NCBI GenBank assembly: GCA_902793315.1
Contig: CADBCT010000002.1
Coordinates: 2,973-66,972, forward strand
Length of the DNA: 64,000 bases
From: an uncultured Erysipelotrichaceae bacterium
GTDB lineage: Bacteria > Bacillota_I > Bacilli_A > RF39 > UBA660
Direction of reading: 5' to 3'
In this document: piece after piece, positions 1-64,000 of the stretch
Position numbering within the stretch: the stretch's first letter is position 1
How the letters are laid out: every line of letters begins with the position of its first letter
Notes under the pieces: generated by a model
Databases searched by the model: none
The model's input: the letters and a program-made list of their open reading frames with translations, nothing else
What the model was told of the DNA's origin: nothing
Position numbers and translations under genes: made by a program

Positions 1-537
1 GGAAAAATTTCATTGAAATAAATCCCATTACTATTCCAAATATTACTATTTCAAAACCTAATAATAAAGATATTTTAAATGATAAAACTAAAACTATTAT
101 TACTACTAAAGCTTTACAAATAAGTTTAATTAATTGACTTAGTAAATTCATTACTCGATCAGGATCAGTATATAATCTATTTATAAACTCACCAACCCCT
201 ATTTCTTCAAAAGCTTTAGCAGGTAATTTATCTATTTTTTGATATAAATCTTTACTAACATTCTTAGTAAATTTAATTTCTAAATAATTATATAACTTGT
301 CTCTAGGGATTTGTAAAATAGTATAGAAAATTATATATAAACTTTCCCATGAAGCTAAAAATAATACAAATCCATAGAAATCTTTTGCTACTAATTTTTC
401 TAAAGCTACTCCAAAAAAGTAAGCAGCTGCAAGAGATGGTAGATAAGTCATTAATATTAAGAAGATATAGATAGCAAGTTTTAGTTTTTCATCTTTTAAG
501 TAGTGAAATAGTACTTTAAAAGTTGAAAACTTCTTCA
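1..537 (-). CDS. ABC transporter, type-1 exporter permease/ATPase (N-terminal transmembrane part only; gene runs off the left edge)
   Basis: Own translation from ATG at 537: MKKFSTFKVLFHYLKDEKLKLAIYIFLILMTYLPSLAAAYFFGVALEKL...GVGEFINRLYTDPDRVMNLL. The frame is open to position 1. SD GAGGTGA lies 5 nt upstream. The hydrophobic helices and G-x-F-x-x-R-L-x-x-D motif are typical of MsbA/BmrCD-like exporter TMDs. It is absent from the ORF track because it is truncated. Confidence 0.65.
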
Positions 538-561
538 TATCTTATCACCTCTTTATCCAAA

Positions 562-583
562 TAAAAAAGTCACCTAAGTGACT
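562..583 (-). terminator. Hairpin plus T-run between the leader ORF and the ABC exporter (candidate attenuator terminator)
   Basis: Minus strand reads AGTCAC-TTAG-GTGACT followed by TTTTTTAT. The stem overlaps the TAG stop of the 31-aa ORF. The hairpin ends about 25 nt before the ABC gene SD. Confidence 0.45.
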
Positions 584-677
584 ATTTTGCTACATCAAAG
601 CAAGTGAGAATACATCTATTATCCTCACAATAGTCACAACTAAAAATCATTAAATTATCATAAATTTTCCAAATCAT
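582..677 (-). CDS. 31-aa leader-type small ORF (MIWKIYDNLMIFSCDYCEDNRCILTCFDVAK)
   Basis: ATG at 677 is preceded by AAAGGAGTGAG with 3 nt between the element and the ATG (7 nt counted from its GGAG core), and by a TTGACA-17-TATGAT promoter. The ORF is too short for the supplied track. It contains four Cys (C-x2-C-x4-C-x3-C). The stop codon sits inside a hairpin. Confidence 0.35.
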   Translation of the reverse strand: MIWKIYDNLMIFSCDYCEDNRCILTCFDVAK

Positions 678-709
678 ATTCTCACTCCTTTCTCCTCAAA
701 TTCGATTTC

Positions 710-738
710 ATCATAACACTAAAAAGAAAGTATGTCAA
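710..738 (-). promoter_or_regulatory. Sigma-A-like promoter for the leader ORF / ABC exporter
   Basis: Minus strand has TTGACA (738..733), a 17-nt spacer, then TATGAT (715..710). The -35 lies in the descending arm of the upstream terminator. Confidence 0.5.
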
Positions 739-758
739 CCTTTTTTTGTTGACATACT
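721..758 (-). terminator. Rho-independent terminator of the MMPL / heptad-repeat operon
   Basis: An 11-bp stem AGTATGTCAAC / GTTGACATACT with an A-rich loop is followed on the minus strand by TTCTTTTT. It overlaps the stop codon at 757. Confidence 0.8.
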
Positions 759-2436
759 ATTTAGATAACTTATAAATAAAGATTGTATTATCACTATTGT
801 CACTAGCAAAGCCATTATAGTCTTTAGATAATTTAATTAATGTTTTAACCTTATGGGAATAGTTAGTAAGCTTAGAACCATAATCAGATAATTTCTTAAT
901 ACCTTCATTATTTATTTTAATAATACCATTAGCTAATTCTTTAGAACCTTCTTTTAAACTACTAGTACCATTAGCTAATTCTTTAGAACCATTATTTAAT
1001 CTATCAAGACCAGTAGTTAGCTCTTTAGATCCATCTTTTAAACTGGATATTCCTCCTACTAAAGCAGTTAATTGACTTTTAAAATTATTAATATTTGTCT
1101 CATTAATATCACTTGGATTAGTTGTACCAAGTAAACCCATAATTATTTTTGCAATTGCTTCATTGGCTCCTTCTAATTTAGCAGCATTTAATGGTAATTG
1201 AGCTAATTCACTTTCAGCTTTTGAAATACCTTGAGCATATTGTTCAATTCCTGCTTCCAATTGAGTTCTTTGACCTCTTAATGTAGCTAATTGAGCCTTT
1301 TGTTCTTCAGTAAGTACTCCTAAAGCTTCTCCTTGTTCTAATTGGCTGATTCCAGCATTTACTTGTGATAGAGTGTTTTCCAATTCTGTCTTTTTTAAAG
1401 TAGCATCATTAATACCCTGTTCATACTGAGCTTTAGCTTGACCACTAGAAATAGTCTCAATTAATTTATTATTATCGTTATATGTACTATATAAAGAATC
1501 AATTAAAGTAGTTAATGATTCTAGTTTGGAAGACCCTAATACTACTTGATTTAATCCTTCAGTAATAGTTTCTGATCCTTTTAAAGCCTGTTCTATACCA
1601 GTACTTAAACTTTCCATTCCATTATCTATTTTACTAGCACCAGTACTTAATTCTTTAGAACCAGATTCTAATTTATTCATACCATTCTGTAAAGTATTTA
1701 ATGAACTATTTAATTCATCTACTCTATTTAATCTAGAAACATCAATATCTTCTAGTAATTTTGGAGTCATTGCAAAATAACAGTCGTTTAAAGAAAACTT
1801 AGTTGTATCATAACTAATAATTATTTTGTCCATATCAGATAATTCACTTAATCCTAAATCTTCATATAATCCGGGACTTGCTAATCCAACAACAATATTA
1901 TTACTACCAGCACTTACTACTTTACCAGTATTTACTGATACATTAGAAGTATTATTAGTATCTAATAATAAAATATTACTTACTACGAAAGGTGTATGCA
2001 TACCACTACTATAATCATAACTAGTATTTTCTAAAGCATATTCTATTCTAATAGTACCTTTCTTATTAATAATGTCTTTAGGATTAACTTCTTTTCCATC
2101 TAAATAATATTTAGTTTTAATTTTAATTGGTAATTCATTATTAATTTTACCTTGATATACAAGATCTTTACCGTTCGATTTAAAAGTTAATTTTTCATTT
2201 TCTAATGATAACTTTTCATCACCATTTAAATTCTCAATATTAGTCAAATATGTATAATCAGTAACATCACCACTGTTTAATTTAGTTAATTTAGTATTAA
2301 CTATTGTATTAGTTACTTTACCAGTATAATCTAAACTAACATGAACTGTTTCAGACTTAGTCAAAGCAAATATATTTATTGGACTAAGTAATAATATACT
2401 AATTACTATTAAACTTATTTTATTTATCTTTTTCAT
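757..2436 (-). CDS. Secreted protein with X-X-X-Leu-X-X-Gly heptad repeats (YhgE/Pip-like repeat region, no C-terminal TM)
   Basis: Signal peptide MKKINKISLIVISILLLSPINIFA. A long run of perfect heptads follows: LQNG MNK LESG SKE LSTG ASK IDNG MES LSTG IEQ ALKG SET ITEG. The start codon lies 1 nt after the MMPL stop, so the two are translationally coupled. Confidence 0.6.
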   Translation of the reverse strand: MKKINKISLIVISILLLSPINIFALTKSETVHVSLDYTGKVTNTIVNTKLTKLNSGDVTDYTYLTNIENLNGDEKLSLENEKLTFKSNGKDLVYQGKINNELPIKIKTKYYLDGKEVNPKDIINKKGTIRIEYALENTSYDYSSGMHTPFVVSNILLLDTNNTSNVSVNTGKVVSAGSNNIVVGLASPGLYEDLGLSELSDMDKIIISYDTTKFSLNDCYFAMTPKLLEDIDVSRLNRVDELNSSLNTLQNGMNKLESGSKELSTGASKIDNGMESLSTGIEQALKGSETITEGLNQVVLGSSKLESLTTLIDSLYSTYNDNNKLIETISSGQAKAQYEQGINDATLKKTELENTLSQVNAGISQLEQGEALGVLTEEQKAQLATLRGQRTQLEAGIEQYAQGISKAESELAQLPLNAAKLEGANEAIAKIIMGLLGTTNPSDINETNINNFKSQLTALVGGISSLKDGSKELTTGLDRLNNGSKELANGTSSLKEGSKELANGIIKINNEGIKKLSDYGSKLTNYSHKVKTLIKLSKDYNGFASDNSDNTIFIYKLSK

Positions 2437-2437
2437 T

Positions 2438-4492
2438 TTACTTATCCTCCTTAAAACGAGTTGTTTTCATTATAAATTTATCAAATATTAATAATAGTGC
2501 TGGTAGGATTAGAATAACTACTAACATACTAATAATAGAGCCTCTAGCTAATAGCGTACAAATAGAACCAATCATATCTATCTTTGTATATAATCCTACA
2601 CCAATAGTAGCTGCGAAGAAGCATAATGCTGAAGTTATAATCGATGGAACAGTATTTTTTAATGTCTTCTCCATAGCTTGTTTTTTTTCTCTTTTCTTTT
2701 TTTGCCTTTCTTCTAAGTATTTAGTTGACATAAGTATAGCATAATCAATAGTTGCTCCTAATTGAATTGTTCCAACTACGATACTAGCAATAAATGGAAG
2801 TCTTGTTCCAAGGTAATAGGCACAAGCCATATTAGTAAAAATAGCAAATTCGATAGCTAAAATCAAAATTATTGGTAAACCAATTGATTGTAAGACAATT
2901 AACATAACTATAAAGATAACAATAATCGAAGTATAATTAACCATGTGAAAATCATGATCAGCAATAGTTACTAAATCTTTCATCAAAGCTCCTTCACCTG
3001 CCACAATACCTTTATGATCATATTTCTTAACTATTTTTTCTACTAAATTAACTTGCTTATTTAATTTAGTACTAGCAATTTCATAATCTGAGTTCATAAC
3101 AATTAATTGATATTTATCATTATTAACTATTGCTAAAGCTTCTTCAGGTAATAAATATTTAATATCTTCACTTATCAATGTATTTGGAGCTAATACTAAA
3201 CTCATTCCAGGAACATCTTTTAATTCTTTTACTAACTTCTCTACTTCTGTAGTCTTAATATCTTTACTTATTAAAGCTATTTCGGCAGACTTTATTCCAA
3301 ATCGATTAGCTAACTGAGAATTAGCAACATGAAATGGTAAATCTTTTGGTAGAGAGTCATCTAATTTATAATATACATCATAGTTCTTATTTCCAATATA
3401 AGCTGGTATCATTAATAGAATAAATATTACAAATAAAACTTTATAATTATTAAGTACAAATTTTTGAATTCTTTTAAACTCTGGAAATAGTTTCTTATGA
3501 TTAGTCTTTGTAATAAAATCATCAAAAGTAAGAATAAGAGCTGGAAAGATAGTCATAACACAAACAAGTCCAAATAAAACTCCTTTAGACATTACTAAAC
3601 CAATATCAGTACCAAGAGTAAGATCCATAGTACATAAAGCTAAGAAACCAACAAAAGTAGTTAAAGATGAACCTATTACTGATTGAAAAGTATCCATAAT
3701 TGCTCTACTCATAGCTATTCTTTTGTCTTTTTCTTTTGTTTTTGCAATTGTATACTTATTGTATAAGAAAATTGAAAAGTCGGTAGTTACTCCTAATTGT
3801 AAAACTGCTACTATAGCTTTTGTAATATAACTAATCTGACCAAAGATAATATTAGTACCCATATTATAAACAATAGCCATTCCAATATTTAAAAGTAATA
3901 AACCAGGTATTACATAAGAGTCCGTTGCAACAGTTAAAATTATCAAACAAAGAATTACTGCAATAACTATATAAGCAACTATTTCTTGTTCAGATAAATC
4001 CATAGTATCGATAACCATTGAAGTCATACTACTAACGCGTGAAGCGTCACCCACTACATCTCTTAGTTTCCTAACTGCACTAATAGTTAAATCATCAGAA
4101 GTATTTTCTTTAAAAGTAACCATCATAATAGTTGTATTATCATTATATAATTTATCAACTACTTTATCAGGTAACATTTCTTTAGGAATAGAAGTCCCAA
4201 TTATATCATAAATACTTATTACTTCATTTACTCCCTTAATATCTCTAATCTTATCTTCTAAGCTATTAATTTTATGTTCTTCTTTAGTATCAATCATTAC
4301 ATAACCTAGTCCAAAATCATCAGCCAAAATATTTTGACCCTTAATTGTATCAATCTTCTCAGGTAAATAGACTAATATATCATAATTAATTCTAGTATTT
4401 AAATAACAATAAATAGCAGGAATTAATAATAATATTCCAATAATTAGAATCATAATATTATGCTTTGAAATAAATTTAGAAAATTTATGCAT
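2438..4492 (-). CDS. MMPL-family (RND superfamily) membrane transporter
   Basis: 684 aa with two 6-TM bundles, each preceded by a soluble loop. Duplicated motifs QLGVTTDFSIFLYNKY and QLGATIDYAILMSTKY are typical of MMPL/SSD transporters. Confidence 0.85.
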   Translation of the reverse strand: MHKFSKFISKHNIMILIIGILLLIPAIYCYLNTRINYDILVYLPEKIDTIKGQNILADDFGLGYVMIDTKEEHKINSLEDKIRDIKGVNEVISIYDIIGTSIPKEMLPDKVVDKLYNDNTTIMMVTFKENTSDDLTISAVRKLRDVVGDASRVSSMTSMVIDTMDLSEQEIVAYIVIAVILCLIILTVATDSYVIPGLLLLNIGMAIVYNMGTNIIFGQISYITKAIVAVLQLGVTTDFSIFLYNKYTIAKTKEKDKRIAMSRAIMDTFQSVIGSSLTTFVGFLALCTMDLTLGTDIGLVMSKGVLFGLVCVMTIFPALILTFDDFITKTNHKKLFPEFKRIQKFVLNNYKVLFVIFILLMIPAYIGNKNYDVYYKLDDSLPKDLPFHVANSQLANRFGIKSAEIALISKDIKTTEVEKLVKELKDVPGMSLVLAPNTLISEDIKYLLPEEALAIVNNDKYQLIVMNSDYEIASTKLNKQVNLVEKIVKKYDHKGIVAGEGALMKDLVTIADHDFHMVNYTSIIVIFIVMLIVLQSIGLPIILILAIEFAIFTNMACAYYLGTRLPFIASIVVGTIQLGATIDYAILMSTKYLEERQKKKREKKQAMEKTLKNTVPSIITSALCFFAATIGVGLYTKIDMIGSICTLLARGSIISMLVVILILPALLLIFDKFIMKTTRFKEDK

Positions 4493-4604
4493 CTAATCAC
4501 TCCTTGCATAATATATAATAGTCATTATTTAAAATAATAGAAGAATAATTTAAAATAATATGTATGATAACCAACATTATTACTTATTTTGTTTGTTTTT
4601 TAAC

Positions 4605-4650
4605 CTACATATGTAGTTTATCTTTACAAGTGTAGCTTAAGTGTAGCTTA
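4605..4650. promoter_or_regulatory. Candidate TetR operator(s) in the divergent MMPL/tetR intergenic region
   Basis: A perfect 12-bp palindrome CTACATATGTAG sits at 4605..4616. A tandem 11-bp direct repeat AGTGTAGCTTA x2 sits at 4629..4650. Together they give four CTACA/TGTAG half-sites within 46 bp. Confidence 0.4.
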
Positions 4651-4678
4651 TTATTATAAAATGTTTATAGGTGATTTT

Positions 4679-5263
4679 ATGGTTAAAAAAGAAGATTTAC
4701 GTATCCGTAAGACTAAAGCAAACTTATATCGAGCTCTACTTCAATTAATGGAAGAAAAAACTTTTGAAGATATAAAAGTAATTGATATATGTAATGTATC
4801 TATGATTAATAGATCTACTTTTTATGATCATTTCAATGATAAATATGAATTATTAGCTTCTTTTATTGAAGATTTGAAAAATGAGTTAATTGAACATTTA
4901 GATGTTCAAATAGAAGCTAATTCAATTAAAGAATACTATATAGAATTATTAAAACTATTATTAGATTATTTTTCTAAAAATATAAATATGTATTCATCAA
5001 TTGCAATTGTCAAAAAGAACAACAATTCAATTGCCTTTGATATGATGTTTGATGCATCACTTGAAGCTGTAACTAAAAGATTAAAAGAACATTATATTAA
5101 TAAATCTAATATACCTACTGAAGTAATCGCACTATTCTATGTCAGCGGTGTCACTAAAATATGTACTGAAGCTATTAAAGATTCAAAAGAATTTAATCCT
5201 GAAAAAATTATCGGTTATCTTGAAGACTTATTACCAGAAATTGATTATTTAGAAAAAAAATAA
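4679..5263 (+). CDS. TetR/AcrR-family transcriptional regulator
   Basis: N-terminal HTH: RIRKTKANLYRALLQLMEEKTFEDIKVIDICNVSMINRSTFYDHFNDKYELL. I prefer the ATG at 4679 (SD AGGTGA upstream) over the track start at 4661. Confidence 0.85.
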   Translation: MVKKEDLRIRKTKANLYRALLQLMEEKTFEDIKVIDICNVSMINRSTFYDHFNDKYELLASFIEDLKNELIEHLDVQIEANSIKEYYIELLKLLLDYFSKNINMYSSIAIVKKNNNSIAFDMMFDASLEAVTKRLKEHYINKSNIPTEVIALFYVSGVTKICTEAIKDSKEFNPEKIIGYLEDLLPEIDYLEKK

Positions 5264-5287
5264 GAAAGTATACTTTCTTTTTTTTAT
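5262..5287 (+). terminator. Rho-independent terminator after tetR
   Basis: AAGAAAG-TATA-CTTTCTT followed by TTTTTTT. Confidence 0.7.
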
Positions 5288-5326
5288 TCAATATCTATGA
5301 TAAACTATATATAAGGTAGTGAGTTT

Positions 5327-6265
5327 ATGAAGTATTTAAAGAAAGTATTTATAGGAATTAGTTGTTTATTAGGAATAGTTTTATTAATTTTAATAATTGA
5401 TTATATTAGATTAAATGTTTCTTATCAAAAAAATAAGAAAGCTTATACTGATGCATTTAATACGCCTGGTGTAAAAGATAGTTATGTTCCCCAAGGAATG
5501 GCTTATGATGATCAACATAATATAGTATTACAGACATCATATAATGGTAAAGGTAATGTAAGTAAACTTTATATAACAGATTTAAAATCTAAAAAACTAA
5601 TTAAAGAATTACGTCTATTTAATCCTGATGGTACTGAGAATAATCTTCATGTTGGAGGAATTGCAACTGATGGAAAAACTATTTGGATTACTAGTGATTA
5701 TCAAGTTAATGAATATTCATTTGAAGAAGCTTTAAATACAGATAAAGATTTTATAAAAAGTCTAAAACACAGTAAATTACCAATTAGAGGAGATTTTTGT
5801 TATTGTCGAGGAGTAGAATTATGGATTGGAGATTTCTTCTTAAAACCATTTTATCCTGTACCTAATAATACTCCACTATTATTTAAATATAGTACAGATA
5901 ATTTAGACTATGACTCTCCAGAAATAGCAATTTCTTTACCTAAAATGGTTCAAGGAATGACTATTACTGATAATGATGAATTTATCTTTACTAGGTCATT
6001 TACATATCTAATAAAATCAGATTTAGTAACATATAAAAATATTTTAAATAAAAAACCAGATGTTTATAAAGTAAATAAAAATTTAAAAATATCTTATTAT
6101 CATTTTACTAATAAAGATATAATTAAGAATGAAAAATTACCACCTATGGCAGAAGGTTTATTCTATAAAGATAATGAATTATATATCTTATTTGAAAGTA
6201 ATTCTAGTCATTATCCCCTAGCTTTTCCTAAGATGAAAAAAGTTATAAAAAAAAGTACTAATTAA
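5327..6265 (+). CDS. Hypothetical membrane-anchored protein (N-terminal TM, beta-rich ectodomain)
   Basis: 312-aa ORF with SD-like AAGGTAGTGAG upstream. One N-terminal TM (VFIGISCLLGIVLLILIIDYI). I recognise no family. Confidence 0.5.
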   Translation: MKYLKKVFIGISCLLGIVLLILIIDYIRLNVSYQKNKKAYTDAFNTPGVKDSYVPQGMAYDDQHNIVLQTSYNGKGNVSKLYITDLKSKKLIKELRLFNPDGTENNLHVGGIATDGKTIWITSDYQVNEYSFEEALNTDKDFIKSLKHSKLPIRGDFCYCRGVELWIGDFFLKPFYPVPNNTPLLFKYSTDNLDYDSPEIAISLPKMVQGMTITDNDEFIFTRSFTYLIKSDLVTYKNILNKKPDVYKVNKNLKISYYHFTNKDIIKNEKLPPMAEGLFYKDNELYILFESNSSHYPLAFPKMKKVIKKSTN

Positions 6266-6273
6266 TAGTACTT

Positions 6274-7728
6274 TTATTTTTTGAAAGCTTTTAATAGATT
6301 TGTAATAATACCTTTAGGTTTTATTAATGTATATACTTCTGAATTATCCCATATACATCTAACTGCTGAATTTAAGATATCATTTGTTTCTCCTGGGAAT
6401 AATGCATATTTACTTCTAGGATATGAATAATCAAAGAAGAAGATTGGTATTTGCATCTCATAGTCTATTGTAACCATTTCAGTATTATAATCTGCTAATG
6501 GAAGAGTTTTCTTAATTCCATATAACGATGTTATAAATAATGAATGTTTATTTTCACAAACTGCTGCTACATTACCTAAAACAATATCTATTTTAGATAG
6601 TTGTTCTTTTAAATCATTAATAGTTCTAGAAGCATCTAAATGATAGTCAAAGATAATTAAATCATATATAGAATTATCAATTAATCCTGTAATATTATTA
6701 ATATCGTTATAATATGTATCATTTAATTTCATAAATTGAATAGCTGGATTATTAACATTATTTAATCCATTAGCTAGTAAATTAACCAAATTAATGTTCT
6801 TTTCATCAGTAACTATTAATGCTTCTTTATCAGATTTTTCTAGTAATAAAGATAAACTACTATCATAAACAATATTATCTGCAAAAGCAGGAATATCATA
6901 TTTAGAGTTTAGTTTAATTAAAGAAAGTATTGGTATACTATAGGAATCAGTCTTAAATACCTCGGGAGCATTTGCTAAAATAGTATTAATAAATTTGTCA
7001 TAATCATCTCTTCTAGTATTAAAGAACATGATTGTATCACCATTACTAATAAAGCAATTATTAGTAGCACAAAAACCTGGTACTACACATGGTCTAACAT
7101 TAGCTTCTTGTAATGATGTTAGTTTCTTTTCAGTATCAATCCATCTCTCTGCTGAACAATAAAATAATAATTTCTTAGCAAAATCTGTCTCTTCCTTAGT
7201 TAATTCTTCAGAAAAATAATCTTTTCCAATAATAAATCCAACAGTAATATGACTATTAAGATGATACTTTATATAGTTAACAATACTAATTAAGTTTTTA
7301 TATTCATTAACAGTAGGTTGTGATAGAAGTAAGTGAAGATATACTTCTTTTTTTTCAGGTAATGTTAAAGAATTTACTACTGTATTAATAAGTTCTACAA
7401 CTTGATTATTAGTAGGTTCTACAAAGATATGTAGTTTATTTTCATTATTTACACTAGCTTGCAAACTTTGATAAGTAGGATTACCTGGTAATTGTTGATT
7501 AATAATATGTTCTTTAATATAATTAATCTCTGCTTTGTAAGTATCTCCTAAAAAGAATCTCTGATATGCACTACGATATTCTAAAGAACTTATAACTGCT
7601 GTTGTAAAATAAGAAGTTTCTTTTACATGAGCAAGTTTAGGCATACATTGATCAATAGAAATACTATAACTACCTGCTTTTTCTATTCCTAATCCATTTA
7701 TTAAAAATATAACACTTTTTTTAGCCAT
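6274..7728 (-). CDS. Cofactor-independent phosphoglycerate mutase-like protein (alkaline-phosphatase superfamily), apparently catalytically degenerate
   Basis: Appears colinear with iPGM, judged from memory of the B. subtilis GpmI sequence. SVIFLINGLGIEKAGSYSI aligns with ILDGFG...GNA; KLHIFVEPTNNQV with LHIFGLLSDGGVHSH; GDTIMFFNTRRDD with SVIFYNFRPDR; YDLIIFDYHLDAS with AIILNFANPDMVGH; and HSLFITSLYG with HAIITADHGN. The metal and nucleophile positions are replaced. Start moved to the ATG at 7728 (SD AGGTGA 5 nt upstream). Confidence 0.5.
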   Translation of the reverse strand: MAKKSVIFLINGLGIEKAGSYSISIDQCMPKLAHVKETSYFTTAVISSLEYRSAYQRFFLGDTYKAEINYIKEHIINQQLPGNPTYQSLQASVNNENKLHIFVEPTNNQVVELINTVVNSLTLPEKKEVYLHLLLSQPTVNEYKNLISIVNYIKYHLNSHITVGFIIGKDYFSEELTKEETDFAKKLLFYCSAERWIDTEKKLTSLQEANVRPCVVPGFCATNNCFISNGDTIMFFNTRRDDYDKFINTILANAPEVFKTDSYSIPILSLIKLNSKYDIPAFADNIVYDSSLSLLLEKSDKEALIVTDEKNINLVNLLANGLNNVNNPAIQFMKLNDTYYNDINNITGLIDNSIYDLIIFDYHLDASRTINDLKEQLSKIDIVLGNVAAVCENKHSLFITSLYGIKKTLPLADYNTEMVTIDYEMQIPIFFFDYSYPRSKYALFPGETNDILNSAVRCIWDNSEVYTLIKPKGIITNLLKAFKK

Positions 7729-7777
7729 ATTTATCACCTACTATTATAAATATACAATAAAAATCAATTAAGATAAA

Positions 7778-7810
7778 TAAAAAAAACGTAAACAATCACT
7801 AGTTTACGTT
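7778..7810 (-). terminator. Rho-independent terminator after map
   Basis: AACGTAAAC / GTTTACGTT stem followed by a T-run on the minus strand. It overlaps the map stop codon. Confidence 0.75.
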
Positions 7811-8561
7811 AATCTAATCTTGGAGTAAATATTTCATAACCATCTTCTGTTACTAAGATAGTATGTTCATAATGAGCAGCTGGTTCACCATCTTCTGTTT
7901 TTACTGTCCAGCCATCATCTAGTTGATATACATATCTCTTTCCAAATGTTAACATTGGTTCAATACAAATAACCATACCCGGTTTTAATCTTGGACCAGT
8001 ATTCTTTGTACCAAAATTAGGAACTTCTGGATCTTCATGCATATCACGTCCAATACCATGACCACATAATTCATGTACAACACCTAAATTATGTTCAGTA
8101 GCATACTTTTCTACAGCTGCTGAAATATCACCTATTCTATTACCTGGTTTTACTTGTTTTATTCCTTCATAAAGAGCTTTTTCAGTATGTTTCATTAAAT
8201 ATTTTTTATTTTCATCTACTTCTCCTACTGCATAAGTCCATGCTGCATCACCTTGATATCCTTTATAACCAATTACAACATCAATAGTAATTATATCTCC
8301 ATCTTTTAGTTTATAATTATCTGGAATACCATGAACTACTGTATCATTAACACTAGTGCATAGTGCTGTAGGAAATCCTTCATAACCTTTACATGAAGGT
8401 ACTCCATCATGATCAGTAATAAATTTATCGCATAACTTATCTAATTCTTTAGTAGTAATTCCAGCTTTAATATAAGGCTTTATATATTTATGCATTTCTG
8501 AAACTAACATTCCAGCTTTACGCATTAAATCTAATTCACGTTCACTTTTTATAGTAATCAT
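7809..8561 (-). CDS. map: Methionine aminopeptidase, type I
   Basis: 250 aa. Pita-bread metal ligands are in canonical context: DGDIITIDV..GYQGDAAWTY, HGIGRDMHE, ICIEPM, HYEHTILV. Confidence 0.95.
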   Translation of the reverse strand: MITIKSERELDLMRKAGMLVSEMHKYIKPYIKAGITTKELDKLCDKFITDHDGVPSCKGYEGFPTALCTSVNDTVVHGIPDNYKLKDGDIITIDVVIGYKGYQGDAAWTYAVGEVDENKKYLMKHTEKALYEGIKQVKPGNRIGDISAAVEKYATEHNLGVVHELCGHGIGRDMHEDPEVPNFGTKNTGPRLKPGMVICIEPMLTFGKRYVYQLDDGWTVKTEDGEPAAHYEHTILVTEDGYEIFTPRLD

Positions 8562-8618
8562 CTAATACCTCCAAACCAAGGTAATTATACTATAAAAAAA
8601 AAGAAAATAAAAGTTCTT

Positions 8619-8774
8619 TTATTTTTCTATCATAATATCAGTCATATCCTTAGTAGATTTTAAACCAATATCTTTTATTTTCTTTAATTTCTCTGGATGT
8701 TTATTAAAATACATATATCCCATATAACCAAGTCCTGCCATAATAGCCATTACTTTCATAGACATCATTTTCAT
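8619..8774 (-). CDS. Small Met-rich membrane protein (51 aa)
   Basis: Own translation: MKMMSMKVMAIMAGLGYMGYMYFNKHPEKLKKIKDIGLKSTKDMTDIMIEK. SD GAGGTGA lies 4 nt upstream of the ATG at 8774. It is below the track length cut-off and fills an otherwise empty 250-nt gap. Confidence 0.4.
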   Translation of the reverse strand: MKMMSMKVMAIMAGLGYMGYMYFNKHPEKLKKIKDIGLKSTKDMTDIMIEK

Positions 8775-8809
8775 CTAATCACCTCTATCTATATTATGGG
8801 AAATAATTA

Positions 8810-10996
8810 TTAATTTATACCATCAATTAAATAATCTTTAATTGTAGTTCTTCTAATATCAGTATTAATATTTTTAGAAGCAAAATCTAAAGCTTTATAA
8901 TCACCAATTAAGTATAATTTCTTTTTAGCACGAGTTACTGCAGTATAAATGAGTTTTTGATATAACATCTTATGATATCCTTTTACGATTGGAATAACTA
9001 CTATATCAAATTCAGACCCTTGAGATTTATGAATACTAATTGCATAAGCCAATCTAAAATTATTAAAATTACTAGGTGTATATTTAACAATATTACCATC
9101 AAAATCTAAGTATATTTCACTTCTAGGATTACTTACTATTCGATTAATTAAGCCAATATCTCCATTATAAACATTATCATCAGGCATATTAGTTAATTGA
9201 ATTACTTTATCTCCTTCTTGTAATGTCTCTCCTCCTATATCTTTACTATTTTTTCTTTTATTTTTAGGATTAAATATTTCTTTAATACTTTGATTAATTG
9301 TATCAATACCATTTAATCCTTTATACATAGGAGCTAATATTTGAAAATCATGATAATTTAAGTCTAAATAAGTATTACATATTTCAGAAATATTAGGAAT
9401 AACTTCACTATCATTACACTCAATAAATGTAAGATCATCAGTAACATTAAAAATATCTTTATTAATACTACTATTTCTAATATCATAAGCTAAATTAATA
9501 ATATTTGAATCATTACCTTGACGATATAATTCAGTTAATTCTACAACATCTAACATTTTAGAATCAATTAAATCATGTAAAACATTACCAGGTCCAACAC
9601 TAGGTAATTGATGATCATCACCTACTAAAACAATCTTACAGTTAGCAGAAATACCTTTTAAAAGACTAGCCATTAGATAAGTATCTACCATACTAGTTTC
9701 ATCTAGAATAATAAATTCTACTTTACTCTTATTATATTCATTTACTTGGAAAGTATTAGATTCTTTCTGCCACTTTAAGAATCTATGAATAGTACTAGCT
9801 CGTACTAAAGTAGCTTCAGTCATTCTTTTAGCTGCTCTTCCAGTAGGTGCAAGTAAAGCTATTTTTTCAGATAACTTTTCATAGTTCAACTTATTCATCA
9901 TACGATACAACTCAATAATACCTCGCATAATAGTAGTTTTACCAGTACCAGGTCCACCAGTAATAATTAAAAAATCATTCTTATAGCTCTTACTAATAGC
10001 TTCTCTTTGTTCATCATTATAAGTAATTTCTAAGAAGCTTTCTATTTCCTTGATTGTACTATCTATTTTCTTATCAGTAAGACTTTTATTATTATTTAAC
10101 ATTCTAAATCTTTTTACTATTAAACATTCAGCTTCATACATTTCTCTTAAATAATACTTATCTTCTTTTATTACTATTTTAATATCTTTTTCCAATTCAG
10201 TTAAATATTTATCTAAATCACTTATTTCTATACCTAATACTCTAGGTAAATAAGTATTAATTTCATCTCGATAATAATAACTATGTCCAAAAGTATTACT
10301 TACTTCATTCATAATATAAATAATTGCTGCTTTAATACGATTAGGATCATCCTTTGAAACATTATTTTCTAAAGCAATATTGTCAATCTTTTTAAAATAC
10401 ATATCATAAATATCATCAATTAATTTATATATATTTTCTTCAATTATACTTTTAGTTTTACCTTTATAAGTATTATATATTAACATTGAATCTCTAGTAG
10501 AAAAACCTAAATCAGATAAATACATAATAGTTTCATAACTAGCTTCATATTCTTTTAATTTGTCATGTAAAACATTAATATTTTTTTCAGTTATACCTGG
10601 TATTAAAATTAAATTAGAAGGATTCTCTAATATTGTTTTTAAAGTATCTGCTCCTAAAGTATCAACAATTGCTTTTGCTTTCTTTTCACCAATTCCTGGA
10701 AACAAACCACTAGTTAAAAATTCGATAATAGAGTCTTTTTCTTCAGGCTTAACTCTTTCATAATTATCTACTTGAAATTGTTCTCCATACTTTGGATGAT
10801 TTACTAATTTACCATAAAACATATATGTATCATGATTATTTAATTCATGAAAATAGCCAGTAAAAGTAATAGTTCTACCTATATAATTAGCTAACTTTTC
10901 ATCATTTGTATCTACAACTCTAAAAATACCGATATAATAACCGGTATTATTTTCATAAATACTTTTTGAAAATGTTCCTTTTATATAAGTATTCAT
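8810..10996 (-). CDS. recD2: ATP-dependent RecD-like DNA helicase (SF1B, RecD2)
   Basis: N-terminal OB/HhH region, Walker A GGPGTGKTT, DETSMVD and a C-terminal SH3-like part. Start is taken at the ATG at 10996, immediately after AGGAGG, rather than the TTG at 11014. Confidence 0.9.
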   Translation of the reverse strand: MNTYIKGTFSKSIYENNTGYYIGIFRVVDTNDEKLANYIGRTITFTGYFHELNNHDTYMFYGKLVNHPKYGEQFQVDNYERVKPEEKDSIIEFLTSGLFPGIGEKKAKAIVDTLGADTLKTILENPSNLILIPGITEKNINVLHDKLKEYEASYETIMYLSDLGFSTRDSMLIYNTYKGKTKSIIEENIYKLIDDIYDMYFKKIDNIALENNVSKDDPNRIKAAIIYIMNEVSNTFGHSYYYRDEINTYLPRVLGIEISDLDKYLTELEKDIKIVIKEDKYYLREMYEAECLIVKRFRMLNNNKSLTDKKIDSTIKEIESFLEITYNDEQREAISKSYKNDFLIITGGPGTGKTTIMRGIIELYRMMNKLNYEKLSEKIALLAPTGRAAKRMTEATLVRASTIHRFLKWQKESNTFQVNEYNKSKVEFIILDETSMVDTYLMASLLKGISANCKIVLVGDDHQLPSVGPGNVLHDLIDSKMLDVVELTELYRQGNDSNIINLAYDIRNSSINKDIFNVTDDLTFIECNDSEVIPNISEICNTYLDLNYHDFQILAPMYKGLNGIDTINQSIKEIFNPKNKRKNSKDIGGETLQEGDKVIQLTNMPDDNVYNGDIGLINRIVSNPRSEIYLDFDGNIVKYTPSNFNNFRLAYAISIHKSQGSEFDIVVIPIVKGYHKMLYQKLIYTAVTRAKKKLYLIGDYKALDFASKNINTDIRRTTIKDYLIDGIN

Positions 10997-11003
10997 ACTC
11001 CTC

Positions 11004-12275
11004 CTACTCTCCAATACAATATGGATACTCTATATCTATTATACGGACTTTTTTATATTCATTATGAGGATATTCTCCTTTTATTTTAACATATAAATAA
11101 TTACCTGTATGGCCATAACTATAGCCATCTTTTACTTCTTCTATTAATACTTCTACTTCTCTATTAATAAATTTATTCATATAATTATTTTCTAATTCAT
11201 GTGATACTTTTATTAATCTTCTAGCTCTATCTTTAACTACACCACGTTCTACTTTATTATCCATTCTAGATGAAGCAGTACCTTTGCGTTCACTATATGG
11301 GAAGACATGTAATTTAGAAAATTCTAATTTTTTGCAAGTATCAATAGTAGTCTTAAATAATTCTTCAGTCTCTCCAGGAAAACCTACAATAACATCAGTA
11401 CTAATACTAATCTCTGGTCTAATAGATCTTATTTCTTCAATTTTTTTAAAGAAGAAATCTAAATCATATTTTCTATTCATTGCCTTTAATATTTCATTAG
11501 AACCAGCTTGAATAGGAATGTGTAAGTGATCTACTAATACCTTAGAATTTTTTAAGACATTTAATACTTTATCATTTAATTCAGTAGTCTCTATTGAAGA
11601 TATTCTAAGTCTATCTAAACCATCTATTTTAACTAACTTATCTAATAAATCAGCAAAGTCAGTATCTAAATCTACTCCAAAACTTCCTGTATGAATACCA
11701 GTAAGTACTACTTCTTTATAACCATTAGAAACCAAATCAGTTACTTCACTAATTACTTTAGATTCATCTTTACTACGGCATTTACCTCTTACAAATGGAA
11801 TAATGCAATAACTACAAAAGTTATCACAACCGTCTTGTATTTTAACAAAGGCACGAGTACGACCTGGGAAATCAGTAATATACATATCTTCAAATTCTTT
11901 TAGACGACCAGTATATTGCTTATTAATAATTTCTTTATTTTTAAAATATTCATCTAATAAACTTACTATCTTAGCTTTATCTTTGTTACCAATAATAATA
12001 TCTAAACCAGGTATTTCTATATCTGGATTAGCTGCGATAAAACAACCCATTGCGACTACACAAGCATTAGGATTTCTTTTAATTGCTTGTCTAATCATCT
12101 TTTTACTTTTAGAATCACTATTATTAGTAACAGTACAAGTATTAATAATATAGACATCACATATATCATCAAAAGACTTTATATCATAACCTGCTTTTTT
12201 AAGTTCATTAATAACATATTCAGATTCATAAGTATTAACCTTACAACCCAATGTCATAACTCCTACACTTTTCAT
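11004..12275 (-). CDS. mtaB: tRNA t6A37 methylthiotransferase MtaB-like (radical SAM, MiaB family)
   Basis: The UPF0004 N-domain starts MKSVGVMTLGCKVNTYESE. Radical-SAM CDNFCSYC is present, with a TRAM-like C-terminus. ATG at 12275 is preferred over the GTG at 12299. Confidence 0.85.
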   Translation of the reverse strand: MKSVGVMTLGCKVNTYESEYVINELKKAGYDIKSFDDICDVYIINTCTVTNNSDSKSKKMIRQAIKRNPNACVVAMGCFIAANPDIEIPGLDIIIGNKDKAKIVSLLDEYFKNKEIINKQYTGRLKEFEDMYITDFPGRTRAFVKIQDGCDNFCSYCIIPFVRGKCRSKDESKVISEVTDLVSNGYKEVVLTGIHTGSFGVDLDTDFADLLDKLVKIDGLDRLRISSIETTELNDKVLNVLKNSKVLVDHLHIPIQAGSNEILKAMNRKYDLDFFFKKIEEIRSIRPEISISTDVIVGFPGETEELFKTTIDTCKKLEFSKLHVFPYSERKGTASSRMDNKVERGVVKDRARRLIKVSHELENNYMNKFINREVEVLIEEVKDGYSYGHTGNYLYVKIKGEYPHNEYKKVRIIDIEYPYCIGE

Positions 12276-12330
12276 ATTACCACTATCTTTCCAACACACA
12301 AATTATATCAAAAAAATGCTTATTATTCAA

Positions 12331-12352
12331 CAAAAAAGGAGCAAGGCTCCTT
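12331..12352 (-). terminator. Rho-independent terminator
   Basis: AAGGAGC-CTT-GCTCCTT followed by TTTTTG on the minus strand, directly after the stop at 12351. Confidence 0.8.
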
Positions 12353-13301
12353 ATTCTAATTTGTTTTGTAATTCATTAAAAGTCATCAAGAGATCACTGT
12401 TCTTTTCTAACTCTTGATCAAACTTCTCAAAATTAGCAGTGTTCTCTAACTCTAATTCATTAGTAACTGGTTTTTCAATACCAAATACTGGAGATATAAT
12501 TGGACTATTCTTAAATCTAGGACCAATTGTATTAAAGTCATCCATATGTAACTTTGGTTGTTCTTTTTGAACTTCTCGTTCTACCTCTTGTTTTTCTTCA
12601 TCAGAAATAACATTTTCAATTAAGAATGGTTCATCATAAGAAGCCGCAGTATTACCTGATTGCATTTCTAATTCTTGAAGACTAATTGGCATAGTTTTTT
12701 CTTCATCATACTGAGTTAATTCATTAGCTTTATAAATATCTTTTCCTCTTTTTAATAATTCTTCTAAGCTAATAATTGCATTTTCTTCTTGTTGTTCTTC
12801 AAAGTTAGCAACTGATAATTCTCCAGTAGCCTCAATTTCAGCACTTCTACGTAATTCTTCTGTTATTTTCTTTAATTCTAATTGAGCAGTTTCACGATCT
12901 GGTTCAATAGTTGTATATTCTAATTCTGGTTCATCTATATCTTCAACAATATCAATATCTTCGATAATAAGTGGTTCCTCATCAGCAATTTCATCGATAT
13001 CTTCCAATTTCTCAATACTATCTAACTGTAGTGTAGACTCAAGCATATCATTAACCGCACTAGACTGATCATCAATAGTTAAAACTGGTTCTTCCATAAC
13101 TTCTATTGGTTCAGCTTCAGTAAATCTATCTTTAATCTGCGCAACTAATTTATTTAATTCACGAGTATTATGTTTCTTTTTATAGTTTTCACTATTCTTC
13201 TCAACAATATATATTACAAAGCATAATAGACAAGCCAAGAAAGAAACGCAGTAAACAATTATGATATCTTTTGAAGTTAAAAATCCGATTAATTCATTCA
13301 T
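12351..13301 (-). CDS. Hypothetical membrane-anchored, highly acidic protein
   Basis: One N-terminal TM (IIIVYCVSFLACLLCFVIYIV) followed by a D/E-rich, low-complexity, coiled region. Start is taken at the ATG at 13301 (SD GAGGTGA). Confidence 0.5.
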   Translation of the reverse strand: MNELIGFLTSKDIIIVYCVSFLACLLCFVIYIVEKNSENYKKKHNTRELNKLVAQIKDRFTEAEPIEVMEEPVLTIDDQSSAVNDMLESTLQLDSIEKLEDIDEIADEEPLIIEDIDIVEDIDEPELEYTTIEPDRETAQLELKKITEELRRSAEIEATGELSVANFEEQQEENAIISLEELLKRGKDIYKANELTQYDEEKTMPISLQELEMQSGNTAASYDEPFLIENVISDEEKQEVEREVQKEQPKLHMDDFNTIGPRFKNSPIISPVFGIEKPVTNELELENTANFEKFDQELEKNSDLLMTFNELQNKLE

Positions 13302-13514
13302 AATACTCACCTCTTTTTCAGTTTATCATATAAATGTAAAGTTGTGATATATCAATGTATATTTTACATAAAAATAATTGTAAATTTACATAGACACTAC
13401 ACATGTAATTATAAACTTTACAATATCGAATCGACAAATATCTTACTTAATAAAATAATAACATACATTTCTAAAATATGATATATTTTTTTGAAAATTT
13501 TCATAAAATTTATC

Positions 13515-14801
13515 ATGAAAAAAACGTTTGTTTGTTCTGCTCTTATTTTAATCATTGGTGGATTCATTACGAAAGTACTTGGTATGATTATAAAAGTCTC
13601 TACAACTAGAATTATTGGTACTGAAGGTATCAGTTTATATATGTTAATTATACCTACTTTTAATCTCTTAATTAGTCTTTCACAGTTTGGTATGCCAGTT
13701 GCTTTAGCTAAACTTATTTCTGAAGAAAATAAAAGTACTAAAAAACTATTTTTTACTAATTTACCAATAATTATTTTAATTAATTTATGCTTAATTATCT
13801 TAGTATTTAGTACTGCTCCATTTATTAGTAATAATTTACTACATAATAGTGCTAGTGAAATATGTTTAAAGTCAATTGCTTTTGTTATTCCATTTACTAC
13901 TATTTCTAGTATTTGTAGAAGTTATTTTTTTGGTAGACAAAAAATGATTCCTCATGTTATTTCAAATATCACTGAAAGTCTATTTCGCTTACTTATTATC
14001 ATAGTATTATTACCCAAATTATTAATCTATTCAGTAAAATATCAAGTCTTATTTTTAATACTATTAAATATAATTAGCGAAGTTCTTTCAACAATTATTT
14101 TAATTTTCTTTTTACCTAAAAATATTATTATTACCAAAAATGATTTATTACCCAACAAACAGTATTTAAAAGATAGTTTATCTATCAGTATTCCAAATAC
14201 TTTAAGTAGATTAATAGTTAGCATTGCTTATTTCTTTGAACCTATTATTTTAATTAGTTCATTAAAGAAAAACTATTCTCTTAATTATATTACTACTCAA
14301 TATGGAATACTTAATGGGTATGTTCTTCCGCTAATCTTATTGCCTTCCTTTTTTACGATTGCTATATCACAAGCACTATTACCAGTTATTTCTAATGCCT
14401 ACTCAAACAATAATCTTAAAATTGTAAAAAGCAAATTATATGAAGCGATAACATTATCCCTAATAATTGGTATACCTACTACTATTGTTATAATGTTAAA
14501 GCCTAGCCTTTTATTATTTCTACTCTATCATACTACTGAAGGGGTAATTTATTTAAAACTCTTAGCTCCAATATTTCTACTTCACTATCTTCAAGCTCCC
14601 TTAATTACTATTTTAGATGCTATTGGTAAAAGTAAATATAATTTAACTGCTAATATTATTAGTACAATTATTAGAATTAGTTCTTTAATAGTATTAAGTA
14701 CTTTCAAAATAGGTATTTATTCTCTATTAATATCTATTATCATTAATATATTTATCACTACAATCTATTTAATTTTCAAAATAAAAAGACAATTAAAATA
14801 A
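13515..14801 (+). CDS. MOP-superfamily flippase (polysaccharide biosynthesis / SpoVB / MurJ-like)
   Basis: About 430 aa and polytopic, with roughly 12-14 hydrophobic helices. The N-terminus ALILIIGGFITKVLGMIIKVSTTRIIGTEGISLY is typical of SpoVB/MurJ-type proteins. The start is uncertain (ATG 13515 versus TTG 13491). Confidence 0.7.
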   Translation: MKKTFVCSALILIIGGFITKVLGMIIKVSTTRIIGTEGISLYMLIIPTFNLLISLSQFGMPVALAKLISEENKSTKKLFFTNLPIIILINLCLIILVFSTAPFISNNLLHNSASEICLKSIAFVIPFTTISSICRSYFFGRQKMIPHVISNITESLFRLLIIIVLLPKLLIYSVKYQVLFLILLNIISEVLSTIILIFFLPKNIIITKNDLLPNKQYLKDSLSISIPNTLSRLIVSIAYFFEPIILISSLKKNYSLNYITTQYGILNGYVLPLILLPSFFTIAISQALLPVISNAYSNNNLKIVKSKLYEAITLSLIIGIPTTIVIMLKPSLLLFLLYHTTEGVIYLKLLAPIFLLHYLQAPLITILDAIGKSKYNLTANIISTIIRISSLIVLSTFKIGIYSLLISIIINIFITTIYLIFKIKRQLK

Positions 14802-14806
14802 TTGTC

Positions 14807-16636
14807 TTATTCTACAACATATGGATTATCCATACTACCATTACCACTTACATACTCGATTCCTGGTTTTAATGATACTACAGGTCGAACATATGCAGTA
14901 GTATATGAATTAGCACCTTCGAACAGTATATTACCATTGGAATAGTTTACAAGTATAACATAATAAGCTCTTTCAAAAGAAGCTGGTGAAGAAAGCCAAT
15001 AATTATTACCAATATAGCGCAAAAGATTATTTTCTAATAGATTCATCTCTTCAGAAGAAGGAAGCCCTACTGGATATATTAGTTTTGCTTTATTATTACT
15101 CGTACTAAATCTATCTGTTTCATTATTACAGCTTATATCTCCTGTAGCATTATTATTCTTAAAGTGGAGTGCAGATTTAATATTGCCTCCATTTGGATTC
15201 CATCCATTAAGTTCAGTAATAGTTCGATCATTACAAAAAACCGTGTCTTCAAGCTTATTTGTATATTGTGTCATATTTGCAGCATACCAATTATCTATTG
15301 CTGTTTTTATTGTTGAATTAGTTGCATTTACATTGTCTGCATATAGCATCTCATCCATAGCATCTTCAACACTTTTACCATCTGTTAAAATAATATATGA
15401 CAAATAATTATTCATGATACTATAAAAATATGCATACTTTAATTCTGTGCAGGTATCTGTTGTAGAAAAACAAGTATAATGATTATTACTTATATCATCT
15501 ATATCTTGAATATAATCAAAAGTTTTCATTCTGTTATTAGTATCTAATTTGTAAGTATTTGTTGCACTATTATAGGTATAACTCTTAGCATATATAACAT
15601 TTGAAAGATAATAGTAATAAGCATTCTCGGCCCTATAAATCTTTCTTAGATCAGTACATGATGTTCTATTATCTCCACATGTATAGTAGTTTGCATAAGC
15701 TCCATTGCTATTATACCAATCAATTTTACTTATTGTTACTGTATTTTTCAATGTATATGTACCATTACTTTCAGTATAACCTGTTCCAAGGACAAAAGTT
15801 GTATTATAGTAATTCATTAGATTACCACCAGTCATCTCAAAGACATGCATACTACCGCTTAATCCTCCTAATATATAATAAACAGTTGAGCATGGTGTAG
15901 TATTATTTGTCTTACAGGTATATAATCCTCCAGAAGAAGCATAAGTATTAGCCCATGTTGCTTGACTTGTTCCGGTTAATGTATACTTAGAGGTAGAAGT
16001 ATCATATGTAACACCTGTTCCATAGACATAACTTGATGAACTATTTGCATATGTAGAGGAAACAACATCATTTCGAGTAGATAAACTACTATAACCATGT
16101 TGATTATGTGCATATCTAGTATTATACATATAACCTACATCTGCCAATGAACTTTCATTATTGTTATATTTAGCCTGCCCTATTGATTGATCAATTCCTG
16201 AGTTATGACATGTACCATTATTAGGCACACCATTATAAATCATTTTTGTACCACCTGTCGAAGTAGTTCTTAACATTTGCCAGCAAAAACCTGCGAATAG
16301 TATATTCCATTTATCTTTTATTTCGTTTGCCAAAATATTTCCTTGTGTTGTATTAGGCGCATTCCAATAAAAAATCTCTTCAGTTCCTGCTGATGGATCT
16401 GGTGAATCATTAATTGTTCCCGTATATTCTTTTGCATATACACTACCATCGGCTGCTTTTTCTAATACTCCATAAGGGGTTGGATCATATTTATCTACTT
16501 TTAATGTTCCATTTATTCCTAGATTAGTAGTAAATGCTGAATAACCTAGGCCTAAGAACACTACTAAAAGAATGATACTTGATATAATCATTCTTTTTTT
16601 TCTACGTATATTAGATGAAAACTTTTTACCAAACAT
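14807..16636 (-). CDS. Secreted/surface protein, Thr/Tyr/Asn/Ser-rich with scattered Cys; conserved C-terminal module
   Basis: N-terminal basic stretch plus a TM/signal (RRKKRMIISSIILLVVFLGLGYSAF). The C-terminus NYWLSSPASFERAYYVILVNYSNGNILFEGANSYTTAYVRPVVSLKPG resembles the WLRSP...VRPA(L/I) module seen in many uncharacterised Firmicute surface proteins. Confidence 0.55.
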   Translation of the reverse strand: MFGKKFSSNIRRKKRMIISSIILLVVFLGLGYSAFTTNLGINGTLKVDKYDPTPYGVLEKAADGSVYAKEYTGTINDSPDPSAGTEEIFYWNAPNTTQGNILANEIKDKWNILFAGFCWQMLRTTSTGGTKMIYNGVPNNGTCHNSGIDQSIGQAKYNNNESSLADVGYMYNTRYAHNQHGYSSLSTRNDVVSSTYANSSSSYVYGTGVTYDTSTSKYTLTGTSQATWANTYASSGGLYTCKTNNTTPCSTVYYILGGLSGSMHVFEMTGGNLMNYYNTTFVLGTGYTESNGTYTLKNTVTISKIDWYNSNGAYANYYTCGDNRTSCTDLRKIYRAENAYYYYLSNVIYAKSYTYNSATNTYKLDTNNRMKTFDYIQDIDDISNNHYTCFSTTDTCTELKYAYFYSIMNNYLSYIILTDGKSVEDAMDEMLYADNVNATNSTIKTAIDNWYAANMTQYTNKLEDTVFCNDRTITELNGWNPNGGNIKSALHFKNNNATGDISCNNETDRFSTSNNKAKLIYPVGLPSSEEMNLLENNLLRYIGNNYWLSSPASFERAYYVILVNYSNGNILFEGANSYTTAYVRPVVSLKPGIEYVSGNGSMDNPYVVE

Positions 16637-16706
16637 TTTATCACCTATTATCCATACTAATTTTATTTTATCATTTATATATCAGTATTGCAATAATCTA
16701 ATCATG

Positions 16707-16733
16707 TAAAAAAGAACAATAATTGTTCTTTTA
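16707..16733 (-). terminator. Rho-independent terminator after helD
   Basis: AAGAACAA-TAA-TTGTTCTT followed by a T-run on the minus strand. It overlaps the stop at 16731. Confidence 0.75.
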
Positions 16734-18761
16734 ATTATAAATATATAATTCATGCTGACATCTAGTACAAGCTACATATAATAGATTTCTTTCATTCTTT
16801 TTATAAGAATTATTACGATCATTATAAATAATTACACTGTCAAATTCTAATCCTTTAGCTACGTATGCTGGAATTATAATTAATTCCTTAGAGAATCCTT
16901 TAGTAGTAGCATCTACTAAAGAAATATCTATTTTATCTTTAAGCAAATCATATATATATTCAGCTTCTCTATTATCTTTAGTAATAATAGCAGTACTTTT
17001 ATAATTACTTTGTAAATTATTAATATCTTCTAATAATTTATCTTTTAACTCTTCAATACCTTTTCTTATAATTACTGGTTTATTAGTATTCTTTCTAACT
17101 GCATTAACATGATTTAGATTAAGAATTTTATTAGTATATTCAATTATTTCTGGAGAAGAACGATATGTTTTTAATAATTCTAAGTACTTAGTTTCTCCTT
17201 TAAATAAGTCTTTTAAGTCTTCTAATGACTTATATTGATAATATGGATTTATATTTTGATTAATATCTCCTAGAATAGTAAAATCTGCTTTTTTAAATAT
17301 TTGATTAATTATTATATATTGTAATCTATTATAATCTTGAGCTTCATCAACAATAACTTGCTTGATAGTTGATTCATAGATAAAGCCTTCTAATCTACCT
17401 TTAATATAAGCAAATATTAATGCATCTTCATAATTAATAACATTTTTATAAATAAAACTATTTATTGTTTTTTCAGACAACTTAATCTTACAATAATCAC
17501 TTAAATAGAAATCTTTCATAATACTTTGATAATCTTTTTTGAAATTACTATTTTCATATAATAACTTTAAATATGTTTTTACTTTAGTACGTTTACCTTT
17601 ATAGTTATTAGAACATAACTTTTCAGCTATTTCATTTACTCTTTCAAATAATGGTAAACGGTCATATTTATAATGTAACATTTTATTTATTTCATCCTTT
17701 TCTATGTAATGAATTTCTCCTTCATGAAAAGAACTAGTAAATTTACAATTATTTATATAATTATTTAAGTAATTATCTAAATCTTCTATAATTCCATCAC
17801 TTTGTTTATACTCTACTAATTCAGGATTTGGTTCATTATAGGAATAATATCTTGAAATAAAATCGGTAAAACTCTCTACTCCATAATATTCAGTAATAAA
17901 AGCTTCTAAATAATCAGAGAATGTTGTTTGTAAAGTATTATCTTCTCCTAATGATGGTAAGACATCAGATATATACTCAGTAAAAATATTATTAGGTGAA
18001 AAGATTAAAATATTATTACTATTTAAATTCTTAATTCGATATAGTAAAAAAGCTATTCTATGTAGTGCAACTGTTGTTTTCCCTGAACCAGCTATTCCTT
18101 GAACAATTAAATTATCATTATCTAAGTCTCTAATAACTTTATTCTGTTCTTGTTGAATAGTATTAACAACTTGACGCATCCTATCACTTGATTCTTGTGC
18201 TAAAACTTCTTGTAATACCTCATCACTAATATTTAAACTATTGTCAAAAACACCTAGTAATTTATTGTTTTCTATTTTGTATTGTCTTTTTCTTTTTAAT
18301 TCTCCACTAATAATTCCACCTGGTGCTACATAACTACAAGGTCCTGTTTCAAAATCATAAAACAAACTACAGATTGGACTTCTCCAATCAAAGAGAATAT
18401 TATTTGAATCTTTGTCTTTTAAATAAGTAAGTGACATGTAAATATTAAATATTTCTCCCTTTTCATCTTTAAAAACAATACTAGCAAAATAAGGTTTGTT
18501 TTTAATTTTACATAATCTTCTAAAATAATCACGTTTTCTAAAAAACTTATCAGCTTCTAGTGCCGTTGCAGCCATTACTTGTTGAGATTCAGCTGCATCA
18601 AAACTACTAGAATTCTCCCACATCATTTTCTTAAATTCAGTAAGACCTTCTTCGTCTTCAATTACATCTTCTCCTAGAGAAGACAATGTTTCTTCTAAGA
18701 GCTTTTGAACTTTTCTTAGAATTTTCTTTTCTTTTACAAATTCGCTTTCACTAATTGCCAT
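16731..18761 (-). CDS. helD: UvrD-like helicase IV / RNA polymerase recycling factor HelD
   Basis: 676 aa. Long N-terminal coiled region, Walker A QGIAGSGKTTVALHRIAFLLY, VDEAQD and a C-terminal UvrD_C part (LLYVACTRCQHELYIY). Confidence 0.8.
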   Translation of the reverse strand: MAISESEFVKEKKILRKVQKLLEETLSSLGEDVIEDEEGLTEFKKMMWENSSSFDAAESQQVMAATALEADKFFRKRDYFRRLCKIKNKPYFASIVFKDEKGEIFNIYMSLTYLKDKDSNNILFDWRSPICSLFYDFETGPCSYVAPGGIISGELKRKRQYKIENNKLLGVFDNSLNISDEVLQEVLAQESSDRMRQVVNTIQQEQNKVIRDLDNDNLIVQGIAGSGKTTVALHRIAFLLYRIKNLNSNNILIFSPNNIFTEYISDVLPSLGEDNTLQTTFSDYLEAFITEYYGVESFTDFISRYYSYNEPNPELVEYKQSDGIIEDLDNYLNNYINNCKFTSSFHEGEIHYIEKDEINKMLHYKYDRLPLFERVNEIAEKLCSNNYKGKRTKVKTYLKLLYENSNFKKDYQSIMKDFYLSDYCKIKLSEKTINSFIYKNVINYEDALIFAYIKGRLEGFIYESTIKQVIVDEAQDYNRLQYIIINQIFKKADFTILGDINQNINPYYQYKSLEDLKDLFKGETKYLELLKTYRSSPEIIEYTNKILNLNHVNAVRKNTNKPVIIRKGIEELKDKLLEDINNLQSNYKSTAIITKDNREAEYIYDLLKDKIDISLVDATTKGFSKELIIIPAYVAKGLEFDSVIIYNDRNNSYKKNERNLLYVACTRCQHELYIYN

Positions 18762-18928
18762 GCTTTCCTCCTTAATATATTTATATTTAACTAAGCAAAA
18801 AAGCTACATTTACATGTAGTAGTATCCTTAAGATATAGCCTAAACGTCTCTTCAAATATAACACAAGTATTTTTACTAAACAAGTATTATTTTAATTATT
18901 TGACAAAAAAAGAGTATTATTTACTCTT

Positions 18929-19612
18929 TTATATAATTGAAAGTATTACACCTAATAGTAAGATTCCTAAAACAATATATGAAGTTTTACTAATTGTTAT
19001 TTTTTTAATGTCTTTAAATCTATAATCTTCTTTTTTATAATCTTTTACATCAACTATTTCAAAGTATTTACTTTTCTTTTTAGTTAAATCTTCACTTGAA
19101 ATAAGTACAAATTGATCTGGTTCTCCTGATTCACTATAGATAACATCTTTATCTAATTTACTTATATAAATAAACATTACTAAATCCATACAAGCTCCAA
19201 CTAAGTTAACTATTGATAAAAACATTAAATATGGAAGATTAAATATATAACTTATTATATATGTAATAACACCTATTACTACAAATGGCATCTGTAATGA
19301 AATCAAGATATTCTTTTTAGTTAGTTCTTGATATGCCATACAATACAAGATTCCTTTTTCTAAACAAATACCATAAGCAATATTTTTTCTTTTAGTACCA
19401 CCTATTAAATAGCCTATTCCATGAAGAAATTCATGTAAACATAAATATAGTATTAAAGTGATTAGTAATATCCAGAAATTTCCTGAGATGTGAAAATCAG
19501 CTTTAATCAAGATAGAAAATAATATTAATAATACTAATATTACAGTACCTAGAATGTTAGCTGGCACTAATTTCATCTTATAAACATAAGCTTTTTTAGT
19601 TGCTGTACTCAT
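18929..19612 (-). CDS. Polytopic membrane protein with HExxH (DUF3267-like putative zincin)
   Basis: LHEFLHGIGY motif inside a multi-TM protein. It overlaps the upstream gene by 17 nt. Confidence 0.55.
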   Translation of the reverse strand: MSTATKKAYVYKMKLVPANILGTVILVLLILFSILIKADFHISGNFWILLITLILYLCLHEFLHGIGYLIGGTKRKNIAYGICLEKGILYCMAYQELTKKNILISLQMPFVVIGVITYIISYIFNLPYLMFLSIVNLVGACMDLVMFIYISKLDKDVIYSESGEPDQFVLISSEDLTKKKSKYFEIVDVKDYKKEDYRFKDIKKITISKTSYIVLGILLLGVILSII

Positions 19613-20975
19613 TTATTTTACCTACAAATTCGTCTTGTAAAGCTTGTAGTCTTTCTTCAGTATTAGCTTCAAATCTAGCTGTGATATTAGGACCGGTATT
19701 TGAATATCTAACTAAAGCCCAACCATCATTAAAATTAACTCTAATACCATCAATATCATTATATTTATAACCACATGAATCTGCATATTCTTTTACTTTA
19801 GCCACTACTTCTACTTTCTTTTCATCAGTAGAAGCAAATTTTATTTCTTCTGTTGAATAATAATGATTAATTCCTTCTAGTAATTCAGAAATAGTTTTAT
19901 CAGTCTTAGACATTATTTCAAGTAATCTAAGTCCTGCATACATACCACTATCAAAGCCTGGCCAACGGTCATTGAAATAAACATGTCCTGATAACTCTGC
20001 ACCCAATGGTAAATTATCTTCTCTTACTTTAGCTTTAGTATAAGAATTTCCTGTTCGATAACAAATACCTTCTGCACCTAATCTTTCAATTTCATCACTT
20101 AATGCTTTAGAACACTTTATATCATATAAGAATCTTTTATTAGTAACTTTATTTACAATATCTCTAATAATTATAATTAAATAGATATCAGTTGCGATAT
20201 ATTTACCTTCATTAGTAATTACTCCTAGTCTATCTCCATCTCCATCAAAAGAAATACCTACATCTGCGCCTATTTCTAATACTTTAGCTTTTAATTGTTC
20301 AAGATTTGCTTCTATACAAGGATCGGGATGATGATTTGGAAAATTACCATCGCTTTCCTCATTAATAATTGTTAAATCGATTGGAAATAACTCATAAACT
20401 TTACGACAGAAGTTAGCTGCTGCACCATTTGCTGGATCTAAAACAACTTTTAAACGTCTATCACCGAAATGTAAATTTCCTTTGTATAATTCTAAATACT
20501 CTGGTTCAATATTATATTCTGAATCAGTTCCATTTCCTGATAAGAAATCTCCTTCAATTAATTCTGCTAAAAAGTCTTGTATTTCTTGTCCTTTACAATT
20601 ACCCTTTTCATCAAAAGCAAACTTTATACCATTCTCATCTTTTGGATTATGAGATGCTGTAATCATAGCTCCACTAGATATTCCTAATTTAATACAAGCA
20701 TAATAATACATTGGGGTTGTACAAAGACCTAATTTAACTACATCTACTCCAGAATCTTTTATTCCTTTAATTACTGCTTCATAAAGACTTGGAGAAGACA
20801 ATCTATTATCATGTCCTACAACACATTTGTTTTTACCCATTCTTTGAATATGAGTACCAAAACCAAGTCCAAATGTATAAACTGTATCTTCATCTATATT
20901 TGTTGGATAAACTCCTCTAATATCATATCCACGAAAAATATTTTTATCTAAATCTTTTTTATATTTATATTCCAT
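19596..20975 (-). CDS. Phosphomannomutase/phosphoglucomutase (alpha-D-phosphohexomutase)
   Basis: Active-site TASHNP, Mg loop FDGDGDR, sugar loop GAELSGH, and the N-terminus FRGYDIRGVY typical of the PMM/PGM subgroup. Confidence 0.85.
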   Translation of the reverse strand: MEYKYKKDLDKNIFRGYDIRGVYPTNIDEDTVYTFGLGFGTHIQRMGKNKCVVGHDNRLSSPSLYEAVIKGIKDSGVDVVKLGLCTTPMYYYACIKLGISSGAMITASHNPKDENGIKFAFDEKGNCKGQEIQDFLAELIEGDFLSGNGTDSEYNIEPEYLELYKGNLHFGDRRLKVVLDPANGAAANFCRKVYELFPIDLTIINEESDGNFPNHHPDPCIEANLEQLKAKVLEIGADVGISFDGDGDRLGVITNEGKYIATDIYLIIIIRDIVNKVTNKRFLYDIKCSKALSDEIERLGAEGICYRTGNSYTKAKVREDNLPLGAELSGHVYFNDRWPGFDSGMYAGLRLLEIMSKTDKTISELLEGINHYYSTEEIKFASTDEKKVEVVAKVKEYADSCGYKYNDIDGIRVNFNDGWALVRYSNTGPNITARFEANTEERLQALQDEFVGKINEYSN

Positions 20976-21039
20976 ATATACCTCCTACTCTTATAATACC
21001 ATATAAATAAAAAAATGTACGAATTTTTTGTACATTTAT

Positions 21040-21795
21040 TTAACCAATAATCATTGATATTACTAATAATATTATTCCAAGTAATACTCCTGAATAAGTT
21101 ACTTTTTTCTGTGAAGTATTTTTAATTCTTGGATATAATTCATCTATTACTATAAATAATAACATACCTAAAGTTAATGATAAAAGTATTCCTAAAACTA
21201 TATTATTTAGATTTACAAATCTAAATGAATACATTATTAATCCTCCACAAAAAGTAGAAATAGATACAAGTATTATTGAAATCAATGCCTTTTTATGATT
21301 TTTACTACTATGATATAAACTACTAGCAATAACCATACCTAATGGAATATTATGAAAACCAACTCCAACAGCTAATGAAACAGCTAAAGAACTATTACTT
21401 AAAGCAGTTGAATAAACAGCCATTCCTTCAATAATATTATGAAGAATTATAGCTAATGTAGTCATAATTCCTATATGAGCTAAATTAGCATTATTCTCTT
21501 TTTTATTCATATGATGTTCATGATGATCAGGAATAAATTTATCAAATAATCTTAAAATAAAGAAACCAATAGTTGTAAAAATAATAAATAATAATATATG
21601 CTTTAATCCTAATCCTTCAAATATTTCAGGCAATAAATCAGTAATAATTAAAGTAATAATTACTCCAAAAGCTAGTCCTATTGAAAAATCAATTATTTTA
21701 TCTTTTTTATTAACTAATAATGAAATACCAGCTCCAATAAGAATAAATATACCAAGTATAAATGTTGTTAATAAACCTATTTGATTACTTGTCAT
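21040..21795 (-). CDS. ZIP-family divalent metal transporter
   Basis: 8 TM, a His-rich loop (PDHHEHHMNKKE), and signature HNIIEGMAV / GFHNIPLGM. Confidence 0.85.
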   Translation of the reverse strand: MTSNQIGLLTTFILGIFILIGAGISLLVNKKDKIIDFSIGLAFGVIITLIITDLLPEIFEGLGLKHILLFIIFTTIGFFILRLFDKFIPDHHEHHMNKKENNANLAHIGIMTTLAIILHNIIEGMAVYSTALSNSSLAVSLAVGVGFHNIPLGMVIASSLYHSSKNHKKALISIILVSISTFCGGLIMYSFRFVNLNNIVLGILLSLTLGMLLFIVIDELYPRIKNTSQKKVTYSGVLLGIILLVISMIIG

Positions 21796-21803
21796 TATAT
21801 CAC

Positions 21804-22319
21804 CTATCCTATAATATATTTTAAAAGTCCAAATGAAAGGAACATCATAATAATACTAGCAATAAAAATACCAATTAAAGCAGCAATAAATGCTTTCTTA
21901 CGATCCATTTCCAATACAGAAGCAATTAAACAACCTGTCCATGCTCCAGTTCCTGGAAGAGGTATTCCCACAAATAATATCAAACCAATAAAACCATACT
22001 TTTCTATTTGGCCTTTATGTTTATCTACTTTTTTATCTAACCACTTAGCTACTTTTTTAAATCTTTTACTTCTTCTCATCCAATCTAAAATATAATTAAT
22101 AAGCCATAAAATAAAAGGTACTGGAATAATATTACCAATAATACTTATAATATAGCTTCTAATTGGATCTAATCCTAATAAAGAAGCTGCGATTAAACCA
22201 CCTCTAAGTTCCAAAATTGGCATTAATGAAATAATAAAGACTATTAATTCTTTTCCAAAAGGAATACTACCAAGTCCAGCAAATAAACCAACAATAGTTG
22301 CTACAATCTTCTCAACCAT
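21804..22319 (-). CDS. Small multidrug-export-like membrane protein (COG2426 type)
   Basis: Motifs PILELRGGLIAA and VGIPLPGTGAWTG are typical of this family. Confidence 0.6.
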   Translation of the reverse strand: MVEKIVATIVGLFAGLGSIPFGKELIVFIISLMPILELRGGLIAASLLGLDPIRSYIISIIGNIIPVPFILWLINYILDWMRRSKRFKKVAKWLDKKVDKHKGQIEKYGFIGLILFVGIPLPGTGAWTGCLIASVLEMDRKKAFIAALIGIFIASIIMMFLSFGLLKYIIG

Positions 22320-22327
22320 ATTTCCTC

Positions 22328-23944
22328 CTAATTTTCAAGTATTTCCATAATAACTGGAACGATATGTTTCTTTCTAGATACACAACCATCAATAAAGTAA
22401 CCTTCAAAAACTTCTTTCTGATAAGCTAAAGCAATTGTATTAGCACCTCTTCTATTATATATTACATAACTACCATTCTTAACAATATCTGTTACATATA
22501 AAGCTACTAAATTATAATTATTAGCCTCAGCCACTTTATCTAAAACATCAACATAATCATCTATTTCTTTTTCTATTTCTTCAAAATTCATAGTAAAGAA
22601 TTGTCCAATTGCAAAATTCTTATCATTGACTGTATATAATTTATAATCATTATATAGAACATCTTCCTTGGACATTCCTTCTAGAGAAGTACCAGATTTT
22701 AATAATTCCATTCCATATTTTTGATAATCAACACCAGCAATATTTGCTAATTCCCTAACAGCTTCTCGATCTATAGTAGTAGCTGTTGGACTCTTTAAAA
22801 CTAAAGTATCAGATAAAATCCCTGATAACAATACACCAGCAATATCTTTAGGAATATCTATTTGTCTTTCTTTAAACAAAGTATAAACAATTGTACTAGT
22901 AGATCCAACTAACATATTACGGAAATTAATAGGATTATTAGTAGTAAGATTACCCAAATTATGATGATCTATTATTTCTATTATTTCAGATTCTTCTAAC
23001 CCTTCAATACTTTGCATTTTCTCATTATGATCTACTAAAATAACTTTCTTAGGGTGTTTTTCAGCTAAATCAGTTATTTTTAATAAACCTAAACACTTAT
23101 TACTCTTATTAACTACTGGATAATTAGTATGTTTCAATTTATTGTTAATATCTAAAACATCAGATACAAAGTCAGTTTCTAAAAAACTAGTTGGATTATA
23201 CATACTTACCATTGTTCTAATATAATTGGCTAAGACTACAAACCTTGATATTTTATAAGTATCATATGGAGTCCTAATAATATTAACATTATTCTTTCTG
23301 GCAATTTCTAAATGCTCTTCTTTTATCATTGAATTACCAGATAGAATTATCATTTTAACTCCTGAATTAACCGCATATTCTAAAATACTGTGTCTATCTC
23401 CAACTATTAAAATATCATCTTTTTTTAATTCAATTTCATTCATAAAAGTAGTACTTTTAAAAGCTGCGACTAGTAAATTACCTTGTATTTCTGAAGAAGC
23501 TCTATTTACTTCCTCTGCTTTTAATACATATAGTAAATTATCATATGAAGTATATAAACTTTCAATATTATCATTAATCATAACTCTAGATAAATCTTTA
23601 ATAGTAATTAAACCATAAAAAGTATTATCTTCTTTTACAACAGGAATACCAGTTAAATCAGCTTCTAACATTGATTGATATCCATGATAAATACTATCAG
23701 TATCTTTAATAAAAAAGCCTTTATGATAATCAATATCTCGTAACTGTAGTTTTACATCATTTAAATACTTTGGAGTATTAACATTAAAATACTTTAAAGC
23801 ATATTCTGTTTCTTTATTAATATCTCCAATAACTCTTGCTTCAGTATTTTCTCCCAAAGCATTTTTTAAATAAGAAAGACCTATCGCAGATACAACTGAA
23901 TCAGTATCTGGTTTTTTATGTCCAATAATAAAAGTCTTATTCAT
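22328..23944 (-). CDS. Family II inorganic pyrophosphatase with CBS/DRTGG insert
   Basis: DHH N-domain (GHKKPDTDS, VDHNE, IIDHHNLG), an internal CBS pair, and a DHHA2 C-domain. Confidence 0.9.
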   Translation of the reverse strand: MNKTFIIGHKKPDTDSVVSAIGLSYLKNALGENTEARVIGDINKETEYALKYFNVNTPKYLNDVKLQLRDIDYHKGFFIKDTDSIYHGYQSMLEADLTGIPVVKEDNTFYGLITIKDLSRVMINDNIESLYTSYDNLLYVLKAEEVNRASSEIQGNLLVAAFKSTTFMNEIELKKDDILIVGDRHSILEYAVNSGVKMIILSGNSMIKEEHLEIARKNNVNIIRTPYDTYKISRFVVLANYIRTMVSMYNPTSFLETDFVSDVLDINNKLKHTNYPVVNKSNKCLGLLKITDLAEKHPKKVILVDHNEKMQSIEGLEESEIIEIIDHHNLGNLTTNNPINFRNMLVGSTSTIVYTLFKERQIDIPKDIAGVLLSGILSDTLVLKSPTATTIDREAVRELANIAGVDYQKYGMELLKSGTSLEGMSKEDVLYNDYKLYTVNDKNFAIGQFFTMNFEEIEKEIDDYVDVLDKVAEANNYNLVALYVTDIVKNGSYVIYNRRGANTIALAYQKEVFEGYFIDGCVSRKKHIVPVIMEILEN

Positions 23945-23986
23945 ACTCTCATCTTCTTTCGTGTAAATTGTATCATAAATTACAGT

Positions 23987-24014
23987 AAAAAAAAAGAGTT
24001 AACCTAAAGTTAAC
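23987..24014 (-). terminator. Rho-independent terminator after the HD gene
   Basis: GTTAAC-TTTAG-GTTAAC followed by TCTTTTTTTTT on the minus strand. Confidence 0.7.
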
Positions 24015-24501
24015 GAATATAATTAATAAACATTAGTGCTATAACACTTAGTGATGTAGCTAATTCATTTTTAATACTATAACTTCTTTCATAAATAGAA
24101 GCTATATCATCAATAATATCAACCAACCAACTTTCTAAATACTTTGGTGGTCTAAAAGTAACTGGGAACATATGAGTCTTAATAATATCTTCTTCCATTG
24201 GACTTAAATCATAATATTTCTTTGCATTAATTAAAGCATATGTAGGATGTTTTCTAAGTCTTGATACTCCATCCATAGAACTTACTTCATCAATAAAGAA
24301 ATCGTGAAGTAATGCTCCTTTAGTAGCTTTATAATAGTCTAAATGTAATTTCTTAGTAATAATATATGTATAATATGCTACTCTTAAAGAATGATCATAT
24401 CTTGTAATTCCATGATGATTAATATATCTCAATTTATTAAATTCTTTATTAATAAGTATATCTTTAGTTAATTTATAAAATTCTGTATTATGTCTTCTCA
24501 T
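24010..24501 (-). CDS. HD-domain phosphohydrolase
   Basis: HSLRVAY ... LLHDFF spacing is typical of the HD superfamily. Confidence 0.7.
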   Translation of the reverse strand: MRRHNTEFYKLTKDILINKEFNKLRYINHHGITRYDHSLRVAYYTYIITKKLHLDYYKATKGALLHDFFIDEVSSMDGVSRLRKHPTYALINAKKYYDLSPMEEDIIKTHMFPVTFRPPKYLESWLVDIIDDIASIYERSYSIKNELATSLSVIALMFINYIR

Positions 24502-24610
24502 ATGTAACCTCTATTTCTTTCCTAGATAATAGTATCATAATAATAATTTACTAGTAATAGTATTAACACTTTTTCAATAAAAATTTACATAACTTTACAA
24601 TAAAAAAGAA

Positions 24611-25903
24611 TTAGACTAATTCAGCTAATATTTTATCTAATTCTTCTTTCTCATTTTCTTCTAATTCTAAAACATCTTGTTCTTTATTAAACCATGCTGG
24701 AATATTCTTTTCTTCTTTAATTACTTTTTCTTTAGGTTTAACTATTTTCTTAAATTTTTTATGTTCTTTTTCAGTAATTTTCATTGCTTCTTCTACAGTC
24801 TCAATATTTAATCTCTTCCATTGGCCAGCTATAGCTTCTACATAACTTTTAGTTAACTGTTCATTATTTACTTTTAAAACATAGCTTATTAAGACATTAA
24901 CTACTCCAGGATTTAATTTTTGATCGATTAATAAACTTTCAATTAATTTCTTATCACGATCTGTTGGTTCAGCACCTTTATATTTAGCCTTTAATAATTG
25001 ATATGGAGTAATATTCTCAAAAGTATAAACCATTTTAGCCCATTTAGAATTATCTCCAGTAGGTTTCTTTAAATACTCTGGTTGACGATTATATATTAAA
25101 GTTGGTAAATTACCAAAATTATCAAATTGATAATAATTACGACAACTCTTACGAAGTAAAGTTTTATCAATCATTCCCTTTTCATTTAAACAATTTCTAA
25201 TAAGACCTTGCATGTCTAAACTATCTAAATTATAAATATAACTTAAATTATTAATTAATTCTTTAGTATCTTCATTAAAACATCTTTCATTTAATTGACT
25301 TTTAGGAATACCAGAAATAATAAGATTAAAATCAATTCCTTTATTAATTAAAATATTATTTGTATCTCTTTTTGTAATATCATTATTAGTATTATCAATA
25401 GTTCCTCTAACAGGAGTAAATACTTCATCAAAACTACTAGTAATATCTTCATAATCTTTTAAATTAATTCGTGGTATTTTAAAATAATTCATTATTTTCT
25501 CATACTCTTTTTTACCTAGATTATTATATAAAACAATGTTTAATATTGGATGATTAAAAAACTCTTCTGGACTAATTGGTGAGTATAATAAATAAACTAA
25601 TTGATTTATATTATCTTTCTTTATATATGTTTTAATTAAGCCTACAGCTTCTAATTTTTCTCTAGCAATCATAATATCTTCTAATGATAATTGCATAGTA
25701 GCCATTAAATGATAATGAGTTAGTTCATCACTTATTAATTCTGCTTTATCTAAATCAGAAATTAATGAATAATATAGGCTAACAGCAGTAAATCCAATGA
25801 TTGGTTGGTATAACATTGAAACTATTCTTTTATCAATATCAGTAATAATTGTTTTATTAATAACAGTATATGTATCTGCTGGTAAAACATTTATATTTTT
25901 CAT
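24611..25903 (-). CDS. Replication initiation/membrane attachment protein (DnaB/DnaD-domain helicase-loader type)
   Basis: The N-terminus MKNINVLPADTYTVINK resembles Bacillus DnaB. The C-terminal DnaB_2-like region is YVLKVNNEQLTKSYVEAIAGQWKRLNIETVEEAM. Start is taken at the ATG at 25903 (SD GGTGGTGA). Confidence 0.6.
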   Translation of the reverse strand: MKNINVLPADTYTVINKTIITDIDKRIVSMLYQPIIGFTAVSLYYSLISDLDKAELISDELTHYHLMATMQLSLEDIMIAREKLEAVGLIKTYIKKDNINQLVYLLYSPISPEEFFNHPILNIVLYNNLGKKEYEKIMNYFKIPRINLKDYEDITSSFDEVFTPVRGTIDNTNNDITKRDTNNILINKGIDFNLIISGIPKSQLNERCFNEDTKELINNLSYIYNLDSLDMQGLIRNCLNEKGMIDKTLLRKSCRNYYQFDNFGNLPTLIYNRQPEYLKKPTGDNSKWAKMVYTFENITPYQLLKAKYKGAEPTDRDKKLIESLLIDQKLNPGVVNVLISYVLKVNNEQLTKSYVEAIAGQWKRLNIETVEEAMKITEKEHKKFKKIVKPKEKVIKEEKNIPAWFNKEQDVLELEENEKEELDKILAELV

Positions 25904-25984
25904 TGAAATCACCACCTACATTTATAATATAAAAACATTAAACTATTTTCAAGAGTTTACTTTTTTATTTATATAAAAAAACTA

Positions 25985-26752
25985 CTAAAGTAGTTTTATA
26001 AATTCTATTATAGTTGGAACATTTATACCTGTAAAGTAAATAAAAGTTAAACTAATTAATAAAAATGGTCCAAATGGAACTAAACGTTCATGTTTTTTTA
26101 ATAATAGAAATAATGATACTGGTAAAGCCAATAGACTTCCTAAAAAGATTGCCATTAAACCAAGTAAAGGATGAAGAATAATGCCAAAGACAAACATCAT
26201 CTTAATATCTCCTCCACCTAATGTTTCTTTTTTAAACATCATATTTCCTAGTAACATTATTGCATACATAATAGCAAATAATATTGCTCCTGATAAAATA
26301 CATAATAAAGCATTAACTGCTCCTACTTGTAAAGTTTTAATTATTATAAAATAACAACCAAAGAATACTAATACTTCATCAGGAATAACATAATAAGATA
26401 AATCAGATACTGATATAATTGATAACATTGAAACTATTCCTAAAGCAATTAATAGTTCATATGAAAAGCCATATACATAAAAACCTAAAGCAAATAATAC
26501 ACCTGTAAAAAACTCCATATATGATGATAAAGCATCTATTTTACCTTTACAATATCTGCATCTACCTCGTAGTAATAAGAAAGAAATTATTGGTACCATA
26601 TCAAGTAAACTTAGACGATGATGACATTTATCACAATAACTTCTAGAGTTCATAAAATTTTCATGATTAGGTAATCTTGAACCTACTACAGTAAAGAATG
26701 AACCCATTAATAAACCTAAAATAAAAAAGATAATTAGATATAAAGTTTGCAT
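25985..26752 (-). CDS. pilD: Prepilin peptidase (A24 family, PilD/ComC)
   Basis: Zn-finger CDKCHH...CRYC, catalytic Asp contexts SDLSYYVIPDE and GGGDIKMM, about 8 TM. Confidence 0.9.
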   Translation of the reverse strand: MQTLYLIIFFILGLLMGSFFTVVGSRLPNHENFMNSRSYCDKCHHRLSLLDMVPIISFLLLRGRCRYCKGKIDALSSYMEFFTGVLFALGFYVYGFSYELLIALGIVSMLSIISVSDLSYYVIPDEVLVFFGCYFIIIKTLQVGAVNALLCILSGAILFAIMYAIMLLGNMMFKKETLGGGDIKMMFVFGIILHPLLGLMAIFLGSLLALPVSLFLLLKKHERLVPFGPFLLISLTFIYFTGINVPTIIEFIKLL

Positions 26753-26768
26753 ATAAATAATTACCTCC

Positions 26769-28196
26769 TTATTTAATCTGACTATACATAGAGAACATCG
26801 GTTGAATAATCGAAATTAAGATAATACCAACAACTACTGCTAAGAAAACGATCATAATCGGTTCTACTAAACTTTTCATCTGATCAATAACGTTTTTATG
26901 TAACATTTGGAAGTGTGAAGCAACCTTTTCCATCATAGCACCTAATTGACCAGTAGTTTCACCAGTAACAATCATTTCATATGCTACAACTGGTACTGCC
27001 CATTGTCCTCTAAATGCTGAAGATATAGAATCTCCACGACCTAAGTTTTCAAGAGTTTGATTAATAATCTTCGTAAAAACTTCATTATTAGTAATTTTAG
27101 ATAGAATTTCCATACTATCAGTAATAAATACTCCATGATTTAATAATGAAGCAAATGTTTTAGTAAAGTTAGCAACTTCATTGTAAATAATTACATCTTT
27201 AACTACTGGAAGATGCATTAACAAAATTTGTACTTTTTCTCTGAATGGTTGTACTTTTTTATATAATTGCATGAATGTAACAACTACTACCACTACACTG
27301 ATTAAGAGAATATACCATTTATTTTTAATAAAATCACTTGTAGCGATAATTGCTTTAGTTAATGCTGGTAACTCAGCTCCATTACTTTCAAACATAGCTG
27401 TAAATTGAGGAACCAAGTATGTAAGCATAAATATTAAAACTCCAAAGGCAATAGTCAATACGACTGCCGGATATGTCATGGCTGACTTCATTTGCTTACG
27501 AGTTTGATCCATTGAAGTATAATATTCAGACATATCATCTAAAATTGATGGCAAATCACCTGTCATTTCAGCTGTCTTTACCATATTTATTAATAATTTA
27601 GGGAATATCTTATCTTGCATCATCATGGCTTCAGATAAACTTTCACCTTTTAATAACTGATAAACTAATTCACTAAAGCTCTTTTTAAGCTTTGGTTTAG
27701 TTGATTGTTTGGCTAAAATTCTAACTGAATCAGCAAGTGGAATACCAGATTTGATATATGTAGATAACTGAGTTAATGAGAATGATAAATCACTGGCTCC
27801 TATTGGAGAATTCATTCCAATATCAATATCGCCTTTACCTCTTTTTCTAACTTCTAATACTTGATATTCTTGAGAAATTAAGAAATTTCTAACATCTTCT
27901 TCACTCTCAGCATCAAAACTACCAGTTTCTTTTTTACCTACACCATTTATAATTTTATACTTATAGCTCTCTAAAGGTCTTCTTATTTTAGTTCTTTCGC
28001 CCATTTGAGAAACTGTTTCTTGTGGCATAGCAGGTGTTTGATTATCAGCAGTTTGTACATTATTATCTTGAGCAGTTGCTACAGAATTGTCTTGGGTTGC
28101 CTGTTGTTGTGCTACTGCTGCAGTTGCATTTGCTGGTGCTGCTTGTTGTTGTGCTTCTGCTTCATTAGTTTTAGCTTTTTTCTTTTTTCCTAGCAT
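26769..28196 (-). CDS. pilC: Type IV pilus / T2SS platform protein (GspF/PilC/ComGB family) with a Q/A-rich N-terminal extension
   Basis: Two T2SSF repeats, each followed by a TM segment. The first ~60 aa are low complexity (AEAQQQAAPANATAAVAQQQATQDN...). Confidence 0.9.
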   Translation of the reverse strand: MLGKKKKAKTNEAEAQQQAAPANATAAVAQQQATQDNSVATAQDNNVQTADNQTPAMPQETVSQMGERTKIRRPLESYKYKIINGVGKKETGSFDAESEEDVRNFLISQEYQVLEVRKRGKGDIDIGMNSPIGASDLSFSLTQLSTYIKSGIPLADSVRILAKQSTKPKLKKSFSELVYQLLKGESLSEAMMMQDKIFPKLLINMVKTAEMTGDLPSILDDMSEYYTSMDQTRKQMKSAMTYPAVVLTIAFGVLIFMLTYLVPQFTAMFESNGAELPALTKAIIATSDFIKNKWYILLISVVVVVVTFMQLYKKVQPFREKVQILLMHLPVVKDVIIYNEVANFTKTFASLLNHGVFITDSMEILSKITNNEVFTKIINQTLENLGRGDSISSAFRGQWAVPVVAYEMIVTGETTGQLGAMMEKVASHFQMLHKNVIDQMKSLVEPIMIVFLAVVVGIILISIIQPMFSMYSQIK

Positions 28197-28316
28197 ACAA
28201 ACTACCTTCCTCTTTATCTTTTCATACTAATATCATTCTAACATAACTTTTTCAATTTTAAAACACTATTTTAAACTTTTTGTTCATTTGTCATATATTG
28301 TATTAGAGGTGATACT

Positions 28317-28568
28317 ATTTATCCTTATCAAAACCCTAGTATTTTAGCTAATGCTGTTAATATTTTAAAAGGAATAAAATGGGGAACATTACTAGATGGT
28401 ACTAGTAAAACATTAGGAGTAATAAACCAAGCAATTCCGATTGTATATCAAGTAAAACCCTTTGTTAATAATGCTAAAACTATATTTAAAATAGCCAATG
28501 AAATAAATACACCTACTGAAGAACAAAAAGAGACAAGTGCCAATACAAGTCCCATCTTTTACATATAA
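28317..28568 (+). CDS. VrrA/YqfQ-like small protein, no canonical start codon (possible ATT start)
   Basis: The frame is open from 28275 to 28568 with no in-frame ATG, GTG or TTG. A strong SD GAGGTGA (28306..28312) lies 4 nt before the ATT at 28317. The product IYPYQNPSILANAVNILKGIKWGTLLDGTSKTLGVINQAIPIVYQVKPFVNNAKTIFKI resembles the conserved core of Bacillus YqfQ. Confidence 0.4.
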   Translation: MYPYQNPSILANAVNILKGIKWGTLLDGTSKTLGVINQAIPIVYQVKPFVNNAKTIFKIANEINTPTEEQKETSANTSPIFYI

Positions 28569-28583
28569 AAAGTAGTTATAAAA

Positions 28584-30736
<2,153 letters not shown>

Positions 30737-30798
30737 AGAAATCACTCCTAAGCGTTCTAATTATATCAAAAAAAGATTAGTTTTTAAATACTAATCTC

Positions 30799-31509
30799 TT
30801 AAATACCATAGTTTTTCTTAATATATTTCTTACTATTCTTTTCATTAATTTTATCATCATGTCTACTAGCACCTGAAGCAATAGCCATTTTTGAAGTAGT
30901 AACAACTTCATCATATAGTTTAACAATATCTTCAGCAGACATTTCATTAAAATTCATATCTTGAATAGTAGCACATAAATTAACTGCATCATTTAATGCT
31001 TTAGATTCAATAGTGAATCCTTCGATACGGTAATCATCTTTTACTCCAGCAACACCTTTAGGTGTTAAGAATAATGTATCTTCATTATAATCAGCTGCTG
31101 GTGTTAAAGTAACTGTATTAATAGGTGCTTTTTCTTCATCAGCAATAGCTCCTTTAACAGATCCTAATAATAATTCTTCTGCAGTATCTTTAAAGTTATC
31201 TCTTAACCAGTTCAAAGTTTCATTATATGAATCTTCTTCTCCTGAACTTTTATAATACTCTAAATACATAATTCTTTTTCTAAACTCAGCATCTTTTCCA
31301 ACAATATTAATAGTACCTTCATCTAATGATTCATCAAGTACTGTAATATCTTGGATATCTTCATCTTCTAATAATTCAGCAATAGGAGTAGTTTTTAATT
31401 CATAATCGCTATTATCTTTAGCTAGTATTGTACCTGCCTTAGATCCAGCAAATATAAATCCAGCTAATAATACGATACTTGTTATTTTATTAATATTAAT
31501 TTTTTTCAT
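30799..31509 (-). CDS. Hypothetical secreted protein
   Basis: ATG at 31509 is preceded by AGAGGGGGA. The signal peptide is MKKININKITSIVLLAGFIFAGSKA. It is inserted between ruvB and queA. Confidence 0.5.
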   Translation of the reverse strand: MKKININKITSIVLLAGFIFAGSKAGTILAKDNSDYELKTTPIAELLEDEDIQDITVLDESLDEGTINIVGKDAEFRKRIMYLEYYKSSGEEDSYNETLNWLRDNFKDTAEELLLGSVKGAIADEEKAPINTVTLTPAADYNEDTLFLTPKGVAGVKDDYRIEGFTIESKALNDAVNLCATIQDMNFNEMSAEDIVKLYDEVVTTSKMAIASGASRHDDKINEKNSKKYIKKNYGI

Positions 31510-31595
31510 ATTATCCCCCTCTTTCAAATGCGTATACATTATACCACAAATGTTGGAAAAAGTCAATTTTTACCAATAAAAAAGCACTTTAAGTG

Positions 31596-32633
31596 CTATT
31601 CTAAATCAAGAGCTGTTTGTTCTCCTTTAGCTTTCTTTTTAGTATTAGGAATACCTAATATTTCATAAGCTTTATCGGTAACAACACGACCTCGAGATGT
31701 TCTTTTTAATAATCCCATTTGTAATAAATATGGTTCATAAACGTCTTCTATTGTAGTTACTTCTTCTCCAATAGAACTACTTATTGCATCAATTCCTACT
31801 GGTCCACCATTAAACTTAGTTATAATAGCAGTTAATAGATCTCTATCAGTATTATCTAATCCCATTGAATCTACTTTTAATCTATCAAGAGCTTTTTTAG
31901 TAATAGCTAAATCAATATTACCATCACCTTCTACCATAGCAAAGTCTCTTACTCTTTTAAATAATCGATTAGCAATTCTAGGTGTACCACGACTTCTCAT
32001 AGCAAGTTCTACCGCAGCCTCCTCATCAATAGTCATATCAAGTACTCTAGAGGTTCTTTTAACAATATCAGTAAGCTCTTCTACTGTATAGAATTGTAGT
32101 TTATTAATAATACCAAATCTATCTCTTAAAGGAGAAGATAAATCACCTGCACGAGTAGTTGCTCCTACTAAGGTAAATGGAGGTAAATCTATCTTTATAT
32201 TACGACTATTCCCTTCACTACCTACAATGATATCTAATGAAAAATCTTCCATTGCTGGATATAGTATTTCTTCTATATATCTAGGCATACGATGTATTTC
32301 ATCAATGAATAAGACATCACCTGGTTCAAGTGATGAAAGAATAGCAGCTAAATCTCCTGTTTTTTCAATACTAGGTCCACTAGCTGTTTTAATATTAGTA
32401 CCCAACTCATGAGCAATAATAAAAGCTAATGTAGTTTTACCAAGTCCTGGAGGACCATATAATAAAACATGATCAAGAGCTTCTTTACGCATTTTAGCTG
32501 CTTCAACGAAAACTTTAATATTTTCTTTGACATCAGTTTGTCCAATATATTCATCAATGGTTTCTGGACGAATTGTATTATCAATTAAATTATCATCTTC
32601 TAATTCATAATTAGTTATAACACTCTCTTCCAT
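31596..32633 (-). CDS. ruvB: Holliday junction branch migration helicase RuvB
   Basis: Walker [10 protein letters not shown], Walker B LFIDEIHR, sensor GATTRAG. Confidence 0.95.
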
Positions 32634-32642
32634 ATAACCCTC

Positions 32643-33206
32643 CTATTTTAATAATAATCTTAATGCTTCTTTTACTTGTTCTTCAATAGTTAAAGTATTA
32701 TCAACTTTACCAAGTACTGGTTTAATTTCTTTATCTTTATAACCTAATCCTATTAATACTTCATATAATTCATTTTGATTATCTACTTCAGTAGTACTAA
32801 TACCTTCACTAGTTGTTTCCATTTTACCTTTTAAATCTAATACTATTTGACGAGCAAGTTTTTCTCCAATCTTAGGAAATTTCTTTAAATATAAGATGTT
32901 TTCACGATTAATCGCATCAATAATACCATCTACTGATCCAACAGCTAAGATAGGTAAAGTCATCTTACAACCTAGTCCTTTAACACTAATAAGTTTTAAG
33001 AACAATTCTTTTTCTTCTAATAATTTAAATCCATATAATAAATGAGCATCTTCTGATATTTGTTGATAAACATATACTTTGTATTCTACTCCGGGTTCAA
33101 ATGAATATGGATTAGATACATATATTAAATATCCCACTCCGTTATTATCTAAAACTATTGCATTATTCTTAATATCTGTAACTACACCTTTAATATAATC
33201 AAACAT
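32643..33206 (-). CDS. ruvA: Holliday junction DNA-binding protein RuvA
   Basis: MFDYIKGVV... OB domain, HhH pair (VKGLGCKMTLPIL, FPKIGEKLARQIVLDL), and a C-terminal RuvB-binding domain. Confidence 0.9.
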   Translation of the reverse strand: MFDYIKGVVTDIKNNAIVLDNNGVGYLIYVSNPYSFEPGVEYKVYVYQQISEDAHLLYGFKLLEEKELFLKLISVKGLGCKMTLPILAVGSVDGIIDAINRENILYLKKFPKIGEKLARQIVLDLKGKMETTSEGISTTEVDNQNELYEVLIGLGYKDKEIKPVLGKVDNTLTIEEQVKEALRLLLK

Positions 33207-33285
33207 CTTATCACCTACCAATTATTATAAAACAAAAAAGTTCTATAAGCAAATCGAACTAAAACAAAAAAAGAGTTTATGACTC

Positions 33286-33681
33286 TTATTTTTTATATGT
33301 ATATACTTTACTTAATTCTTTATTTACTTGTTCAACATACGAATCAAGGTCTTTAAACATTTCTCTTTCTTTTTTCATTTTTTCTTCATAATCTGCCATA
33401 TAATCTCTTGTTCCTTGAGCACACTTATCATAGTTTTCTAAATAAAATTCTTCTGCTTTAATTCTCTTTTCATCTACCATGTCTTTATCTTTATCACGCA
33501 AACTAGCTATATGAATCTTTCTTAAACAACAAGCTATTATTATCTTCTCATCTAAGTTTAAATTACCTTTATCCTTTTCTACATTAAACCAATCACATAC
33601 CTCACTATAACCTCTAGCTGATAAAGAATGTGCTTTTACTATCCAATGAAATGTCTCTATTGGTTTTTTATCTTCTAACAT
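33286..33681 (-). CDS. Hypothetical protein (paralog of 33801..34277)
   Basis: 131 aa. It shares L-x-[IL]-DEK, [FY]Y-x-[EN]NY-x-x-C-x-x-x-T and a K/E-rich tail with the upstream neighbour. Confidence 0.45.
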   Translation of the reverse strand: MLEDKKPIETFHWIVKAHSLSARGYSEVCDWFNVEKDKGNLNLDEKIIIACCLRKIHIASLRDKDKDMVDEKRIKAEEFYLENYDKCAQGTRDYMADYEEKMKKEREMFKDLDSYVEQVNKELSKVYTYKK

Positions 33682-33800
33682 TTTCCGATCCTCCTACAGT
33701 ATATATTCATTATAAACTAAAAATATGAATGTTGTAAATAAAAAGAACAATTATTTAGTTTTTCTATATTTTTTTTCATATTTTTATTAAAAAAAACATG

Positions 33801-34277
33801 TTAACCATGTTTTCTTATTTTAACTTTTTTGTTTTCTTTTTGTTTACGTAACTCAATCATTTCATTATAGATTTCTGGATGATAACTTTCCATAATTTTT
33901 TCATCACGTTCATTTTCTTCAGCTATTCGTTTCTCATAATATGCTTTATATAGATTAGCTATTTCTCGATTTGTTTCATTAGAACATCCTTTATAATTAT
34001 TAAAATAATATTGTTGTAAAGTTTTTCTTTTACCAGTACAAGAATGATTTTTACCTTCAGGCATTATAATATCAATAAAAGCCAAATATGTTGACATTAA
34101 GCATTTTTCATCTATAGTTAAATCATCTTTATCAGCCTGCTTTAAAAAGAAATGAGTTAGACGGGAAAATTCACTTAATGTAAGTGTTTCTGCAGTAGAT
34201 AAATACTCTAAAATAATTTTTGGATCCATATAATCCGGTATATATTCAGAAATATTCATAAGCTTTTTCCCTTTCAT
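33801..34277 (-). CDS. Hypothetical protein (paralog of 33286..33681)
   Basis: 158 aa. It starts 4 nt after the acyl-CoA ligase stop and has a hairpin terminator at its stop. Confidence 0.45.
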   Translation of the reverse strand: MKGKKLMNISEYIPDYMDPKIILEYLSTAETLTLSEFSRLTHFFLKQADKDDLTIDEKCLMSTYLAFIDIIMPEGKNHSCTGKRKTLQQYYFNNYKGCSNETNREIANLYKAYYEKRIAEENERDEKIMESYHPEIYNEMIELRKQKENKKVKIRKHG

Positions 34278-34281
34278 TCTT

Positions 34282-36093
34282 TTATTCTTCTGTATTATCT
34301 TCTTCAGCTAATTGTTTTAATAATTCTTCACTTGTTTCATATTTTTTATTCTTATTCTTCATTTCTTCTTCATGAATTAAAACATTATATGCAATCTTTC
34401 CTACTAATGTTTTAGGCAATTCATTTCTAAATTCATATTCATATGGCCATGAGAATCTAGCTAAGTTCTTTTCTACTAATTCTTTGATCGAACTTAATAA
34501 TTCTTCTGATTCTTCTACACCTTTATTTAATACTATAAAAGCTTTCGCTACTGTTACTTTATATGGATGAGGTATACCTATTACACAACTCATTCTAACA
34601 GCTGGATGAGAATCAATTACATCTTCAATATTACTTGGATATACGCAATATCCAGAAGTTATAATCATCCTTTTTATTCTACCTTTAAAGTAAACAAAAC
34701 CATCTTTATCCATAATACCTTCATCACCTGTATGAAGCCAAATATTTCCATCACGATGTTTTCTTAAAGTTTGCTTTGTTTCTTTACGATTACGCATATA
34801 ACCAGCCATAACTGTTGGTCCACTGATTACTATTTCTCCTGCAGTTCCATAAGGAAGTTCTTTATCAGTACCAACTTCAACAATTTTATAATAAGTATCA
34901 GGATATGGTATTCCAATACTTCCTTCACGATAATAATTAAGAGGAGTAAAGCAACTAGCTGCACAACACTCTGTTAATCCATATCCCTCTCTAATTGTTG
35001 TTGGAGAGTGATGTTTTTCTAACCAAGTATCAAATCTTCTCTTTAAGTCTGGAGATAATGTATCTCCACCAGAAATAACACATGTTATATACTCTAAATT
35101 CATATGATTAAAGCTTTTATTTTGAAGTATTGCTTCAAATAAAGTAGGAACTCCTACAATAACATTTGGTTCATATTTCTTAATAATTTTGTCAAAACTT
35201 TTTGCATTGAATTGAGGAAGTAAAATACTAGTACCTCCAAAATATTGAACGCAATGAATACAAACACTTAAACCAAATCCATGAAAGATTGGCATAATAG
35301 CAAGTACTTTATCTTTATCATTAAGACAAGCTACGTGTTCAAAATTTTGCATAGCAGATGCATTTAGATTTAAATTAGTTAATCTAACACCTTTAGGAGT
35401 ACCAGTAGTACCTCCAGAATACAAAATAGCAGCAATATCTTTCCCTTTAAAATCATCTTCTATTTCTTTATAATAAGTTTTTCCTAATCTAATAAACTCT
35501 TTCCAACCAATTTTTCTCTTATCATTATTTAAATAAGTTCCAGGATTAAGAGTTTTAATTGTCTTAGGAATAATATTTTTAGGAATAGTTGTAGTTGCAT
35601 ACAATGATTTAGTAATAGGTGGCATTGATTCACCTACTCCTACTAAAATAACTTTCTTTACTTTAGTTTCATCAATTATTTTATCTACTTTTTTCTCAGT
35701 AAAATCTATTGTAATTAACCATTCGGATTTAGATATATTCAAATAATTCTTTATTTCATTTTCTGCACTTAGTGGATGAATCATAGAAGCAATGGCCCCT
35801 ATTTTGTTACAAGCATAAAAAGAAATAATTCCTTCAGGTGTATTAGGCATACAAATTGATACAACATCTTTATGTTTAACACCTATAGCTTTTAGACTAC
35901 GAGCAACTTCATCTATTTGTTTTAAAAATTCATGATAAGTTTTTTTATTACCATAATAATTATAACTAATATTATTTAAATGTTTACTAGATGTATATTC
36001 AATTAGTTTGTAAGCAGAAAAATCAGGATACTCTAAATGTTCCTTTTCATTACCATAAAACTTATACCATGGAGCTTTAATACTCTTAGCCAT
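34282..36093 (-). CDS. AMP-dependent synthetase/ligase (long-chain fatty-acid-CoA ligase-like)
   Basis: AMP-binding motif YSGGTTGTPKGV, plus GYGLTE, HTGDEG and the C-terminal lysine region LPKTLVGKI. Confidence 0.8.
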   Translation of the reverse strand: MAKSIKAPWYKFYGNEKEHLEYPDFSAYKLIEYTSSKHLNNISYNYYGNKKTYHEFLKQIDEVARSLKAIGVKHKDVVSICMPNTPEGIISFYACNKIGAIASMIHPLSAENEIKNYLNISKSEWLITIDFTEKKVDKIIDETKVKKVILVGVGESMPPITKSLYATTTIPKNIIPKTIKTLNPGTYLNNDKRKIGWKEFIRLGKTYYKEIEDDFKGKDIAAILYSGGTTGTPKGVRLTNLNLNASAMQNFEHVACLNDKDKVLAIMPIFHGFGLSVCIHCVQYFGGTSILLPQFNAKSFDKIIKKYEPNVIVGVPTLFEAILQNKSFNHMNLEYITCVISGGDTLSPDLKRRFDTWLEKHHSPTTIREGYGLTECCAASCFTPLNYYREGSIGIPYPDTYYKIVEVGTDKELPYGTAGEIVISGPTVMAGYMRNRKETKQTLRKHRDGNIWLHTGDEGIMDKDGFVYFKGRIKRMIITSGYCVYPSNIEDVIDSHPAVRMSCVIGIPHPYKVTVAKAFIVLNKGVEESEELLSSIKELVEKNLARFSWPYEYEFRNELPKTLVGKIAYNVLIHEEEMKNKNKKYETSEELLKQLAEEDNTEE

Positions 36094-36147
36094 AAAAATC
36101 ACCACTATAAATTATTATACTATATTAAATAAAAAAATAAAAGAAAG

Positions 36148-36693
36148 TTACTTTACTTTCTTTATTAACCCTTTTAAATATCTTTTTGCTTGTGCAAACC
36201 TATCAAGTACTTTTTGTTTTAGACTTGGTGTAACAATCCAACTAGCAATTATTATAAACCAAAGGCAATCAAAATAATTACCATTAATTAAAGCCGTTAC
36301 ACCAATAATAAAAGTAGCAATCATAAGTCCAATTATACAAATAACTATTACTAAATTAGTTACGTTATTCATATTACTCTTAGTCTTAAAATCTATTTCT
36401 TTACGACTTAACAATTTATCTGCTTTTTCTTTAAATCTAGCATATCTTTCTTCTAAATCTGCTATATCTTTGATTTTATTATTTGATTCATATAAATCAT
36501 CACGATAAATAATTTTAAAATCATCTTTTATACTTAAATCTACATTTTTATAATTATCTAGGTCTAGTTTAACATTAAACTCTTCTTCAAATATTTTAAG
36601 TAGTTTATTACGACATTTATTAGAAATAAAACCAGATTCATTAATATATACTTTTAATTCTTTATTTATTTCATTTAGTCTTTTTGTACTCAT
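36148..36693 (-). CDS. Hypothetical membrane protein (two C-terminal TM helices)
   Basis: 181-aa ORF with SD AGGGGTG. I recognise no family. Confidence 0.45.
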   Translation of the reverse strand: MSTKRLNEINKELKVYINESGFISNKCRNKLLKIFEEEFNVKLDLDNYKNVDLSIKDDFKIIYRDDLYESNNKIKDIADLEERYARFKEKADKLLSRKEIDFKTKSNMNNVTNLVIVICIIGLMIATFIIGVTALINGNYFDCLWFIIIASWIVTPSLKQKVLDRFAQAKRYLKGLIKKVK

Positions 36694-36705
36694 AGGACAC
36701 CCCTT

Positions 36706-37428
36706 TTATTTTTCTTTTAAATTATAATAAACATCTTGAACATCATCTAAATCTTCAAGCGTATCAACTAATTTCATAACTTTTTCTTGTCCTTCTTCAT
36801 CTAATTCTACTTCCATAGTAGGAACATAAGTAAGTTCACATTCTAAGAATTCTTTTACTCCATTTTCTTCTAAAGCATCTCTAACTTGAGTAAAACTATT
36901 TTGATCAGTAGTAATCATATAACTATCCTCTATTTTTTCAAAGTCTAGTGCTCCTGCATCTAACGCTACCATCATCATAGTATCTTCATCATACTCTCCT
37001 GGTATTACAATAGATCCTTTGCGTTCAAACATATAACTTACTGATCCATCAGTACCTAGATTACCTCCTGCTTTAGTAAAAGCACTTCTTACAGCAGATG
37101 CAGTACGGTTACGATTATCAGTTAAACAATCTACCATAAATGCTACTCCACCATGACCATAACCTTCATATCTTAAGTTTTCATAATTAGCAGCATCAGC
37201 AGAGCCAACTGCTTTATCTATTGCTTTTTGAATATTATCTTTAGGCATATTTTGAGCTTTCGCTTTATCAACAGCAAGTCTTAAAGCAGCATTTTGATTA
37301 GGATCAGGACTTCCTCCTTTAGCTGCGACCATAATTTCTTTTGTTAATTTTTGAAACATTTTTCCACGAGCTGCATCTAATAAACCTTTCTTTCTATGAA
37401 TTGTAGCCCACTTTGAATGTCCACTCAT
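36706..37428 (-). CDS. yebC: YebC/PmpR-family DNA-binding regulator
   Basis: MSGHSKWATIHRKKG... is a canonical YebC N-terminus, and the 240-aa length fits the family. Confidence 0.95.
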   Translation of the reverse strand: MSGHSKWATIHRKKGLLDAARGKMFQKLTKEIMVAAKGGSPDPNQNAALRLAVDKAKAQNMPKDNIQKAIDKAVGSADAANYENLRYEGYGHGGVAFMVDCLTDNRNRTASAVRSAFTKAGGNLGTDGSVSYMFERKGSIVIPGEYDEDTMMMVALDAGALDFEKIEDSYMITTDQNSFTQVRDALEENGVKEFLECELTYVPTMEVELDEEGQEKVMKLVDTLEDLDDVQDVYYNLKEK

Positions 37429-37539
37429 ATTTATACCTCCTCGCTTCTTTCTCTATTATATTATCATATTATACAATAGTTTTAAAGCTTTTATTTTGTT
37501 AAATTGCATACTATGATATAATTTATATATGGTGATAGT

Positions 37540-37851
37540 ATGGAAATAAGAGTTAATAAAAAGACTTATGAAATTAAAGAGTATACTAGTTTTAAACAAA
37601 GATTTAAATCATTAAAATTTGTCTTTGAACCATTAGACTTTATTATAAAAATACCTAATAAAAAGCTAGCTAATACTTATTTCTTTGTTCAAAAAGTAGA
37701 TATTTTCTTTACTGATAAAAAGAATAGAATTATCAGAATAATTGAAGAAGCCAATACTGAAAAATTCTTCTTTGAAAAAACTGCTACTCATGTTTATTAC
37801 CTACCTCTTGGTTTTTCCAAAGAATATCGTATTAATGATATATTAAAATAA
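37540..37851 (+). CDS. Hypothetical small protein (possibly DUF192-like)
   Basis: 103 aa with SD GGTGA upstream. Weak resemblance only. Confidence 0.35.
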   Translation: MEIRVNKKTYEIKEYTSFKQRFKSLKFVFEPLDFIIKIPNKKLANTYFFVQKVDIFFTDKKNRIIRIIEEANTEKFFFEKTATHVYYLPLGFSKEYRINDILK

Positions 37852-37862
37852 AAAAGTCTAGA

Positions 37863-39458
37863 TCAAACTAGGTTTTTTTTATGAGTTTTTTCTAATGCTT
37901 TATCTAAGTTTTCTTTACTATAATCATGATTATAGAAATTCTTTAAGTTTTGTTTGTTTTCATAATATTTTTTACGAACACGATCTATTGCTTCTTCAAT
38001 AATACTATAACCAGCAAACTCATCATGGATTTCTGATAACAATCTTTCTAACTCTTCATCAGTAAGTGTATTCACAAATTTTCCCTTTGAAGTATCAAAT
38101 CTTTGATTTGAGCAAAGTGTAATATAAGCACCAATAATATTGCTTAACCAATAACCAACTAATTCATTAGTTTCAATATTATCTCTTATTTTTCTAATAT
38201 TATAAAATACAGTTATTTTTTTTAGTTCTTTATCAGCAGCTTGATATTCTTCTGGAGTTTTTTGAATATCTCTATTTTGCAACAATTCATATGAATCTAT
38301 TAGTTTTTTTATTTCTTCCATTGATAAGTAGTTATTCATTTCAGCAATAACTCCTTGAAAACCATCTTCTAGATATCCATTAAATACTTCTTCTTCATCA
38401 AACACTGCCATAACATAATCAGCAAATCCAATATTAATAGATGATAAAGATGGCATATCAGTAATTCTATGTCTTAAATTTTTACTTAAATCTTTATTTA
38501 ACATACTATTATTTAAATCTGTATTAGGCATATTTCTTAATTTTAATAGTAAATGAACATCTTCTAATCTATATCCTGGCAAGTTATTTTCTTTCGCATC
38601 AATAATCATTTTGTTTTCAAACATCGTTAGTATTATTTCTTCTACTCTTTTTTCCTCTTGTTTGATTCTTCTCATATCTTGTTTCATCTTATAAAAATCA
38701 TCTTTTTTTTCAAATGAATAATCCATATATTCTAACAAAACGTTTAATATATGATCAGTTAAATTAATTAATTCTTGAACGACTTCTTTAGGAGCATATT
38801 TATTTAACTCATCTATTAGTCCTTTGAAATCACTAGTTAGATACATTTTTTCCATTTTATCTTTTTCAATTAATCTTTCAACTTGTTCAGCAATAGTAAC
38901 TTGACTACTGTAAGAAGAAGATCCATGTTCTGGAAAATATCTTTTAGTTAAAAATTCAGTATAACCTTCATTAAGAGCTTTACCCATTCCTTTTTGAAAG
39001 AAACCTACATAACCCTCAGGATTAGTACTAGCCAAATGAAATAATTCATGATAAATTGAAGAATCATTTCTTAATACAATTTGATTTTTAGATGGCATGT
39101 ATACACCATCCGTATTCTTCATACTCTTTGTTATAAGATCAAAAAGTGTTCTATTATTAATTTTAATTTGTTTCATATTTAAATAATAATTCTGAAGATA
39201 TTCTTTATTAAAATTATTTTCTAAAACATCTTTAAATTCTTTTATTTGATTATAAAACTTAGATTTAGAAAATCTTTCTAGCGAGAAACTAGGATTAGCT
39301 AGTTGATATACTATTGGTTCTTCTATTATAGAAATATCCTTTATTTGACCCGTAACACTTTCTCTCTTTAATTTAAAACCATTTTGAATAGCTTTTTCCA
39401 AAAAATAAATAGTAAAAAAAACAGAGCCTGCTGTACCCCCAAAAATAAGTAATCCCAT
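37863..39458 (-). CDS. Membrane-anchored protein with gluzincin-like HExxH...NEGxTE motif
   Basis: N-terminal TM (GLLIFGGTAGSVFFTIYFL), then SSIYHELFHLAS followed 23 aa later by LNEGYTEF. The arrangement is thermolysin-like (HExxH + NExxSD style). The long helical C-terminal part is unknown. Confidence 0.5.
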   Translation of the reverse strand: MGLLIFGGTAGSVFFTIYFLEKAIQNGFKLKRESVTGQIKDISIIEEPIVYQLANPSFSLERFSKSKFYNQIKEFKDVLENNFNKEYLQNYYLNMKQIKINNRTLFDLITKSMKNTDGVYMPSKNQIVLRNDSSIYHELFHLASTNPEGYVGFFQKGMGKALNEGYTEFLTKRYFPEHGSSSYSSQVTIAEQVERLIEKDKMEKMYLTSDFKGLIDELNKYAPKEVVQELINLTDHILNVLLEYMDYSFEKKDDFYKMKQDMRRIKQEEKRVEEIILTMFENKMIIDAKENNLPGYRLEDVHLLLKLRNMPNTDLNNSMLNKDLSKNLRHRITDMPSLSSINIGFADYVMAVFDEEEVFNGYLEDGFQGVIAEMNNYLSMEEIKKLIDSYELLQNRDIQKTPEEYQAADKELKKITVFYNIRKIRDNIETNELVGYWLSNIIGAYITLCSNQRFDTSKGKFVNTLTDEELERLLSEIHDEFAGYSIIEEAIDRVRKKYYENKQNLKNFYNHDYSKENLDKALEKTHKKNLV

Positions 39459-39546
39459 TATAATTCAACTCCTATTGCCCCATCAATTGGCAAAATTATA
39501 TCATAGCATTGAAAAACAGTCAAAAAAAATAAGCCTTAAGCTTATT

Positions 39547-40350
39547 TTATTGCATATCTTTATACATCATTGTCTTTTCAATAACCATTTTAATATTTTG
39601 TTCATTGAATGGTTTACCTAACATATCTACAATTTCATATGTAAATGCTCTATCAATTGTTTCTTTTGATGAATCTCCAGAAATAATTGAAACTGGTATT
39701 TCTCCTAATAAACCATTTTGTCTCATAAACTCTAATACAGCGAAACCATCTACTTTAGGCATATTCAAGTCTAATAACATTGTCATAATCAAGCCATTAC
39801 CTTTATTAGCTTTCAATATTTCAATAGCTTCTTCTCCGTTTTGAGCAGTTCCAACATTATATTCTTCACTAAATATTCTCTTAACGAAGTTTCTAATAAT
39901 ATTAGAATCATCAACTACTAGAATAGTTTTATCAGTATATACCTCTCCAGTACTTTCAGTAGTTTCATCATTACCACTATCAACAGCTTCATCACTATTC
40001 ATATATTCTTGAATTAATACAATAGCGTTATTAGTTTCATTAATCAAATCATTAATATGGCTAGTTACATAAGAAACATCACCATCTTTACTCTTTGTTT
40101 CATGTTCTTCAGCTATTTCAGCTAATTTCATAAATCCAAAATATTTTGCATCACTTTTTAGAGAATGAACTGTAATTGAATAATTATTCATATCAGCATT
40201 ATTCATCATTTCTATAAGTTGATTAATTTTAGTATGGATACCAACTAAAAACTCTCCAACTGTTTCATTATAAGTTTGAGCATCCCCAAATATATCAAGG
40301 GCTTGTTTAATATCTACACCTTTTTTTTCTAAAAAACTTATATCTTTCAT
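39547..40350 (-). CDS. HPt-domain / response-regulator receiver fusion protein
   Basis: N-terminal HPt with phosphorylatable His in ITVHSLKSDAKYFG. The C-terminal REC has VVDDS, LLDLNMPKVDG, SIISG and LGKPF. There is no output domain. Confidence 0.8.
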   Translation of the reverse strand: MKDISFLEKKGVDIKQALDIFGDAQTYNETVGEFLVGIHTKINQLIEMMNNADMNNYSITVHSLKSDAKYFGFMKLAEIAEEHETKSKDGDVSYVTSHINDLINETNNAIVLIQEYMNSDEAVDSGNDETTESTGEVYTDKTILVVDDSNIIRNFVKRIFSEEYNVGTAQNGEEAIEILKANKGNGLIMTMLLDLNMPKVDGFAVLEFMRQNGLLGEIPVSIISGDSSKETIDRAFTYEIVDMLGKPFNEQNIKMVIEKTMMYKDMQ

Positions 40351-40430
40351 TTAATCCACCTCTATTTACTATAAATAAATTATATCTTAAAAGAAAATAA
40401 AATACAATATTTTATACTTTCTTTTTTTCT

Positions 40431-41123
40431 TTATTTTCTCTTATTGTAAATAACTGGGTACGGATTATGATACTTTTTCAAATAAGTTTTTTCTAATGTA
40501 CCCATATTATAATCTTCAACACCACGTTCAGCCATATAAATCATTGTATCTAACCATTCACGATCATTCTCAAAATAATCATAAATATCACCATGTGGTC
40601 CACCTTCACATAATGCAATCATGAAATCAACATTATTTCTAGTTGCTGAATCAATTATATTGTAAGTAGCTTCACAAGGCATAAATCCTATTAATAAATT
40701 TGCATTGCCTAGTGGAGTATCTGAATAAAACTTTTCTCTGACTAAAGTAAGCTTTTCTTTATTATTTTCATATTTACTTAAACGTGGATCATAAACTTTA
40801 ATCTTTCCAATAGTTTGTTCTCTAGCAATTCTATTTGCCAGACTAGGAAATATTCCTCCCCCAACTTCAACAATATTTCTTTCTTTGTAGTTAAATTCCT
40901 TTTCTAGTATATCTATGAAACCCAAATAAATATTTTGTTCATCTTCTAAAATATTTAATTTATCATATACTTCGCGAACTAAGTCAGGTATCATCTTACC
41001 AGAAGTATGACCTTTTATTGCATAATTAAGTAAGCATTTTCTTTCATAATCAGTAAACACTTCACTATTATCAATAATTAATTGTATTACTTTAGCATAA
41101 TTTTCATCTAATTGTTGTTTCAT
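40431..41123 (-). CDS. Hypothetical Rossmann-fold (methyltransferase-like) protein
   Basis: IVEVGGGIFPSLA ... KIKVYDP ... LLIGFMPCE resembles SAM-MTase motifs I, II and IV. The family is not recognised. Confidence 0.4.
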   Translation of the reverse strand: MKQQLDENYAKVIQLIIDNSEVFTDYERKCLLNYAIKGHTSGKMIPDLVREVYDKLNILEDEQNIYLGFIDILEKEFNYKERNIVEVGGGIFPSLANRIAREQTIGKIKVYDPRLSKYENNKEKLTLVREKFYSDTPLGNANLLIGFMPCEATYNIIDSATRNNVDFMIALCEGGPHGDIYDYFENDREWLDTMIYMAERGVEDYNMGTLEKTYLKKYHNPYPVIYNKRK

Positions 41124-41148
41124 AATATCATCCTATTCAATATAGTTT

Positions 41149-41838
41149 TTACTTGTAATCAACTTCTATTAAAACAGGATAATGATCACTGGTATTTAAA
41201 TCAGTAATTCTTTTTTTACTAATTAATTTAAAAGTATCTGAAATAAAAATATGATCAATAGCTCGATGATATTTAGATATCTTTAGAGTTTTATCCGATA
41301 CATCAATGTGCTCTATTCCCATCTTTTTAAGTTCATCTACGAAATTATTAAATATTTCTTTGTTTGTTTTTAAATTAAAATCCCCTGTTAAAATAATTGG
41401 ATTACTATCCTTCTTTAGTATTTTTAATACTTTCTTTAATTGTCTTTCTTTTAATGACTCATATTTAAAATTTAAATGTGTATTATAAACTGAAATCACT
41501 CTTCCTTGATCTTCTATTTCTACCTTAGTAATAATTCTTTTTATTATTGAAGGTAGAAATGGTAAATGATAAGTTCTATTACTTAATACTTTTTTATTAG
41601 TAATAATTGGAGTCCTTTCATTATAACGATTAGGTATTAGAAAACGATATGCACCATATATGTTATATGATATTTTTTTTAAAGACTTGGTTAAATCTTT
41701 ATCAATTTTAGTATAAACTTCTTGAAGATTGTAAATATCAATATGATTATTTTTTAATAGATTAATAATTTTATCTCTCTTAGAAATATTATAATCATTA
41801 AAATCATTTTGAATATTAAAAGTACATATTGTTAACAT
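41149..41838 (-). CDS. Endonuclease/exonuclease/phosphatase (EEP) family protein
   Basis: TFNIQN, LQEV, GDFN and SDHYPV motifs in canonical order. Confidence 0.8.
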   Translation of the reverse strand: MLTICTFNIQNDFNDYNISKRDKIINLLKNNHIDIYNLQEVYTKIDKDLTKSLKKISYNIYGAYRFLIPNRYNERTPIITNKKVLSNRTYHLPFLPSIIKRIITKVEIEDQGRVISVYNTHLNFKYESLKERQLKKVLKILKKDSNPIILTGDFNLKTNKEIFNNFVDELKKMGIEHIDVSDKTLKISKYHRAIDHIFISDTFKLISKKRITDLNTSDHYPVLIEVDYK

Positions 41839-41846
41839 AATATCAC

Positions 41847-43121
41847 CTAGTCCTTGAAGTCAAAATAGAAATCTAATATTCTTACTTGATCTCCTTCTTT
41901 TGCTCCCATTTCTATTAATTTATTATCTATTCCCATTTTTCTTAGTTTTTTAGCAAATCTATAAACTGCTTCATCACTAGAAAATTTAGTCATTTTAAAG
42001 ATTCGTTCTACTTCTTTACCAGAAATAGCCCATAAACCATCTCCTTCTTTAGTAATAGTAAATGGTTCTTCTTTCTTAAATTTATATAAAACATGACTTT
42101 CTATTTGTGATTCATCATATAATGGATTATTTGGTATTGTGTCTAGTAAATCTGCTAGATAGTCAATAACTACTTGTAATCCTGTATTAGTAGCTGCGCT
42201 AACTTCAAATATTTTACAATCCACTTTCTTTTTAAACTCTTTCAAGTTATCTTTTGCTTCTGGTAAATCCATTTTATTAGCAATAACAATCATTGGTTTT
42301 TTCATTAATTTTTCATTAAACGCTTCCAATTCTTTATTAATTACTAAGTAATCTTCATATGGATCACGCATTTCACTACCAGCCATATCAATAACATGAG
42401 CAATTACTCTTGTTCTTTCGATATGTTTTAAAAACTTATCTCCTAATCCTTCTCCAAGGCTTGCTCCTTCAATTAGTCCTGGTAAATCAGCCATAACAAA
42501 ACTACGACCATCACTACTCTTAACTACTCCTAAATTAGGATTAAGAGTTGTAAAGTGATAGGCAGCTATTTTAGGCTTAGACTTAGATACGCAAGAGATA
42601 ATGGTACTTTTACCAACGCTTGGTAATCCTACTAAGCCAACATCAGCAAGTAGTTTTACTTCTACCTTTAAATCCTTATGTTCTCCCTCTTCTCCTTTTT
42701 CAGAATAATCAGGAGCAGTATTTGTTTGGGTTTTAAAAGCAGTATTACCTCTACCACCACGTCCACCTTTAGCAATTACTTCTTCTTGATTTTTATGTGA
42801 TAAATCAGCAATTACTAGATTAGTATCTAAATCAGTTACTACTGTTCCTAATGGTACTTTTACTATTAATGGTTCAGCACCCTTACCATGTTGATTTTTA
42901 CCACGGCCATTTTCACCATTATTACCTTTAATAGTCTTTTGATATCTCAAATCCAATAATGTATGGAGTCCTTCATCAACTTTAAAAATAATATCAGCAC
43001 CATGGCCACCATTTCCACCATATGGTCCACCCATTGCTACATATTTTTCTCTTCTAAATGCTGTACAACCATCTCCACCATTTCCGGCTTCTACTTTAAT
43101 TTCTACTTCATCTACAAACAT
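41847..43121 (-). CDS. obg: GTPase Obg/CgtA
   Basis: Gly-rich Obg fold (GGNGGHGADIIF), G1 GLPSVGKST, G3 DLPGLIEGA, G4 NKMD, and a C-terminal OCT domain. Confidence 0.95.
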   Translation of the reverse strand: MFVDEVEIKVEAGNGGDGCTAFRREKYVAMGGPYGGNGGHGADIIFKVDEGLHTLLDLRYQKTIKGNNGENGRGKNQHGKGAEPLIVKVPLGTVVTDLDTNLVIADLSHKNQEEVIAKGGRGGRGNTAFKTQTNTAPDYSEKGEEGEHKDLKVEVKLLADVGLVGLPSVGKSTIISCVSKSKPKIAAYHFTTLNPNLGVVKSSDGRSFVMADLPGLIEGASLGEGLGDKFLKHIERTRVIAHVIDMAGSEMRDPYEDYLVINKELEAFNEKLMKKPMIVIANKMDLPEAKDNLKEFKKKVDCKIFEVSAATNTGLQVVIDYLADLLDTIPNNPLYDESQIESHVLYKFKKEEPFTITKEGDGLWAISGKEVERIFKMTKFSSDEAVYRFAKKLRKMGIDNKLIEMGAKEGDQVRILDFYFDFKD

Positions 43122-43131
43122 AATATCACCT

Positions 43132-44442
43132 CTACGCTGCCATTAAATTAGATACTTGAGGCTGAATTTCCTGACTTCTAGTTCTTCTAATTTTATCGAG
43201 ATAATCTTTAGTAACTGTCATAATTCTTACACCAGTTACAGTATTTTTATTATTTTCACTTTGTAATTCTTCTAACCTCTTTTGTGCTTTTTCTATTCTT
43301 TTACGATAACGAGAACCTTGTATATCATAGATTTTATCTTGAATACGATCAACTAATTTATCAGGATTTAGCATTGACCTTAATTCTTCATTTACAGCCA
43401 AACTATCTTCATTAGAAGATATTATTCCGGCTTGTTTTGAAGTTTTACTTCTACCTTTCATTTCATCCTTATATCCAGGCTGCATCATATGACCTTCTTG
43501 ACCAGTTAAGGACTTATCACTAATTTTTAATTCAATGTTCTTTGCTTGTAATTTTTTTAATAATTTTTTGTTTTCACGAAGATCTTTTCTACTAGTTAAT
43601 GTATTACGAATTCTTTTTAATTCAGCTATTTCTTGTTCATATTGATTAATTTGATCTACATTTTTACTGTGTTTAGCATCCATTTCCTCTAGTTTTCCCT
43701 CTACTTCAGCAGATAGTTTAGTTCTTCCTTGAGGATTATTAATTTGTTCTTTTAAGGCATTAATTTCAATTTCAAAACCTTTTATAGCTTCAGTAGTACG
43801 TCCAGTAAGATCATATTTTTCTCTTTTTCTTAATTTATCTAGCTTTTTATCTATTTTATTAATCCTATCCTGCATTATAGCAATATATTCATTATCTGAT
43901 CCTTTTAAAGGCTTCTTTTCTTCTACTGTTTTTCCTGATATACCACCAGCAGCTGCTACTTCTTTTTTCTTCTTTTCTTCTTCGGTTTCTTCAGCTTGAG
44001 GATTATTTTTACTAGCAGCTTTTTTATTTTCATTATCATCTTTTGTATCAGCATTTTCAGTTTTTTGAACACCATCTGACCCTTTAACAGCTTCTTCAAT
44101 AACTTCCTCACGTTCAGCTAGCATTTTATCTATACTTTTTATTCCCTTTTCACTAACTATACCATTTTCATTATCATATTTTAAATGTTCAAGAATTTCG
44201 TTCATATATTCATCATATATACCTTTATCGTATTCTGTATCACTCTTTAACTTTTCAACTTCTTTTAACAATTTTTCATAATTTTTAATAGCCTCATTCA
44301 TTGCATCAATATCAGATTTTAATACTTTGGCATCATAACTATTTGTGCTTTCCATCTGATCATATTGTTCCTGCATTTTATCACGCTTATCCTTTAAATT
44401 ATCAAGTAGCTTCTTAGCGTCAAACATCTTTACTTCTTCCAT
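43132..44442 (-). CDS. Hypothetical K/E-rich coiled-coil protein
   Basis: 436 aa with heptad-like charged sequence throughout. Its start overlaps the DUF1292 stop (TAATG). Confidence 0.5.
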   Translation of the reverse strand: MEEVKMFDAKKLLDNLKDKRDKMQEQYDQMESTNSYDAKVLKSDIDAMNEAIKNYEKLLKEVEKLKSDTEYDKGIYDEYMNEILEHLKYDNENGIVSEKGIKSIDKMLAEREEVIEEAVKGSDGVQKTENADTKDDNENKKAASKNNPQAEETEEEKKKKEVAAAGGISGKTVEEKKPLKGSDNEYIAIMQDRINKIDKKLDKLRKREKYDLTGRTTEAIKGFEIEINALKEQINNPQGRTKLSAEVEGKLEEMDAKHSKNVDQINQYEQEIAELKRIRNTLTSRKDLRENKKLLKKLQAKNIELKISDKSLTGQEGHMMQPGYKDEMKGRSKTSKQAGIISSNEDSLAVNEELRSMLNPDKLVDRIQDKIYDIQGSRYRKRIEKAQKRLEELQSENNKNTVTGVRIMTVTKDYLDKIRRTRSQEIQPQVSNLMAA

Positions 44443-44699
44443 TATAAATCACCCATTTCATCAACTGCTTCTTGAACTACTTTCCATTCTAATTCATCAG
44501 TAATATCATTTAAATTAAAACCAGTATCTGTTCTTTCTAAAGTTGAAACATATACTTCAACATTATTATTATCAACTTCTTTATTCATTGTATATAGGAT
44601 ATACTCTTTATCTTCATAACCATCTACGGTAAATATATCTAATACTTCTACTTCTAGTTCTTCTCCATTAGAATTAATTACTTTTATAAGATTTTCCAT
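44442..44699 (-). CDS. DUF1292-like small acidic protein
   Basis: MENLIKVINSNGEELEVEVLDIFTVDGYEDKEYILYT is typical of the family. ATG at 44699 has SD AGGTGA. Confidence 0.65.
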   Translation of the reverse strand: MENLIKVINSNGEELEVEVLDIFTVDGYEDKEYILYTMNKEVDNNNVEVYVSTLERTDTGFNLNDITDELEWKVVQEAVDEMGDL

Positions 44700-44747
44700 A
44701 TACATCACCTAGTATAATTTTATCATAAAAATCATGACAATGTCTAT

Positions 44748-44773
44748 AAATAAAAAAGAGCCTAATGGCTCTT
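44748..44773 (-). terminator. Rho-independent terminator after rpmA
   Basis: AAGAGCC-ATTA-GGCTCTT followed by TTTTATTTAT on the minus strand. Confidence 0.8.
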
Positions 44774-44776
44774 GAA

Positions 44777-45065
44777 TTATTCTCCTACTGGATAAACTGA
44801 AGCTTGCTTTCTATCTCTTCCTAAGCGTTCAAATTTAACAATTCCATCGATTGTAGAATAAATTGTATCATCTTTTCCACGACGAGTATTAGTTCCAGGG
44901 AACACTCTAGTTCCTCTTTGACGATATATAATTGAACCAGCTGTGATAAATTCACCATCAGCTGCTTTAGCTCCAAGTCTACGTCCTGCAGAATCACGAC
45001 CATTAGGTTGATCCTTGCCCTTTGTGGTGAGCAAATAATTGAATATCTAATTTTAAAAATTTCAT
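44777..45065 (-). CDS. rpmA: 50S ribosomal protein L27, reading frame disrupted between the N-terminal propeptide and the body
   Basis: ATG at 45065 (SD TAAGGAGGA) gives [20 protein letters not shown], then TAA at 45005..45003. The conserved body [19 protein letters not shown]...VYPVGE continues in the +1 frame from 45004. The track only reports a TTG-started ORF for the body. Confidence 0.8.
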
Positions 45066-45076
45066 AATTCTCCTCC

Positions 45077-45379
45077 TTACTTAACTTCAATATTATCTGG
45101 ATATTTTTCTTCCAGTTCTTTTAAAAGTCTAACCATGTTATTAATTAGTACTTGTGTAGTATGATCATCATTCTTTAAATCAATAGTCATACCTTTTTTA
45201 CCAATTAAATAACTTAGACTACCCTTATCAAGTGCTAGTATTCCATTAATAGTTGTAATAACTATACTACTACATGCACTACAGACAATATCTTTGCCAT
45301 AATCATCATACATAGCATGACCAAGAATTGTAATCTTTTTATATTTTCTATTTTCTTTTATTACGTTAACAGTAATCAT
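45077..45379 (-). CDS. prp: Ribosomal-processing cysteine protease Prp (YsxB family)
   Basis: 100 aa lying between rplU and rpmA. The conserved His/Cys context is ILGHAMYDDYGKDIVCSACSS. Confidence 0.85.
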   Translation of the reverse strand: MITVNVIKENRKYKKITILGHAMYDDYGKDIVCSACSSIVITTINGILALDKGSLSYLIGKKGMTIDLKNDDHTTQVLINNMVRLLKELEEKYPDNIEVK

Positions 45380-45381
45380 AA

Positions 45382-45684
45382 TTATCCATTAATCTTAGTG
45401 ATTTTAATTTTAGTATAAGGTTGTCTATGTCCTTGTTTTTTACGGTTAGATCTATTCTTATTCTTATATTTGAAGATCTTAATCTTCTTATTCTTACCAT
45501 TCTTTAGAACTTCTCCTTGAACAGTAACATTAGTTAGATAAGGATTTCCAACTTTTGAATCAACCATTAATACTTGATCAAAATTTACTACATCACCTTC
45601 AGCACATTCTAATTTTTCAACAAAAATTTCTGAACCTTCAGTAACATAGTATTGCTTACCACCAACTTTAACTACAGCAGTCAT
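45382..45684 (-). CDS. rplU: 50S ribosomal protein L21
   Basis: MTAVVKVGGKQYYVTEGSEIFVEKL... with SD AAGGAGGT. Confidence 0.95.
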   Translation of the reverse strand: MTAVVKVGGKQYYVTEGSEIFVEKLECAEGDVVNFDQVLMVDSKVGNPYLTNVTVQGEVLKNGKNKKIKIFKYKNKNRSNRKKQGHRQPYTKIKITKING

Positions 45685-45777
45685 ATTTTACCTCCTTTTT
45701 TTAATACAAGACTCGCTCTTAAGGTACACATACGTGTTTTTACCTTTTCAATGCGGTTTGAGCATGAGGCGTCAAAC
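45685..45777 (-). ncRNA. Structured 5' leader of the rplU-prp-rpmA operon (candidate L21-leader type element)
   Basis: About 90 nt lie between the predicted promoter and the SD. They contain imperfect hairpins, for example GGTAAAAACACGTATGTGTACC. L21 leaders are known upstream of this operon in Firmicutes. The fold was not verified. Confidence 0.35.
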
Positions 45778-45783
45778 ATATAG

Positions 45784-45812
45784 ATTGTATCATGAACAAC
45801 CAATATTGTCAA
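45784..45812 (-). promoter_or_regulatory. Sigma-A promoter of the rplU operon
   Basis: Minus strand has TTGACA (45812..45807), a 17-nt spacer, then TACAAT (45789..45784). Confidence 0.7.
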
Positions 45813-45832
45813 TTTATTTATGTTATATCACA

Positions 45833-46960
45833 CTATTTAGTAGTGTTTTCAAGAATATATTTCATATAATCTGTACATTTACTATCATTTTCTTTATCAA
45901 TATCCATTTTTATTAAAGTCATACTTTCATTATCAGCATAGATATAATAATATATTTTCTTGTTTTCATCATAATGTACTTGATACTCAATATCATTATG
46001 AGTTTCTGATTTTAATTCAGTAAGTAATGGATATGATTTTTTCAAATACTCTAATCCTACTGATTGCATTGTTTTAATAGAATCTAAATGATTTTCTGTC
46101 GTTTTTACTATTGAAAAAGTACATACATTACTATCATCAGATACTTTAGCTAAACCTTCTATATAGTAATAATCTTCTTCTTGGTATTTTGCTTCACTAT
46201 AAGGTCTTTCTATGTCTTTAAAATCTTTTGGTATTGCAACCTTTAATCCAAAATCTTTGTCTGCTACAGCATCATTCTTTTTTTCAAAATTATATCCATT
46301 TATACTATATGATAATACGCCAATTAGAGCCAAGACAACAAATGCTTTTGGATCTACTCCACCCATTTGCATACATCTTTTCTTTTGTTCATTATAATCA
46401 TTAGTAGAAGCCATTATTTCTGCAACTGTTTTCTTACAATGCTCAAAATAATCTTTTTTAAATCTAGTTGCATAAATAACCGAAGCAATAAAATGAGCTA
46501 TACCTACTATTCCAATAAATAGTATGGAATTAAGATAAGTTGCAAATATAGTTAAAGCATTAAATATTAAGAAAAAAACTCCTTGTACATAGAATTTTCT
46601 ATATATTAAATAAACAGATGGAAAAAGAAGTGTTCCCCATGAAAAACCACCCTTCTCAAAGACCTGTAATTTATTACCTGTAAATAAATCCAATAGTTTT
46701 TCTTCTGGATTAATTACTTTTTCTTCTATTTCCACTTTTGTTGTAAGCATATTTTCATTTTCTAATGGATTGCCTTCCGGTCTAAGTGCTTTTGATTCGT
46801 CAGCAACAGTTCCTGTTTCTACCATATTATTCGCTGGTTTTGATGTTTCAACTACAGGTTCATTTAATACCTGCTGTGTTTCATTTTGTTGTGGTTTTTC
46901 TTTTTCACTAGTACCATATATATCTAACAAACTATTACTTTCATTTTTATTATCATTCAT
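45833..46960 (-). CDS. Hypothetical membrane protein (disordered N-terminus, DUF2628-like TM core, C-terminal ectodomain)
   Basis: Start is at the ATG at 46960 (SD AGAGGTG). GGFSWGTLLFPSVYLIYRKFYVQGVFFLIFNAL resembles DUF2628-type membrane segments. Confidence 0.5.
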   Translation of the reverse strand: MNDNKNESNSLLDIYGTSEKEKPQQNETQQVLNEPVVETSKPANNMVETGTVADESKALRPEGNPLENENMLTTKVEIEEKVINPEEKLLDLFTGNKLQVFEKGGFSWGTLLFPSVYLIYRKFYVQGVFFLIFNALTIFATYLNSILFIGIVGIAHFIASVIYATRFKKDYFEHCKKTVAEIMASTNDYNEQKKRCMQMGGVDPKAFVVLALIGVLSYSINGYNFEKKNDAVADKDFGLKVAIPKDFKDIERPYSEAKYQEEDYYYIEGLAKVSDDSNVCTFSIVKTTENHLDSIKTMQSVGLEYLKKSYPLLTELKSETHNDIEYQVHYDENKKIYYYIYADNESMTLIKMDIDKENDSKCTDYMKYILENTTK

Positions 46961-47030
46961 AAAAACACCTCTATTATAATATATCATATTTTAATCTAGA
47001 AAAAATAAAAAAAGTATCAATTGATACTTT

Positions 47031-48860
47031 TTATTTATGATATACACTGCCAGTTAATTCTTTAATAATACCATTATATTCATCAATACTTAAAGGCATT
47101 TCACTGAATAAAGCATTGTACATAGAATTTCCGTTTTCTAATAATCTATTAACTTTATTAATAGATACTAAATTACCATTAATATTATAAGTTCTTAAAC
47201 CATCACGATATTCATCTAAATTAATTGAATCTAAATCTACTTTATTATTCAATTCTACTTTATTAGGAATAAATTCCTCTAATTCTTCATCAGCTATATA
47301 AAATCTTTTAGTAAGTACTTTATCTAATTCATCTTTACTATCTATATGAGTTTCAAATGCTTTTAAAGCTTCTAATCTTAATAATTTATCACTATTAAGA
47401 ATATTTAAATCATTCTCTAAAAAACTCTCATAACCCAATTCAATTAATCTATCAATAATTAAAACCAAATTATTATTAGTTAAAAATTTATAATTACTAG
47501 TTGTTTTTAAAGAATTAAGTAAATTATAAGTATTTAGTATTTCTAAATTATCTTTTAATAAATTAGAATACATAAACATAATTCCAATTGATTCAAAGAA
47601 AATACTAGGATTAATATTATAACTATACAATACTTCTAAATTATTAGTATAAGCTTGATACTTAGAAGAATTTTTATAAAACAAATCATTATTTTTAATA
47701 ATAAATTCTAAACTCAAATAACCCTTATCAACAAATTCTTTGATTTGTAACACTTGTTTTAAATCACTATTTCTTAATACTTTAATTGTTTGATCAACAC
47801 TTAAATTAAACTTAGAAATAATTTTTAACATACTTTCTACATCTTCTAAGCTATTATTCATAATTCTTTCAATATCATGCAAACCATTAGTAATGCCATA
47901 ATCATGTAATAATGCTTGATATTTAAGTTTATTGTTCTTATTTAAATGTTGTAGTTCATTATTTAATTTTTCATAATACTTATTATTATGTTCATTAATT
48001 AATTCTAAAACAGCATATTTAATATTTAAATCTTTAATCTTACTAACTATTTCACGAGCATTAGTTACTTCATCAGTTGATAATCCTTTATCAAGTAATT
48101 CTAATGCAGTATCAATATTAAATAATTCTTTATTATTATTTCTAACAAATTGCTTTTCTTTTCTTTCTTCTTCATCAACAAATGTTCTTATTCTATTAAC
48201 ATCTTTAAAGAGTCTAGAAACATCATAATTGTCACGATAAACCTTTTTTAATAATAAACTCTTTTCTTTTTCCTTAAGTCTTAAATCATCTAGTTCGTTA
48301 GCAACATACTCTGCTTCACTTTTCATTGTTCGATATGCCATATAGGCAACTATTAATTGTAAGAAATTAGATTCTTGTTCTTTATAAAACTCAAAGTAAT
48401 TAGCCAAATCAATATCTTTACAGTTATCAACCTTTTTTATATCCTTGAGAATTTTAAAATATGATCTATCTTCTTCAATTAAACCAGATACACCAAGTGC
48501 TGCTTTAAAAATATTTTTTTCTTTTAAATAATTAATTATTTCATCAATGTTATCGGCAGCATCAATATTTATCGTCAATTGAATAAAGTCATGAAGATTG
48601 TCTATTTCACTAATTTCTAAAAAAAATCTAAATGATTCAAATCTATCATCTATTTCTTCAATACTCCATTTACTACCATTAAGATAGTATGCACATTTCA
48701 TGTATTCAAAAATATCAACATCAATAAAATCTTCTATTCTAGAAATATCATTATTTTCTAAATACTTTTTACAATAATCATAACGATAGTCTTTTTCATA
48801 TGGTCTAGTTAATTCTTCTTTTCTTATATCAACTAACTCAGTAATTCTTTCTCTAGTCAT
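47031..48860 (-). CDS. Hypothetical all-helical repeat protein (609 aa)
   Basis: Overlaps the upstream ORF by 8 nt, with SD AAGGTGA inside that gene. The C-terminal half shows about 30-35-aa helical repeats. The family is not recognised. Confidence 0.5.
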   Translation of the reverse strand: MTRERITELVDIRKEELTRPYEKDYRYDYCKKYLENNDISRIEDFIDVDIFEYMKCAYYLNGSKWSIEEIDDRFESFRFFLEISEIDNLHDFIQLTINIDAADNIDEIINYLKEKNIFKAALGVSGLIEEDRSYFKILKDIKKVDNCKDIDLANYFEFYKEQESNFLQLIVAYMAYRTMKSEAEYVANELDDLRLKEKEKSLLLKKVYRDNYDVSRLFKDVNRIRTFVDEEERKEKQFVRNNNKELFNIDTALELLDKGLSTDEVTNAREIVSKIKDLNIKYAVLELINEHNNKYYEKLNNELQHLNKNNKLKYQALLHDYGITNGLHDIERIMNNSLEDVESMLKIISKFNLSVDQTIKVLRNSDLKQVLQIKEFVDKGYLSLEFIIKNNDLFYKNSSKYQAYTNNLEVLYSYNINPSIFFESIGIMFMYSNLLKDNLEILNTYNLLNSLKTTSNYKFLTNNNLVLIIDRLIELGYESFLENDLNILNSDKLLRLEALKAFETHIDSKDELDKVLTKRFYIADEELEEFIPNKVELNNKVDLDSINLDEYRDGLRTYNINGNLVSINKVNRLLENGNSMYNALFSEMPLSIDEYNGIIKELTGSVYHK

Positions 48861-49806
48861 GATTATTCACCTTCTTTAATTCTACTTCAGCTTCTTTAGG
48901 ACTAATTAAGTTGAATAATTCTTCTACATATAAATCATTTAATTCCATAAATTCTTTATCTTTAATCTTTTCTTTTAATTTAGCTTCATTCTCTTTAAAA
49001 TGACTAACTTTTCTAGTTAAAGTATCTTTATATAATTTATCAGTATCAGTCTTTTTAACAAAGGCAGTAATCAAACCATATGTATTTTTATCTAACCTCG
49101 AAAATACTACTCTAGTTTTAAATCCTTTTACTTCTGAAATACCTGTTAAATGATAATTACTTGTAAAAGTTTTAACATTTTTAAAAGTACCATTAATAAT
49201 TGAATTAATTAACTCTAAGAAAGAATCATAATAGTCACTAGGAATATGTTCTAATTCATCAATTACACGAATATTACCGCTAATAGTAGGTATTAAGACA
49301 ATTCTATTTTTATGTTCTTGTACTTCTACTATTTCTTCTTTATTCATAAATTCTCTTATATATTTAATCTTTGTTTGTTCTTTGTTAATCAAATCTTTAC
49401 ATTCAATTAATTCTTCTTTAGATAAAGAATCATCTAATAAAAATTCATTAATTTCTTTTATTTCTTTATAAGATTCAGCTATTAAACGATTAATAATATC
49501 TTCGTAGTAATAATTATCTTTAGTGGGCAAAATATTAATAATATCTTCATAAGTAAAATTATCATCTAATGTTTTATAATTATCTAAATAAAATGATATT
49601 TCATCATTAAAATCATCATCTTCTAATACTATTTCTGATGATGCTACTAATTTTAAATCATTTGAATTATCAATACTTTCTTCAATAGTATCACTATGTA
49701 AATGTTTTTTTAGTCTTGATAGTTCTGATCTTTTTAAACGTGCTTCTTTACAACCTGATTCAATTACTTTAAGTAAATCATTAATATCTTTTTCCGTAAT
49801 AGCCAT
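48853..49806 (-). CDS. Hypothetical protein with a C-terminal RelE/Gp49(HigB)-like region
   Basis: ATG at 49806 has SD AGGGGTGA. The C-terminal GISEVKGFKTRVVFSRLDKNTYGLITAFVKKTDTDKLYKD resembles the (E)LR..yRi.f......i.l...F.KKt.k core of Gp49/HigB-type toxins. This is weak, by-eye evidence. Confidence 0.45.
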   Translation of the reverse strand: MAITEKDINDLLKVIESGCKEARLKRSELSRLKKHLHSDTIEESIDNSNDLKLVASSEIVLEDDDFNDEISFYLDNYKTLDDNFTYEDIINILPTKDNYYYEDIINRLIAESYKEIKEINEFLLDDSLSKEELIECKDLINKEQTKIKYIREFMNKEEIVEVQEHKNRIVLIPTISGNIRVIDELEHIPSDYYDSFLELINSIINGTFKNVKTFTSNYHLTGISEVKGFKTRVVFSRLDKNTYGLITAFVKKTDTDKLYKDTLTRKVSHFKENEAKLKEKIKDKEFMELNDLYVEELFNLISPKEAEVELKKVNNHD

Positions 49807-49830
49807 AATCTCACCCCTAAAACTGGACAT

Positions 49831-49859
49831 ATTATATCATAAAACTCATTATTTTTCAA
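49831..49859 (-). promoter_or_regulatory. Sigma-A promoter of the two-gene module downstream of addA
   Basis: Minus strand has TTGAAA (49859..49854), a 17-nt spacer, then TATAAT (49836..49831), directly after the addA terminator. Confidence 0.65.
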
Positions 49860-49861
49860 GC

Positions 49862-49884
49862 AAAAGGACCATTATTGGTCCTTT
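49862..49884 (-). terminator. Terminator after addA
   Basis: AAAGGACC-AATAAT-GGTCCTTT followed by TGCTTG on the minus strand. The addA stop lies in the loop. Confidence 0.6.
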
Positions 49885-52800
49885 ACTTCACGATAATCTT
49901 CATCAATTATTGAATATAAATAACATTCTACTTTTTTATTAGTTTTATTTTCGATAAACTTACGATATCCATTAAGTTGAATATCATAATTCTCATCATC
50001 AATATTTTTTAACTTATAATCAATAATTATCATCTTATCAGCTTGTTCAACTAATAAATCAATAATTCCATGAGATAAAGTATTATCTTCATGATATAAG
50101 AATTCATATTCTTTATACATCTTAGACTTTAATTTATCTTTCATAAAGTCACTATTTACAAAAGAATTAATTTTATCTTTCATTGTATCAGTAATATCAT
50201 AATTACTTAAATCATAATTATTAAAATCTATTTCTTCTAATATTTCATGAACCTTAGTACCAAATTCTAATAATTCTTTTTCATGAGAATCAATTAGATG
50301 TAATTTATCTTTAGAATAATGTTTTTCTTCTATTTTATTACTTTCAATAGATAATTCAGTTACTACTAAATTATCATCAATATCAATTAATTCTTTATTA
50401 CTCTTTGTTACATCTAAATAATCTTTATTACCAATAATTTCTACTTCTTTTATAAATGGTAATAAGATACTATAAATACTTTTCATAATGCTTAAGAAGG
50501 AATTATATTTTTCTCTAATAGATAAAGATACTATACCATCTGTTAAACTTTCTTCCTCTTGCTTAGGCATTACTATAATCATCTTTTCTTTAGCTCTTGT
50601 TACTGCAACATAGAGTAATCTAATTCTTTCAGATATATCTTCTTTCTTTAAATTTTCTTTTAATAATAATTTTAAAATAGTATCTTTATAATACTTATCT
50701 ACCTTAGGTAAAATAAAACCATATTTATTATCAAACATAATTCTATCTTTTAACTCATCAGTATTAAAACGAGAATATAATCCAGCATAATAACAAACAG
50801 GAAACTCTAGTCCTTTTGATTTATGAATAGTCATTATTCTACAACTATTACTATTAATAGTATTTGTTGAGAAAGACAAATCATAATCATTATCAAATAA
50901 TTCATCTAAATATTCTACAAAGTCATAGATAGTATTACCTAACTGTTCATAACTACGACAAAGATTATAAAAGTATTCTAATCTAGTTCTAAATGATTTA
51001 ATATTACCAATAGTAATTAACTTCTCTTCATAATTTAATTCATCTATCAAATACAAGAAATAATTACTTAGATTCATATTATCAATGTCTTCTACTAATT
51101 CTAAACACTTCTTATATAAATCTGAATCTTTGAAATTATCATTTATAAAATAATTGTATATTTCATTATCACTAGTCTTCCACAAAAAGCTTCTAGAAAT
51201 AGACATAAAACTATATTTAAATTCATTATCTAATCTATTTTCTTTAATACAAATAAGTAATTTTAATAAATTTTTTAAAACTAGAGCGTCATTATCTTCT
51301 TTAAATGATTCATCTTTTAAAATACTTAATGGTATATTTAAATATTCAAATACTTTTTTAAATAAAGTAAAGTTCTTACTTTTATCTAAAAGTATTACAA
51401 AATCATTGTAATTAGCCTTACGTAGTTCTTTTGATTTTTTATCAAATACTTGATAATTACTATTAATTTTATTCTTAATATCATTACCTATTATAAAAGC
51501 TTCTTCTTCCTCTTTAGAAATTTCTCCTAAATTTTTATCATCATAAGTTAAAACTTCTAAATTATAGTCTTGTTCAGTTTTACCTTTTTCTATGTAATCA
51601 TTATTTCCAAAAACCATTTGATGACTATTCTTGTAGTCTGCTCCTCCTAGTTTGTCATCCATGAACAAGTCAAATAACATATTAATATTATTTAATACTT
51701 CTTCACGAGATCTAAAATTCTTTAATAAATCAATTTTTATTCCTAAATCAGAATTATTATTATAACTATCATACTTGTTTTTAAATATATATGGATTAGC
51801 ATTTCTAAAACGATAAATAGATTGTTTTATATCTCCTACCATATATACATTATTATGAGATATTAAACTTATAAATAATTCTTGAATATCAGAAGTATCT
51901 TGGTATTCATCTACTAATATTTCATTGAAACTATTAGATACTTCTTCTCTAATTCCAGGATAATCTTTAACTAGTTTAATAGCTAATCTACTAATATCTG
52001 AATAACCAAATATTTCTTTTTCTAATTTATAGTTTTCTAGTCTCTTATCAAATTCCTTTAGAATATTAACAATAACTTCTAGATTGTTTTTAGTACTTAA
52101 TAATTCTGCTTTCATCTCAGTAGTAGTTTCATAAATACATAAATTATTAATCTCTTCTACTAACTTATAAATACTATCTTTAATATTTTTACCTATAGGA
52201 TCACTCTTATTAGGAGTTCTAGGCTTTTCAATATTTAATCTAGCAAAGTCTTCATAAGTTTTAGCTTTTAATAAACTGCTTAAACTATCTTCTACTTTAA
52301 TAATAAAATCATTCTCAAAATAATTTACTAAGTCTTTCATTAATTCTTCTATATTTGTCTGTTTTTCTCTGATTAATTCTACATATTCATTAATAAAATT
52401 ATTTATTTTAGAATCAGTAAATTCATTTGATATATAATTTTCTAAGTAAGAAGATTTATCATATTTAAGTTCTAATTTCTTATAAGAATTTAATAAATAA
52501 GTACGTAGATCATTGTCATTTTTAAGACAAAAGTCATTAATTAAATTCATAAAATCTTTTTTAGGACTTAAATAATTCTCATTAAGTATTTGATCTAATA
52601 AATCTCTCTTAATCATATTAATAGTAGATTCTTCTGTAATATTAATCTTATTAGTAATATTTAATACTGTATGATATTTTTTTACTAAAGATAAAGAATA
52701 TGAATCAAAAGTAGTTATATATGCACTATCTAATAAATTAGCCTCTTCAATTAGACTATTATTATTCATTATCTCTTCTCTAATTCTATTCTTCATTTCT

Positions 52801-52979
52801 GCAGCTGCGGCATTAGTAAAAGTTAGTATTAATAATTCATTGATATGAATACCTTGATTTAGTTTTCTTAAAACTCTAGCAGTTAGGACTGCTGTTTTTC
52901 CTGCTCCTGCTCCGGCAGATACAATAATATTTTTACCTTCTGTTTCAATAGCTAATTTTTGTTCTTTAGTTGGAGCCAT
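49872..52979 (-). CDS. addA: ATP-dependent helicase/nuclease subunit A (AddA)
   Basis: UvrD-type N-terminus with Walker A SAGAGAGKTAVLT, VDEYQDTS, and a C-terminal RecB-family nuclease motif GIIDLLVEQADKMIIIDYKL. Confidence 0.9.
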   Translation of the reverse strand: MAPTKEQKLAIETEGKNIIVSAGAGAGKTAVLTARVLRKLNQGIHINELLILTFTNAAAAEMKNRIREEIMNNNSLIEEANLLDSAYITTFDSYSLSLVKKYHTVLNITNKINITEESTINMIKRDLLDQILNENYLSPKKDFMNLINDFCLKNDNDLRTYLLNSYKKLELKYDKSSYLENYISNEFTDSKINNFINEYVELIREKQTNIEELMKDLVNYFENDFIIKVEDSLSSLLKAKTYEDFARLNIEKPRTPNKSDPIGKNIKDSIYKLVEEINNLCIYETTTEMKAELLSTKNNLEVIVNILKEFDKRLENYKLEKEIFGYSDISRLAIKLVKDYPGIREEVSNSFNEILVDEYQDTSDIQELFISLISHNNVYMVGDIKQSIYRFRNANPYIFKNKYDSYNNNSDLGIKIDLLKNFRSREEVLNNINMLFDLFMDDKLGGADYKNSHQMVFGNNDYIEKGKTEQDYNLEVLTYDDKNLGEISKEEEEAFIIGNDIKNKINSNYQVFDKKSKELRKANYNDFVILLDKSKNFTLFKKVFEYLNIPLSILKDESFKEDNDALVLKNLLKLLICIKENRLDNEFKYSFMSISRSFLWKTSDNEIYNYFINDNFKDSDLYKKCLELVEDIDNMNLSNYFLYLIDELNYEEKLITIGNIKSFRTRLEYFYNLCRSYEQLGNTIYDFVEYLDELFDNDYDLSFSTNTINSNSCRIMTIHKSKGLEFPVCYYAGLYSRFNTDELKDRIMFDNKYGFILPKVDKYYKDTILKLLLKENLKKEDISERIRLLYVAVTRAKEKMIIVMPKQEEESLTDGIVSLSIREKYNSFLSIMKSIYSILLPFIKEVEIIGNKDYLDVTKSNKELIDIDDNLVVTELSIESNKIEEKHYSKDKLHLIDSHEKELLEFGTKVHEILEEIDFNNYDLSNYDITDTMKDKINSFVNSDFMKDKLKSKMYKEYEFLYHEDNTLSHGIIDLLVEQADKMIIIDYKLKNIDDENYDIQLNGYRKFIENKTNKKVECYLYSIIDEDYREVKDQ

Positions 52980-55267
52980 TACACATCACCTCCTAAAAAA
53001 GATAAATCATCTACTTTAGGATAATTAACTATATCACTATCATTCATATAGCAAATATCTTTGAATTTACAATACTCACAAGCCACATTCTTACCAGCAT
53101 AAGACTTAGGGTTAATAATAAAATTACTATTTAATATATCATCTAATTTAGTATTTATTTCATTCTTAGTATACTTAATTAATTTATATAAAGTATCATT
53201 ATCTATTACTTTAGAATAGCTACTAAATCCTTTATCAGTACTATATTTCATACTTTTAATATATTCACTATCTTTATAAGTTCTATCAAAACTTTCTAAA
53301 ATATCTAATTGATCAGTAGAATAACCATTTAAATAGTATTTTGTCTTTTCTTCTTTTTCTAATTTATTACTCCAAGTAGGATACTTAAATAAAATGTTTT
53401 GATAATATATTCCAGTGAATATTGGATTAGCAAATACTTTCCCATAATGAATTAAATACAAATAGACAGGTAACTGCATATGTAATCCATATTTCATTGG
53501 CTCTATATGGGTATCTATAGTACCAGTCTTATAATCTATTATTGAAAAGTATGTATCCTCAATATTTTTACGATACATTATTTTATCAATATAACCAATA
53601 AATTCTACACTTACTTTTTTATCTATTTTTACTTTTGCTTCTTGTTCATATAATTCATCATTATAAGTAGTATAGTCTTCTTGATCTTTTAAGACATTAA
53701 TAAATTCTAGTAATTCTTTTTTTATTCTTACTAGTAATAATTTTTCTTTTAAACTTAATTCTCTTGTTTCCAAATACTTATTGTATTCCTTTTCAAAATC
53801 AAAATTATATTTCTTATATAAAGATAGTATTTTATGGTACATTGAACCAATAAAAGCTTCAAAAGTATCTTCATAACTATCTACTTTTAAAACATATTTT
53901 AAATAGTATTTAAAAGCACATTCATTATAACTATTTAAAGATGTATATGACATTCTTAATGGTCTTATAATACTTCTTATATATAAATCATTATTAATAC
54001 CTGCAAATCCATTATTATAGGTATTATAGGGTATTTTATAATGGCTATTTAATAAGTCTAATAAATTATCTTTTTCATTATATAAGTTATATCTATCTAA
54101 CATCTCAGTTAAACGAATCTTATTATAAATATTAGAATACTGATAATTATCTTTTTCTTCTTTAATTACTTCTAAATCTAATTCTTTAATTAAACTAGAT
54201 GGAAAATATTCATTAAATGCAGATTCTAATTTATAAGATAAATATAAATTGGGTATTTTACTTAGTAAATATTTAATAATATCTTTTTCTCTATTATTCA
54301 AATACTTAGTAGAATACATATCTACTTCTTCTTTAATATTATCAGATATATAATCAATATCTTTTCTTACTTTAGGTAAGCTATCTTGATTAAATCCTAA
54401 GACAAAAACATATTCATCATCAAAAAATTCATTAGTAAATAAGTCTTTTATTTCTACTGCATTATTATACTTAATTGGTGGATAATAAGTATTTTTCAAT
54501 TTATCAATAAGTATCTTTTTATAAGTATCTGTGCTTTTATCTAAATCAGTTAAACTATTTATTACTGAGACTAGTTTCCTATTAGTTATTGAAGTATCTT
54601 CTATATTCAAAATACCTTCTAATAAATAATTATTAACTATTTTAGAACTATAAATAGAGTTTTTTAAATTTAAATTAATTGGTATTCTATAATAATTAAA
54701 TAGCTTTTTAATTGTATATAAGTATTCTTCACTAATATTAGTTAAATAAATCTTATTAATATCTACTCCGTTGTTTATTAAATCAATTATTTTTATACAG
54801 ATCCCATTAACTTCTTCTTCTAAAGTCTGATATTCAATTACTGGAACATTTATATTAGAATCTTTATAAGTAAATTTATAATTAAGTGCTTTTTCTTCAA
54901 ATAAATCCAAGTCATAATAACCTTTTACTTCGATATCAAAACTATCTAAATACTTTTTAAATGTAGGTGAATAACTTAATAGTTTATTGCTTATTAGATC
55001 AATTTTTATTTCTCTTAAATATTTTAATTTCTCATCTTTATAATCTTTATCTTCATTAATTACATATAAATTATTTAGGTATACTTTAACAACATCTACA
55101 TTTAAATTATATTTGTCCATTAAGTAGTAAAGAGCTTTATCATCATAACTAAAATAATACTTACTTAAGTATTCCCTTTTAGTCATATATTTGATATTAG
55201 TAAGTTCATTATTATTACCAAGTAATTGTAGTTTTGTATCATTAGGACAAATAATAAGTTTTTGCAT
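52979..55267 (-). CDS. addB: Helicase/nuclease subunit B (AddB/RexB type, no obvious Walker A)
   Basis: C-terminal nuclease FIGYIDKIMY...IIDYKTG. The Fe-S cluster cysteines (SYNECAFKYY and ACEYCKFKDIC) are typical of AddB. Its stop overlaps the addA start. Confidence 0.85.
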   Translation of the reverse strand: MQKLIICPNDTKLQLLGNNNELTNIKYMTKREYLSKYYFSYDDKALYYLMDKYNLNVDVVKVYLNNLYVINEDKDYKDEKLKYLREIKIDLISNKLLSYSPTFKKYLDSFDIEVKGYYDLDLFEEKALNYKFTYKDSNINVPVIEYQTLEEEVNGICIKIIDLINNGVDINKIYLTNISEEYLYTIKKLFNYYRIPINLNLKNSIYSSKIVNNYLLEGILNIEDTSITNRKLVSVINSLTDLDKSTDTYKKILIDKLKNTYYPPIKYNNAVEIKDLFTNEFFDDEYVFVLGFNQDSLPKVRKDIDYISDNIKEEVDMYSTKYLNNREKDIIKYLLSKIPNLYLSYKLESAFNEYFPSSLIKELDLEVIKEEKDNYQYSNIYNKIRLTEMLDRYNLYNEKDNLLDLLNSHYKIPYNTYNNGFAGINNDLYIRSIIRPLRMSYTSLNSYNECAFKYYLKYVLKVDSYEDTFEAFIGSMYHKILSLYKKYNFDFEKEYNKYLETRELSLKEKLLLVRIKKELLEFINVLKDQEDYTTYNDELYEQEAKVKIDKKVSVEFIGYIDKIMYRKNIEDTYFSIIDYKTGTIDTHIEPMKYGLHMQLPVYLYLIHYGKVFANPIFTGIYYQNILFKYPTWSNKLEKEEKTKYYLNGYSTDQLDILESFDRTYKDSEYIKSMKYSTDKGFSSYSKVIDNDTLYKLIKYTKNEINTKLDDILNSNFIINPKSYAGKNVACEYCKFKDICYMNDSDIVNYPKVDDLSFLGGDV

Positions 55268-55291
55268 AATACCACCATCTTTATTATAACA

Positions 55292-55328
55292 TTAAAAAAA
55301 AGAAAAGGAATATTCCTTTTCTTTTATT
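55292..55328 (-). terminator. Strong rho-independent terminator after the pilin gene
   Basis: Near-perfect palindrome AAAAGAAAAGGAATATTCCTTTTCTTTT followed by a run of T on the minus strand. Confidence 0.85.
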
Positions 55329-55893
55329 TATATAATGTTCTTGATTTAGAAGTACATCCAGTACTTGATGCTCCCCAACCAGTCCAAGAAGAACCGCAGG
55401 AATATCCGCAACAGCCACCATCTGTACATGTTCTATTTCCACAACAAGACTTTGAGCATTGTTTTGGTGCTGCTTTATATTTACAAGTTCGACATCCACT
55501 ACACACATTATGCCATTTCCATTGTTTACATGAACCGCTATAATACGCAACATCGGCACAATATTTCTTCAATTCACATTTATCACCACATTTGGAACAA
55601 TTTGCTCTTGTTTCATAATACCAACCACAACAACCACCATCTCTACAAACTTTATAACCGCAACATGGTTTACTACATGTATTAGGAACATTTCTCTTAA
55701 TATATTTATATTGTTTGTATGCCGTTACTTTTACAGTACAAGTCATATAGTTATTAACATTATCATAAACAGTATACTTAACAGTATCTTTTACTCCGGT
55801 TTCTTTATGATCACTTCCACCAGGACAATTTTTAACTCCTGATCCACCATTATCACCACAAGTATACTTAATTGTTTCCACCATTATCACCAC
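55324..55893 (-). CDS. Cys-rich C-terminal continuation of the giant pilin gene, out of frame because of the 34-bp duplication (unlikely to be an independent gene)
   Basis: Track ORF of 189 aa with no SD before its ATG. Its first residues ETIKYTCGDNGG repeat the last residues of the upstream ORF. It contains 25 Cys, 22 of them in the last 117 aa. Confidence 0.7.
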   Translation of the reverse strand: MVIMVETIKYTCGDNGGSGVKNCPGGSDHKETGVKDTVKYTVYDNVNNYMTCTVKVTAYKQYKYIKRNVPNTCSKPCCGYKVCRDGGCCGWYYETRANCSKCGDKCELKKYCADVAYYSGSCKQWKWHNVCSGCRTCKYKAAPKQCSKSCCGNRTCTDGGCCGYSCGSSWTGWGASSTGCTSKSRTLYK

Positions 55894-55910
55894 AAGTATA
55901 CTTAATTGTT
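55843..55910. repeat. Perfect 34-bp tandem duplication (2 x TCCACCATTATCACCACAAGTATACTTAATTGTT)
   Basis: Read directly from the sequence. Copy 1 is 55843..55876 and copy 2 is 55877..55910, identical and head-to-tail. 34 is not a multiple of 3. Confidence 0.97.
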
Positions 55911-58549
55911 ACACCACTAGTTTCATTAAGATTACTTTTAGATCCACTACACGTTGGTTTTTGTTTATCAACATAAACATTCATTGATGTCCTTGAACAT
56001 TCAGCAACATCCGCACCGGCTGGTGAGTTATCAGCTTTGTCTATAACTGTATAACTATTCTTCTGAGTCATAACTTTATATGTATGCTCATCAGCAGTAT
56101 AAGCAACACTTGAAATAATACCATTTACACAGCCACTTCCACCAGTATCATTACATGTCTTTTTAACAGTAGTTCCTGACTTACGCCATGAAGTAGATTC
56201 ACCAGTAATAGTACAAGTTGGAGAATTATGATCTATTCTAACTGCATTAGCTTTTGAACAATCAGTGACATTACCCGCTTTATCGCGAACCTTACCACCA
56301 GAATTATTATCAATAGCTCCAGCATTATCAGTATTTATATTTACTTCATAATCATGATAGAAAGTTAATTTCCAAGTTGGTAAATCCTTTAAGCAACCAC
56401 TTGCTTTAGTAGAACCATCGGTATCATAGTTACCACTACTATCAGTAGTTCCATCTTCTTGACAATCCGCTTTAACTCTAGCAATTTCATTAATTCCTAA
56501 CCAACCATACGAACTTTGCAAGTCTGTATAGTTAGACCAACTAGATGAACTTGTTTTTCTAGCAAGTTTTGATATCTTACACACTGGTTTTGTAAAATCA
56601 ACCCAAATTGGTTTTAATCCAGTATAAGCAGTACAATTACCTGCTTTATCACAGTTTTTAAACTCTACTTTATTCTTTCCTTCATAAGTAGCGTTAAATT
56701 CAACTTTTCCTACATCACCATATTCATCTTTATTACTGTTATATTCTTGAACAACGTGATATACAAATTTATCCCAATCAGATAATGTTACTTTAGAAGG
56801 TCCAGATGTATTATCTCTTTTATAATCATCATTTACTTTTGCAGTAACAGTTTTATTAATCCAATGTGTCGTACCAGGAACATAATTCTTAGTTCCATCA
56901 TCAACATATGTATAAGAGATGTCTGATGGTAATGGAGGTGCACTCTTATCGATATTAGCTTCAATAAATAACTCTGTAGTATTATTAGCAGCATCCTTTA
57001 CTGTTAATCTTCCTCTTCTTCTACCTTCATCTTTAAAATGAATGTAAATTGTTTTCGTTAAAACACCACAGTTAGAGTTTTCAGGTGCTGCGATTGTTTC
57101 TGACTTTACCTCATCCTTGTTAGATGTAGTATATGTCTCATATCCAGAACCAGGAGCCGTTGAAGTAATATATGATCCATTAGTTTCCCATGACCAACTC
57201 GCTAAATGAAGACTATCAGAAATTTGAATTTTATATACAACACCATTTGGATACCTATTATTATTCATCCAATCTGATACTAAATTATTATAGGCATTAT
57301 AACTAAGTGTTCCCGTTTCTGCGTTATCTTTAACTTCCATACCAGCTGTATAAGTACTAGTCTCATCACTAACATCACCATCATTATCTGTGTCAGCAAT
57401 ATTACCGTTAGCATCAGCTCTATATGCTCCTAATACCTTTATAGTTGGTCTGTTTTTATCAACATTTACCCTGACACGACAAGGGTTTGAATTATTTACT
57501 TCAATGTCACATAAACTATTCCCAGTTATCTCTGAAGAAGTCGATGCAAGGTTACTATTACGTGCATTATCTGAAACTTGAATATAAGCCCACTCAGCAT
57601 CTTCTTGATCATCATTTGGCCAAGATCTTGCGAATGTTGGTCTTAAACAACCACTACCCTTACCATCATCACAAGTTACTGTAACAATTCTAGAAGCATT
57701 ACCTATTCCTATCCAATCATTGGCACCACTTGCCGCACCGTCTACACCTTTACATGTAGGAGGAATAGTATCTTGATACGTACTAGCAGTATTACTAGCA
57801 TCAAATGTCCTTGTACTAGTTCCACCTTCAACATTTATAACAGTAACTTCAACCGAGAAATTAGTAACATGAGCTACATCCATATAGTCAGAAAGCTTTC
57901 TAGCAACTGATATTTCATTATAACCATTTCCGCTTAAAGTACCAGAATTATATACTTCTTGCATATATTTATTTTCAGTTGTTTCCGCAGAAATTATATA
58001 ACTATATCCTTCAATAGCTATCTTTTCGCCATCTTTTTCTCCTCCGCTAAGTTCCATATAAATAACAGCTTTATTAACATTATTCATAACATCAAAAGAG
58101 GATGAATTAGCATCATCAGAGAAGTGTACTTGAATGATAGGAGTTACAGCATCCGCTTCAGTATATTCATCATCACCACATAAAATAATTGATTCATATT
58201 CATATTTGGTTTTTGATACTTTACGAACCATAACAAAACTATTGGTCATACAATCATCACCAGAAGAGTTCTTAATATCATCTTTTATGTAATTCTTATC
58301 TCTTAAAGTTTGAGCATATACTCTGGTTTTTCCACCAATATCTCGAGGCAATTTATCGGTATTAGATTGCATATAACTTTGTGCTGCTTGTTTCAATGTT
58401 CTAGCATACTGTTCATCACTTTCTTTATGAGCTCGATTTATTAATCTTGTAACACTCGCTATTGCAACGACACTTAGTACTCCTAACACCACAATAACAC
58501 CAAGCAATTCTATCATCGTAAATCCTTTTCTATTAGACTTATTTATCAT
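55868..58549 (-). CDS. Giant modular type IV pilin-like protein (893-aa frame, truncated by the duplication)
   Basis: Class III signal MINKSNRKG|FTMIELLGVIVVLGVLSVVAIASV (Gly-1, Phe+1, Glu+5). A pilin head with a Cys100/Cys124 pair is followed by repeated modules with PTC...TCxDxGxSGC and VxDxAxN strands. SD AAGGTGA. Confidence 0.8.
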   Translation of the reverse strand: MINKSNRKGFTMIELLGVIVVLGVLSVVAIASVTRLINRAHKESDEQYARTLKQAAQSYMQSNTDKLPRDIGGKTRVYAQTLRDKNYIKDDIKNSSGDDCMTNSFVMVRKVSKTKYEYESIILCGDDEYTEADAVTPIIQVHFSDDANSSSFDVMNNVNKAVIYMELSGGEKDGEKIAIEGYSYIISAETTENKYMQEVYNSGTLSGNGYNEISVARKLSDYMDVAHVTNFSVEVTVINVEGGTSTRTFDASNTASTYQDTIPPTCKGVDGAASGANDWIGIGNASRIVTVTCDDGKGSGCLRPTFARSWPNDDQEDAEWAYIQVSDNARNSNLASTSSEITGNSLCDIEVNNSNPCRVRVNVDKNRPTIKVLGAYRADANGNIADTDNDGDVSDETSTYTAGMEVKDNAETGTLSYNAYNNLVSDWMNNNRYPNGVVYKIQISDSLHLASWSWETNGSYITSTAPGSGYETYTTSNKDEVKSETIAAPENSNCGVLTKTIYIHFKDEGRRRGRLTVKDAANNTTELFIEANIDKSAPPLPSDISYTYVDDGTKNYVPGTTHWINKTVTAKVNDDYKRDNTSGPSKVTLSDWDKFVYHVVQEYNSNKDEYGDVGKVEFNATYEGKNKVEFKNCDKAGNCTAYTGLKPIWVDFTKPVCKISKLARKTSSSSWSNYTDLQSSYGWLGINEIARVKADCQEDGTTDSSGNYDTDGSTKASGCLKDLPTWKLTFYHDYEVNINTDNAGAIDNNSGGKVRDKAGNVTDCSKANAVRIDHNSPTCTITGESTSWRKSGTTVKKTCNDTGGSGCVNGIISSVAYTADEHTYKVMTQKNSYTVIDKADNSPAGADVAECSRTSMNVYVDKQKPTCSGSKSNLNETSGVTIKYTCGDNGGNN

Positions 58550-58577
58550 TTAATCACCTTACTTTACTCTATTTATT

Positions 58578-58606
58578 ATTTTATAATATTCGTTATTTTA
58601 TGTCAA
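58578..58606 (-). promoter_or_regulatory. Sigma-A promoter of the giant pilin gene
   Basis: Minus strand has TTGACA (58606..58601), a 17-nt spacer, then TAAAAT (58583..58578), downstream of a T-rich tract that follows rpmF. Confidence 0.65.
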
Positions 58607-58630
58607 TTTTTTTGCAAAAAAAAACAGAAA

Positions 58631-58837
58631 TTACTCTGCTTCTTTTATTACTTCAACTTTTCCTTTATAAGATCCACATTTAGGACAAACTCTATGTGGC
58701 TTAATCATTTCTCCACAATTTGGACATTTAGTCATTCCTGGAATTTCTTTGGCATTATGACTTCTTCTCATTCTCTTTCTTGTTTTAGAAACTTTACGGA
58801 AAGGAACAGCAAACATTTGAATGTCTAATTTCATCAT
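58631..58837 (-). CDS. rpmF: 50S ribosomal protein L32 with a 9-aa N-terminal extension
   Basis: SD AAAGGAGTGA lies 7 nt before ATG ATG at 58837. The product is [27 protein letters not shown]...[18 protein letters not shown]. The canonical L32 begins at AVPFR. The track start at 58864 lies upstream of the SD, so that reading frame would contain the SD. Confidence 0.9.
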
Positions 58838-58844
58838 AGTATAA

Positions 58845-59324
58845 TCACTCCTTTTCAATATCATTTAACAATTCATTAAATGGATTATTCTCTTTTTTTA
58901 GCTCTTCTTCACTAATTAATCTCCATCCATTCCCTTGAAATTTACTATAATCTACTTCCTTCGTAAACTGTAAGGGAATCTCTAGTACAATATTTTCCCA
59001 CAAAAAAGCTAAAATATCAAGCATATTTTCATTTTTTAAGCTGTTTTCATCAATAAAATCACTATATTCAATCGTAAATGGATAGGTAACAGTATCTAAA
59101 GTAATTGAATCAGGAATTAACATTTCTCCCTTAATAGTACATTCTATATAATCATTCAATTCATTATTTTCATTTTCTTTTCTAGTTATTTGACCAACTA
59201 CATCAATTGAACTTAATTCTCTAATATCGGTATTTTCATAATAATCTTTAGTAAGCTCATAACTATTATTAATATCTATTACTTCAACAGTATTACTATG
59301 TAATAAACTTAAATCTATATCCAT
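58845..59324 (-). CDS. yceD: YceD/DUF177 family protein (23S rRNA accumulation protein)
   Basis: 159 aa, acidic, immediately upstream of rpmF as in most bacteria. The C-terminus is LEIPLQF... Confidence 0.75.
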
Positions 59325-59331
59325 AGAACAC

Positions 59332-59916
59332 CTACTTATTCATAGCAACCGATGTATTATTCTCAATTAATTGGATAATTCCATTATAATACATATCGCT
59401 ACCTACTGGTAACTTAGTATCTTGTTTAATCCAAATTCTAATTGAAATATTATCAGTATCCAAAGCTTCTATTTCTTTATCCAATAATATATTATCATTT
59501 TCAGTTAATTCATCTAAATTATATATTTCAGTTTCTTCCTTACTAACTTTTACTGAAATTCTAATATCTTCTTTAGGTATTAAAGATTCTTCTTCATATT
59601 CTTCGTTAGCTTCCTTATCATCTAATATCTTAATTTGATAATTAACATTTTCAGTTAAATTGTTTGTAACTGTTAATGTATAAGCTTTAGATGATAATCC
59701 TACAGAATCAGTTACAGGTGTAATTTTCTTAATAGTTAATTTATCTCCACTAGCTTCATGATAAGTAATATCTAAAGAAGCAGAATTAAAATCAATACTA
59801 CGATTTTTCTGAAACTTATTATATATATAGTAAGTAGATATTACAGCTAATAAAAGTATAAACGTAATATAAACAGTATTTTTAATTATTTCTTTTTTTC
59901 TATTATATGCGTACAT
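59332..59916 (-). CDS. Hypothetical membrane-anchored protein (beta-rich ectodomain)
   Basis: 194 aa with SD GAGAGGTG and one N-terminal TM (VYITFILLLAVISTYYIY). Confidence 0.5.
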   Translation of the reverse strand: MYAYNRKKEIIKNTVYITFILLLAVISTYYIYNKFQKNRSIDFNSASLDITYHEASGDKLTIKKITPVTDSVGLSSKAYTLTVTNNLTENVNYQIKILDDKEANEEYEEESLIPKEDIRISVKVSKEETEIYNLDELTENDNILLDKEIEALDTDNISIRIWIKQDTKLPVGSDMYYNGIIQLIENNTSVAMNK

Positions 59917-60001
59917 ACAGCACCTCTCAATGTAATATAATTATCTATCTTTTTTTATAAATATTAAATACATTTAAATCTTTTAAAACTATTTTTGACA
60001 A

Positions 60002-60907
60002 TTATTGACATAATTTTTTTAGCACTTCAACAGCACTTTCTAATGTATTGCATGTTGCGATAAAGCGCGAATTATGGCAAAATCTAAGTCCTTTAATACC
60101 AGAGACACTTTCTAATTCTTCATTAGTAAGTCCCGCCCATTCCTTAGGAAAAAGCACTCTGCCAGTTTTGTCATTAGTACTAGTAGGTATTGTCTTTATA
60201 GCATAACCTCCACGATTAGATGGATAAGCTACAAATTTAAGATTATTATATTTAGAATCACTTAATATAGTATCTTCATATGGCAAATATTCATCTAGTA
60301 TTAAATATGGATCATCTTCACTAATATCAGCTAATAACTCTCTTACTCGAAGATCTGCTCTAACCCTACCATTAACAAAGACTACATCTTCATAAAATAT
60401 TTGTTTAGCTACTTCAACAGCTTTAACAAATTGTTCACTTTCATCTTCATCAGATCCAAAACCAGGATTAAATAATTTAATAACATTACTCAATGTCTTA
60501 ACTTTGTAATTAGCTTCTATTTTAGGAAAGAAACCATTATCATCAGCATCAATTGCTTCTATTAAATCTTTATCAATGCCTTCAAACAATAAATCAATAT
60601 TTTCATAACCTTGTTTTTTTAAATAATCTTTTCCAAAAGCTTTCCATAATAAGCCTAATGAACAATATGTTATTCCATTATCTCTTTTTAAAGCATCCAT
60701 TTGATGATGATCAAAATCTCTTCTACCAATATCATAAACTAAAGTATTTTCTTCCACTTGATTCCAATCAACTTCTGATACCCTATAGACATTTAAATCT
60801 CCTTTATACAAACTTAGAAAAGCAGTTGAAAAGACCTCATCTGCATGCATATTACCACTATGTGTAATACAATCAGCTTCCTTATAGTTGTCAACTATTC
60901 TAATCAT
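60002..60907 (-). CDS. MYG1/UPF0160-family metal-dependent hydrolase
   Basis: The N-terminal ITHSGNMHADEVFSTAFL and later DHHQ are typical of MYG1. Confidence 0.8.
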   Translation of the reverse strand: MIRIVDNYKEADCITHSGNMHADEVFSTAFLSLYKGDLNVYRVSEVDWNQVEENTLVYDIGRRDFDHHQMDALKRDNGITYCSLGLLWKAFGKDYLKKQGYENIDLLFEGIDKDLIEAIDADDNGFFPKIEANYKVKTLSNVIKLFNPGFGSDEDESEQFVKAVEVAKQIFYEDVVFVNGRVRADLRVRELLADISEDDPYLILDEYLPYEDTILSDSKYNNLKFVAYPSNRGGYAIKTIPTSTNDKTGRVLFPKEWAGLTNEELESVSGIKGLRFCHNSRFIATCNTLESAVEVLKKLCQ

Positions 60908-60908
60908 C

Positions 60909-61574
60909 TTAATCCCTTCCTCTAGCTATTAAAACTAAACGTAATATTTGTAATACTGCTGTAGCAACTGCTGCTACATAAGTTAAAGCAGCTGCTGTTA
61001 ACATTTGACGACAATTTCTATGTTCATCAGCAGTAACTATTCCTAACTCAGTAATCTGTTTTAATGCACGCGAACTAGCATTAAATTCTACTGGTAAAGT
61101 TATTAATTGAAAGGCTAAAATAACAAATTCTAAAGCAATACCAATTCTCAGAAAATTTAAAATTCCCGCAATTAAACCAATCATAATAGCTACATAACCC
61201 AATGTTGAAGCTAAATTTACAAGTGGTACAATACTGCTTCTAAGTCTTAAGAAAAAATAATTATCCTTATCTTGAATAGCATGTCCACATTCATGAGATG
61301 CAACACTAACTGAAGCTAGAGATTTATTATTATAAATATCAGTTGAAAGTCTAACAATTTTATTTTTTGGATCATAGTGATCTGTTAAAACCCCTTCTTG
61401 TTCAACTACTTTGATATGCTTAAGACCATTTGCATCTAATATTTTTCTAGCTACTTCTTTACCACTAAGATGCTTACTAGCCATAATTGTTTTAGTACGA
61501 TTATAACTACTATTAATATAGCTTTGTGCTCCTAAAGTTATTAATAATGTAATTCCTAAAATAATCATTTCCAT
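60909..61574 (-). CDS. Membrane zinc metallopeptidase (YugP-like)
   Basis: HECGHAIQD with flanking TM helices. ATG at 61574 has SD GAGGTGA. Confidence 0.8.
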   Translation of the reverse strand: MEMIILGITLLITLGAQSYINSSYNRTKTIMASKHLSGKEVARKILDANGLKHIKVVEQEGVLTDHYDPKNKIVRLSTDIYNNKSLASVSVASHECGHAIQDKDNYFFLRLRSSIVPLVNLASTLGYVAIMIGLIAGILNFLRIGIALEFVILAFQLITLPVEFNASSRALKQITELGIVTADEHRNCRQMLTAAALTYVAAVATAVLQILRLVLIARGRD

Positions 61575-61611
61575 AATTATCACCTCTCATATAATTATAA
61601 CATAAATATAT

Positions 61612-63195
61612 TTAATTTTGATATTTCTTAATTAATTCTTCAGCTACCTTAATTCCATCAATAGCAGCAGTAGTAATACCTCCAGCATAACCAGCCCCTT
61701 CACCACAAGGATAAATTCCTAAGATATTACTTTCTAACTTTTCATTTCTTTTTATAATAATTGGCGAACTAGTTCTTGATTCTACCCCTAAGAAAACAGC
61801 ATCTTCTCTATCAAATCCTTTTATTTTTTTACCAAAATTAGACATTGCTTCTTTGATTGAATCATTAATTTCTTTAGAAAAAATATCATTTAAATTACTA
61901 AACATATAACTACCTTTAGTATTAGGTATTATTTCTCCTAATTTAGTAGTTTCTTTATTTTCAATATAATCCCTATATAACTGTATAGGAATAAAGCCTT
62001 TACCAATATTATAGGCTTTCTCTTCTAGTTCTCTTTGATATTCTACTCCAGCAAATAATTCTTCACCAAAATCTTTATTATTAATGGTAACTACTATGGC
62101 ACTATTAGAATTCTTCTCATCTCGTTTATAATTACTCATACCATTAACTACTAACCTATTCTTTTCACTAGAAGCATTAACTACAAAACCTCCTGGACAC
62201 ATGCAAAATGAATATACTCCTCTACCAGTACTAGCTTGATAAGTTAATTTATAACTAGCTGGTGGTAAGTATTTATAATTTTCTCCATATTGACTCTTAT
62301 TAATCATATCTTGAGGATGTTCTATTCTAAAGCCTACTGCGAATGGTTTGGACATCATTTCTAATTTATGTTTATTTAACATATAAAAAGTATCTCTTGC
62401 TGAATGACCTATAGCTAAAACTAAATTATTACACTTAATTTTATCTTTATTATTTAATTCTATTTCTACTAGTTTATTATCTTCAATAACTAAATCAGTA
62501 AGTTTAGTATTATATAAGAATTCTCCTCCCATAGATATTATTTTATTACGCATATTAATAATAACTTTTCTTAAAATATCAGTACCTATATGAGGTTTTT
62601 GTAAATACATTATTTCTTCTGGAGCTCCATTCTCTATAAATATTTCAAATACTTTCTTACCACGAAACATTTTATCTTTAACCAAAGTATTTAATTTTCC
62701 ATCTGAAAAAGTACCTGCTCCACCTTCACCAAATTGAACATTAGACAATTCATTTAATTCATTTGTCTCAAAGAACTTATTAACGGTTTTAATGCGCTCT
62801 TCCATTCTTTCACCTTGTTCAATAACAGTTACTTTATAACCCATCTCAGCAAGTAAATAAGCACAAAATAACCCACTTGGTCCACTACCTACTATAGTAA
62901 TATTATTAGTTAATTTTTCTTTTCCAGGCACTGGATAAATATATTCTTCATCAGGAGTTATAAATATATCTTTGCTATTATTCTTGTTAATAATTTTATC
63001 TTCTAATACTACTTCAACATCAAATTCATAGACATATAAAATATTAGTTTTATCACGAGCATCAATAGACTTTTTAACAATATTAAAACTAGTAATATCA
63101 TCTTTATTAATTTTTAAAATATTACTAATCTTTTTTATAATAAATTCCTTATTATCATTTCTAATAGGTATTTTTACTTGTCTAATCCTAATCAT
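61612..63195 (-). CDS. NAD(P)/FAD-dependent oxidoreductase (COG2509-type)
   Basis: N-terminal ferredoxin-like part, then the dinucleotide fold ITIVGSGPSGLFCAYLLAEMGYKVTVIEQG. ATG at 63195 has SD AGGTGA. Confidence 0.75.
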   Translation of the reverse strand: MIRIRQVKIPIRNDNKEFIIKKISNILKINKDDITSFNIVKKSIDARDKTNILYVYEFDVEVVLEDKIINKNNSKDIFITPDEEYIYPVPGKEKLTNNITIVGSGPSGLFCAYLLAEMGYKVTVIEQGERMEERIKTVNKFFETNELNELSNVQFGEGGAGTFSDGKLNTLVKDKMFRGKKVFEIFIENGAPEEIMYLQKPHIGTDILRKVIINMRNKIISMGGEFLYNTKLTDLVIEDNKLVEIELNNKDKIKCNNLVLAIGHSARDTFYMLNKHKLEMMSKPFAVGFRIEHPQDMINKSQYGENYKYLPPASYKLTYQASTGRGVYSFCMCPGGFVVNASSEKNRLVVNGMSNYKRDEKNSNSAIVVTINNKDFGEELFAGVEYQRELEEKAYNIGKGFIPIQLYRDYIENKETTKLGEIIPNTKGSYMFSNLNDIFSKEINDSIKEAMSNFGKKIKGFDREDAVFLGVESRTSSPIIIKRNEKLESNILGIYPCGEGAGYAGGITTAAIDGIKVAEELIKKYQN

Positions 63196-64000
63196 TAGAA
63201 TCACCTATATCTTTACCTGCAAGTAAACCACTAATCCAACAAGTAGTTAAATTATATCCACCACAATTACCATTCATATCTAATAATTCACCTGTAATAT
63301 ATAAATCTTTTACTATATTAGATTCCATAGTTTGATAATTAATTTCACTTAGAGGAACTCCTCCATTACATATTTGACTATTATCAAATGATTTAGTACC
63401 TGTAATTTCTATTTTTAAACTTCTTAAGTTTTTACATAATTCTAATTTTTCTTCATTAGTTAAATCTTTATAATAATTAGTTCCTTTTAAATTGCTTACT
63501 TTTAATATCATATTAACTAATTTATAATTTAAAAAACCTTCTAATAATTCAGTTAAATTTTTATTACTATTCTTTTTACTATATTGATCCATCCAAGGAG
63601 TTATTAATGTTTCTATAAAGGGAACTAAGTTAATTTTAATTACTTCACTTCTTCCCTCATCTAATCCTCTAGTAACATAATTACTTAAATTAAATGTACA
63701 TATACCACTAATACCATAATTAGTAAACTGTAGTTCACCTGACTCTGAATCAATATATTTATCATCTTCAAATAATTCCATATAGACATCTGTTCTTACA
63801 CCATCTATATCTTTTAAATATTTAAAGTTTGAAGTTAATTGAACTAAAGCAGGTAAAGGTTTAATAATACCATGTCCTAGTTTCTTTAATAAACTATATC
63901 CTAATCCATCACTACCTGTCTTAGGATAAGCTTTACTTCCCATAGAAATAACTAACTTATCACAAGTATATTCTTTATCAGTACATTTAATAATAAACTT
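63188..64000 (-). CDS. HI0933/BaiN-like FAD flavoprotein (3' part; N-terminus beyond the right edge)
   Basis: GSKAYPKTGSDGLGYSLLKKLGHGIIKPLPALVQL and the C-terminal ITGELLDMNGNCGGYNL are typical. The frame stays open from 63943 to 64000 (KFIIKCTDKEYTCDKLVIS). Confidence 0.75.
   Translation of the reverse strand, partial: KFIIKCTDKEYTCDKLVISMGSKAYPKTGSDGLGYSLLKKLGHGIIKPLPALVQLTSNFKYLKDIDGVRTDVYMELFEDDKYIDSESGELQFTNYGISGICTFNLSNYVTRGLDEGRSEVIKINLVPFIETLITPWMDQYSKKNSNKNLTELLEGFLNYKLVNMILKVSNLKGTNYYKDLTNEEKLELCKNLRSLKIEITGTKSFDNSQICNGGVPLSEINYQTMESNIVKDLYITGELLDMNGNCGGYNLTTCWISGLLAGKDIGDSND

Follow-up and report, generated by a model that had tools for sequence, protein, structure and literature searches.

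The functional diversity of type IV pili is usually put down to small 'grafted' modules on minor pilins. More than 1,200 of these modular pilins, including an example of 860 aa, have been counted in an InterPro census (Raynaud et al. 2021, PMC8179133), and a role as pilus-displayed adhesins is known for the class (PMC8179133; PMC10191384). For PilB and PilC of Streptococcus sanguinis, modular minor pilins of a monoderm type IV pilus, adhesive function is shown for the grafted module (PMC8179133; PMC9934059). Each of these pilins carries, after a short linker, one grafted module (vWA or lectin), and their genes lie inside the pil locus. ETEC CofB consists of a pilin module followed by beta-rich extra domains, and is predicted to be located at the pilus tip (PMC8179133). 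The 860-residue modular pilin of Candidatus Falkowbacteria bears 12 repeats of IPR013211 (PMC8179133). In Saccharibacteria, PilX1 and PilX2 are minor pilins of large size whose C-terminal domains are lectin-like or beta-propellers, PilX2 being needed for efficient host binding (PMC11623550). Marinomonas MpIBP and Aureispira GhpA are Ig-repeat fibrillar adhesins, in which a beta-sandwich extender serves a distal binding region.

The gene described here lies in a 64-kb stretch of DNA (the window) and encodes, once repaired, a giant prepilin of 1,063 aa. As in PilB and PilC, a small class III pilin module is linked to domains that are not pilus-specific in a monoderm member of the Firmicutes. However, about seven predicted Ig-like domains and a Cys-rich knob replace the single module, and the gene is far from any machinery. 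The order of pilin module and beta-rich domains recalls CofB, to which the family profile shows no sequence similarity beyond the N-terminus. Like the multi-domain pilins of the census, the protein combines a prepilin N-terminus with many repeats, comes from uncultured small-genome bacteria and is uncharacterised, but it exceeds the 860-aa extreme (PMC8179133) and its repeats are Big_3-like Ig domains, ending in a Cys-rich region, instead of IPR013211. Large accessory-domain pilins, a reduced genome and pilus genes dispersed over several loci are shared with Saccharibacteria PilX1 and PilX2, which belong to another phylum, bear other grafted domains and have not been described with a long Ig-like stalk. 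MpIBP and GhpA, two of the better matches returned by Foldseek for the whole model, have the same general layout, but they use other export and anchoring and contain no pilin module; the likeness is that of a generic fold with a low TM-score. We regard the giant prepilin as an extreme-size variant within the known modular pilin class, and not as a new kind of system.

Gene structure and expression signals

As it stands in the window, the gene is interrupted:

55324..58549, minus strand: giant modular prepilin gene, present here as two ORFs (893 aa and 189 aa)
58549..55868, minus strand: ORF1 of the giant prepilin gene, 893 aa
55893..55324, minus strand: ORF2 of the giant prepilin gene, 189 aa
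55843..55910, minus strand: perfect 34-bp tandem duplication of the unit AACAATTAAGTATACTTGTGGTGATAATGGTGGA, which shifts the frame after residue 891

The original prediction had joined both frames into a product of 1,063 aa. This repair was confirmed, as the deletion of one 34-bp copy gives exactly that length and intact alleles exist. Gap-free alignments link the repaired protein to an intact prepilin of 1,063 aa from the same species (P0041, 97% identity) and to a second one (P0046), with 99-100% identity in each domain, and the junction of the duplication is read through by 36 full-length homologues. Furthermore, the intact gene is present in three independent assemblies, which differ from the window solely by the 34-bp insertion and 11 mismatches in 3,464 bp, and intact alleles share the synteny of the window in several other assemblies. 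The 1,063-aa protein behind the broken copy is real and conserved.

The window copy itself lacks the last domain and the Cys-rich knob, since the duplication truncates the product after residue 891. In this genome the gene is very probably either a pseudogene or the result of a 34-bp unmerged contig overlap that was written twice during assembly; the allele would reflect a recent loss of function in the first case and an assembly error in the second, and the window as it stands would be uninformative on whether this strain makes a functional product of 1,063 aa. The repeat units match perfectly and adjoin in exact tandem (2.0 copies with 100% match according to TRF), and the duplication is missing from the three independent assemblies, which are otherwise 99.7% identical to the window gene. 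Moreover, the 893-aa product is on record in a single contig, against 41 contigs for one intact allele, with further intact alleles existing. On the other hand, an 893-aa product retaining the pilin module and six domains could still be made, and neither explanation has any bearing on the nature of a gene that is intact and conserved elsewhere. Thus, the giant pilin gene announced at this position is a real one, but the window holds its broken and rarer copy.

The following signals flank the gene:

58578..58606, minus strand: sigma-70-like promoter TTGACA-17-TAAAAT, 11/12 consensus
58554..58560, minus strand: Shine-Dalgarno AAGGTGA, 4 nt before the ATG, read from the sequence
55298..55325, minus strand: terminator-like hairpin AAAAGAAAAGGAATATTCCTTTTCTTTT with a 12-bp stem, followed by a T run

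Both the good Shine-Dalgarno (58560..58554) and the strong palindromic terminator (55325..55298) that had been proposed were found. The gene had also been credited with its own promoter; the site in question is the top promoter-like one within 55100..58900, but it can only be called plausible, because promoter-like sites in this AT-rich DNA are not commoner than in shuffles.

Prepilin signal and pilin module

58523..58549, minus strand: leader peptide MINKSNRKG, residues 1-9, with Gly-1 at its end; PF07963 and TIGR02532 above cut-offs
58142..58522, minus strand: pilin module, residues 10-136, with Phe+1, Glu+5, hydrophobic alpha1N and C100/C124; defined by AF2 and homology

The N-terminus is a class III signal, MINKSNRKG/FTMIE, in which a short hydrophilic leader up to Gly-1 precedes some 21 hydrophobic residues (MINKSNRKG/FTMIELLGVIVVLGVLSVVAIASV). 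The profile search proposed as a check on this signal gave matches over the curated cut-offs with both PF07963 (25.8 bits against 21.2) and TIGR02532 (21.9 against 16.3), and N_methyl was detected in 35 of 37 family members. Phe+1 (F10), Glu+5 (E14) and Gly+14 each occur in 90% or more of the sequences in alignment A1, which comprises 37, and Phe+1 and Glu+5 are invariant in the 11 closest (alignment A2). Phe+1, Glu+5 and Gly-1 had all been read correctly in the original prediction.

Behind the signal, AF2 predicts a helix (residues 12-62) and strands at 74-78, 105-110 and 116-121, which form a small beta head (pLDDT 84); C100 and C124 provide the single Cys pair previously assigned to it. Residues 6-126 are 30% identical to a stand-alone pilin of 150 aa (P0344; E 2e-13), and the whole module can be aligned with the relatives' stand-alone pilins of 150 and 159 aa. 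Among the solved pilins that the family profile matches over about 60 aa are a PilA major pilin, 8tj2 (E 2e-7), S. sanguinis PilE1 (5e-9) and Geobacter PilA (9e-11). Foldseek comparison of the isolated N-terminal model with the PDB returned no pilin (best E 0.35), perhaps owing to the weight of the long helix in that model. The N-terminal 130 aa or so probably make up a complete small pilin module.

Predicted Ig-like stalk and variable Cys-rich end

55958..58141, minus strand: six beta-sandwich (Ig-like) domains D1-D6, residues 137-864, assigned from AF2, Foldseek and family Big matches
55696..55957, minus strand: D7, the seventh Ig-like domain (865-940 in the repaired numbering), broken by the duplication
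55327..55695, minus strand: Cys-rich C-terminal domain, residues 941-1063, with 22 Cys in 123 aa; start-codon frame lost in the window
55400..55750, minus strand: allelic cassette, a sharply bounded block of about 350 bp with 36-78% DNA identity between strains

The structure prediction that had been recommended gives the pilin-like helix and beta head and, after them, a string of Ig-like domains; about seven beta-sandwiches are predicted to follow the pilin module. D1-D6 are modelled as beta-sandwiches with pLDDT mostly of 75-94, D1-D3 being the most conserved core of the family. D6 is related to D7 (E 3e-8), and AF2 places strands across 866-944. The repeat motifs on which the modules had been recognised are all present: P-x-C (P-T-C in the original prediction) at 264, 655, 777 and 865, C-x-D-x-G-x-SG at 293-301, 799 and 886, and D-x-A-x-N at 327, 519, 634, 756 and 837. 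They had been compared to HYR/Ig-like repeats, of which the Ig-like half stands, as the Pfam matches at the family level (37 members) are bacterial Ig-like families (Big_3_2, Big_13 and Big_3_3), whereas HYR gave no match for the giant prepilin (E<=1) or for any of the 37 members (E<=0.01). With Foldseek, the whole model retrieves strings of Ig-like domains (alpha-2-macroglobulin/CD109, GhpA, MpIBP, S-layer), generic matches with TM <0.2 that back the predicted fold class only. An N-terminal pilin module plus at least one domain that is not pilus-specific, here the seven predicted beta-sandwiches with the Big matches of family members, is what defines a modular pilin (PMC8179133).

The Cys-rich terminal domain, already noticed in the original prediction, contains the motif CCGxxxCxDGGCCG[WY] twice and has a conserved end, SRTLYK; AF2 confidence is low at 956-1014. 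This domain is swapped between strains (41% identity) and is the only part so changed, strains with divergent cassettes being 95-100% identical over the surrounding 10 kb. Silent copies of the cassette, in the manner of Neisseria pilS, were found neither in the window nor in the flanks of four same-species loci. Since the knob is the sole sharply strain-variable part, it may be the ligand-binding end of an adhesin, or the end exposed to immunity or phages.

Pilus machinery in the window and in relatives

26769..28196, minus strand: platform protein of the pilC/gspF type (475 aa), extended N-terminally by a Q/A-rich stretch (PF00482 E 5e-51; TIGR02120 E 4e-91)
25985..26752, minus strand: pilD prepilin peptidase, 255 aa (PF06750 E 4e-28; PF01478 E 2e-12)

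Both genes, which had been located some 30 kb from the giant prepilin gene, were identified by Pfam at that distance, and prepilin peptidase is also the NCBI name for the exact PilD sequence of the window. PilC is 70-100% identical across more than 120 clusters. The components reported as missing from the window are indeed so: no PilB-type Walker A occurs in the 64 kb (nor in loci L001-L015), Pfam and NCBIfam detect no PilM, PilN or PilO among ten unassigned ORFs, and no second prepilin motif exists in the window. Nor did a short pilin turn up in the 10 kb around any family member. In relatives, pilC lies in the conserved order ruvAB-queA-tgt-pilC-pilD-dnaB, with no ATPase in it. A PF00437 ATPase, reached through a relative's short pilin, adjoins small prepilin-like genes at a separate locus; it has counterparts of 79-94% identity at 19 metagenome loci, and 90 and 62 sequences are grouped in two of its clusters. 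Exact-sequence cluster look-ups for this ATPase listed no member on contigs known from this species, and a search with the 159-aa pilin of locus L015 gave 26 matches, none attributable to it. Short pilins with the same head as the giant prepilin do exist in relatives, some of them beside the ATPase. In two published accounts of RF39/RFN20-type lineages, neither pili nor competence is mentioned.

The first 120 aa are similar to GspG (E 2e-7 over residues 8-121), ComGE and ComGC, and the intact allele bears the NCBI name 'type II secretion system protein'; on these grounds the giant prepilin might be considered a pseudopilin of type II secretion or a pilin of the competence (Com) pilus. This assignment is extremely improbable. 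The scores remain far under the curated cut-offs for TIGR01710 (GspG; 31.1 against 88.85), ComGE (25.1 against 49) and ComGC (21.6 against 75), 90% of the giant prepilin has no counterpart in those families, and PilC is nearer to PilC/GspF (306 bits) than to ComGB (148 bits). Besides, the organism is a monoderm member of the Bacilli with peptidoglycan genes, and we know of no classical type II secretion system in monoderm Bacilli.

Family and genomic context

The family comprises 2,630 clusters at 50% identity (E<=1e-30), with members in uncultured Bacilli from the rumen and gut (livestock and human gut metagenomes). Many of its proteins exceed the 860 aa of the census example, reaching about 2,450 aa. 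None of the 14 loci carrying such a gene has pilus machinery beside it. The gene had been described as standing alone, which is the case in this species, where it sits among housekeeping genes, but relatives often carry two or three giant genes in tandem plus small membrane-anchored partner proteins. These partners have no counterpart in the window; a 194-aa ORF (59332..59916) considered as such was rejected, being a different, syntenic gene.

The family is uncharacterised, no member having been studied, and no curated family covers the body of the giant prepilin. To this extent the original prediction was right in calling such a protein undescribed, but multi-domain modular pilins are established (PMC8179133), and the family has many members, which databases already list under generic names.

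Proposed function

The giant prepilin is likely, though by no means certain, to be a modular type IV pilin adhesin of about 115 kDa that is displayed by a type IV filament. In this reading, PilD would cut after Gly9 and methylate Phe+1, and the mature protein would be held in the membrane by its hydrophobic alpha1N helix, until extracted by a filament machine made up of small pilins, PilC and a PilB-type ATPase whose gene lies elsewhere. It would then enter the filament through the small pilin module, in few copies and at the tip or close to it, in the manner of other modular minor pilins, the seven Ig-like domains acting as a stalk of roughly 25-30 nm that keeps the Cys-rich knob off the filament. 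For display by a filament speak the prepilin motif, the conserved Phe+1 and Glu+5, the full pilin module, the presence of PilC and PilD in the window, the conservation of PilC in the lineage and the relatives' ATPase beside small prepilin-like genes; against it, the 64-kb window holds no ATPase or short pilin and giant genes never adjoin machinery. The string of Ig-like domains and the distal allelic cassette favour the adhesin reading, in which the protein is probably used for sticking to something in the rumen or gut, with the knob as the end that putatively binds a ligand or is exposed to immunity or phages. A point on the other side is that Glu+5, present in the giant prepilin, is missing from the subunit that caps tip complexes (PMC10191384), so that the position given above to the giant prepilin in a filament can only be tentative.

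The same gaps in the window and around the giant genes, together with the multi-copy arrays and their small membrane-anchored partners, would also agree with a pilin-like N-terminus used solely for export and anchoring, as in archaeal non-pilus proteins bearing class III signal peptides. The giant protein would then be cleaved by PilD and remain as an unpolymerised, wall-spanning membrane fibril adhesin. It ends in ...GCTSKSRTLYK, with neither the LPXTG of sortase-anchored fibrillar adhesins nor a C-terminal hydrophobic segment, so another kind of anchoring is needed, and the predicted seven-domain stalk might be long enough for crossing the cell wall. Nevertheless, a mere anchor could dispense with the full pilin head that is conserved here, Phe+1, Glu+5 and Gly+14 are kept as stated above, and PilC, required for assembly alone, is strongly conserved in the lineage. 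We consider this explanation rather unlikely, if a credible one.

A third proposal, in which a thick, brush-like filament is built chiefly from the giant protein itself, with pilin modules as the core and Ig-like stalks pointing outward, is very improbable. The protein has all the features of a polymerising pilin, Glu+5 included, no short pilin lies in the window or close to family members, and paralogous arrays could supply several subunit types. However, short pilins with the same head do occur in relatives, known major pilins are much smaller, and bodies of 100 kDa at a rise of about 1 nm would be sterically demanding. A length of some 208 aa is already termed 'large' for a major pilin (PMC11046646).

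Going beyond filament display of a single adhesin, it could be imagined that a scattered minimal type IV machine (PilB, PilC, PilD and a few small pilins) mainly displays, in these Bacilli of rumen and gut, whose genomes measure about 1.1 Mb, an extensive and rapidly diversifying set of pilin-anchored stalk-adhesins of 100-250 kDa with exchangeable Cys-rich tips. The giants could then serve as the main attachment organelles of the cell, perhaps in an epibiotic or host-attached way of life comparable to that of Saccharibacteria, and might even polymerise themselves. This broader scenario is doubtful and is offered as speculation.

Implications

To annotate the giant prepilin generically as a 'type II secretion system protein' is misleading. 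The family takes grafting to an extreme, with a pilin module, a stalk of about 100 kDa and a swappable tip, and it is abundant in gut metagenomes, coming from a lineage of very small genomes about which little is known. If its members are pilus-displayed adhesins, they would pose a mechanical question, namely how a type IV machine moves so large a subunit through the Gram-positive wall; no filament is known to carry across it a subunit whose body measures about 100 kDa. Under the same assumption, the family would mark the attachment molecules of these uncultured bacteria, and the allelic Cys-rich cassette would offer a direct handle on their strain-level specificity.

The giant pilin gene and its repair

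The giant pilin gene lies on the minus strand between yceD-rpmF and addB-addA, where its reading frame is interrupted.

Features of the gene, all on the minus strand
58549..55868: first ORF, 893 aa
55893..55324: second ORF, 189 aa, in another frame and overlapping the end of the first
55843..55910: perfect 34-bp tandem duplication between the two ORFs
58606..58578: promoter-like TTGACA-17-TAAAAT, by consensus match
upstream of the gene: SD AAGGTGA, from the sequence
55325..55298: terminator-like hairpin, from the sequence

On the coding strand the duplicated unit is AACAATTAAGTATACTTGTGGTGATAATGGTGGA, and once one copy is taken out both ORFs fuse into a protein of 1,063 aa. This repair is based on the comparison with intact copies. 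The junction ...GVTIKYTCGDNGGSGVKNCP... is uninterrupted in all 36 full-length homologues, and the 90% cluster of the window's protein includes intact proteins of 1,063 aa. Two of the intact same-species versions are P0041 (NCBI MBQ3297941.1), which aligns gap-free with the repaired protein at 97% identity and is found on 41 contigs, including one of 1,069,364 bp, and P0046, with 99-100% identity in each domain. The intact gene is also present in three independent assemblies with the synteny of the window (Zn-peptidase, MYG1, a 194-aa ORF, yceD, rpmF, giant pilin gene, addB, addA), which differ from it by the 34-bp insertion and 11 mismatches over 3,464 bp, whereas the 893-aa truncated product is recorded on one contig only (99,126 bp). 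Taking into account these three assemblies and 41 contigs against a single broken record, the window copy represents either an allele with a recent frameshift or an error of assembly, with one contig overlap written out twice. In one assembly with an intact giant pilin gene, addB is split into 505 + 199 aa (L018 6456..8744), so frameshifts, real or artefactual, also occur elsewhere in the assemblies of this species.

As promoter-like sites in this 26% G+C DNA are not commoner than in shuffled sequences, the promoter of the giant pilin gene is only plausible.

The N-terminal module

The original prediction of a giant modular prepilin is confirmed, with intact alleles elsewhere and an N-terminus, MINKSNRKG/FTMIELLGVIVVLGVLSVVAIASV (the slash marks the end of the leader), that scores above the curated thresholds of PF07963 and TIGR02532. 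The curated cut-offs speak against a T2SS or Com pseudopilin, the reading suggested by the database name. Phe+1 and Glu+5 are kept in at least 90% of 37 aligned family sequences and in the 11 closest ones without exception, Gly+14 being conserved to a similar degree in the same alignment. The presence of Glu+5 makes it unlikely that the giant pilin is the capping subunit itself (PMC10191384).

AlphaFold2, run with the family alignment, places a helix at residues 12-62 and then a small beta-sheet (strands 74-78, 105-110 and 116-121; pLDDT 84). C124 is invariant across the aligned family; its partner C100 is conserved too, except in a short-loop subgroup, which has another Cys close by. In profile comparison the family shows similarity to solved type IV pilins along some 60 residues, among them Geobacter PilA (9e-11), S. 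sanguinis PilE1 (5e-9) and the PilA major pilin of PDB 8tj2 (2e-7). Stand-alone pilins from related metagenomic bacteria, 150 and 159 aa long, align with the whole of residues 6-126 (30% identity, E 2e-13), and the terminal ...V.V.K...KY.Y....CG strand pair is part of this alignment. A Foldseek search with the model of the isolated module returned no pilin among its matches. Considering the prepilin motif, the predicted fold, the matches to solved pilins and the end-to-end alignment, the module is predicted to be a whole pilin and more than a prepilin-like signal.

The Ig-like body and the Cys-rich tip

After residue 136 the AlphaFold2 model continues through about seven beta-sandwich domains (pLDDT mostly 75-94), whose boundaries match recurring [VI]-D-x3-4-P ... 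P-x-C linkers and D-x-A-x-N strands. The Pfam scan of the window's protein gave no match besides N_methyl; among the 37 aligned members it found Big_3_2 (9), Big_13 (4) and Big_3_3 (3). The HYR assignment first given to these repeats is not supported, with no HYR match in the window's protein or in the 37 members. Foldseek against the PDB retrieves, at low TM-score, strings of Ig-like domains such as the MG domains of alpha-2-macroglobulin/CD109, the Aureispira grappling-hook protein, a Marinomonas ice adhesin and an S-layer protein, matches that indicate the fold class only.

Half of the protein's 44 cysteines (22) fall in its last 123 residues, a domain with two CCGxxxCxDGGCCG[WY] motifs, a middle part of low AlphaFold2 confidence, a conserved terminal SRTLYK and no family match. 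Members of the species-level cluster share 95-100% identity over residues 1-940, whereas their Cys-rich end has two forms, one of the 1,063-aa type, 87-100% identical to the window's, and one of the 1,075-aa type (41%). In DNA, a 146-kb contig with the other allele matches the window at 95-100% identity along 10 kb, except for one block with sharp edges:

~55400-55750, minus strand: divergent DNA, 36-78% identity

A search of the window and of the flanking DNA of four loci from the same species found no silent copies of the cassette. Such an exchange of the distal domain between strains that are nearly identical otherwise would be expected if this end binds a ligand or faces immunity or phages.

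Family, hosts and gene arrays

A word-indexed search gave 39 relatives, almost all of 900-1,090 aa, and an exhaustive profile search over 1.84 billion representatives gave 2,630 clusters at E<=1e-30. Nearly all of the best 150 of these clusters begin at the prepilin N-terminus, with lengths from 400 to 2,450 aa. The conserved core runs from the pilin module to the third domain after it, the distal parts being variable. Named hosts are uncultured 'Bacilli'/'Bacillales' MAGs from sheep duodenum, goat jejunum and Hadza gut, and sample labels lead to rumen data sets. The G+C content is 24-29%, and contigs of 1.07 and 1.13 Mb suggest that the genomes are very small. Peptidoglycan genes (PBP, FtsW, MraY) are present.

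In relatives the genes form arrays: 1,031 + 1,068 aa at the same rpmF-addB site, 1,036 + 1,003 + 1,064 aa, and 1,397 + 1,013 aa. Every array contains small N-terminally anchored partner proteins, with no counterpart in the window. Each giant pilin gene of the relatives is paired with one such membrane-anchored protein of 160-241 aa; these form lineage-specific paralogue pairs (35-41% identity) and have no family match.

Small anchored partner genes in loci of relatives
L001: 2549..3043 and 6256..6738
L002: 9151..9876 and 13246..13950
L012: 9481..9978

Among 14 loci carrying a giant gene, none has pilus machinery within 10 kb of it.

Other genes of the window were also recorded. A 609-aa protein with an N-terminal signal-anchor and a Tyr/Asn/Thr-rich body (14807..16636, minus strand), without Pfam or NCBIfam match, may be another surface protein. 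At 757..4492 (minus strand), a 559-aa xxxLxxG heptad-repeat protein (TIGR03057) adjoins a 684-aa multi-pass membrane protein, a pair that by eye looks like a YhgE/Pip- or MMPL-like one. Directly downstream of addA (47031..49830, minus strand), two overlapping genes code for 609 and 325 aa; neither matches a family, and both are conserved in the corresponding place of locus L016.

Type 4 filament machinery

25985..28196, minus strand: PilD (PF06750 + PF01478) and PilC (PF00482), by Pfam

The window PilC is GspF/PilC-like (E 4e-91). The order ruvA-ruvB-(small ORF)-queA-tgt-pilC-pilD-dnaB/dnaD is conserved across the lineage (window 25985..33221, minus strand; L014 and L015), and thus pilC and pilD belong to an operon-like string of housekeeping genes, in which no ATPase was found in the window or in relatives. 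PilC is 70-100% identical over more than 120 clusters, which implies strong constraint.

The 150-aa pilin of a relative adjoins a 672-aa PF00437 ATPase, and 19 rumen/gut metagenome loci encode ATPases 79-94% identical to it. A divergently oriented prepilin-like gene of 200-630 aa (NNKG/ITTIEV...) was found at 13 of the 17 ATPase loci scanned, and one locus has two (199 + 220 aa). Two of the ATPase clusters comprise 90 and 62 members; PilB is the name given by its source to one of the sequences in them, and one lies on the 1.13-Mb contig. Type 4 filaments have four core components: pilins, peptidase, platform and ATPase (PMC10191384). With pilins, PilD and PilC in the lineage and the ATPase loci in relatives, the lineage thus has all four, scattered over several loci. 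For the species of the window, cluster look-ups for the ATPase or a short pilin listed no member on its known contigs.

The window PilC (26769..28196, minus strand) has a low-complexity, Q/A/T-rich N-terminal stretch of about 75 aa, and the PilB-type ATPases of relatives (L019 10165..12183; L021-L036) extend C-terminally by about 140-750 aa; in P0365, the one looked at, this tail is Q/P/V-rich. To our knowledge, such long low-complexity extensions seem unusual in type IV pilus machinery. Locus L014 encodes a 389-aa protein (18438..19607) of odd architecture, combining a CmpB-like multi-pass membrane domain, an internal prepilin motif (NNKG/FTLVELV), whose cleavage site is away from the N-terminus, and a pilin head. 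The same locus has, between queA and tgt and directly upstream of pilC-pilD, a 736-aa modular pilin with Flg_new repeats (6119..8329), so several unrelated kinds of modular pilin exist in the lineage.

Proposed role and relation to known pilins

Direct support exists for a PilD and a PilC encoded by the window, the Ig-like stalk (by model and family-level domain matches), the variable Cys-rich end and the truncated state of the window copy. From these elements, and by comparison with described systems (PMC8179133; PMC10191384), it can be proposed that PilD would cut the giant prepilin after Gly9 and that the PilB/PilC machine would then pull it out of the membrane. Through its pilin module the protein would join, in low copy and at the tip or close to it, a filament whose main subunit is a small pilin, and the seven-domain stalk, of roughly 25-30 nm, would hold out the knob for adhesion. 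Polymerisation of the giant protein itself into a brush-like filament is less likely, given the short pilins of relatives and the steric problem that it would pose. A rival explanation is that the protein, although processed by PilD, does not polymerise and serves as the membrane anchor of a wall-spanning fibril.

The closest known proteins are the modular minor pilins PilB and PilC of S. sanguinis, CofB, from a type IVb pilus, PilX1/PilX2 of Saccharibacteria, and uncharacterised multi-domain members of the census of Raynaud et al., which comprises more than 1,200 modular pilins in 264 architectures, with an extreme case of 860 aa (PMC8179133). The reading as a modular pilin with Ig-like modules and a Cys-rich end stands in substance, and the novelty claimed for it was too strong. 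The giant pilin satisfies the definition of a modular pilin (PMC8179133), but it differs from the known ones in its size (115 kDa when mature, with family members up to ~2,450 aa), its long multi-domain Ig-like stalk, its Cys-rich allelic tip, and its genes, which lie far from the machinery and have expanded into arrays. It is therefore an extreme modular pilin, from a large family of which no member has been studied. The modular principle itself is established; it is the size of the protein and its allelic cassette that are notable for pilus specialists.

Follow-up and report, generated by a model that had tools for sequence, protein, structure and literature searches.

The DNA analysed here, a 64-kb stretch referred to below as the window, carries on its minus strand a gene of an uncultured ruminant-gut bacterium whose product, once a frameshift is repaired, is a 1,063-aa prepilin-type protein with a Cys-rich tail at its C-terminus (Table 1). 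The gene lies among housekeeping genes: MYG1, a gene for a 194-aa membrane protein, yceD and rpmF upstream, addB and addA downstream, with the start of addB 56 bp beyond the pilin gene in every allele. A promoter-like site and an intrinsic-terminator-like hairpin directly after the tail stop codon bracket a putative transcription unit; the promoter-like site is a consensus match only, and such sites are as numerous in the region as shuffling predicts. Downstream of addA (45833..49830), three consecutive ORFs of 325, 609 and 384 aa are conserved in a related sequence (L002) and match no Pfam family, except for a sub-threshold match to DUF2628.

Table 1 Features of the pilin locus in the window, with positions counted from its first nucleotide.
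Feature	Position	Strand	Remarks
Promoter-like site TTGACA-17-TAAAAT	58578..58606	-	11 of 12 consensus matches; just 5' of the pilin start codon
893-aa ORF	55868..58549	-	Pilin module and chain of beta-rich modules with TCxDxxGSGC Cys pairs; ends prematurely at the duplication frameshift
Class III (prepilin) leader MINKSNRKG	58523..58549	-	Predicted cleavage after Gly9, between G and FTMIE
Perfect 34-bp tandem duplication, 2 x TCCACCATTATCACCACAAGTATACTTAATTGTT	55843..55910		Shifts the frame
189-aa ORF	55324..55893	-	Resumes the pilin past the frameshift: remainder of the last beta-sandwich, then the Cys-rich tail with its stop codon
Hypervariable cassette	55368..55698	-	From just past ...KQYKYI to about ...GWGxS; 35-60% nt identity between classes
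Cys-rich tail	55324..55677	-	117 aa, 22 Cys
Repeat copy 1, CSKPCCGYKVCRDGGCCGW	55621..55677	-	Residues 73-91 of the 189-aa ORF
Repeat copy 2, CSKSCCGNRTCTDGGCCGY	55402..55458	-	Residues 146-164 of the 189-aa ORF
Conserved C-terminal stretch, SCGSSWTGWGASSTGCTSKSRTLYK	55327..55401	-	Best-conserved part of the tail across the family
Intrinsic-terminator-like hairpin	55298..55325	-	12-bp stem, then T run; overlaps the stop codon, upstream of addB; kept in L001

The gene encodes a giant modular prepilin-type protein

The product begins with a class III signal peptide, MINKSNRKG followed by FTMIELLGVIVVLGVL, with Phe at +1 and Glu at +5. It scored 25.8 bits against the Pfam N_methyl model PF07963 (GA cut-off 21.2) and 21.9 against TIGR02532 (cut-off 16.3). 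The short basic leader ending in Gly, the hydrophobic alpha1-N and the Glu at +5 by which the class III signal peptide of a type IV pilin or type 4 filament subunit is recognised are all present. By definition, a modular pilin joins a pilin module to one or more structured modules with no specific link to type IV pilus biology (Raynaud et al. 2021, PMC8179133). Here, ~930 residues follow the pilin module, and the last beta-sandwich module among them was modelled by AF2 with a pLDDT of 70-89. The 893-aa body repeats Cys pairs of the TCxDxxGSGC type between residues ~260 and 900 (e.g. VTVTCDDGKGSGC, KKTCNDTGGSGC and KYTCGDNGGSGVKNC). Its 22 Cys make up 2.4% of the residues, a share near the top for the window, and its modules have no Pfam match.

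The organism possesses PBP, MraY and FtsW genes and therefore has a cell wall. Regular-expression searches of the window found no thiol-disulfide oxidoreductase and no exported thioredoxin-fold CxxC protein. Neither a second prepilin motif nor a GspE-type Walker box or assembly ATPase was present in the window, and genes for a prepilin peptidase, pilus assembly or a thiol-disulfide oxidoreductase were found neither in the window nor beside any related locus.

A tandem duplication interrupts the window allele

In silico deletion of one copy of the 34-bp duplication fused the 893-aa and 189-aa ORFs into a single ORF of 1,063 aa. The duplication did not occur in any of the ten further alleles read as DNA, nor in the full-length proteins listed in the 90% identity cluster of the 893-aa ORF. 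This cluster has 32 members, with intact forms of 1,063, 1,074 and 1,075 aa; the 1,063-aa forms are P0007, P0012 and P0014, and nine forms of 1,074 or 1,075 aa are among the cluster matches listed. P0007 (MBQ3297941.1, 'MAG: type II secretion system protein [Bacilli bacterium]') is represented on 41 or more contigs of up to 1.07 Mb. The repaired pilin postulated in the first-pass annotation proved to be real, P0012 differing from it by a single amino acid in the body and being identical in the tail. The same annotation had allowed that the tail might always lie out of frame and never be translated. Its reading frame is in fact open in most strains, with intact copies on dozens of ruminant gut metagenome contigs whose sample names refer to cattle, sheep and goat gut.

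All of the sequences compared are metagenome assemblies, and the duplication represents a knock-out of the tail private to this strain if it is not an artefact of assembly. If it is real, the source strain would make a pilin without the tail and without part of the last module; the downstream 189-aa ORF has no signal peptide. Tandem duplications can revert, and an on/off role is conceivable.

The Cys-rich tail contains a diverged internal repeat

Translation of the minus strand yielded a tail in which Cys accounts for 18.8% of residues, in agreement with the annotation, as compared with a median of 0.9% in the 50 ORFs of at least 150 aa in the window. The binomial probability of at least 22 Cys among 117 residues at that background frequency is about 2e-22. 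Firmicutes normally exclude Cys from exported proteins (PMC2823432), and against this background the density of the tail is, as had been claimed, exceptional for an exported Firmicute protein.

Two copies of the motif CSKxCCGxxxCxDGGCCG flank the centre of the tail. The first had been placed correctly; the second had been assigned to residues 146-163 of the 189-aa ORF and in fact extends one residue further. The segments between them, CSKCGDKCELKKYC and SCKQWKWHNVCSGCRTCKYK, are as described. The copies have 13 of 19 amino acids and 37 of 57 nucleotides in common, and in 500 composition-preserving shuffles of the tail the amino acid score never rose above 9 of 19 (mean 6.8). The repeat is thus genuine, and its copies have diverged in DNA sequence; blastn aligned 55406..55446 to 55625..55665 with 75.6% identity. 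The two-motif layout is common to relatives whose bodies are only 44-61% identical, from which it follows that the duplication is older than the divergence of the family, as expected of the old internal duplication that the annotation had proposed. The two copies within one protein also tend to share lineage-specific residues, DGG in both copies of the type A tail carried by the window and SGS in both copies of L023, where 15 of 19 residues are identical. Tails showing such shared residues are those of the window, L023, P0020 and L011a, which suggests concerted evolution or structural co-variation of the motifs.

Three overlapping off-frame ORFs of 91-106 aa span the tail region. Only one such ORF occurs in the alternative, type B allele, and the local GC content is 37%, as compared with 26% for the window. 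These ORFs are therefore by-products of local composition, and their dismissal as spurious is upheld.

The tail defines a very small family found on prepilin-type proteins

The annotation had made its case conditional on the tail not belonging to a known, characterised Cys-rich family. A Pfam search of the tail returned no family at E≤10, a PHROGs search gave no match, and a tail profile run against all PDB sequences gave no match at E≤10. The sole match in NCBIfam was a very weak one to L33 (E=0.12), which is zinc-ribbon-like and covers tail residues 16-42. Known Cys-rich families (TSP1, granulin, EGF, metallothionein, zinc ribbons and SCIFF-type peptides) gave no significant profile match, and tblastn of the tail against phage genomes gave none at all.

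A profile search with the tail and a survey of the proteins that carry it had also been advocated. Exhaustive HMM searching of 1.84 billion (1.84e9) protein representatives with a two-sequence tail profile produced 10 matches, and all full-length matches (905-1,058 aa) were prepilin-type proteins that end in the tail. The full-length homologues came from this search and from cluster look-up. A word-indexed protein search gave only two short ORF fragments and missed the full-length tail-bearing proteins; taken alone, it would have been misleading as to rarity. A scan of genome contigs with the single protein and an exact 47-mer scan of JGI metagenomes gave no match. Judged by its sequence, the tail is a protein module of a new, very small domain family, carried on a protein of known kind, a modular type IV pilin.

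Genome and metagenome collections yielded further members from 'Bacilli/Bacillales' MAGs of the ruminant gut, some of them present as two or three paralogues in tandem. The family layout reads ...Y[KR]Y[IR]KKN..TC..SCCGYKxC....C(C)G, a variable Cys-containing centre, then C...(C)CG..TCT...CCGY.CGS.W..WG.SSTGC.S.SR.LY[KY]-COOH. Two or three giant pilin-like genes stand in tandem in L012 (3283..14448), L013 (3270..11036), L016 (7968..15744) and L011 (1..4483). Their products (1,013-1,398 aa) each have a C-terminus of their own, some Cys-rich and some not; small single-TM ORFs lie between the genes, and assembly genes are not adjacent.

The human-gut relatives L015 (95..3007) and L016 (7968..11402), from an 'uncultured Mollicutes' UMGS532 genome and a Hadza MAG, preserve the synteny yceD-rpmF-pilin-addB. 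Their pilins end in unrelated C-termini with moderate Cys only, which shows that the terminal module can be replaced while the locus stays the same. L025 (2828..5143), L026 (727..2877) and L027 (2828..5134) encode prepilin-type proteins of 717-772 aa with at least two genuine thrombospondin type 1 repeats (TSRs), which exceed the gathering cut-offs of PF00090 (TSP_1) and PF19028 (TSP1_spondin). A further Cys-rich end follows the TSRs (…CCTIEYYGGRYCYNYFGASCYGNGC…FYFKRC), and a VYVDxxxPxC beta-sandwich module is common to these proteins and that of the window. TSRs on bacterial pilins appear to be unusual.

When the last beta-sandwich and the tail were modelled together by AF2, the tail had a pLDDT below 50, and Foldseek searches of the PDB with this model gave nothing at E≤0.001. 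The tail alone was modelled with a mean pLDDT of 48.7 and a pTM of 0.25. The final strand SRTLYK reached a pLDDT of 84 with the beta-sandwich included and remained below 50 without it, which suggests that the tail may be an excursion from the last module, anchored in it at both ends.

Deeply diverged tail alleles recombine between near-identical backgrounds

Comparison of the window with a second sequence of the locus, L001, revealed ~98% DNA identity over the gene body, the last ~40 nt, the terminator and addB. Between these, a cassette of ~330 bp is only 35-60% identical at the nucleotide level, with indels. The first-pass annotation had made no mention of this cassette. Within the species, type A and type B proteins have bodies that are 98-99% identical and tails that are 52-59% identical, the latter equal to the identity of tails from different genera and falling within the range seen for tails of proteins whose bodies are 44-61% identical. 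Both classes are common: the cluster members listed place type A on 46 contigs or more and type B on 30 or more. L023, the syntenic orthologue from a sister species (61% aa identity in the body), carries a third class in which A-like and B-like elements are mixed.

By the Nei-Gojobori method, body dS is ~0.05 for any pair of alleles and dN ~0.007, with dN/dS of 0.07-0.29. Tails of types A and B differ with a dS of 1.1-1.6 and a dN of 0.52-0.56, as compared with a dS of 0.03-0.23 within a class. The raised tail dS points to old alleles or to import from other species. The tail dN/dS of 0.2-0.7 does not exceed 1, so that positive selection is not demonstrated. The body of the window allele (type A) is 3 aa removed from that of the type B protein P0015 and 16 aa from that of the type A protein P0007. 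Tail class is thus incongruent with body haplotype, and we conclude that tails have been exchanged by recombination. On this comparison of sequences the tail is a recombining and hypervariable cassette, of which a single species carries two deeply diverged allele classes.

In-cell diversification, by a diversity-generating retroelement (DGR) or by silent-cassette or shufflon switching rather than by recombination in the population, might produce a comparable pattern. A variable region at the 3' end of a surface-protein gene recalls DGR targets, the PilV shufflon and pilE/pilS. Against this, tblastn and blastn searches with both tail classes found the expressed copy only, in the window as in L001, and the locus contains no recombinase. 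Substitutions show no adenine bias, indels and differences at ~50% of nucleotides separate the classes, and the flanking genes are housekeeping genes (rpmF, yceD, addBA). With no template repeat, second cassette copy or recombinase in the window and no A-bias, DGR and shufflon mechanisms are unsupported, and we consider an in-cell mechanism very improbable. Neither a DGR target (no cassette repeat in the window, no A-bias, indels between classes) nor a silent-cassette or shufflon system (a single expressed copy in the window and L001) describes the locus.

A polymorphic toxin or bacteriocin-like C-terminal domain, that is, a variable disulfide-rich effector on a conserved carrier, would fit the sharp switch from conserved to divergent sequence past YKQYKYI and the exchange of the variable part by recombination, but is just as improbable given that variability stops short of the stop codon, with the last ~25 residues and the terminator conserved, that addB follows after 56 bp in each allele with no ORF of immunity-gene size, and that no toxin family in Pfam or NCBIfam was matched. 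With its conserved C-terminal end and no immunity ORF, the gene was rejected as a polymorphic toxin system.

Cysteine parity favours disulfides over metal

Within the two tail classes, Cys positions are invariant (0 of 22 and 0 of 20 variable), as compared with 16 of 106 and 12 of 120 variable sites elsewhere in the tails. Counted from the YKYI strand to the end, the number of Cys is even in 15 of 15 tail lineages (22, 20, 22, 20, 20, 24, 22, 26, 22, 14, 10, 16, 20, 22 and 22), although these lineages are related and do not amount to 15 independent trials. Most of the counts are not multiples of four. Body Cys counts are mostly even as well. Type B has exactly one Cys fewer than type A in each motif copy, which hints at a pair between the motifs. 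An even-biased Cys pattern is the established hallmark of disulfide use in exported proteins (PMC2823432), and the tail has the features of a disulfide-rich extracellular domain: its Cys are even in number, conserved, and gained or lost in pairs.

The annotation had proposed a module that was either disulfide-knotted or metal-binding. The strictly even counts, often not multiples of four, favour disulfides over metal and speak for an intramolecular disulfide framework in the tail; the metal-binding half of the proposal retains the support of CxxC elements. Under that alternative, the Cys would be ligands of Zn(Cys)4 knuckles or ribbons, an Fe-S cluster or a Cu-thiolate centre in a reducing gut, with the metal stabilising a small domain. 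Two CxxC elements (N-C-x2-C-G and C-K/R-T/S-C) are conserved in most of the family. The habitat is anaerobic, the window has no Dsb-like gene, the very weak L33 match is to a zinc-ribbon-like family, and AF2 often models metal-dependent folds poorly, as it did the tail. However, counts of 10, 14, 22 and 26 are not multiples of four and there are no conserved His or Asp ligands. Across lineages, many Cys positions change without loss of parity, a behaviour more in keeping with paired partners than with fixed sets of ligands. Moreover, no zinc-finger, metallothionein or Fe-S family was found in Pfam even at E≤10, and its abundance of Trp and Tyr sets the tail apart from metallothioneins. We therefore regard metal binding as unlikely, at perhaps one chance in a handful.

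Less probable still is that the Cys serve intermolecular cross-linking, forming disulfides to other tails, and so bundling filaments or cells, or to Cys-rich host mucin domains, in the manner of keratin-associated or spore-coat Cys-rich proteins. The vicinal CC pairs and very high Cys density do resemble those of cross-linking proteins, the tail lies at the distal C-terminus, and Cys-rich self-assembling surface proteins are known in Firmicute spores (PMC7333573). Even parity and invariant Cys beside hypervariable loops are, however, typical of intramolecular frameworks, and a generic cross-linker hardly explains the allele dimorphism.

A candidate recognition module at the end of a type IV pilin

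The rigid Cys framework, the hypervariable loops, the exchange between strains and the replacement of the module by TSRs in relatives together lead us to read the tail as a surface for recognition or adhesion. In modular pilins, binding modules are grafted onto a pilin, and such subunits can be accommodated only at the tip of the filament (PMC8179133). Our preferred reading, to which we give roughly even odds (about 0.5), is that the tail is a disulfide-stabilised, hypervariable recognition (adhesin) module located distally in a modular type IV pilin, its alleles being exchanged between strains by homologous recombination. The giant pilin would then comprise a class III signal peptide, a pilin module, a chain of beta-sandwiches and the C-terminal tail module. 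The tail, an excursion of ~110-160 residues, would leave the last beta-sandwich after ...YKQYKYI and return as the final strand ...SRTLYK, with two C-x3-CC-G-x3-C-x4-CC-G copies arranged around a variable Cys-containing centre and held together by perhaps 11 intramolecular disulfides. Hypervariable loops displayed on this Cys scaffold at the distal end could form a surface for recognition of a ligand or partner. The conserved flanks would act as arms through which homologous recombination moves diverged tail alleles between near-identical backgrounds, and the alleles may be kept by diversifying or balancing selection. The disulfides, the tip location, the binding function and the selection regime are what we infer. 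Speaking against this reading are the strongly reducing habitat (rumen and gut lumen), tail pLDDT values below 50 in both AF2 runs, the blank Foldseek search and the lack of machinery genes nearby.

A more far-reaching version, which we advance only tentatively and with less confidence than the recognition module itself, is that the tail represents a new disulfide-rich domain family that would give strain-specific recognition to the tips of type IV filaments in uncultured ruminant-gut Bacilli of small genome size. Within one species, ancient alleles, diverged to the level of genera, would be kept by balancing selection and shuffled by homologous recombination, a population-level counterpart of pilS and shufflon variation in a phylum thought to exclude Cys from exported proteins.

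A surface protein with 44 Cys, half of them within the last 117 residues and of a parity suggestive of disulfides, would imply a working route of oxidative folding in an uncultured anaerobic gut lineage; functional DsbA and VKOR enzymes can occur in anaerobic Firmicutes (PMC12453122). The idea of the modular pilin is here stretched to subunits of 1,000 residues with an undescribed terminal module. The allele dimorphism provides an easily typed locus for strain-level selection in the ruminant gut, for which recognition by host, phage or partner are candidate agents. A conserved Cys framework with free loops could also serve as a natural display scaffold for engineering.

Comparison with known systems

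Knottins and conotoxins keep an even number of invariant Cys while the residues between them change rapidly. The tail resembles them in its invariant, even Cys and changing inter-Cys residues. It differs in showing no sequence or fold match to them and in forming one domain of a bacterial surface protein of 1,000 aa, where knottins and conotoxins are free peptides.

TSRs (PF00090, PF19028), small layered disulfide-rich adhesion modules, share with the tail a local WxxWG...C motif, and genuine TSRs occupy the C-terminus of the related prepilin proteins L025-L027. The WxxWG..C and CSxCG motifs, together with the TSRs of relatives, had raised the possibility that the tail belongs to this family. 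Membership was rejected, the Pfam TSP1 models being blank at E≤10 and hhalign giving a probability of 3.8% over 14 columns.

In the R64 plasmid PilV shufflon, adjacent invertible segments are rearranged by the Rci recombinase, and the alternative C-termini of a minor type IV pilin adhesin set partner specificity. Alternative C-terminal pilin segments are common to both systems, whereas the giant pilin locus has a single cassette and no recombinase.

The D-region of type IVa pilins is pinned by one disulfide and spans ~12-30 residues; in Neisseria it is joined by the antigenic variation of pilE/pilS. Like it, the tail is a C-terminal, Cys-pinned, hypervariable pilin segment, predicted here to be surface-exposed, and recombines via conserved flanks. 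Unlike it, the tail has 20-26 Cys in 110-160 residues, silent cassettes were not found near the gene, and variation is between strains.

A parallel in architecture may be drawn with the modular type IV pilins of Streptococcus sanguinis, PilB with its vWA module and PilC with its lectin module (PMC8179133, PMC9934059). The host is likewise monoderm and the role predicted is likewise tip-exposed binding. Unlike PilB and PilC, the giant pilin is more than twice as long (1,063 aa) and includes a chain of uncharacterised beta-rich modules, and its terminal module, without a database signature, is 17-19% Cys and hypervariable within a species.

Follow-up and report, generated by a model that had tools for sequence, protein, structure and literature searches.

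A 34-bp tandem duplication splits a modular pilin-like gene in an uncultured Erysipelotrichaceae bacterium: probably a recent, strain-private mutation

Introduction

On one contig of an uncultured Erysipelotrichaceae bacterium (GenBank assembly GCA_902793315.1, contig CADBCT010000002.1), two open reading frames (ORFs) meet in a perfect tandem duplication of 34 bp. The first begins like a type IV pilin and the second is rich in cysteine. The arrangement raises the question of what the duplication is: a reversible switch in a surface gene, a means of making a short and a long protein, a recent inactivating mutation, or an error of assembly. Here we describe the duplication, the gene in which it lies and the state of the same locus in other strains, and weigh these readings against each other. 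The analysis covers positions 2,973 to 66,972 of the contig, a stretch of 64,000 nucleotides (64 kb) that we call the window; all coordinates are those of the window.

The duplication and the reading frames

The 34-mer TCCACCATTATCACCACAAGTATACTTAATTGTT is present as two perfect head-to-tail copies at 55843..55910, without a mismatch; TRF reports period 34, 2.0 copies, 100% matches and a score of 136. The match between the copies extends 0 nt beyond the 34 nt on both sides, which leaves neither a partial third copy nor microhomology at the junction. From the GC content of 26%, the chance of a perfect 34-nt self-match is about (0.31)^34, roughly 4e-18 per position and period, which amounts to about 1e-10 expected occurrences for the whole window and periods 10-300. 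No other perfect tandem duplication in this range of periods was found in the 64 kb, and in the rest of the pilin gene TRF finds no tract except a trivial 15-nt hexamer run. The copies and the two ORFs are as follows.

55843..55876, minus strand: copy 1 of the 34-bp unit, distal in gene sense
55877..55910, minus strand: copy 2 of the 34-bp unit, proximal in gene sense and identical to copy 1
55868..58549, minus strand: truncated 893-aa ORF, ending ...GVTIKYTCGDNGGNN, stop at 55868-55870
55324..55893, minus strand: downstream 189-aa ORF, starting MVIMVETIKYTCGDNGGSGVKNC...

Either copy can equally be regarded as the insertion. The two-copy allele reads ...CTTAATTGTT/TCCACCATT... at the junction, or TTAATTGTT/TCCACCATT in short form, where the one-copy allele goes from ...TTAATTGTT straight to ACACCACT. 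In the ancestral frame copy 1 corresponds to T881-G891 (TIKYTCGDNGG) plus 1 nt. Since 34 = 3n+1, the frame shifts and translation terminates two codons into the second copy to be read, after ...GDNGG-NN; the stop of the 893-aa frame thus falls inside copy 1. The 893-aa ORF starts with a class III signal peptide and the pilin module, continues through most of a chain of beta-sandwich domains and closes with the two out-of-frame residues (NN). The 189-aa ORF re-reads the duplicated peptide in the other frame and holds the rest of the ancestral gene, namely the second half of the last beta-sandwich and a Cys-rich tail, with no signal peptide of its own. The source record calls a 186-aa version of it, from a GTG start at 55884.

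When one copy is deleted in silico, a single frame of 3,192 nt and 1,063 aa results, with one stop at its end. The first-pass annotation had proposed the two mismatch-free copies, the split into 893-aa and 189-aa frames with a stop at 55868, and the restored 1,063-aa ORF, and every one of its numbers is borne out.

The unit contains a 10-nt palindrome (AAGTATACTT), and a 13-nt inverted repeat, 85% complementary, spans one border of the duplication. These were the only candidates for a slippage-promoting structure at the site, and they make weak evidence for one. A stretch 90 nt away (55753..55786) is 68% similar to the 34-mer and encodes TVKYTVYDNVNN in place of TIKYTCGDNGG. This is an old similarity between paired strands of the last beta-sandwich, separate from the recent duplication.

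The product of the intact gene

The intact gene can be laid out as follows.

58578..58606, minus strand: promoter-like site TTGACA-17-TAAAAT, an 11/12 consensus match only, upstream of the ATG at 58549
58463..58549, minus strand: class III (prepilin) signal peptide and hydrophobic alpha1-N helix, MINKSNRKG/FTMIELLGVIVVLGVLSVVA (G-1, F+1, E+5)
58175..58549, minus strand: approximate pilin module (aa 1-125), from the AF2 model and a sub-threshold GspG-like match
55684..55987, minus strand: last beta-sandwich domain (aa 855-944), AF2 strands E855-861 to E932-944
55327..55683, minus strand: Cys-rich tail (aa 945-1063); 22 of its 119 residues are Cys
55298..55325, minus strand: terminator-like hairpin (12-bp stem, then a T-run), immediately behind the stop codon of the intact frame

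The leader MINKSNRKG/FTMIELL (MINKSNRKG/FTMIELLGVIVVLGVL) has the class III form of type IV pilins. Pfam N_methyl, the sole Pfam match of the protein, scores 25.8 bits at aa 5-29 (cut-off 21.2), and NCBIfam TIGR02532 (prepilin-type cleavage/methylation) 21.9 (cut-off 16.3). The similarity continues below threshold over aa 8-121, to GspG-like proteins (E 2e-7, but 31 bits where the family cut-off is 88.85) and to ComG pilins in NCBIfam. The gene had been called a pilin gene beforehand, and the signal peptide upholds this as far as pilin-like.

The AlphaFold2 (AF2) model of the intact protein, built on 15 sequences, has a mean pLDDT of 75.5. In the pilin module it places a long alpha1 helix (aa 28-62) and a small beta-sheet with strands within 74-121, at a pLDDT of about 70-85. 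An unbroken chain of beta-sandwich domains follows up to aa 944; the Cys-rich stretch at aa 957-1019 is of low confidence, and a C-terminal hairpin at aa 1038-1062 is confident. The sandwich modules have the motifs 'C-x-D-xx-GSG' and 'D-x-A-x-N' in common, and some homologs give Pfam Big_13 or Big_3_2 matches. A fold search with the whole model returned generic multi-Ig or multi-domain beta-sandwich proteins only, with a TM of at most 0.16, and was uninformative as to function.

Raynaud et al. (2021; PMC8179133) define a modular pilin as a pilin module joined to one or more structural modules that are not specific to pilus biology, and expect such pilins, among them PilB and PilC of Streptococcus sanguinis, to be exposed at the filament tip. 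With about 940 aa of consecutive predicted beta-sandwich domains after its pilin module, the modelled protein would have this architecture.

The duplication interrupts the last beta-sandwich after its third strand. The unit encodes aa 881-891 and therefore lies within that module, covering C886 and D888 of the module motif C886-x-D888-xx-GSG; C886, D888 and G893 are invariant in an alignment of 14 homologs. The truncated product accordingly ends after the third strand and lacks 170 residues, the whole tail included.

The Cys-rich tail and the question of two forms

The Cys-rich C-terminal domain noted from the sequence alone is a real module, conserved in the family yet hypervariable. Its core (about 55426..55683) varies and its C-terminus (55327..55425) is conserved as CCGYxCGSxWTxWGASSTGCxSxSRxLYK. 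A search with the tail against 1.84 billion representative proteins gave matches only at the C-termini of the same family. The exception was the start of the query, where some 55 residues are part of the beta-sandwich and match repeats in other large proteins. Between strains, 55386..55683 (aa ~945-1043) behaves as a hypervariable cassette on a backbone otherwise 98-99% identical. One related contig (L005) differs from the window at 38 positions in about 320 nt of it, with a dS of 0.24 and a dN of 0.13, where dS elsewhere is 0.045. In a 1075-aa class of alleles (L001/P0001 and several members of the protein's cluster), about 300 nt of DNA cannot be aligned, and the sequences rejoin at the conserved C-terminal motif. 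Such variation suggests allelic exchange of a cassette, or balancing selection on the tail.

The two ORFs could, in principle, be programmed short and long forms, the 893-aa protein being a functional isoform and the tail being made separately from internal GTG or ATG starts or by ribosomal frameshifting. The duplication does contain candidate starts for the downstream ORF (GTG 55893, ATG 55887 and GTG 55884) with a weak GGTGA motif before them, and the truncated protein, as modelled, would keep all that is needed for export and polymerisation. However, the protein is cut off midway through a beta-sandwich, away from any domain border, the detached downstream ORF has no means of export, and the overlap of the ORFs holds no canonical slippery heptamer. 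The family gives no precedent either: the aligned homologs are all single ORFs, nearly all of those inspected have the tail, and none is a tail-less short form that ends here. Even homologs of roughly 900 aa, which might have been natural tail-less isoforms, mostly retain it, ending in a motif like ...R-x-LY(K/Y), and a tail-less form is therefore no natural variant of the family. Programmed forms are, in our judgement, very improbable.

The ancestral state and the population

The first-pass annotation had asked for orthologous loci to be compared. The 34-bp unit is single in all 11 public loci that cover the site (8 samples), and identical in sequence to that of the window. A protein search brought up 39 homologs, about 800-1,090 aa long and each a single ORF (39/39). 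The repaired reading ...TIKYTCGDNGGSGVKNCPGG... is the state in every homolog; the alignment of 14 runs through the repaired junction ...SGVTIKYTCGDNGGSGVKNCPGGSDHKETGVK... without a gap, and the closest relative has the identical sequence there. The very gene that deletion predicts is present on a metagenome contig of 49 kb (L017, from ERZ27280377): it equals the window gene minus one copy over 3192/3192 nt, with no mismatch in the whole gene beyond the extra copy. This contig and another (L016, from ERZ28614149) are collinear with the window over 12.3 kb without an indel, and L017 differs from it there by 9 SNPs.

The wider record agrees. The protein falls in a 90% identity cluster of 32 members, whose full-length forms (1063, 1074 or 1075 aa) occur on 80 contigs or more, one of them a 1.07-Mb contig labelled 'MAG: Bacilli bacterium'. 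The 893-aa and 186-aa products (P0054/P0056) are on record from one NCBI/ENA contig of 99,126 bp only, presumably the source of the window. A 26-mer across the junction is absent from the GTDB contigs (one genome per species) and from the JGI metagenome contigs. Among the intact alleles dN/dS is 0.03-0.17 over aa 1-945, and the intact gene is therefore functional in the population and kept by purifying selection. The one-copy state is thus the intact, ancestral gene, and the two ORFs are one frameshifted gene and should be annotated as such, not as two proteins.

These data bear directly on a switch. In one version of this idea, phase variation by duplication, of the kind found in pneumococcal capsule genes, would toggle the display of the Cys-rich tip, for example under pressure from phage or antibodies. 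The anatomy is that of the OFF state of cap3A, cap8E or tts, in that a perfect tandem duplication lies within the ORF and its precise loss gives the wild type. The protein is a surface filament subunit, and a hypervariable tail with two deeply divergent classes of alleles fits a module under diversifying pressure. The two-copy allele was probably also the majority in its sample, since the assembler put it out. The population speaks otherwise: just 1 of about 81 contigs has the disrupted allele, the 11 loci show no second disrupted allele and no other duplication or indel in the gene, and the orthologs have neither a repeat tract at the site nor microhomology that might predispose it. Where there is no homology, the creation of one particular 34-bp duplication should be rare, which counts further against recurrent switching. 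We consider phase variation improbable here. A broader proposal is more doubtful still: that this uncultured lineage of gut Bacilli, with its small genome, may toggle display of the Cys-rich, hypervariable tip of its giant modular pilin through spontaneous and precisely revertible tandem duplications. If true, it would place cap3A-style phase variation on a type IV filament adhesin, with the tip as the target of selection by phage or host antibodies. To our knowledge, variation of this style has been documented so far essentially for pneumococcal capsule genes.

A reversible ON/OFF or short-versus-long switch, which the first-pass annotation had put forward, is thus not supported, and nothing indicates that the locus was built or is used as one. 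Of its suggestions, the two that best account for the evidence are an inactivating mutation of recent date and an assembly artefact.

Mutation or artefact

An assembly artefact would mean that the source population has one copy only and that the extra 34 bp came from a contig-end join, from gap closing or from a misresolved bubble of strain variation. That the two-copy allele is seen on a single 99-kb contig, in a gene otherwise base-for-base identical to that of L017, is what such an error would leave, and the lack of microhomology at the borders points the same way. Metagenome contigs of this species often end inside the pilin gene beside the hypervariable tail (L008, L010 and L012). The duplication is about 130-200 nt from that stretch, L008 ending at window position 55712, and the setting is thus one that can provoke errors of assembly or gap closing.

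The details of the site fit an artefact less well. The duplication is the sole one of its kind in a window without N, and the collinearity with L016 and L017 is unbroken by indels. Its borders (55843 and 55910) lie some 31 nt away from the nearest SNPs of the population (55812 and 55942), which a k-1 overlap join at a branch of the assembly graph should abut; an artefact of that type is not supported. As far as we know, 34 matches neither k nor k-1 in the default k-mer sets of common metagenome assemblers, and we have counted this against an artefact. A chimeric join at the duplication was considered because BLAST hinted at unequal identity on its two sides. Per-base mapping resolved the difference into patches of SNPs elsewhere (e.g., in addB), and the chimera was rejected. 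Against a further contig (L002: 16.4 kb at 99.2% identity), base-level mapping gives 0 mismatches from 55313 to 56102. With no mismatch in these ~790 bp around the site, or in the gene against L017, there is no signature of a chimeric join. On balance we regard an artefact as unlikely, though it deserves to be kept in mind.

We therefore favour a very recent, strain-private and spontaneous 34-bp tandem duplication in a conserved and normally intact gene for a 1,063-aa modular pilin-like protein, and give this reading a probability of about 0.6. The two-copy variant was probably real in the sequenced population. The mutation presumably arose by slippage: an error of replication slippage or template switching would be its most likely origin, and it should be noted that borders with zero microhomology are less typical of simple slippage, which counts against the explanation that we prefer. 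The frameshift and early stop would leave at most a prepilin of 893 aa that keeps the signal peptide, the pilin module and most of the beta-sandwiches, ends midway through the last of these and has lost the Cys-rich tail. Such a product could in principle still be processed and polymerised, and is probably impaired; the 3' remainder, having no export signal, is effectively dead. Precise collapse to one copy would be possible in principle, as for any perfect tandem duplication. A single observation fits a neutral or deleterious accident and a selected loss of the tail alike.

Genomic context

Processing of a class III signal peptide requires a prepilin peptidase, and the window encodes one, next to a second filament gene, 28 kb from the pilin gene.

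25985..26752, minus strand: prepilin peptidase (A24_N_bact and Peptidase_A24 domains)
26769..28196, minus strand: PilC/GspF-type platform protein, 475 aa (two T2SSF domains)

The pair is flanked by a DnaB_2-domain gene and tgt. No assembly ATPase (T2SSE) was matched among the 30 largest ORFs of the window, and no other ORF of the window has a prepilin motif. As neither a T2SSE ATPase gene nor a pilin gene stands beside the peptidase/T2SSF pair, the genes for type IV filaments appear to be scattered in this small genome.

In more distant relatives, giant N_methyl homologs form tandem arrays: L018 has three at 1055..11195 (1036, 1003 and 1064 aa) and L019 two at 3276..11042 (1397 and 1013 aa), in the coordinates of those loci. 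Between some members are proteins of ~160-165 aa without a convincing Pfam match (at most one faint). Sample labels suggest that both metagenomes are of ruminant gut origin.

The SNPs that separate the window from near-identical strains are strongly clustered (51837..51870, 54000..55000 and 45500..46000); L016 differs at 9 positions within 34 nt of addA, for instance, and L002 at 26 per 500 bp in the 5' part of addB. The pattern resembles that of short recombination tracts, not of clock-like divergence. In another assembly of the same species (L004/L009, ERZ27280754 k141_1503546, locus coordinates 6456..8744) the pilin gene is intact and the neighbouring addB is split into ORFs of 505 and 199 aa. 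This too is either a private disruption or an error of assembly, and it concerns another gene.

Pfam gives no match at E <= 1e-5 for several large ORFs of 325-609 aa (757..2436, 6274..7737, 14807..16636, 37863..39458, 43132..44442 and 45833..49830). Three consecutive ones downstream of addA (384, 609 and 325 aa) are conserved in related contigs. Rfam finds no family at gathering score in the whole 64 kb (no tRNA, rRNA, riboswitch or ribosomal-protein leader), despite the presence of the rplU-prp and rpmF loci.

Significance and comparison with known systems

The duplication itself holds little new biology. If real, it amounts to a natural knock-out that removes the tail module from a large, uncharacterised pilin-like surface protein. 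Another sample has a wild-type allele that is isogenic at the locus (the 9 SNPs noted above, over 12.3 kb), and pairing the two could help to assign a function to the tail once the bacterium or its protein becomes open to study. The gene family is more noteworthy: its members are modular pilins of 1,000 aa whose Cys-rich tail is hypervariable, and in related taxa they often form tandem arrays.

Among systems in which surface genes are turned off and on, simple sequence repeat (SSR) contingency loci have a conserved tract of many short units (1-7 nt) in all strains, such as the poly-G tract of Neisseria pilC and the tetranucleotides of Haemophilus. The present gene resembles them in that a change in repeat copy number shifts the frame of a pilus or surface gene. 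In contrast, its wild type contains the 34-nt unit once, and none of the 11 loci shows a tract; the gene is therefore not a locus of this class.

The pneumococcal capsule genes cap3A, cap8E/wchA and tts are closer. The reports cited describe spontaneous tandem duplications that turn these genes off and whose precise loss turns them on (Waite 2001, 2003, as summarised in PMC11163986 and PMC4022640). The likeness extends to a perfect duplication of tens of bp within the ORF of a gene for a surface structure, and to precise excision, which here too gives the wild-type gene, that of L017. In pneumococcus, however, duplications are many and recurrent and reversion is measurable, whereas here a single allele is on a single contig, without independent recurrence in 11 loci or about 80 contigs (one truncated product against the full-length ones). 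By this population standard the allele does not qualify as phase variation. In Staphylococcus aureus agr, duplication mutants may or may not revert (PMC6686034). Ordinary pseudogenisation by a short duplication, as found in MAGs and isolates, is alike in every other respect (a private frameshift, no further decay, intact relatives), and the sole distinction is that a perfect duplication is precisely revertible in principle.

As to the protein, it resembles modular type IV pilins such as S. sanguinis PilB and PilC in having a pilin module with extra modules (PMC8179133), and differs from those treated there in three ways. At 1,063 aa it exceeds the most extreme case cited, of 860 aa. Its added modules bear no Pfam signature, and a family-specific Cys-rich tail stands at the end. 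Finally, its gene is alone between rpmF and addB, outside any pilus operon.
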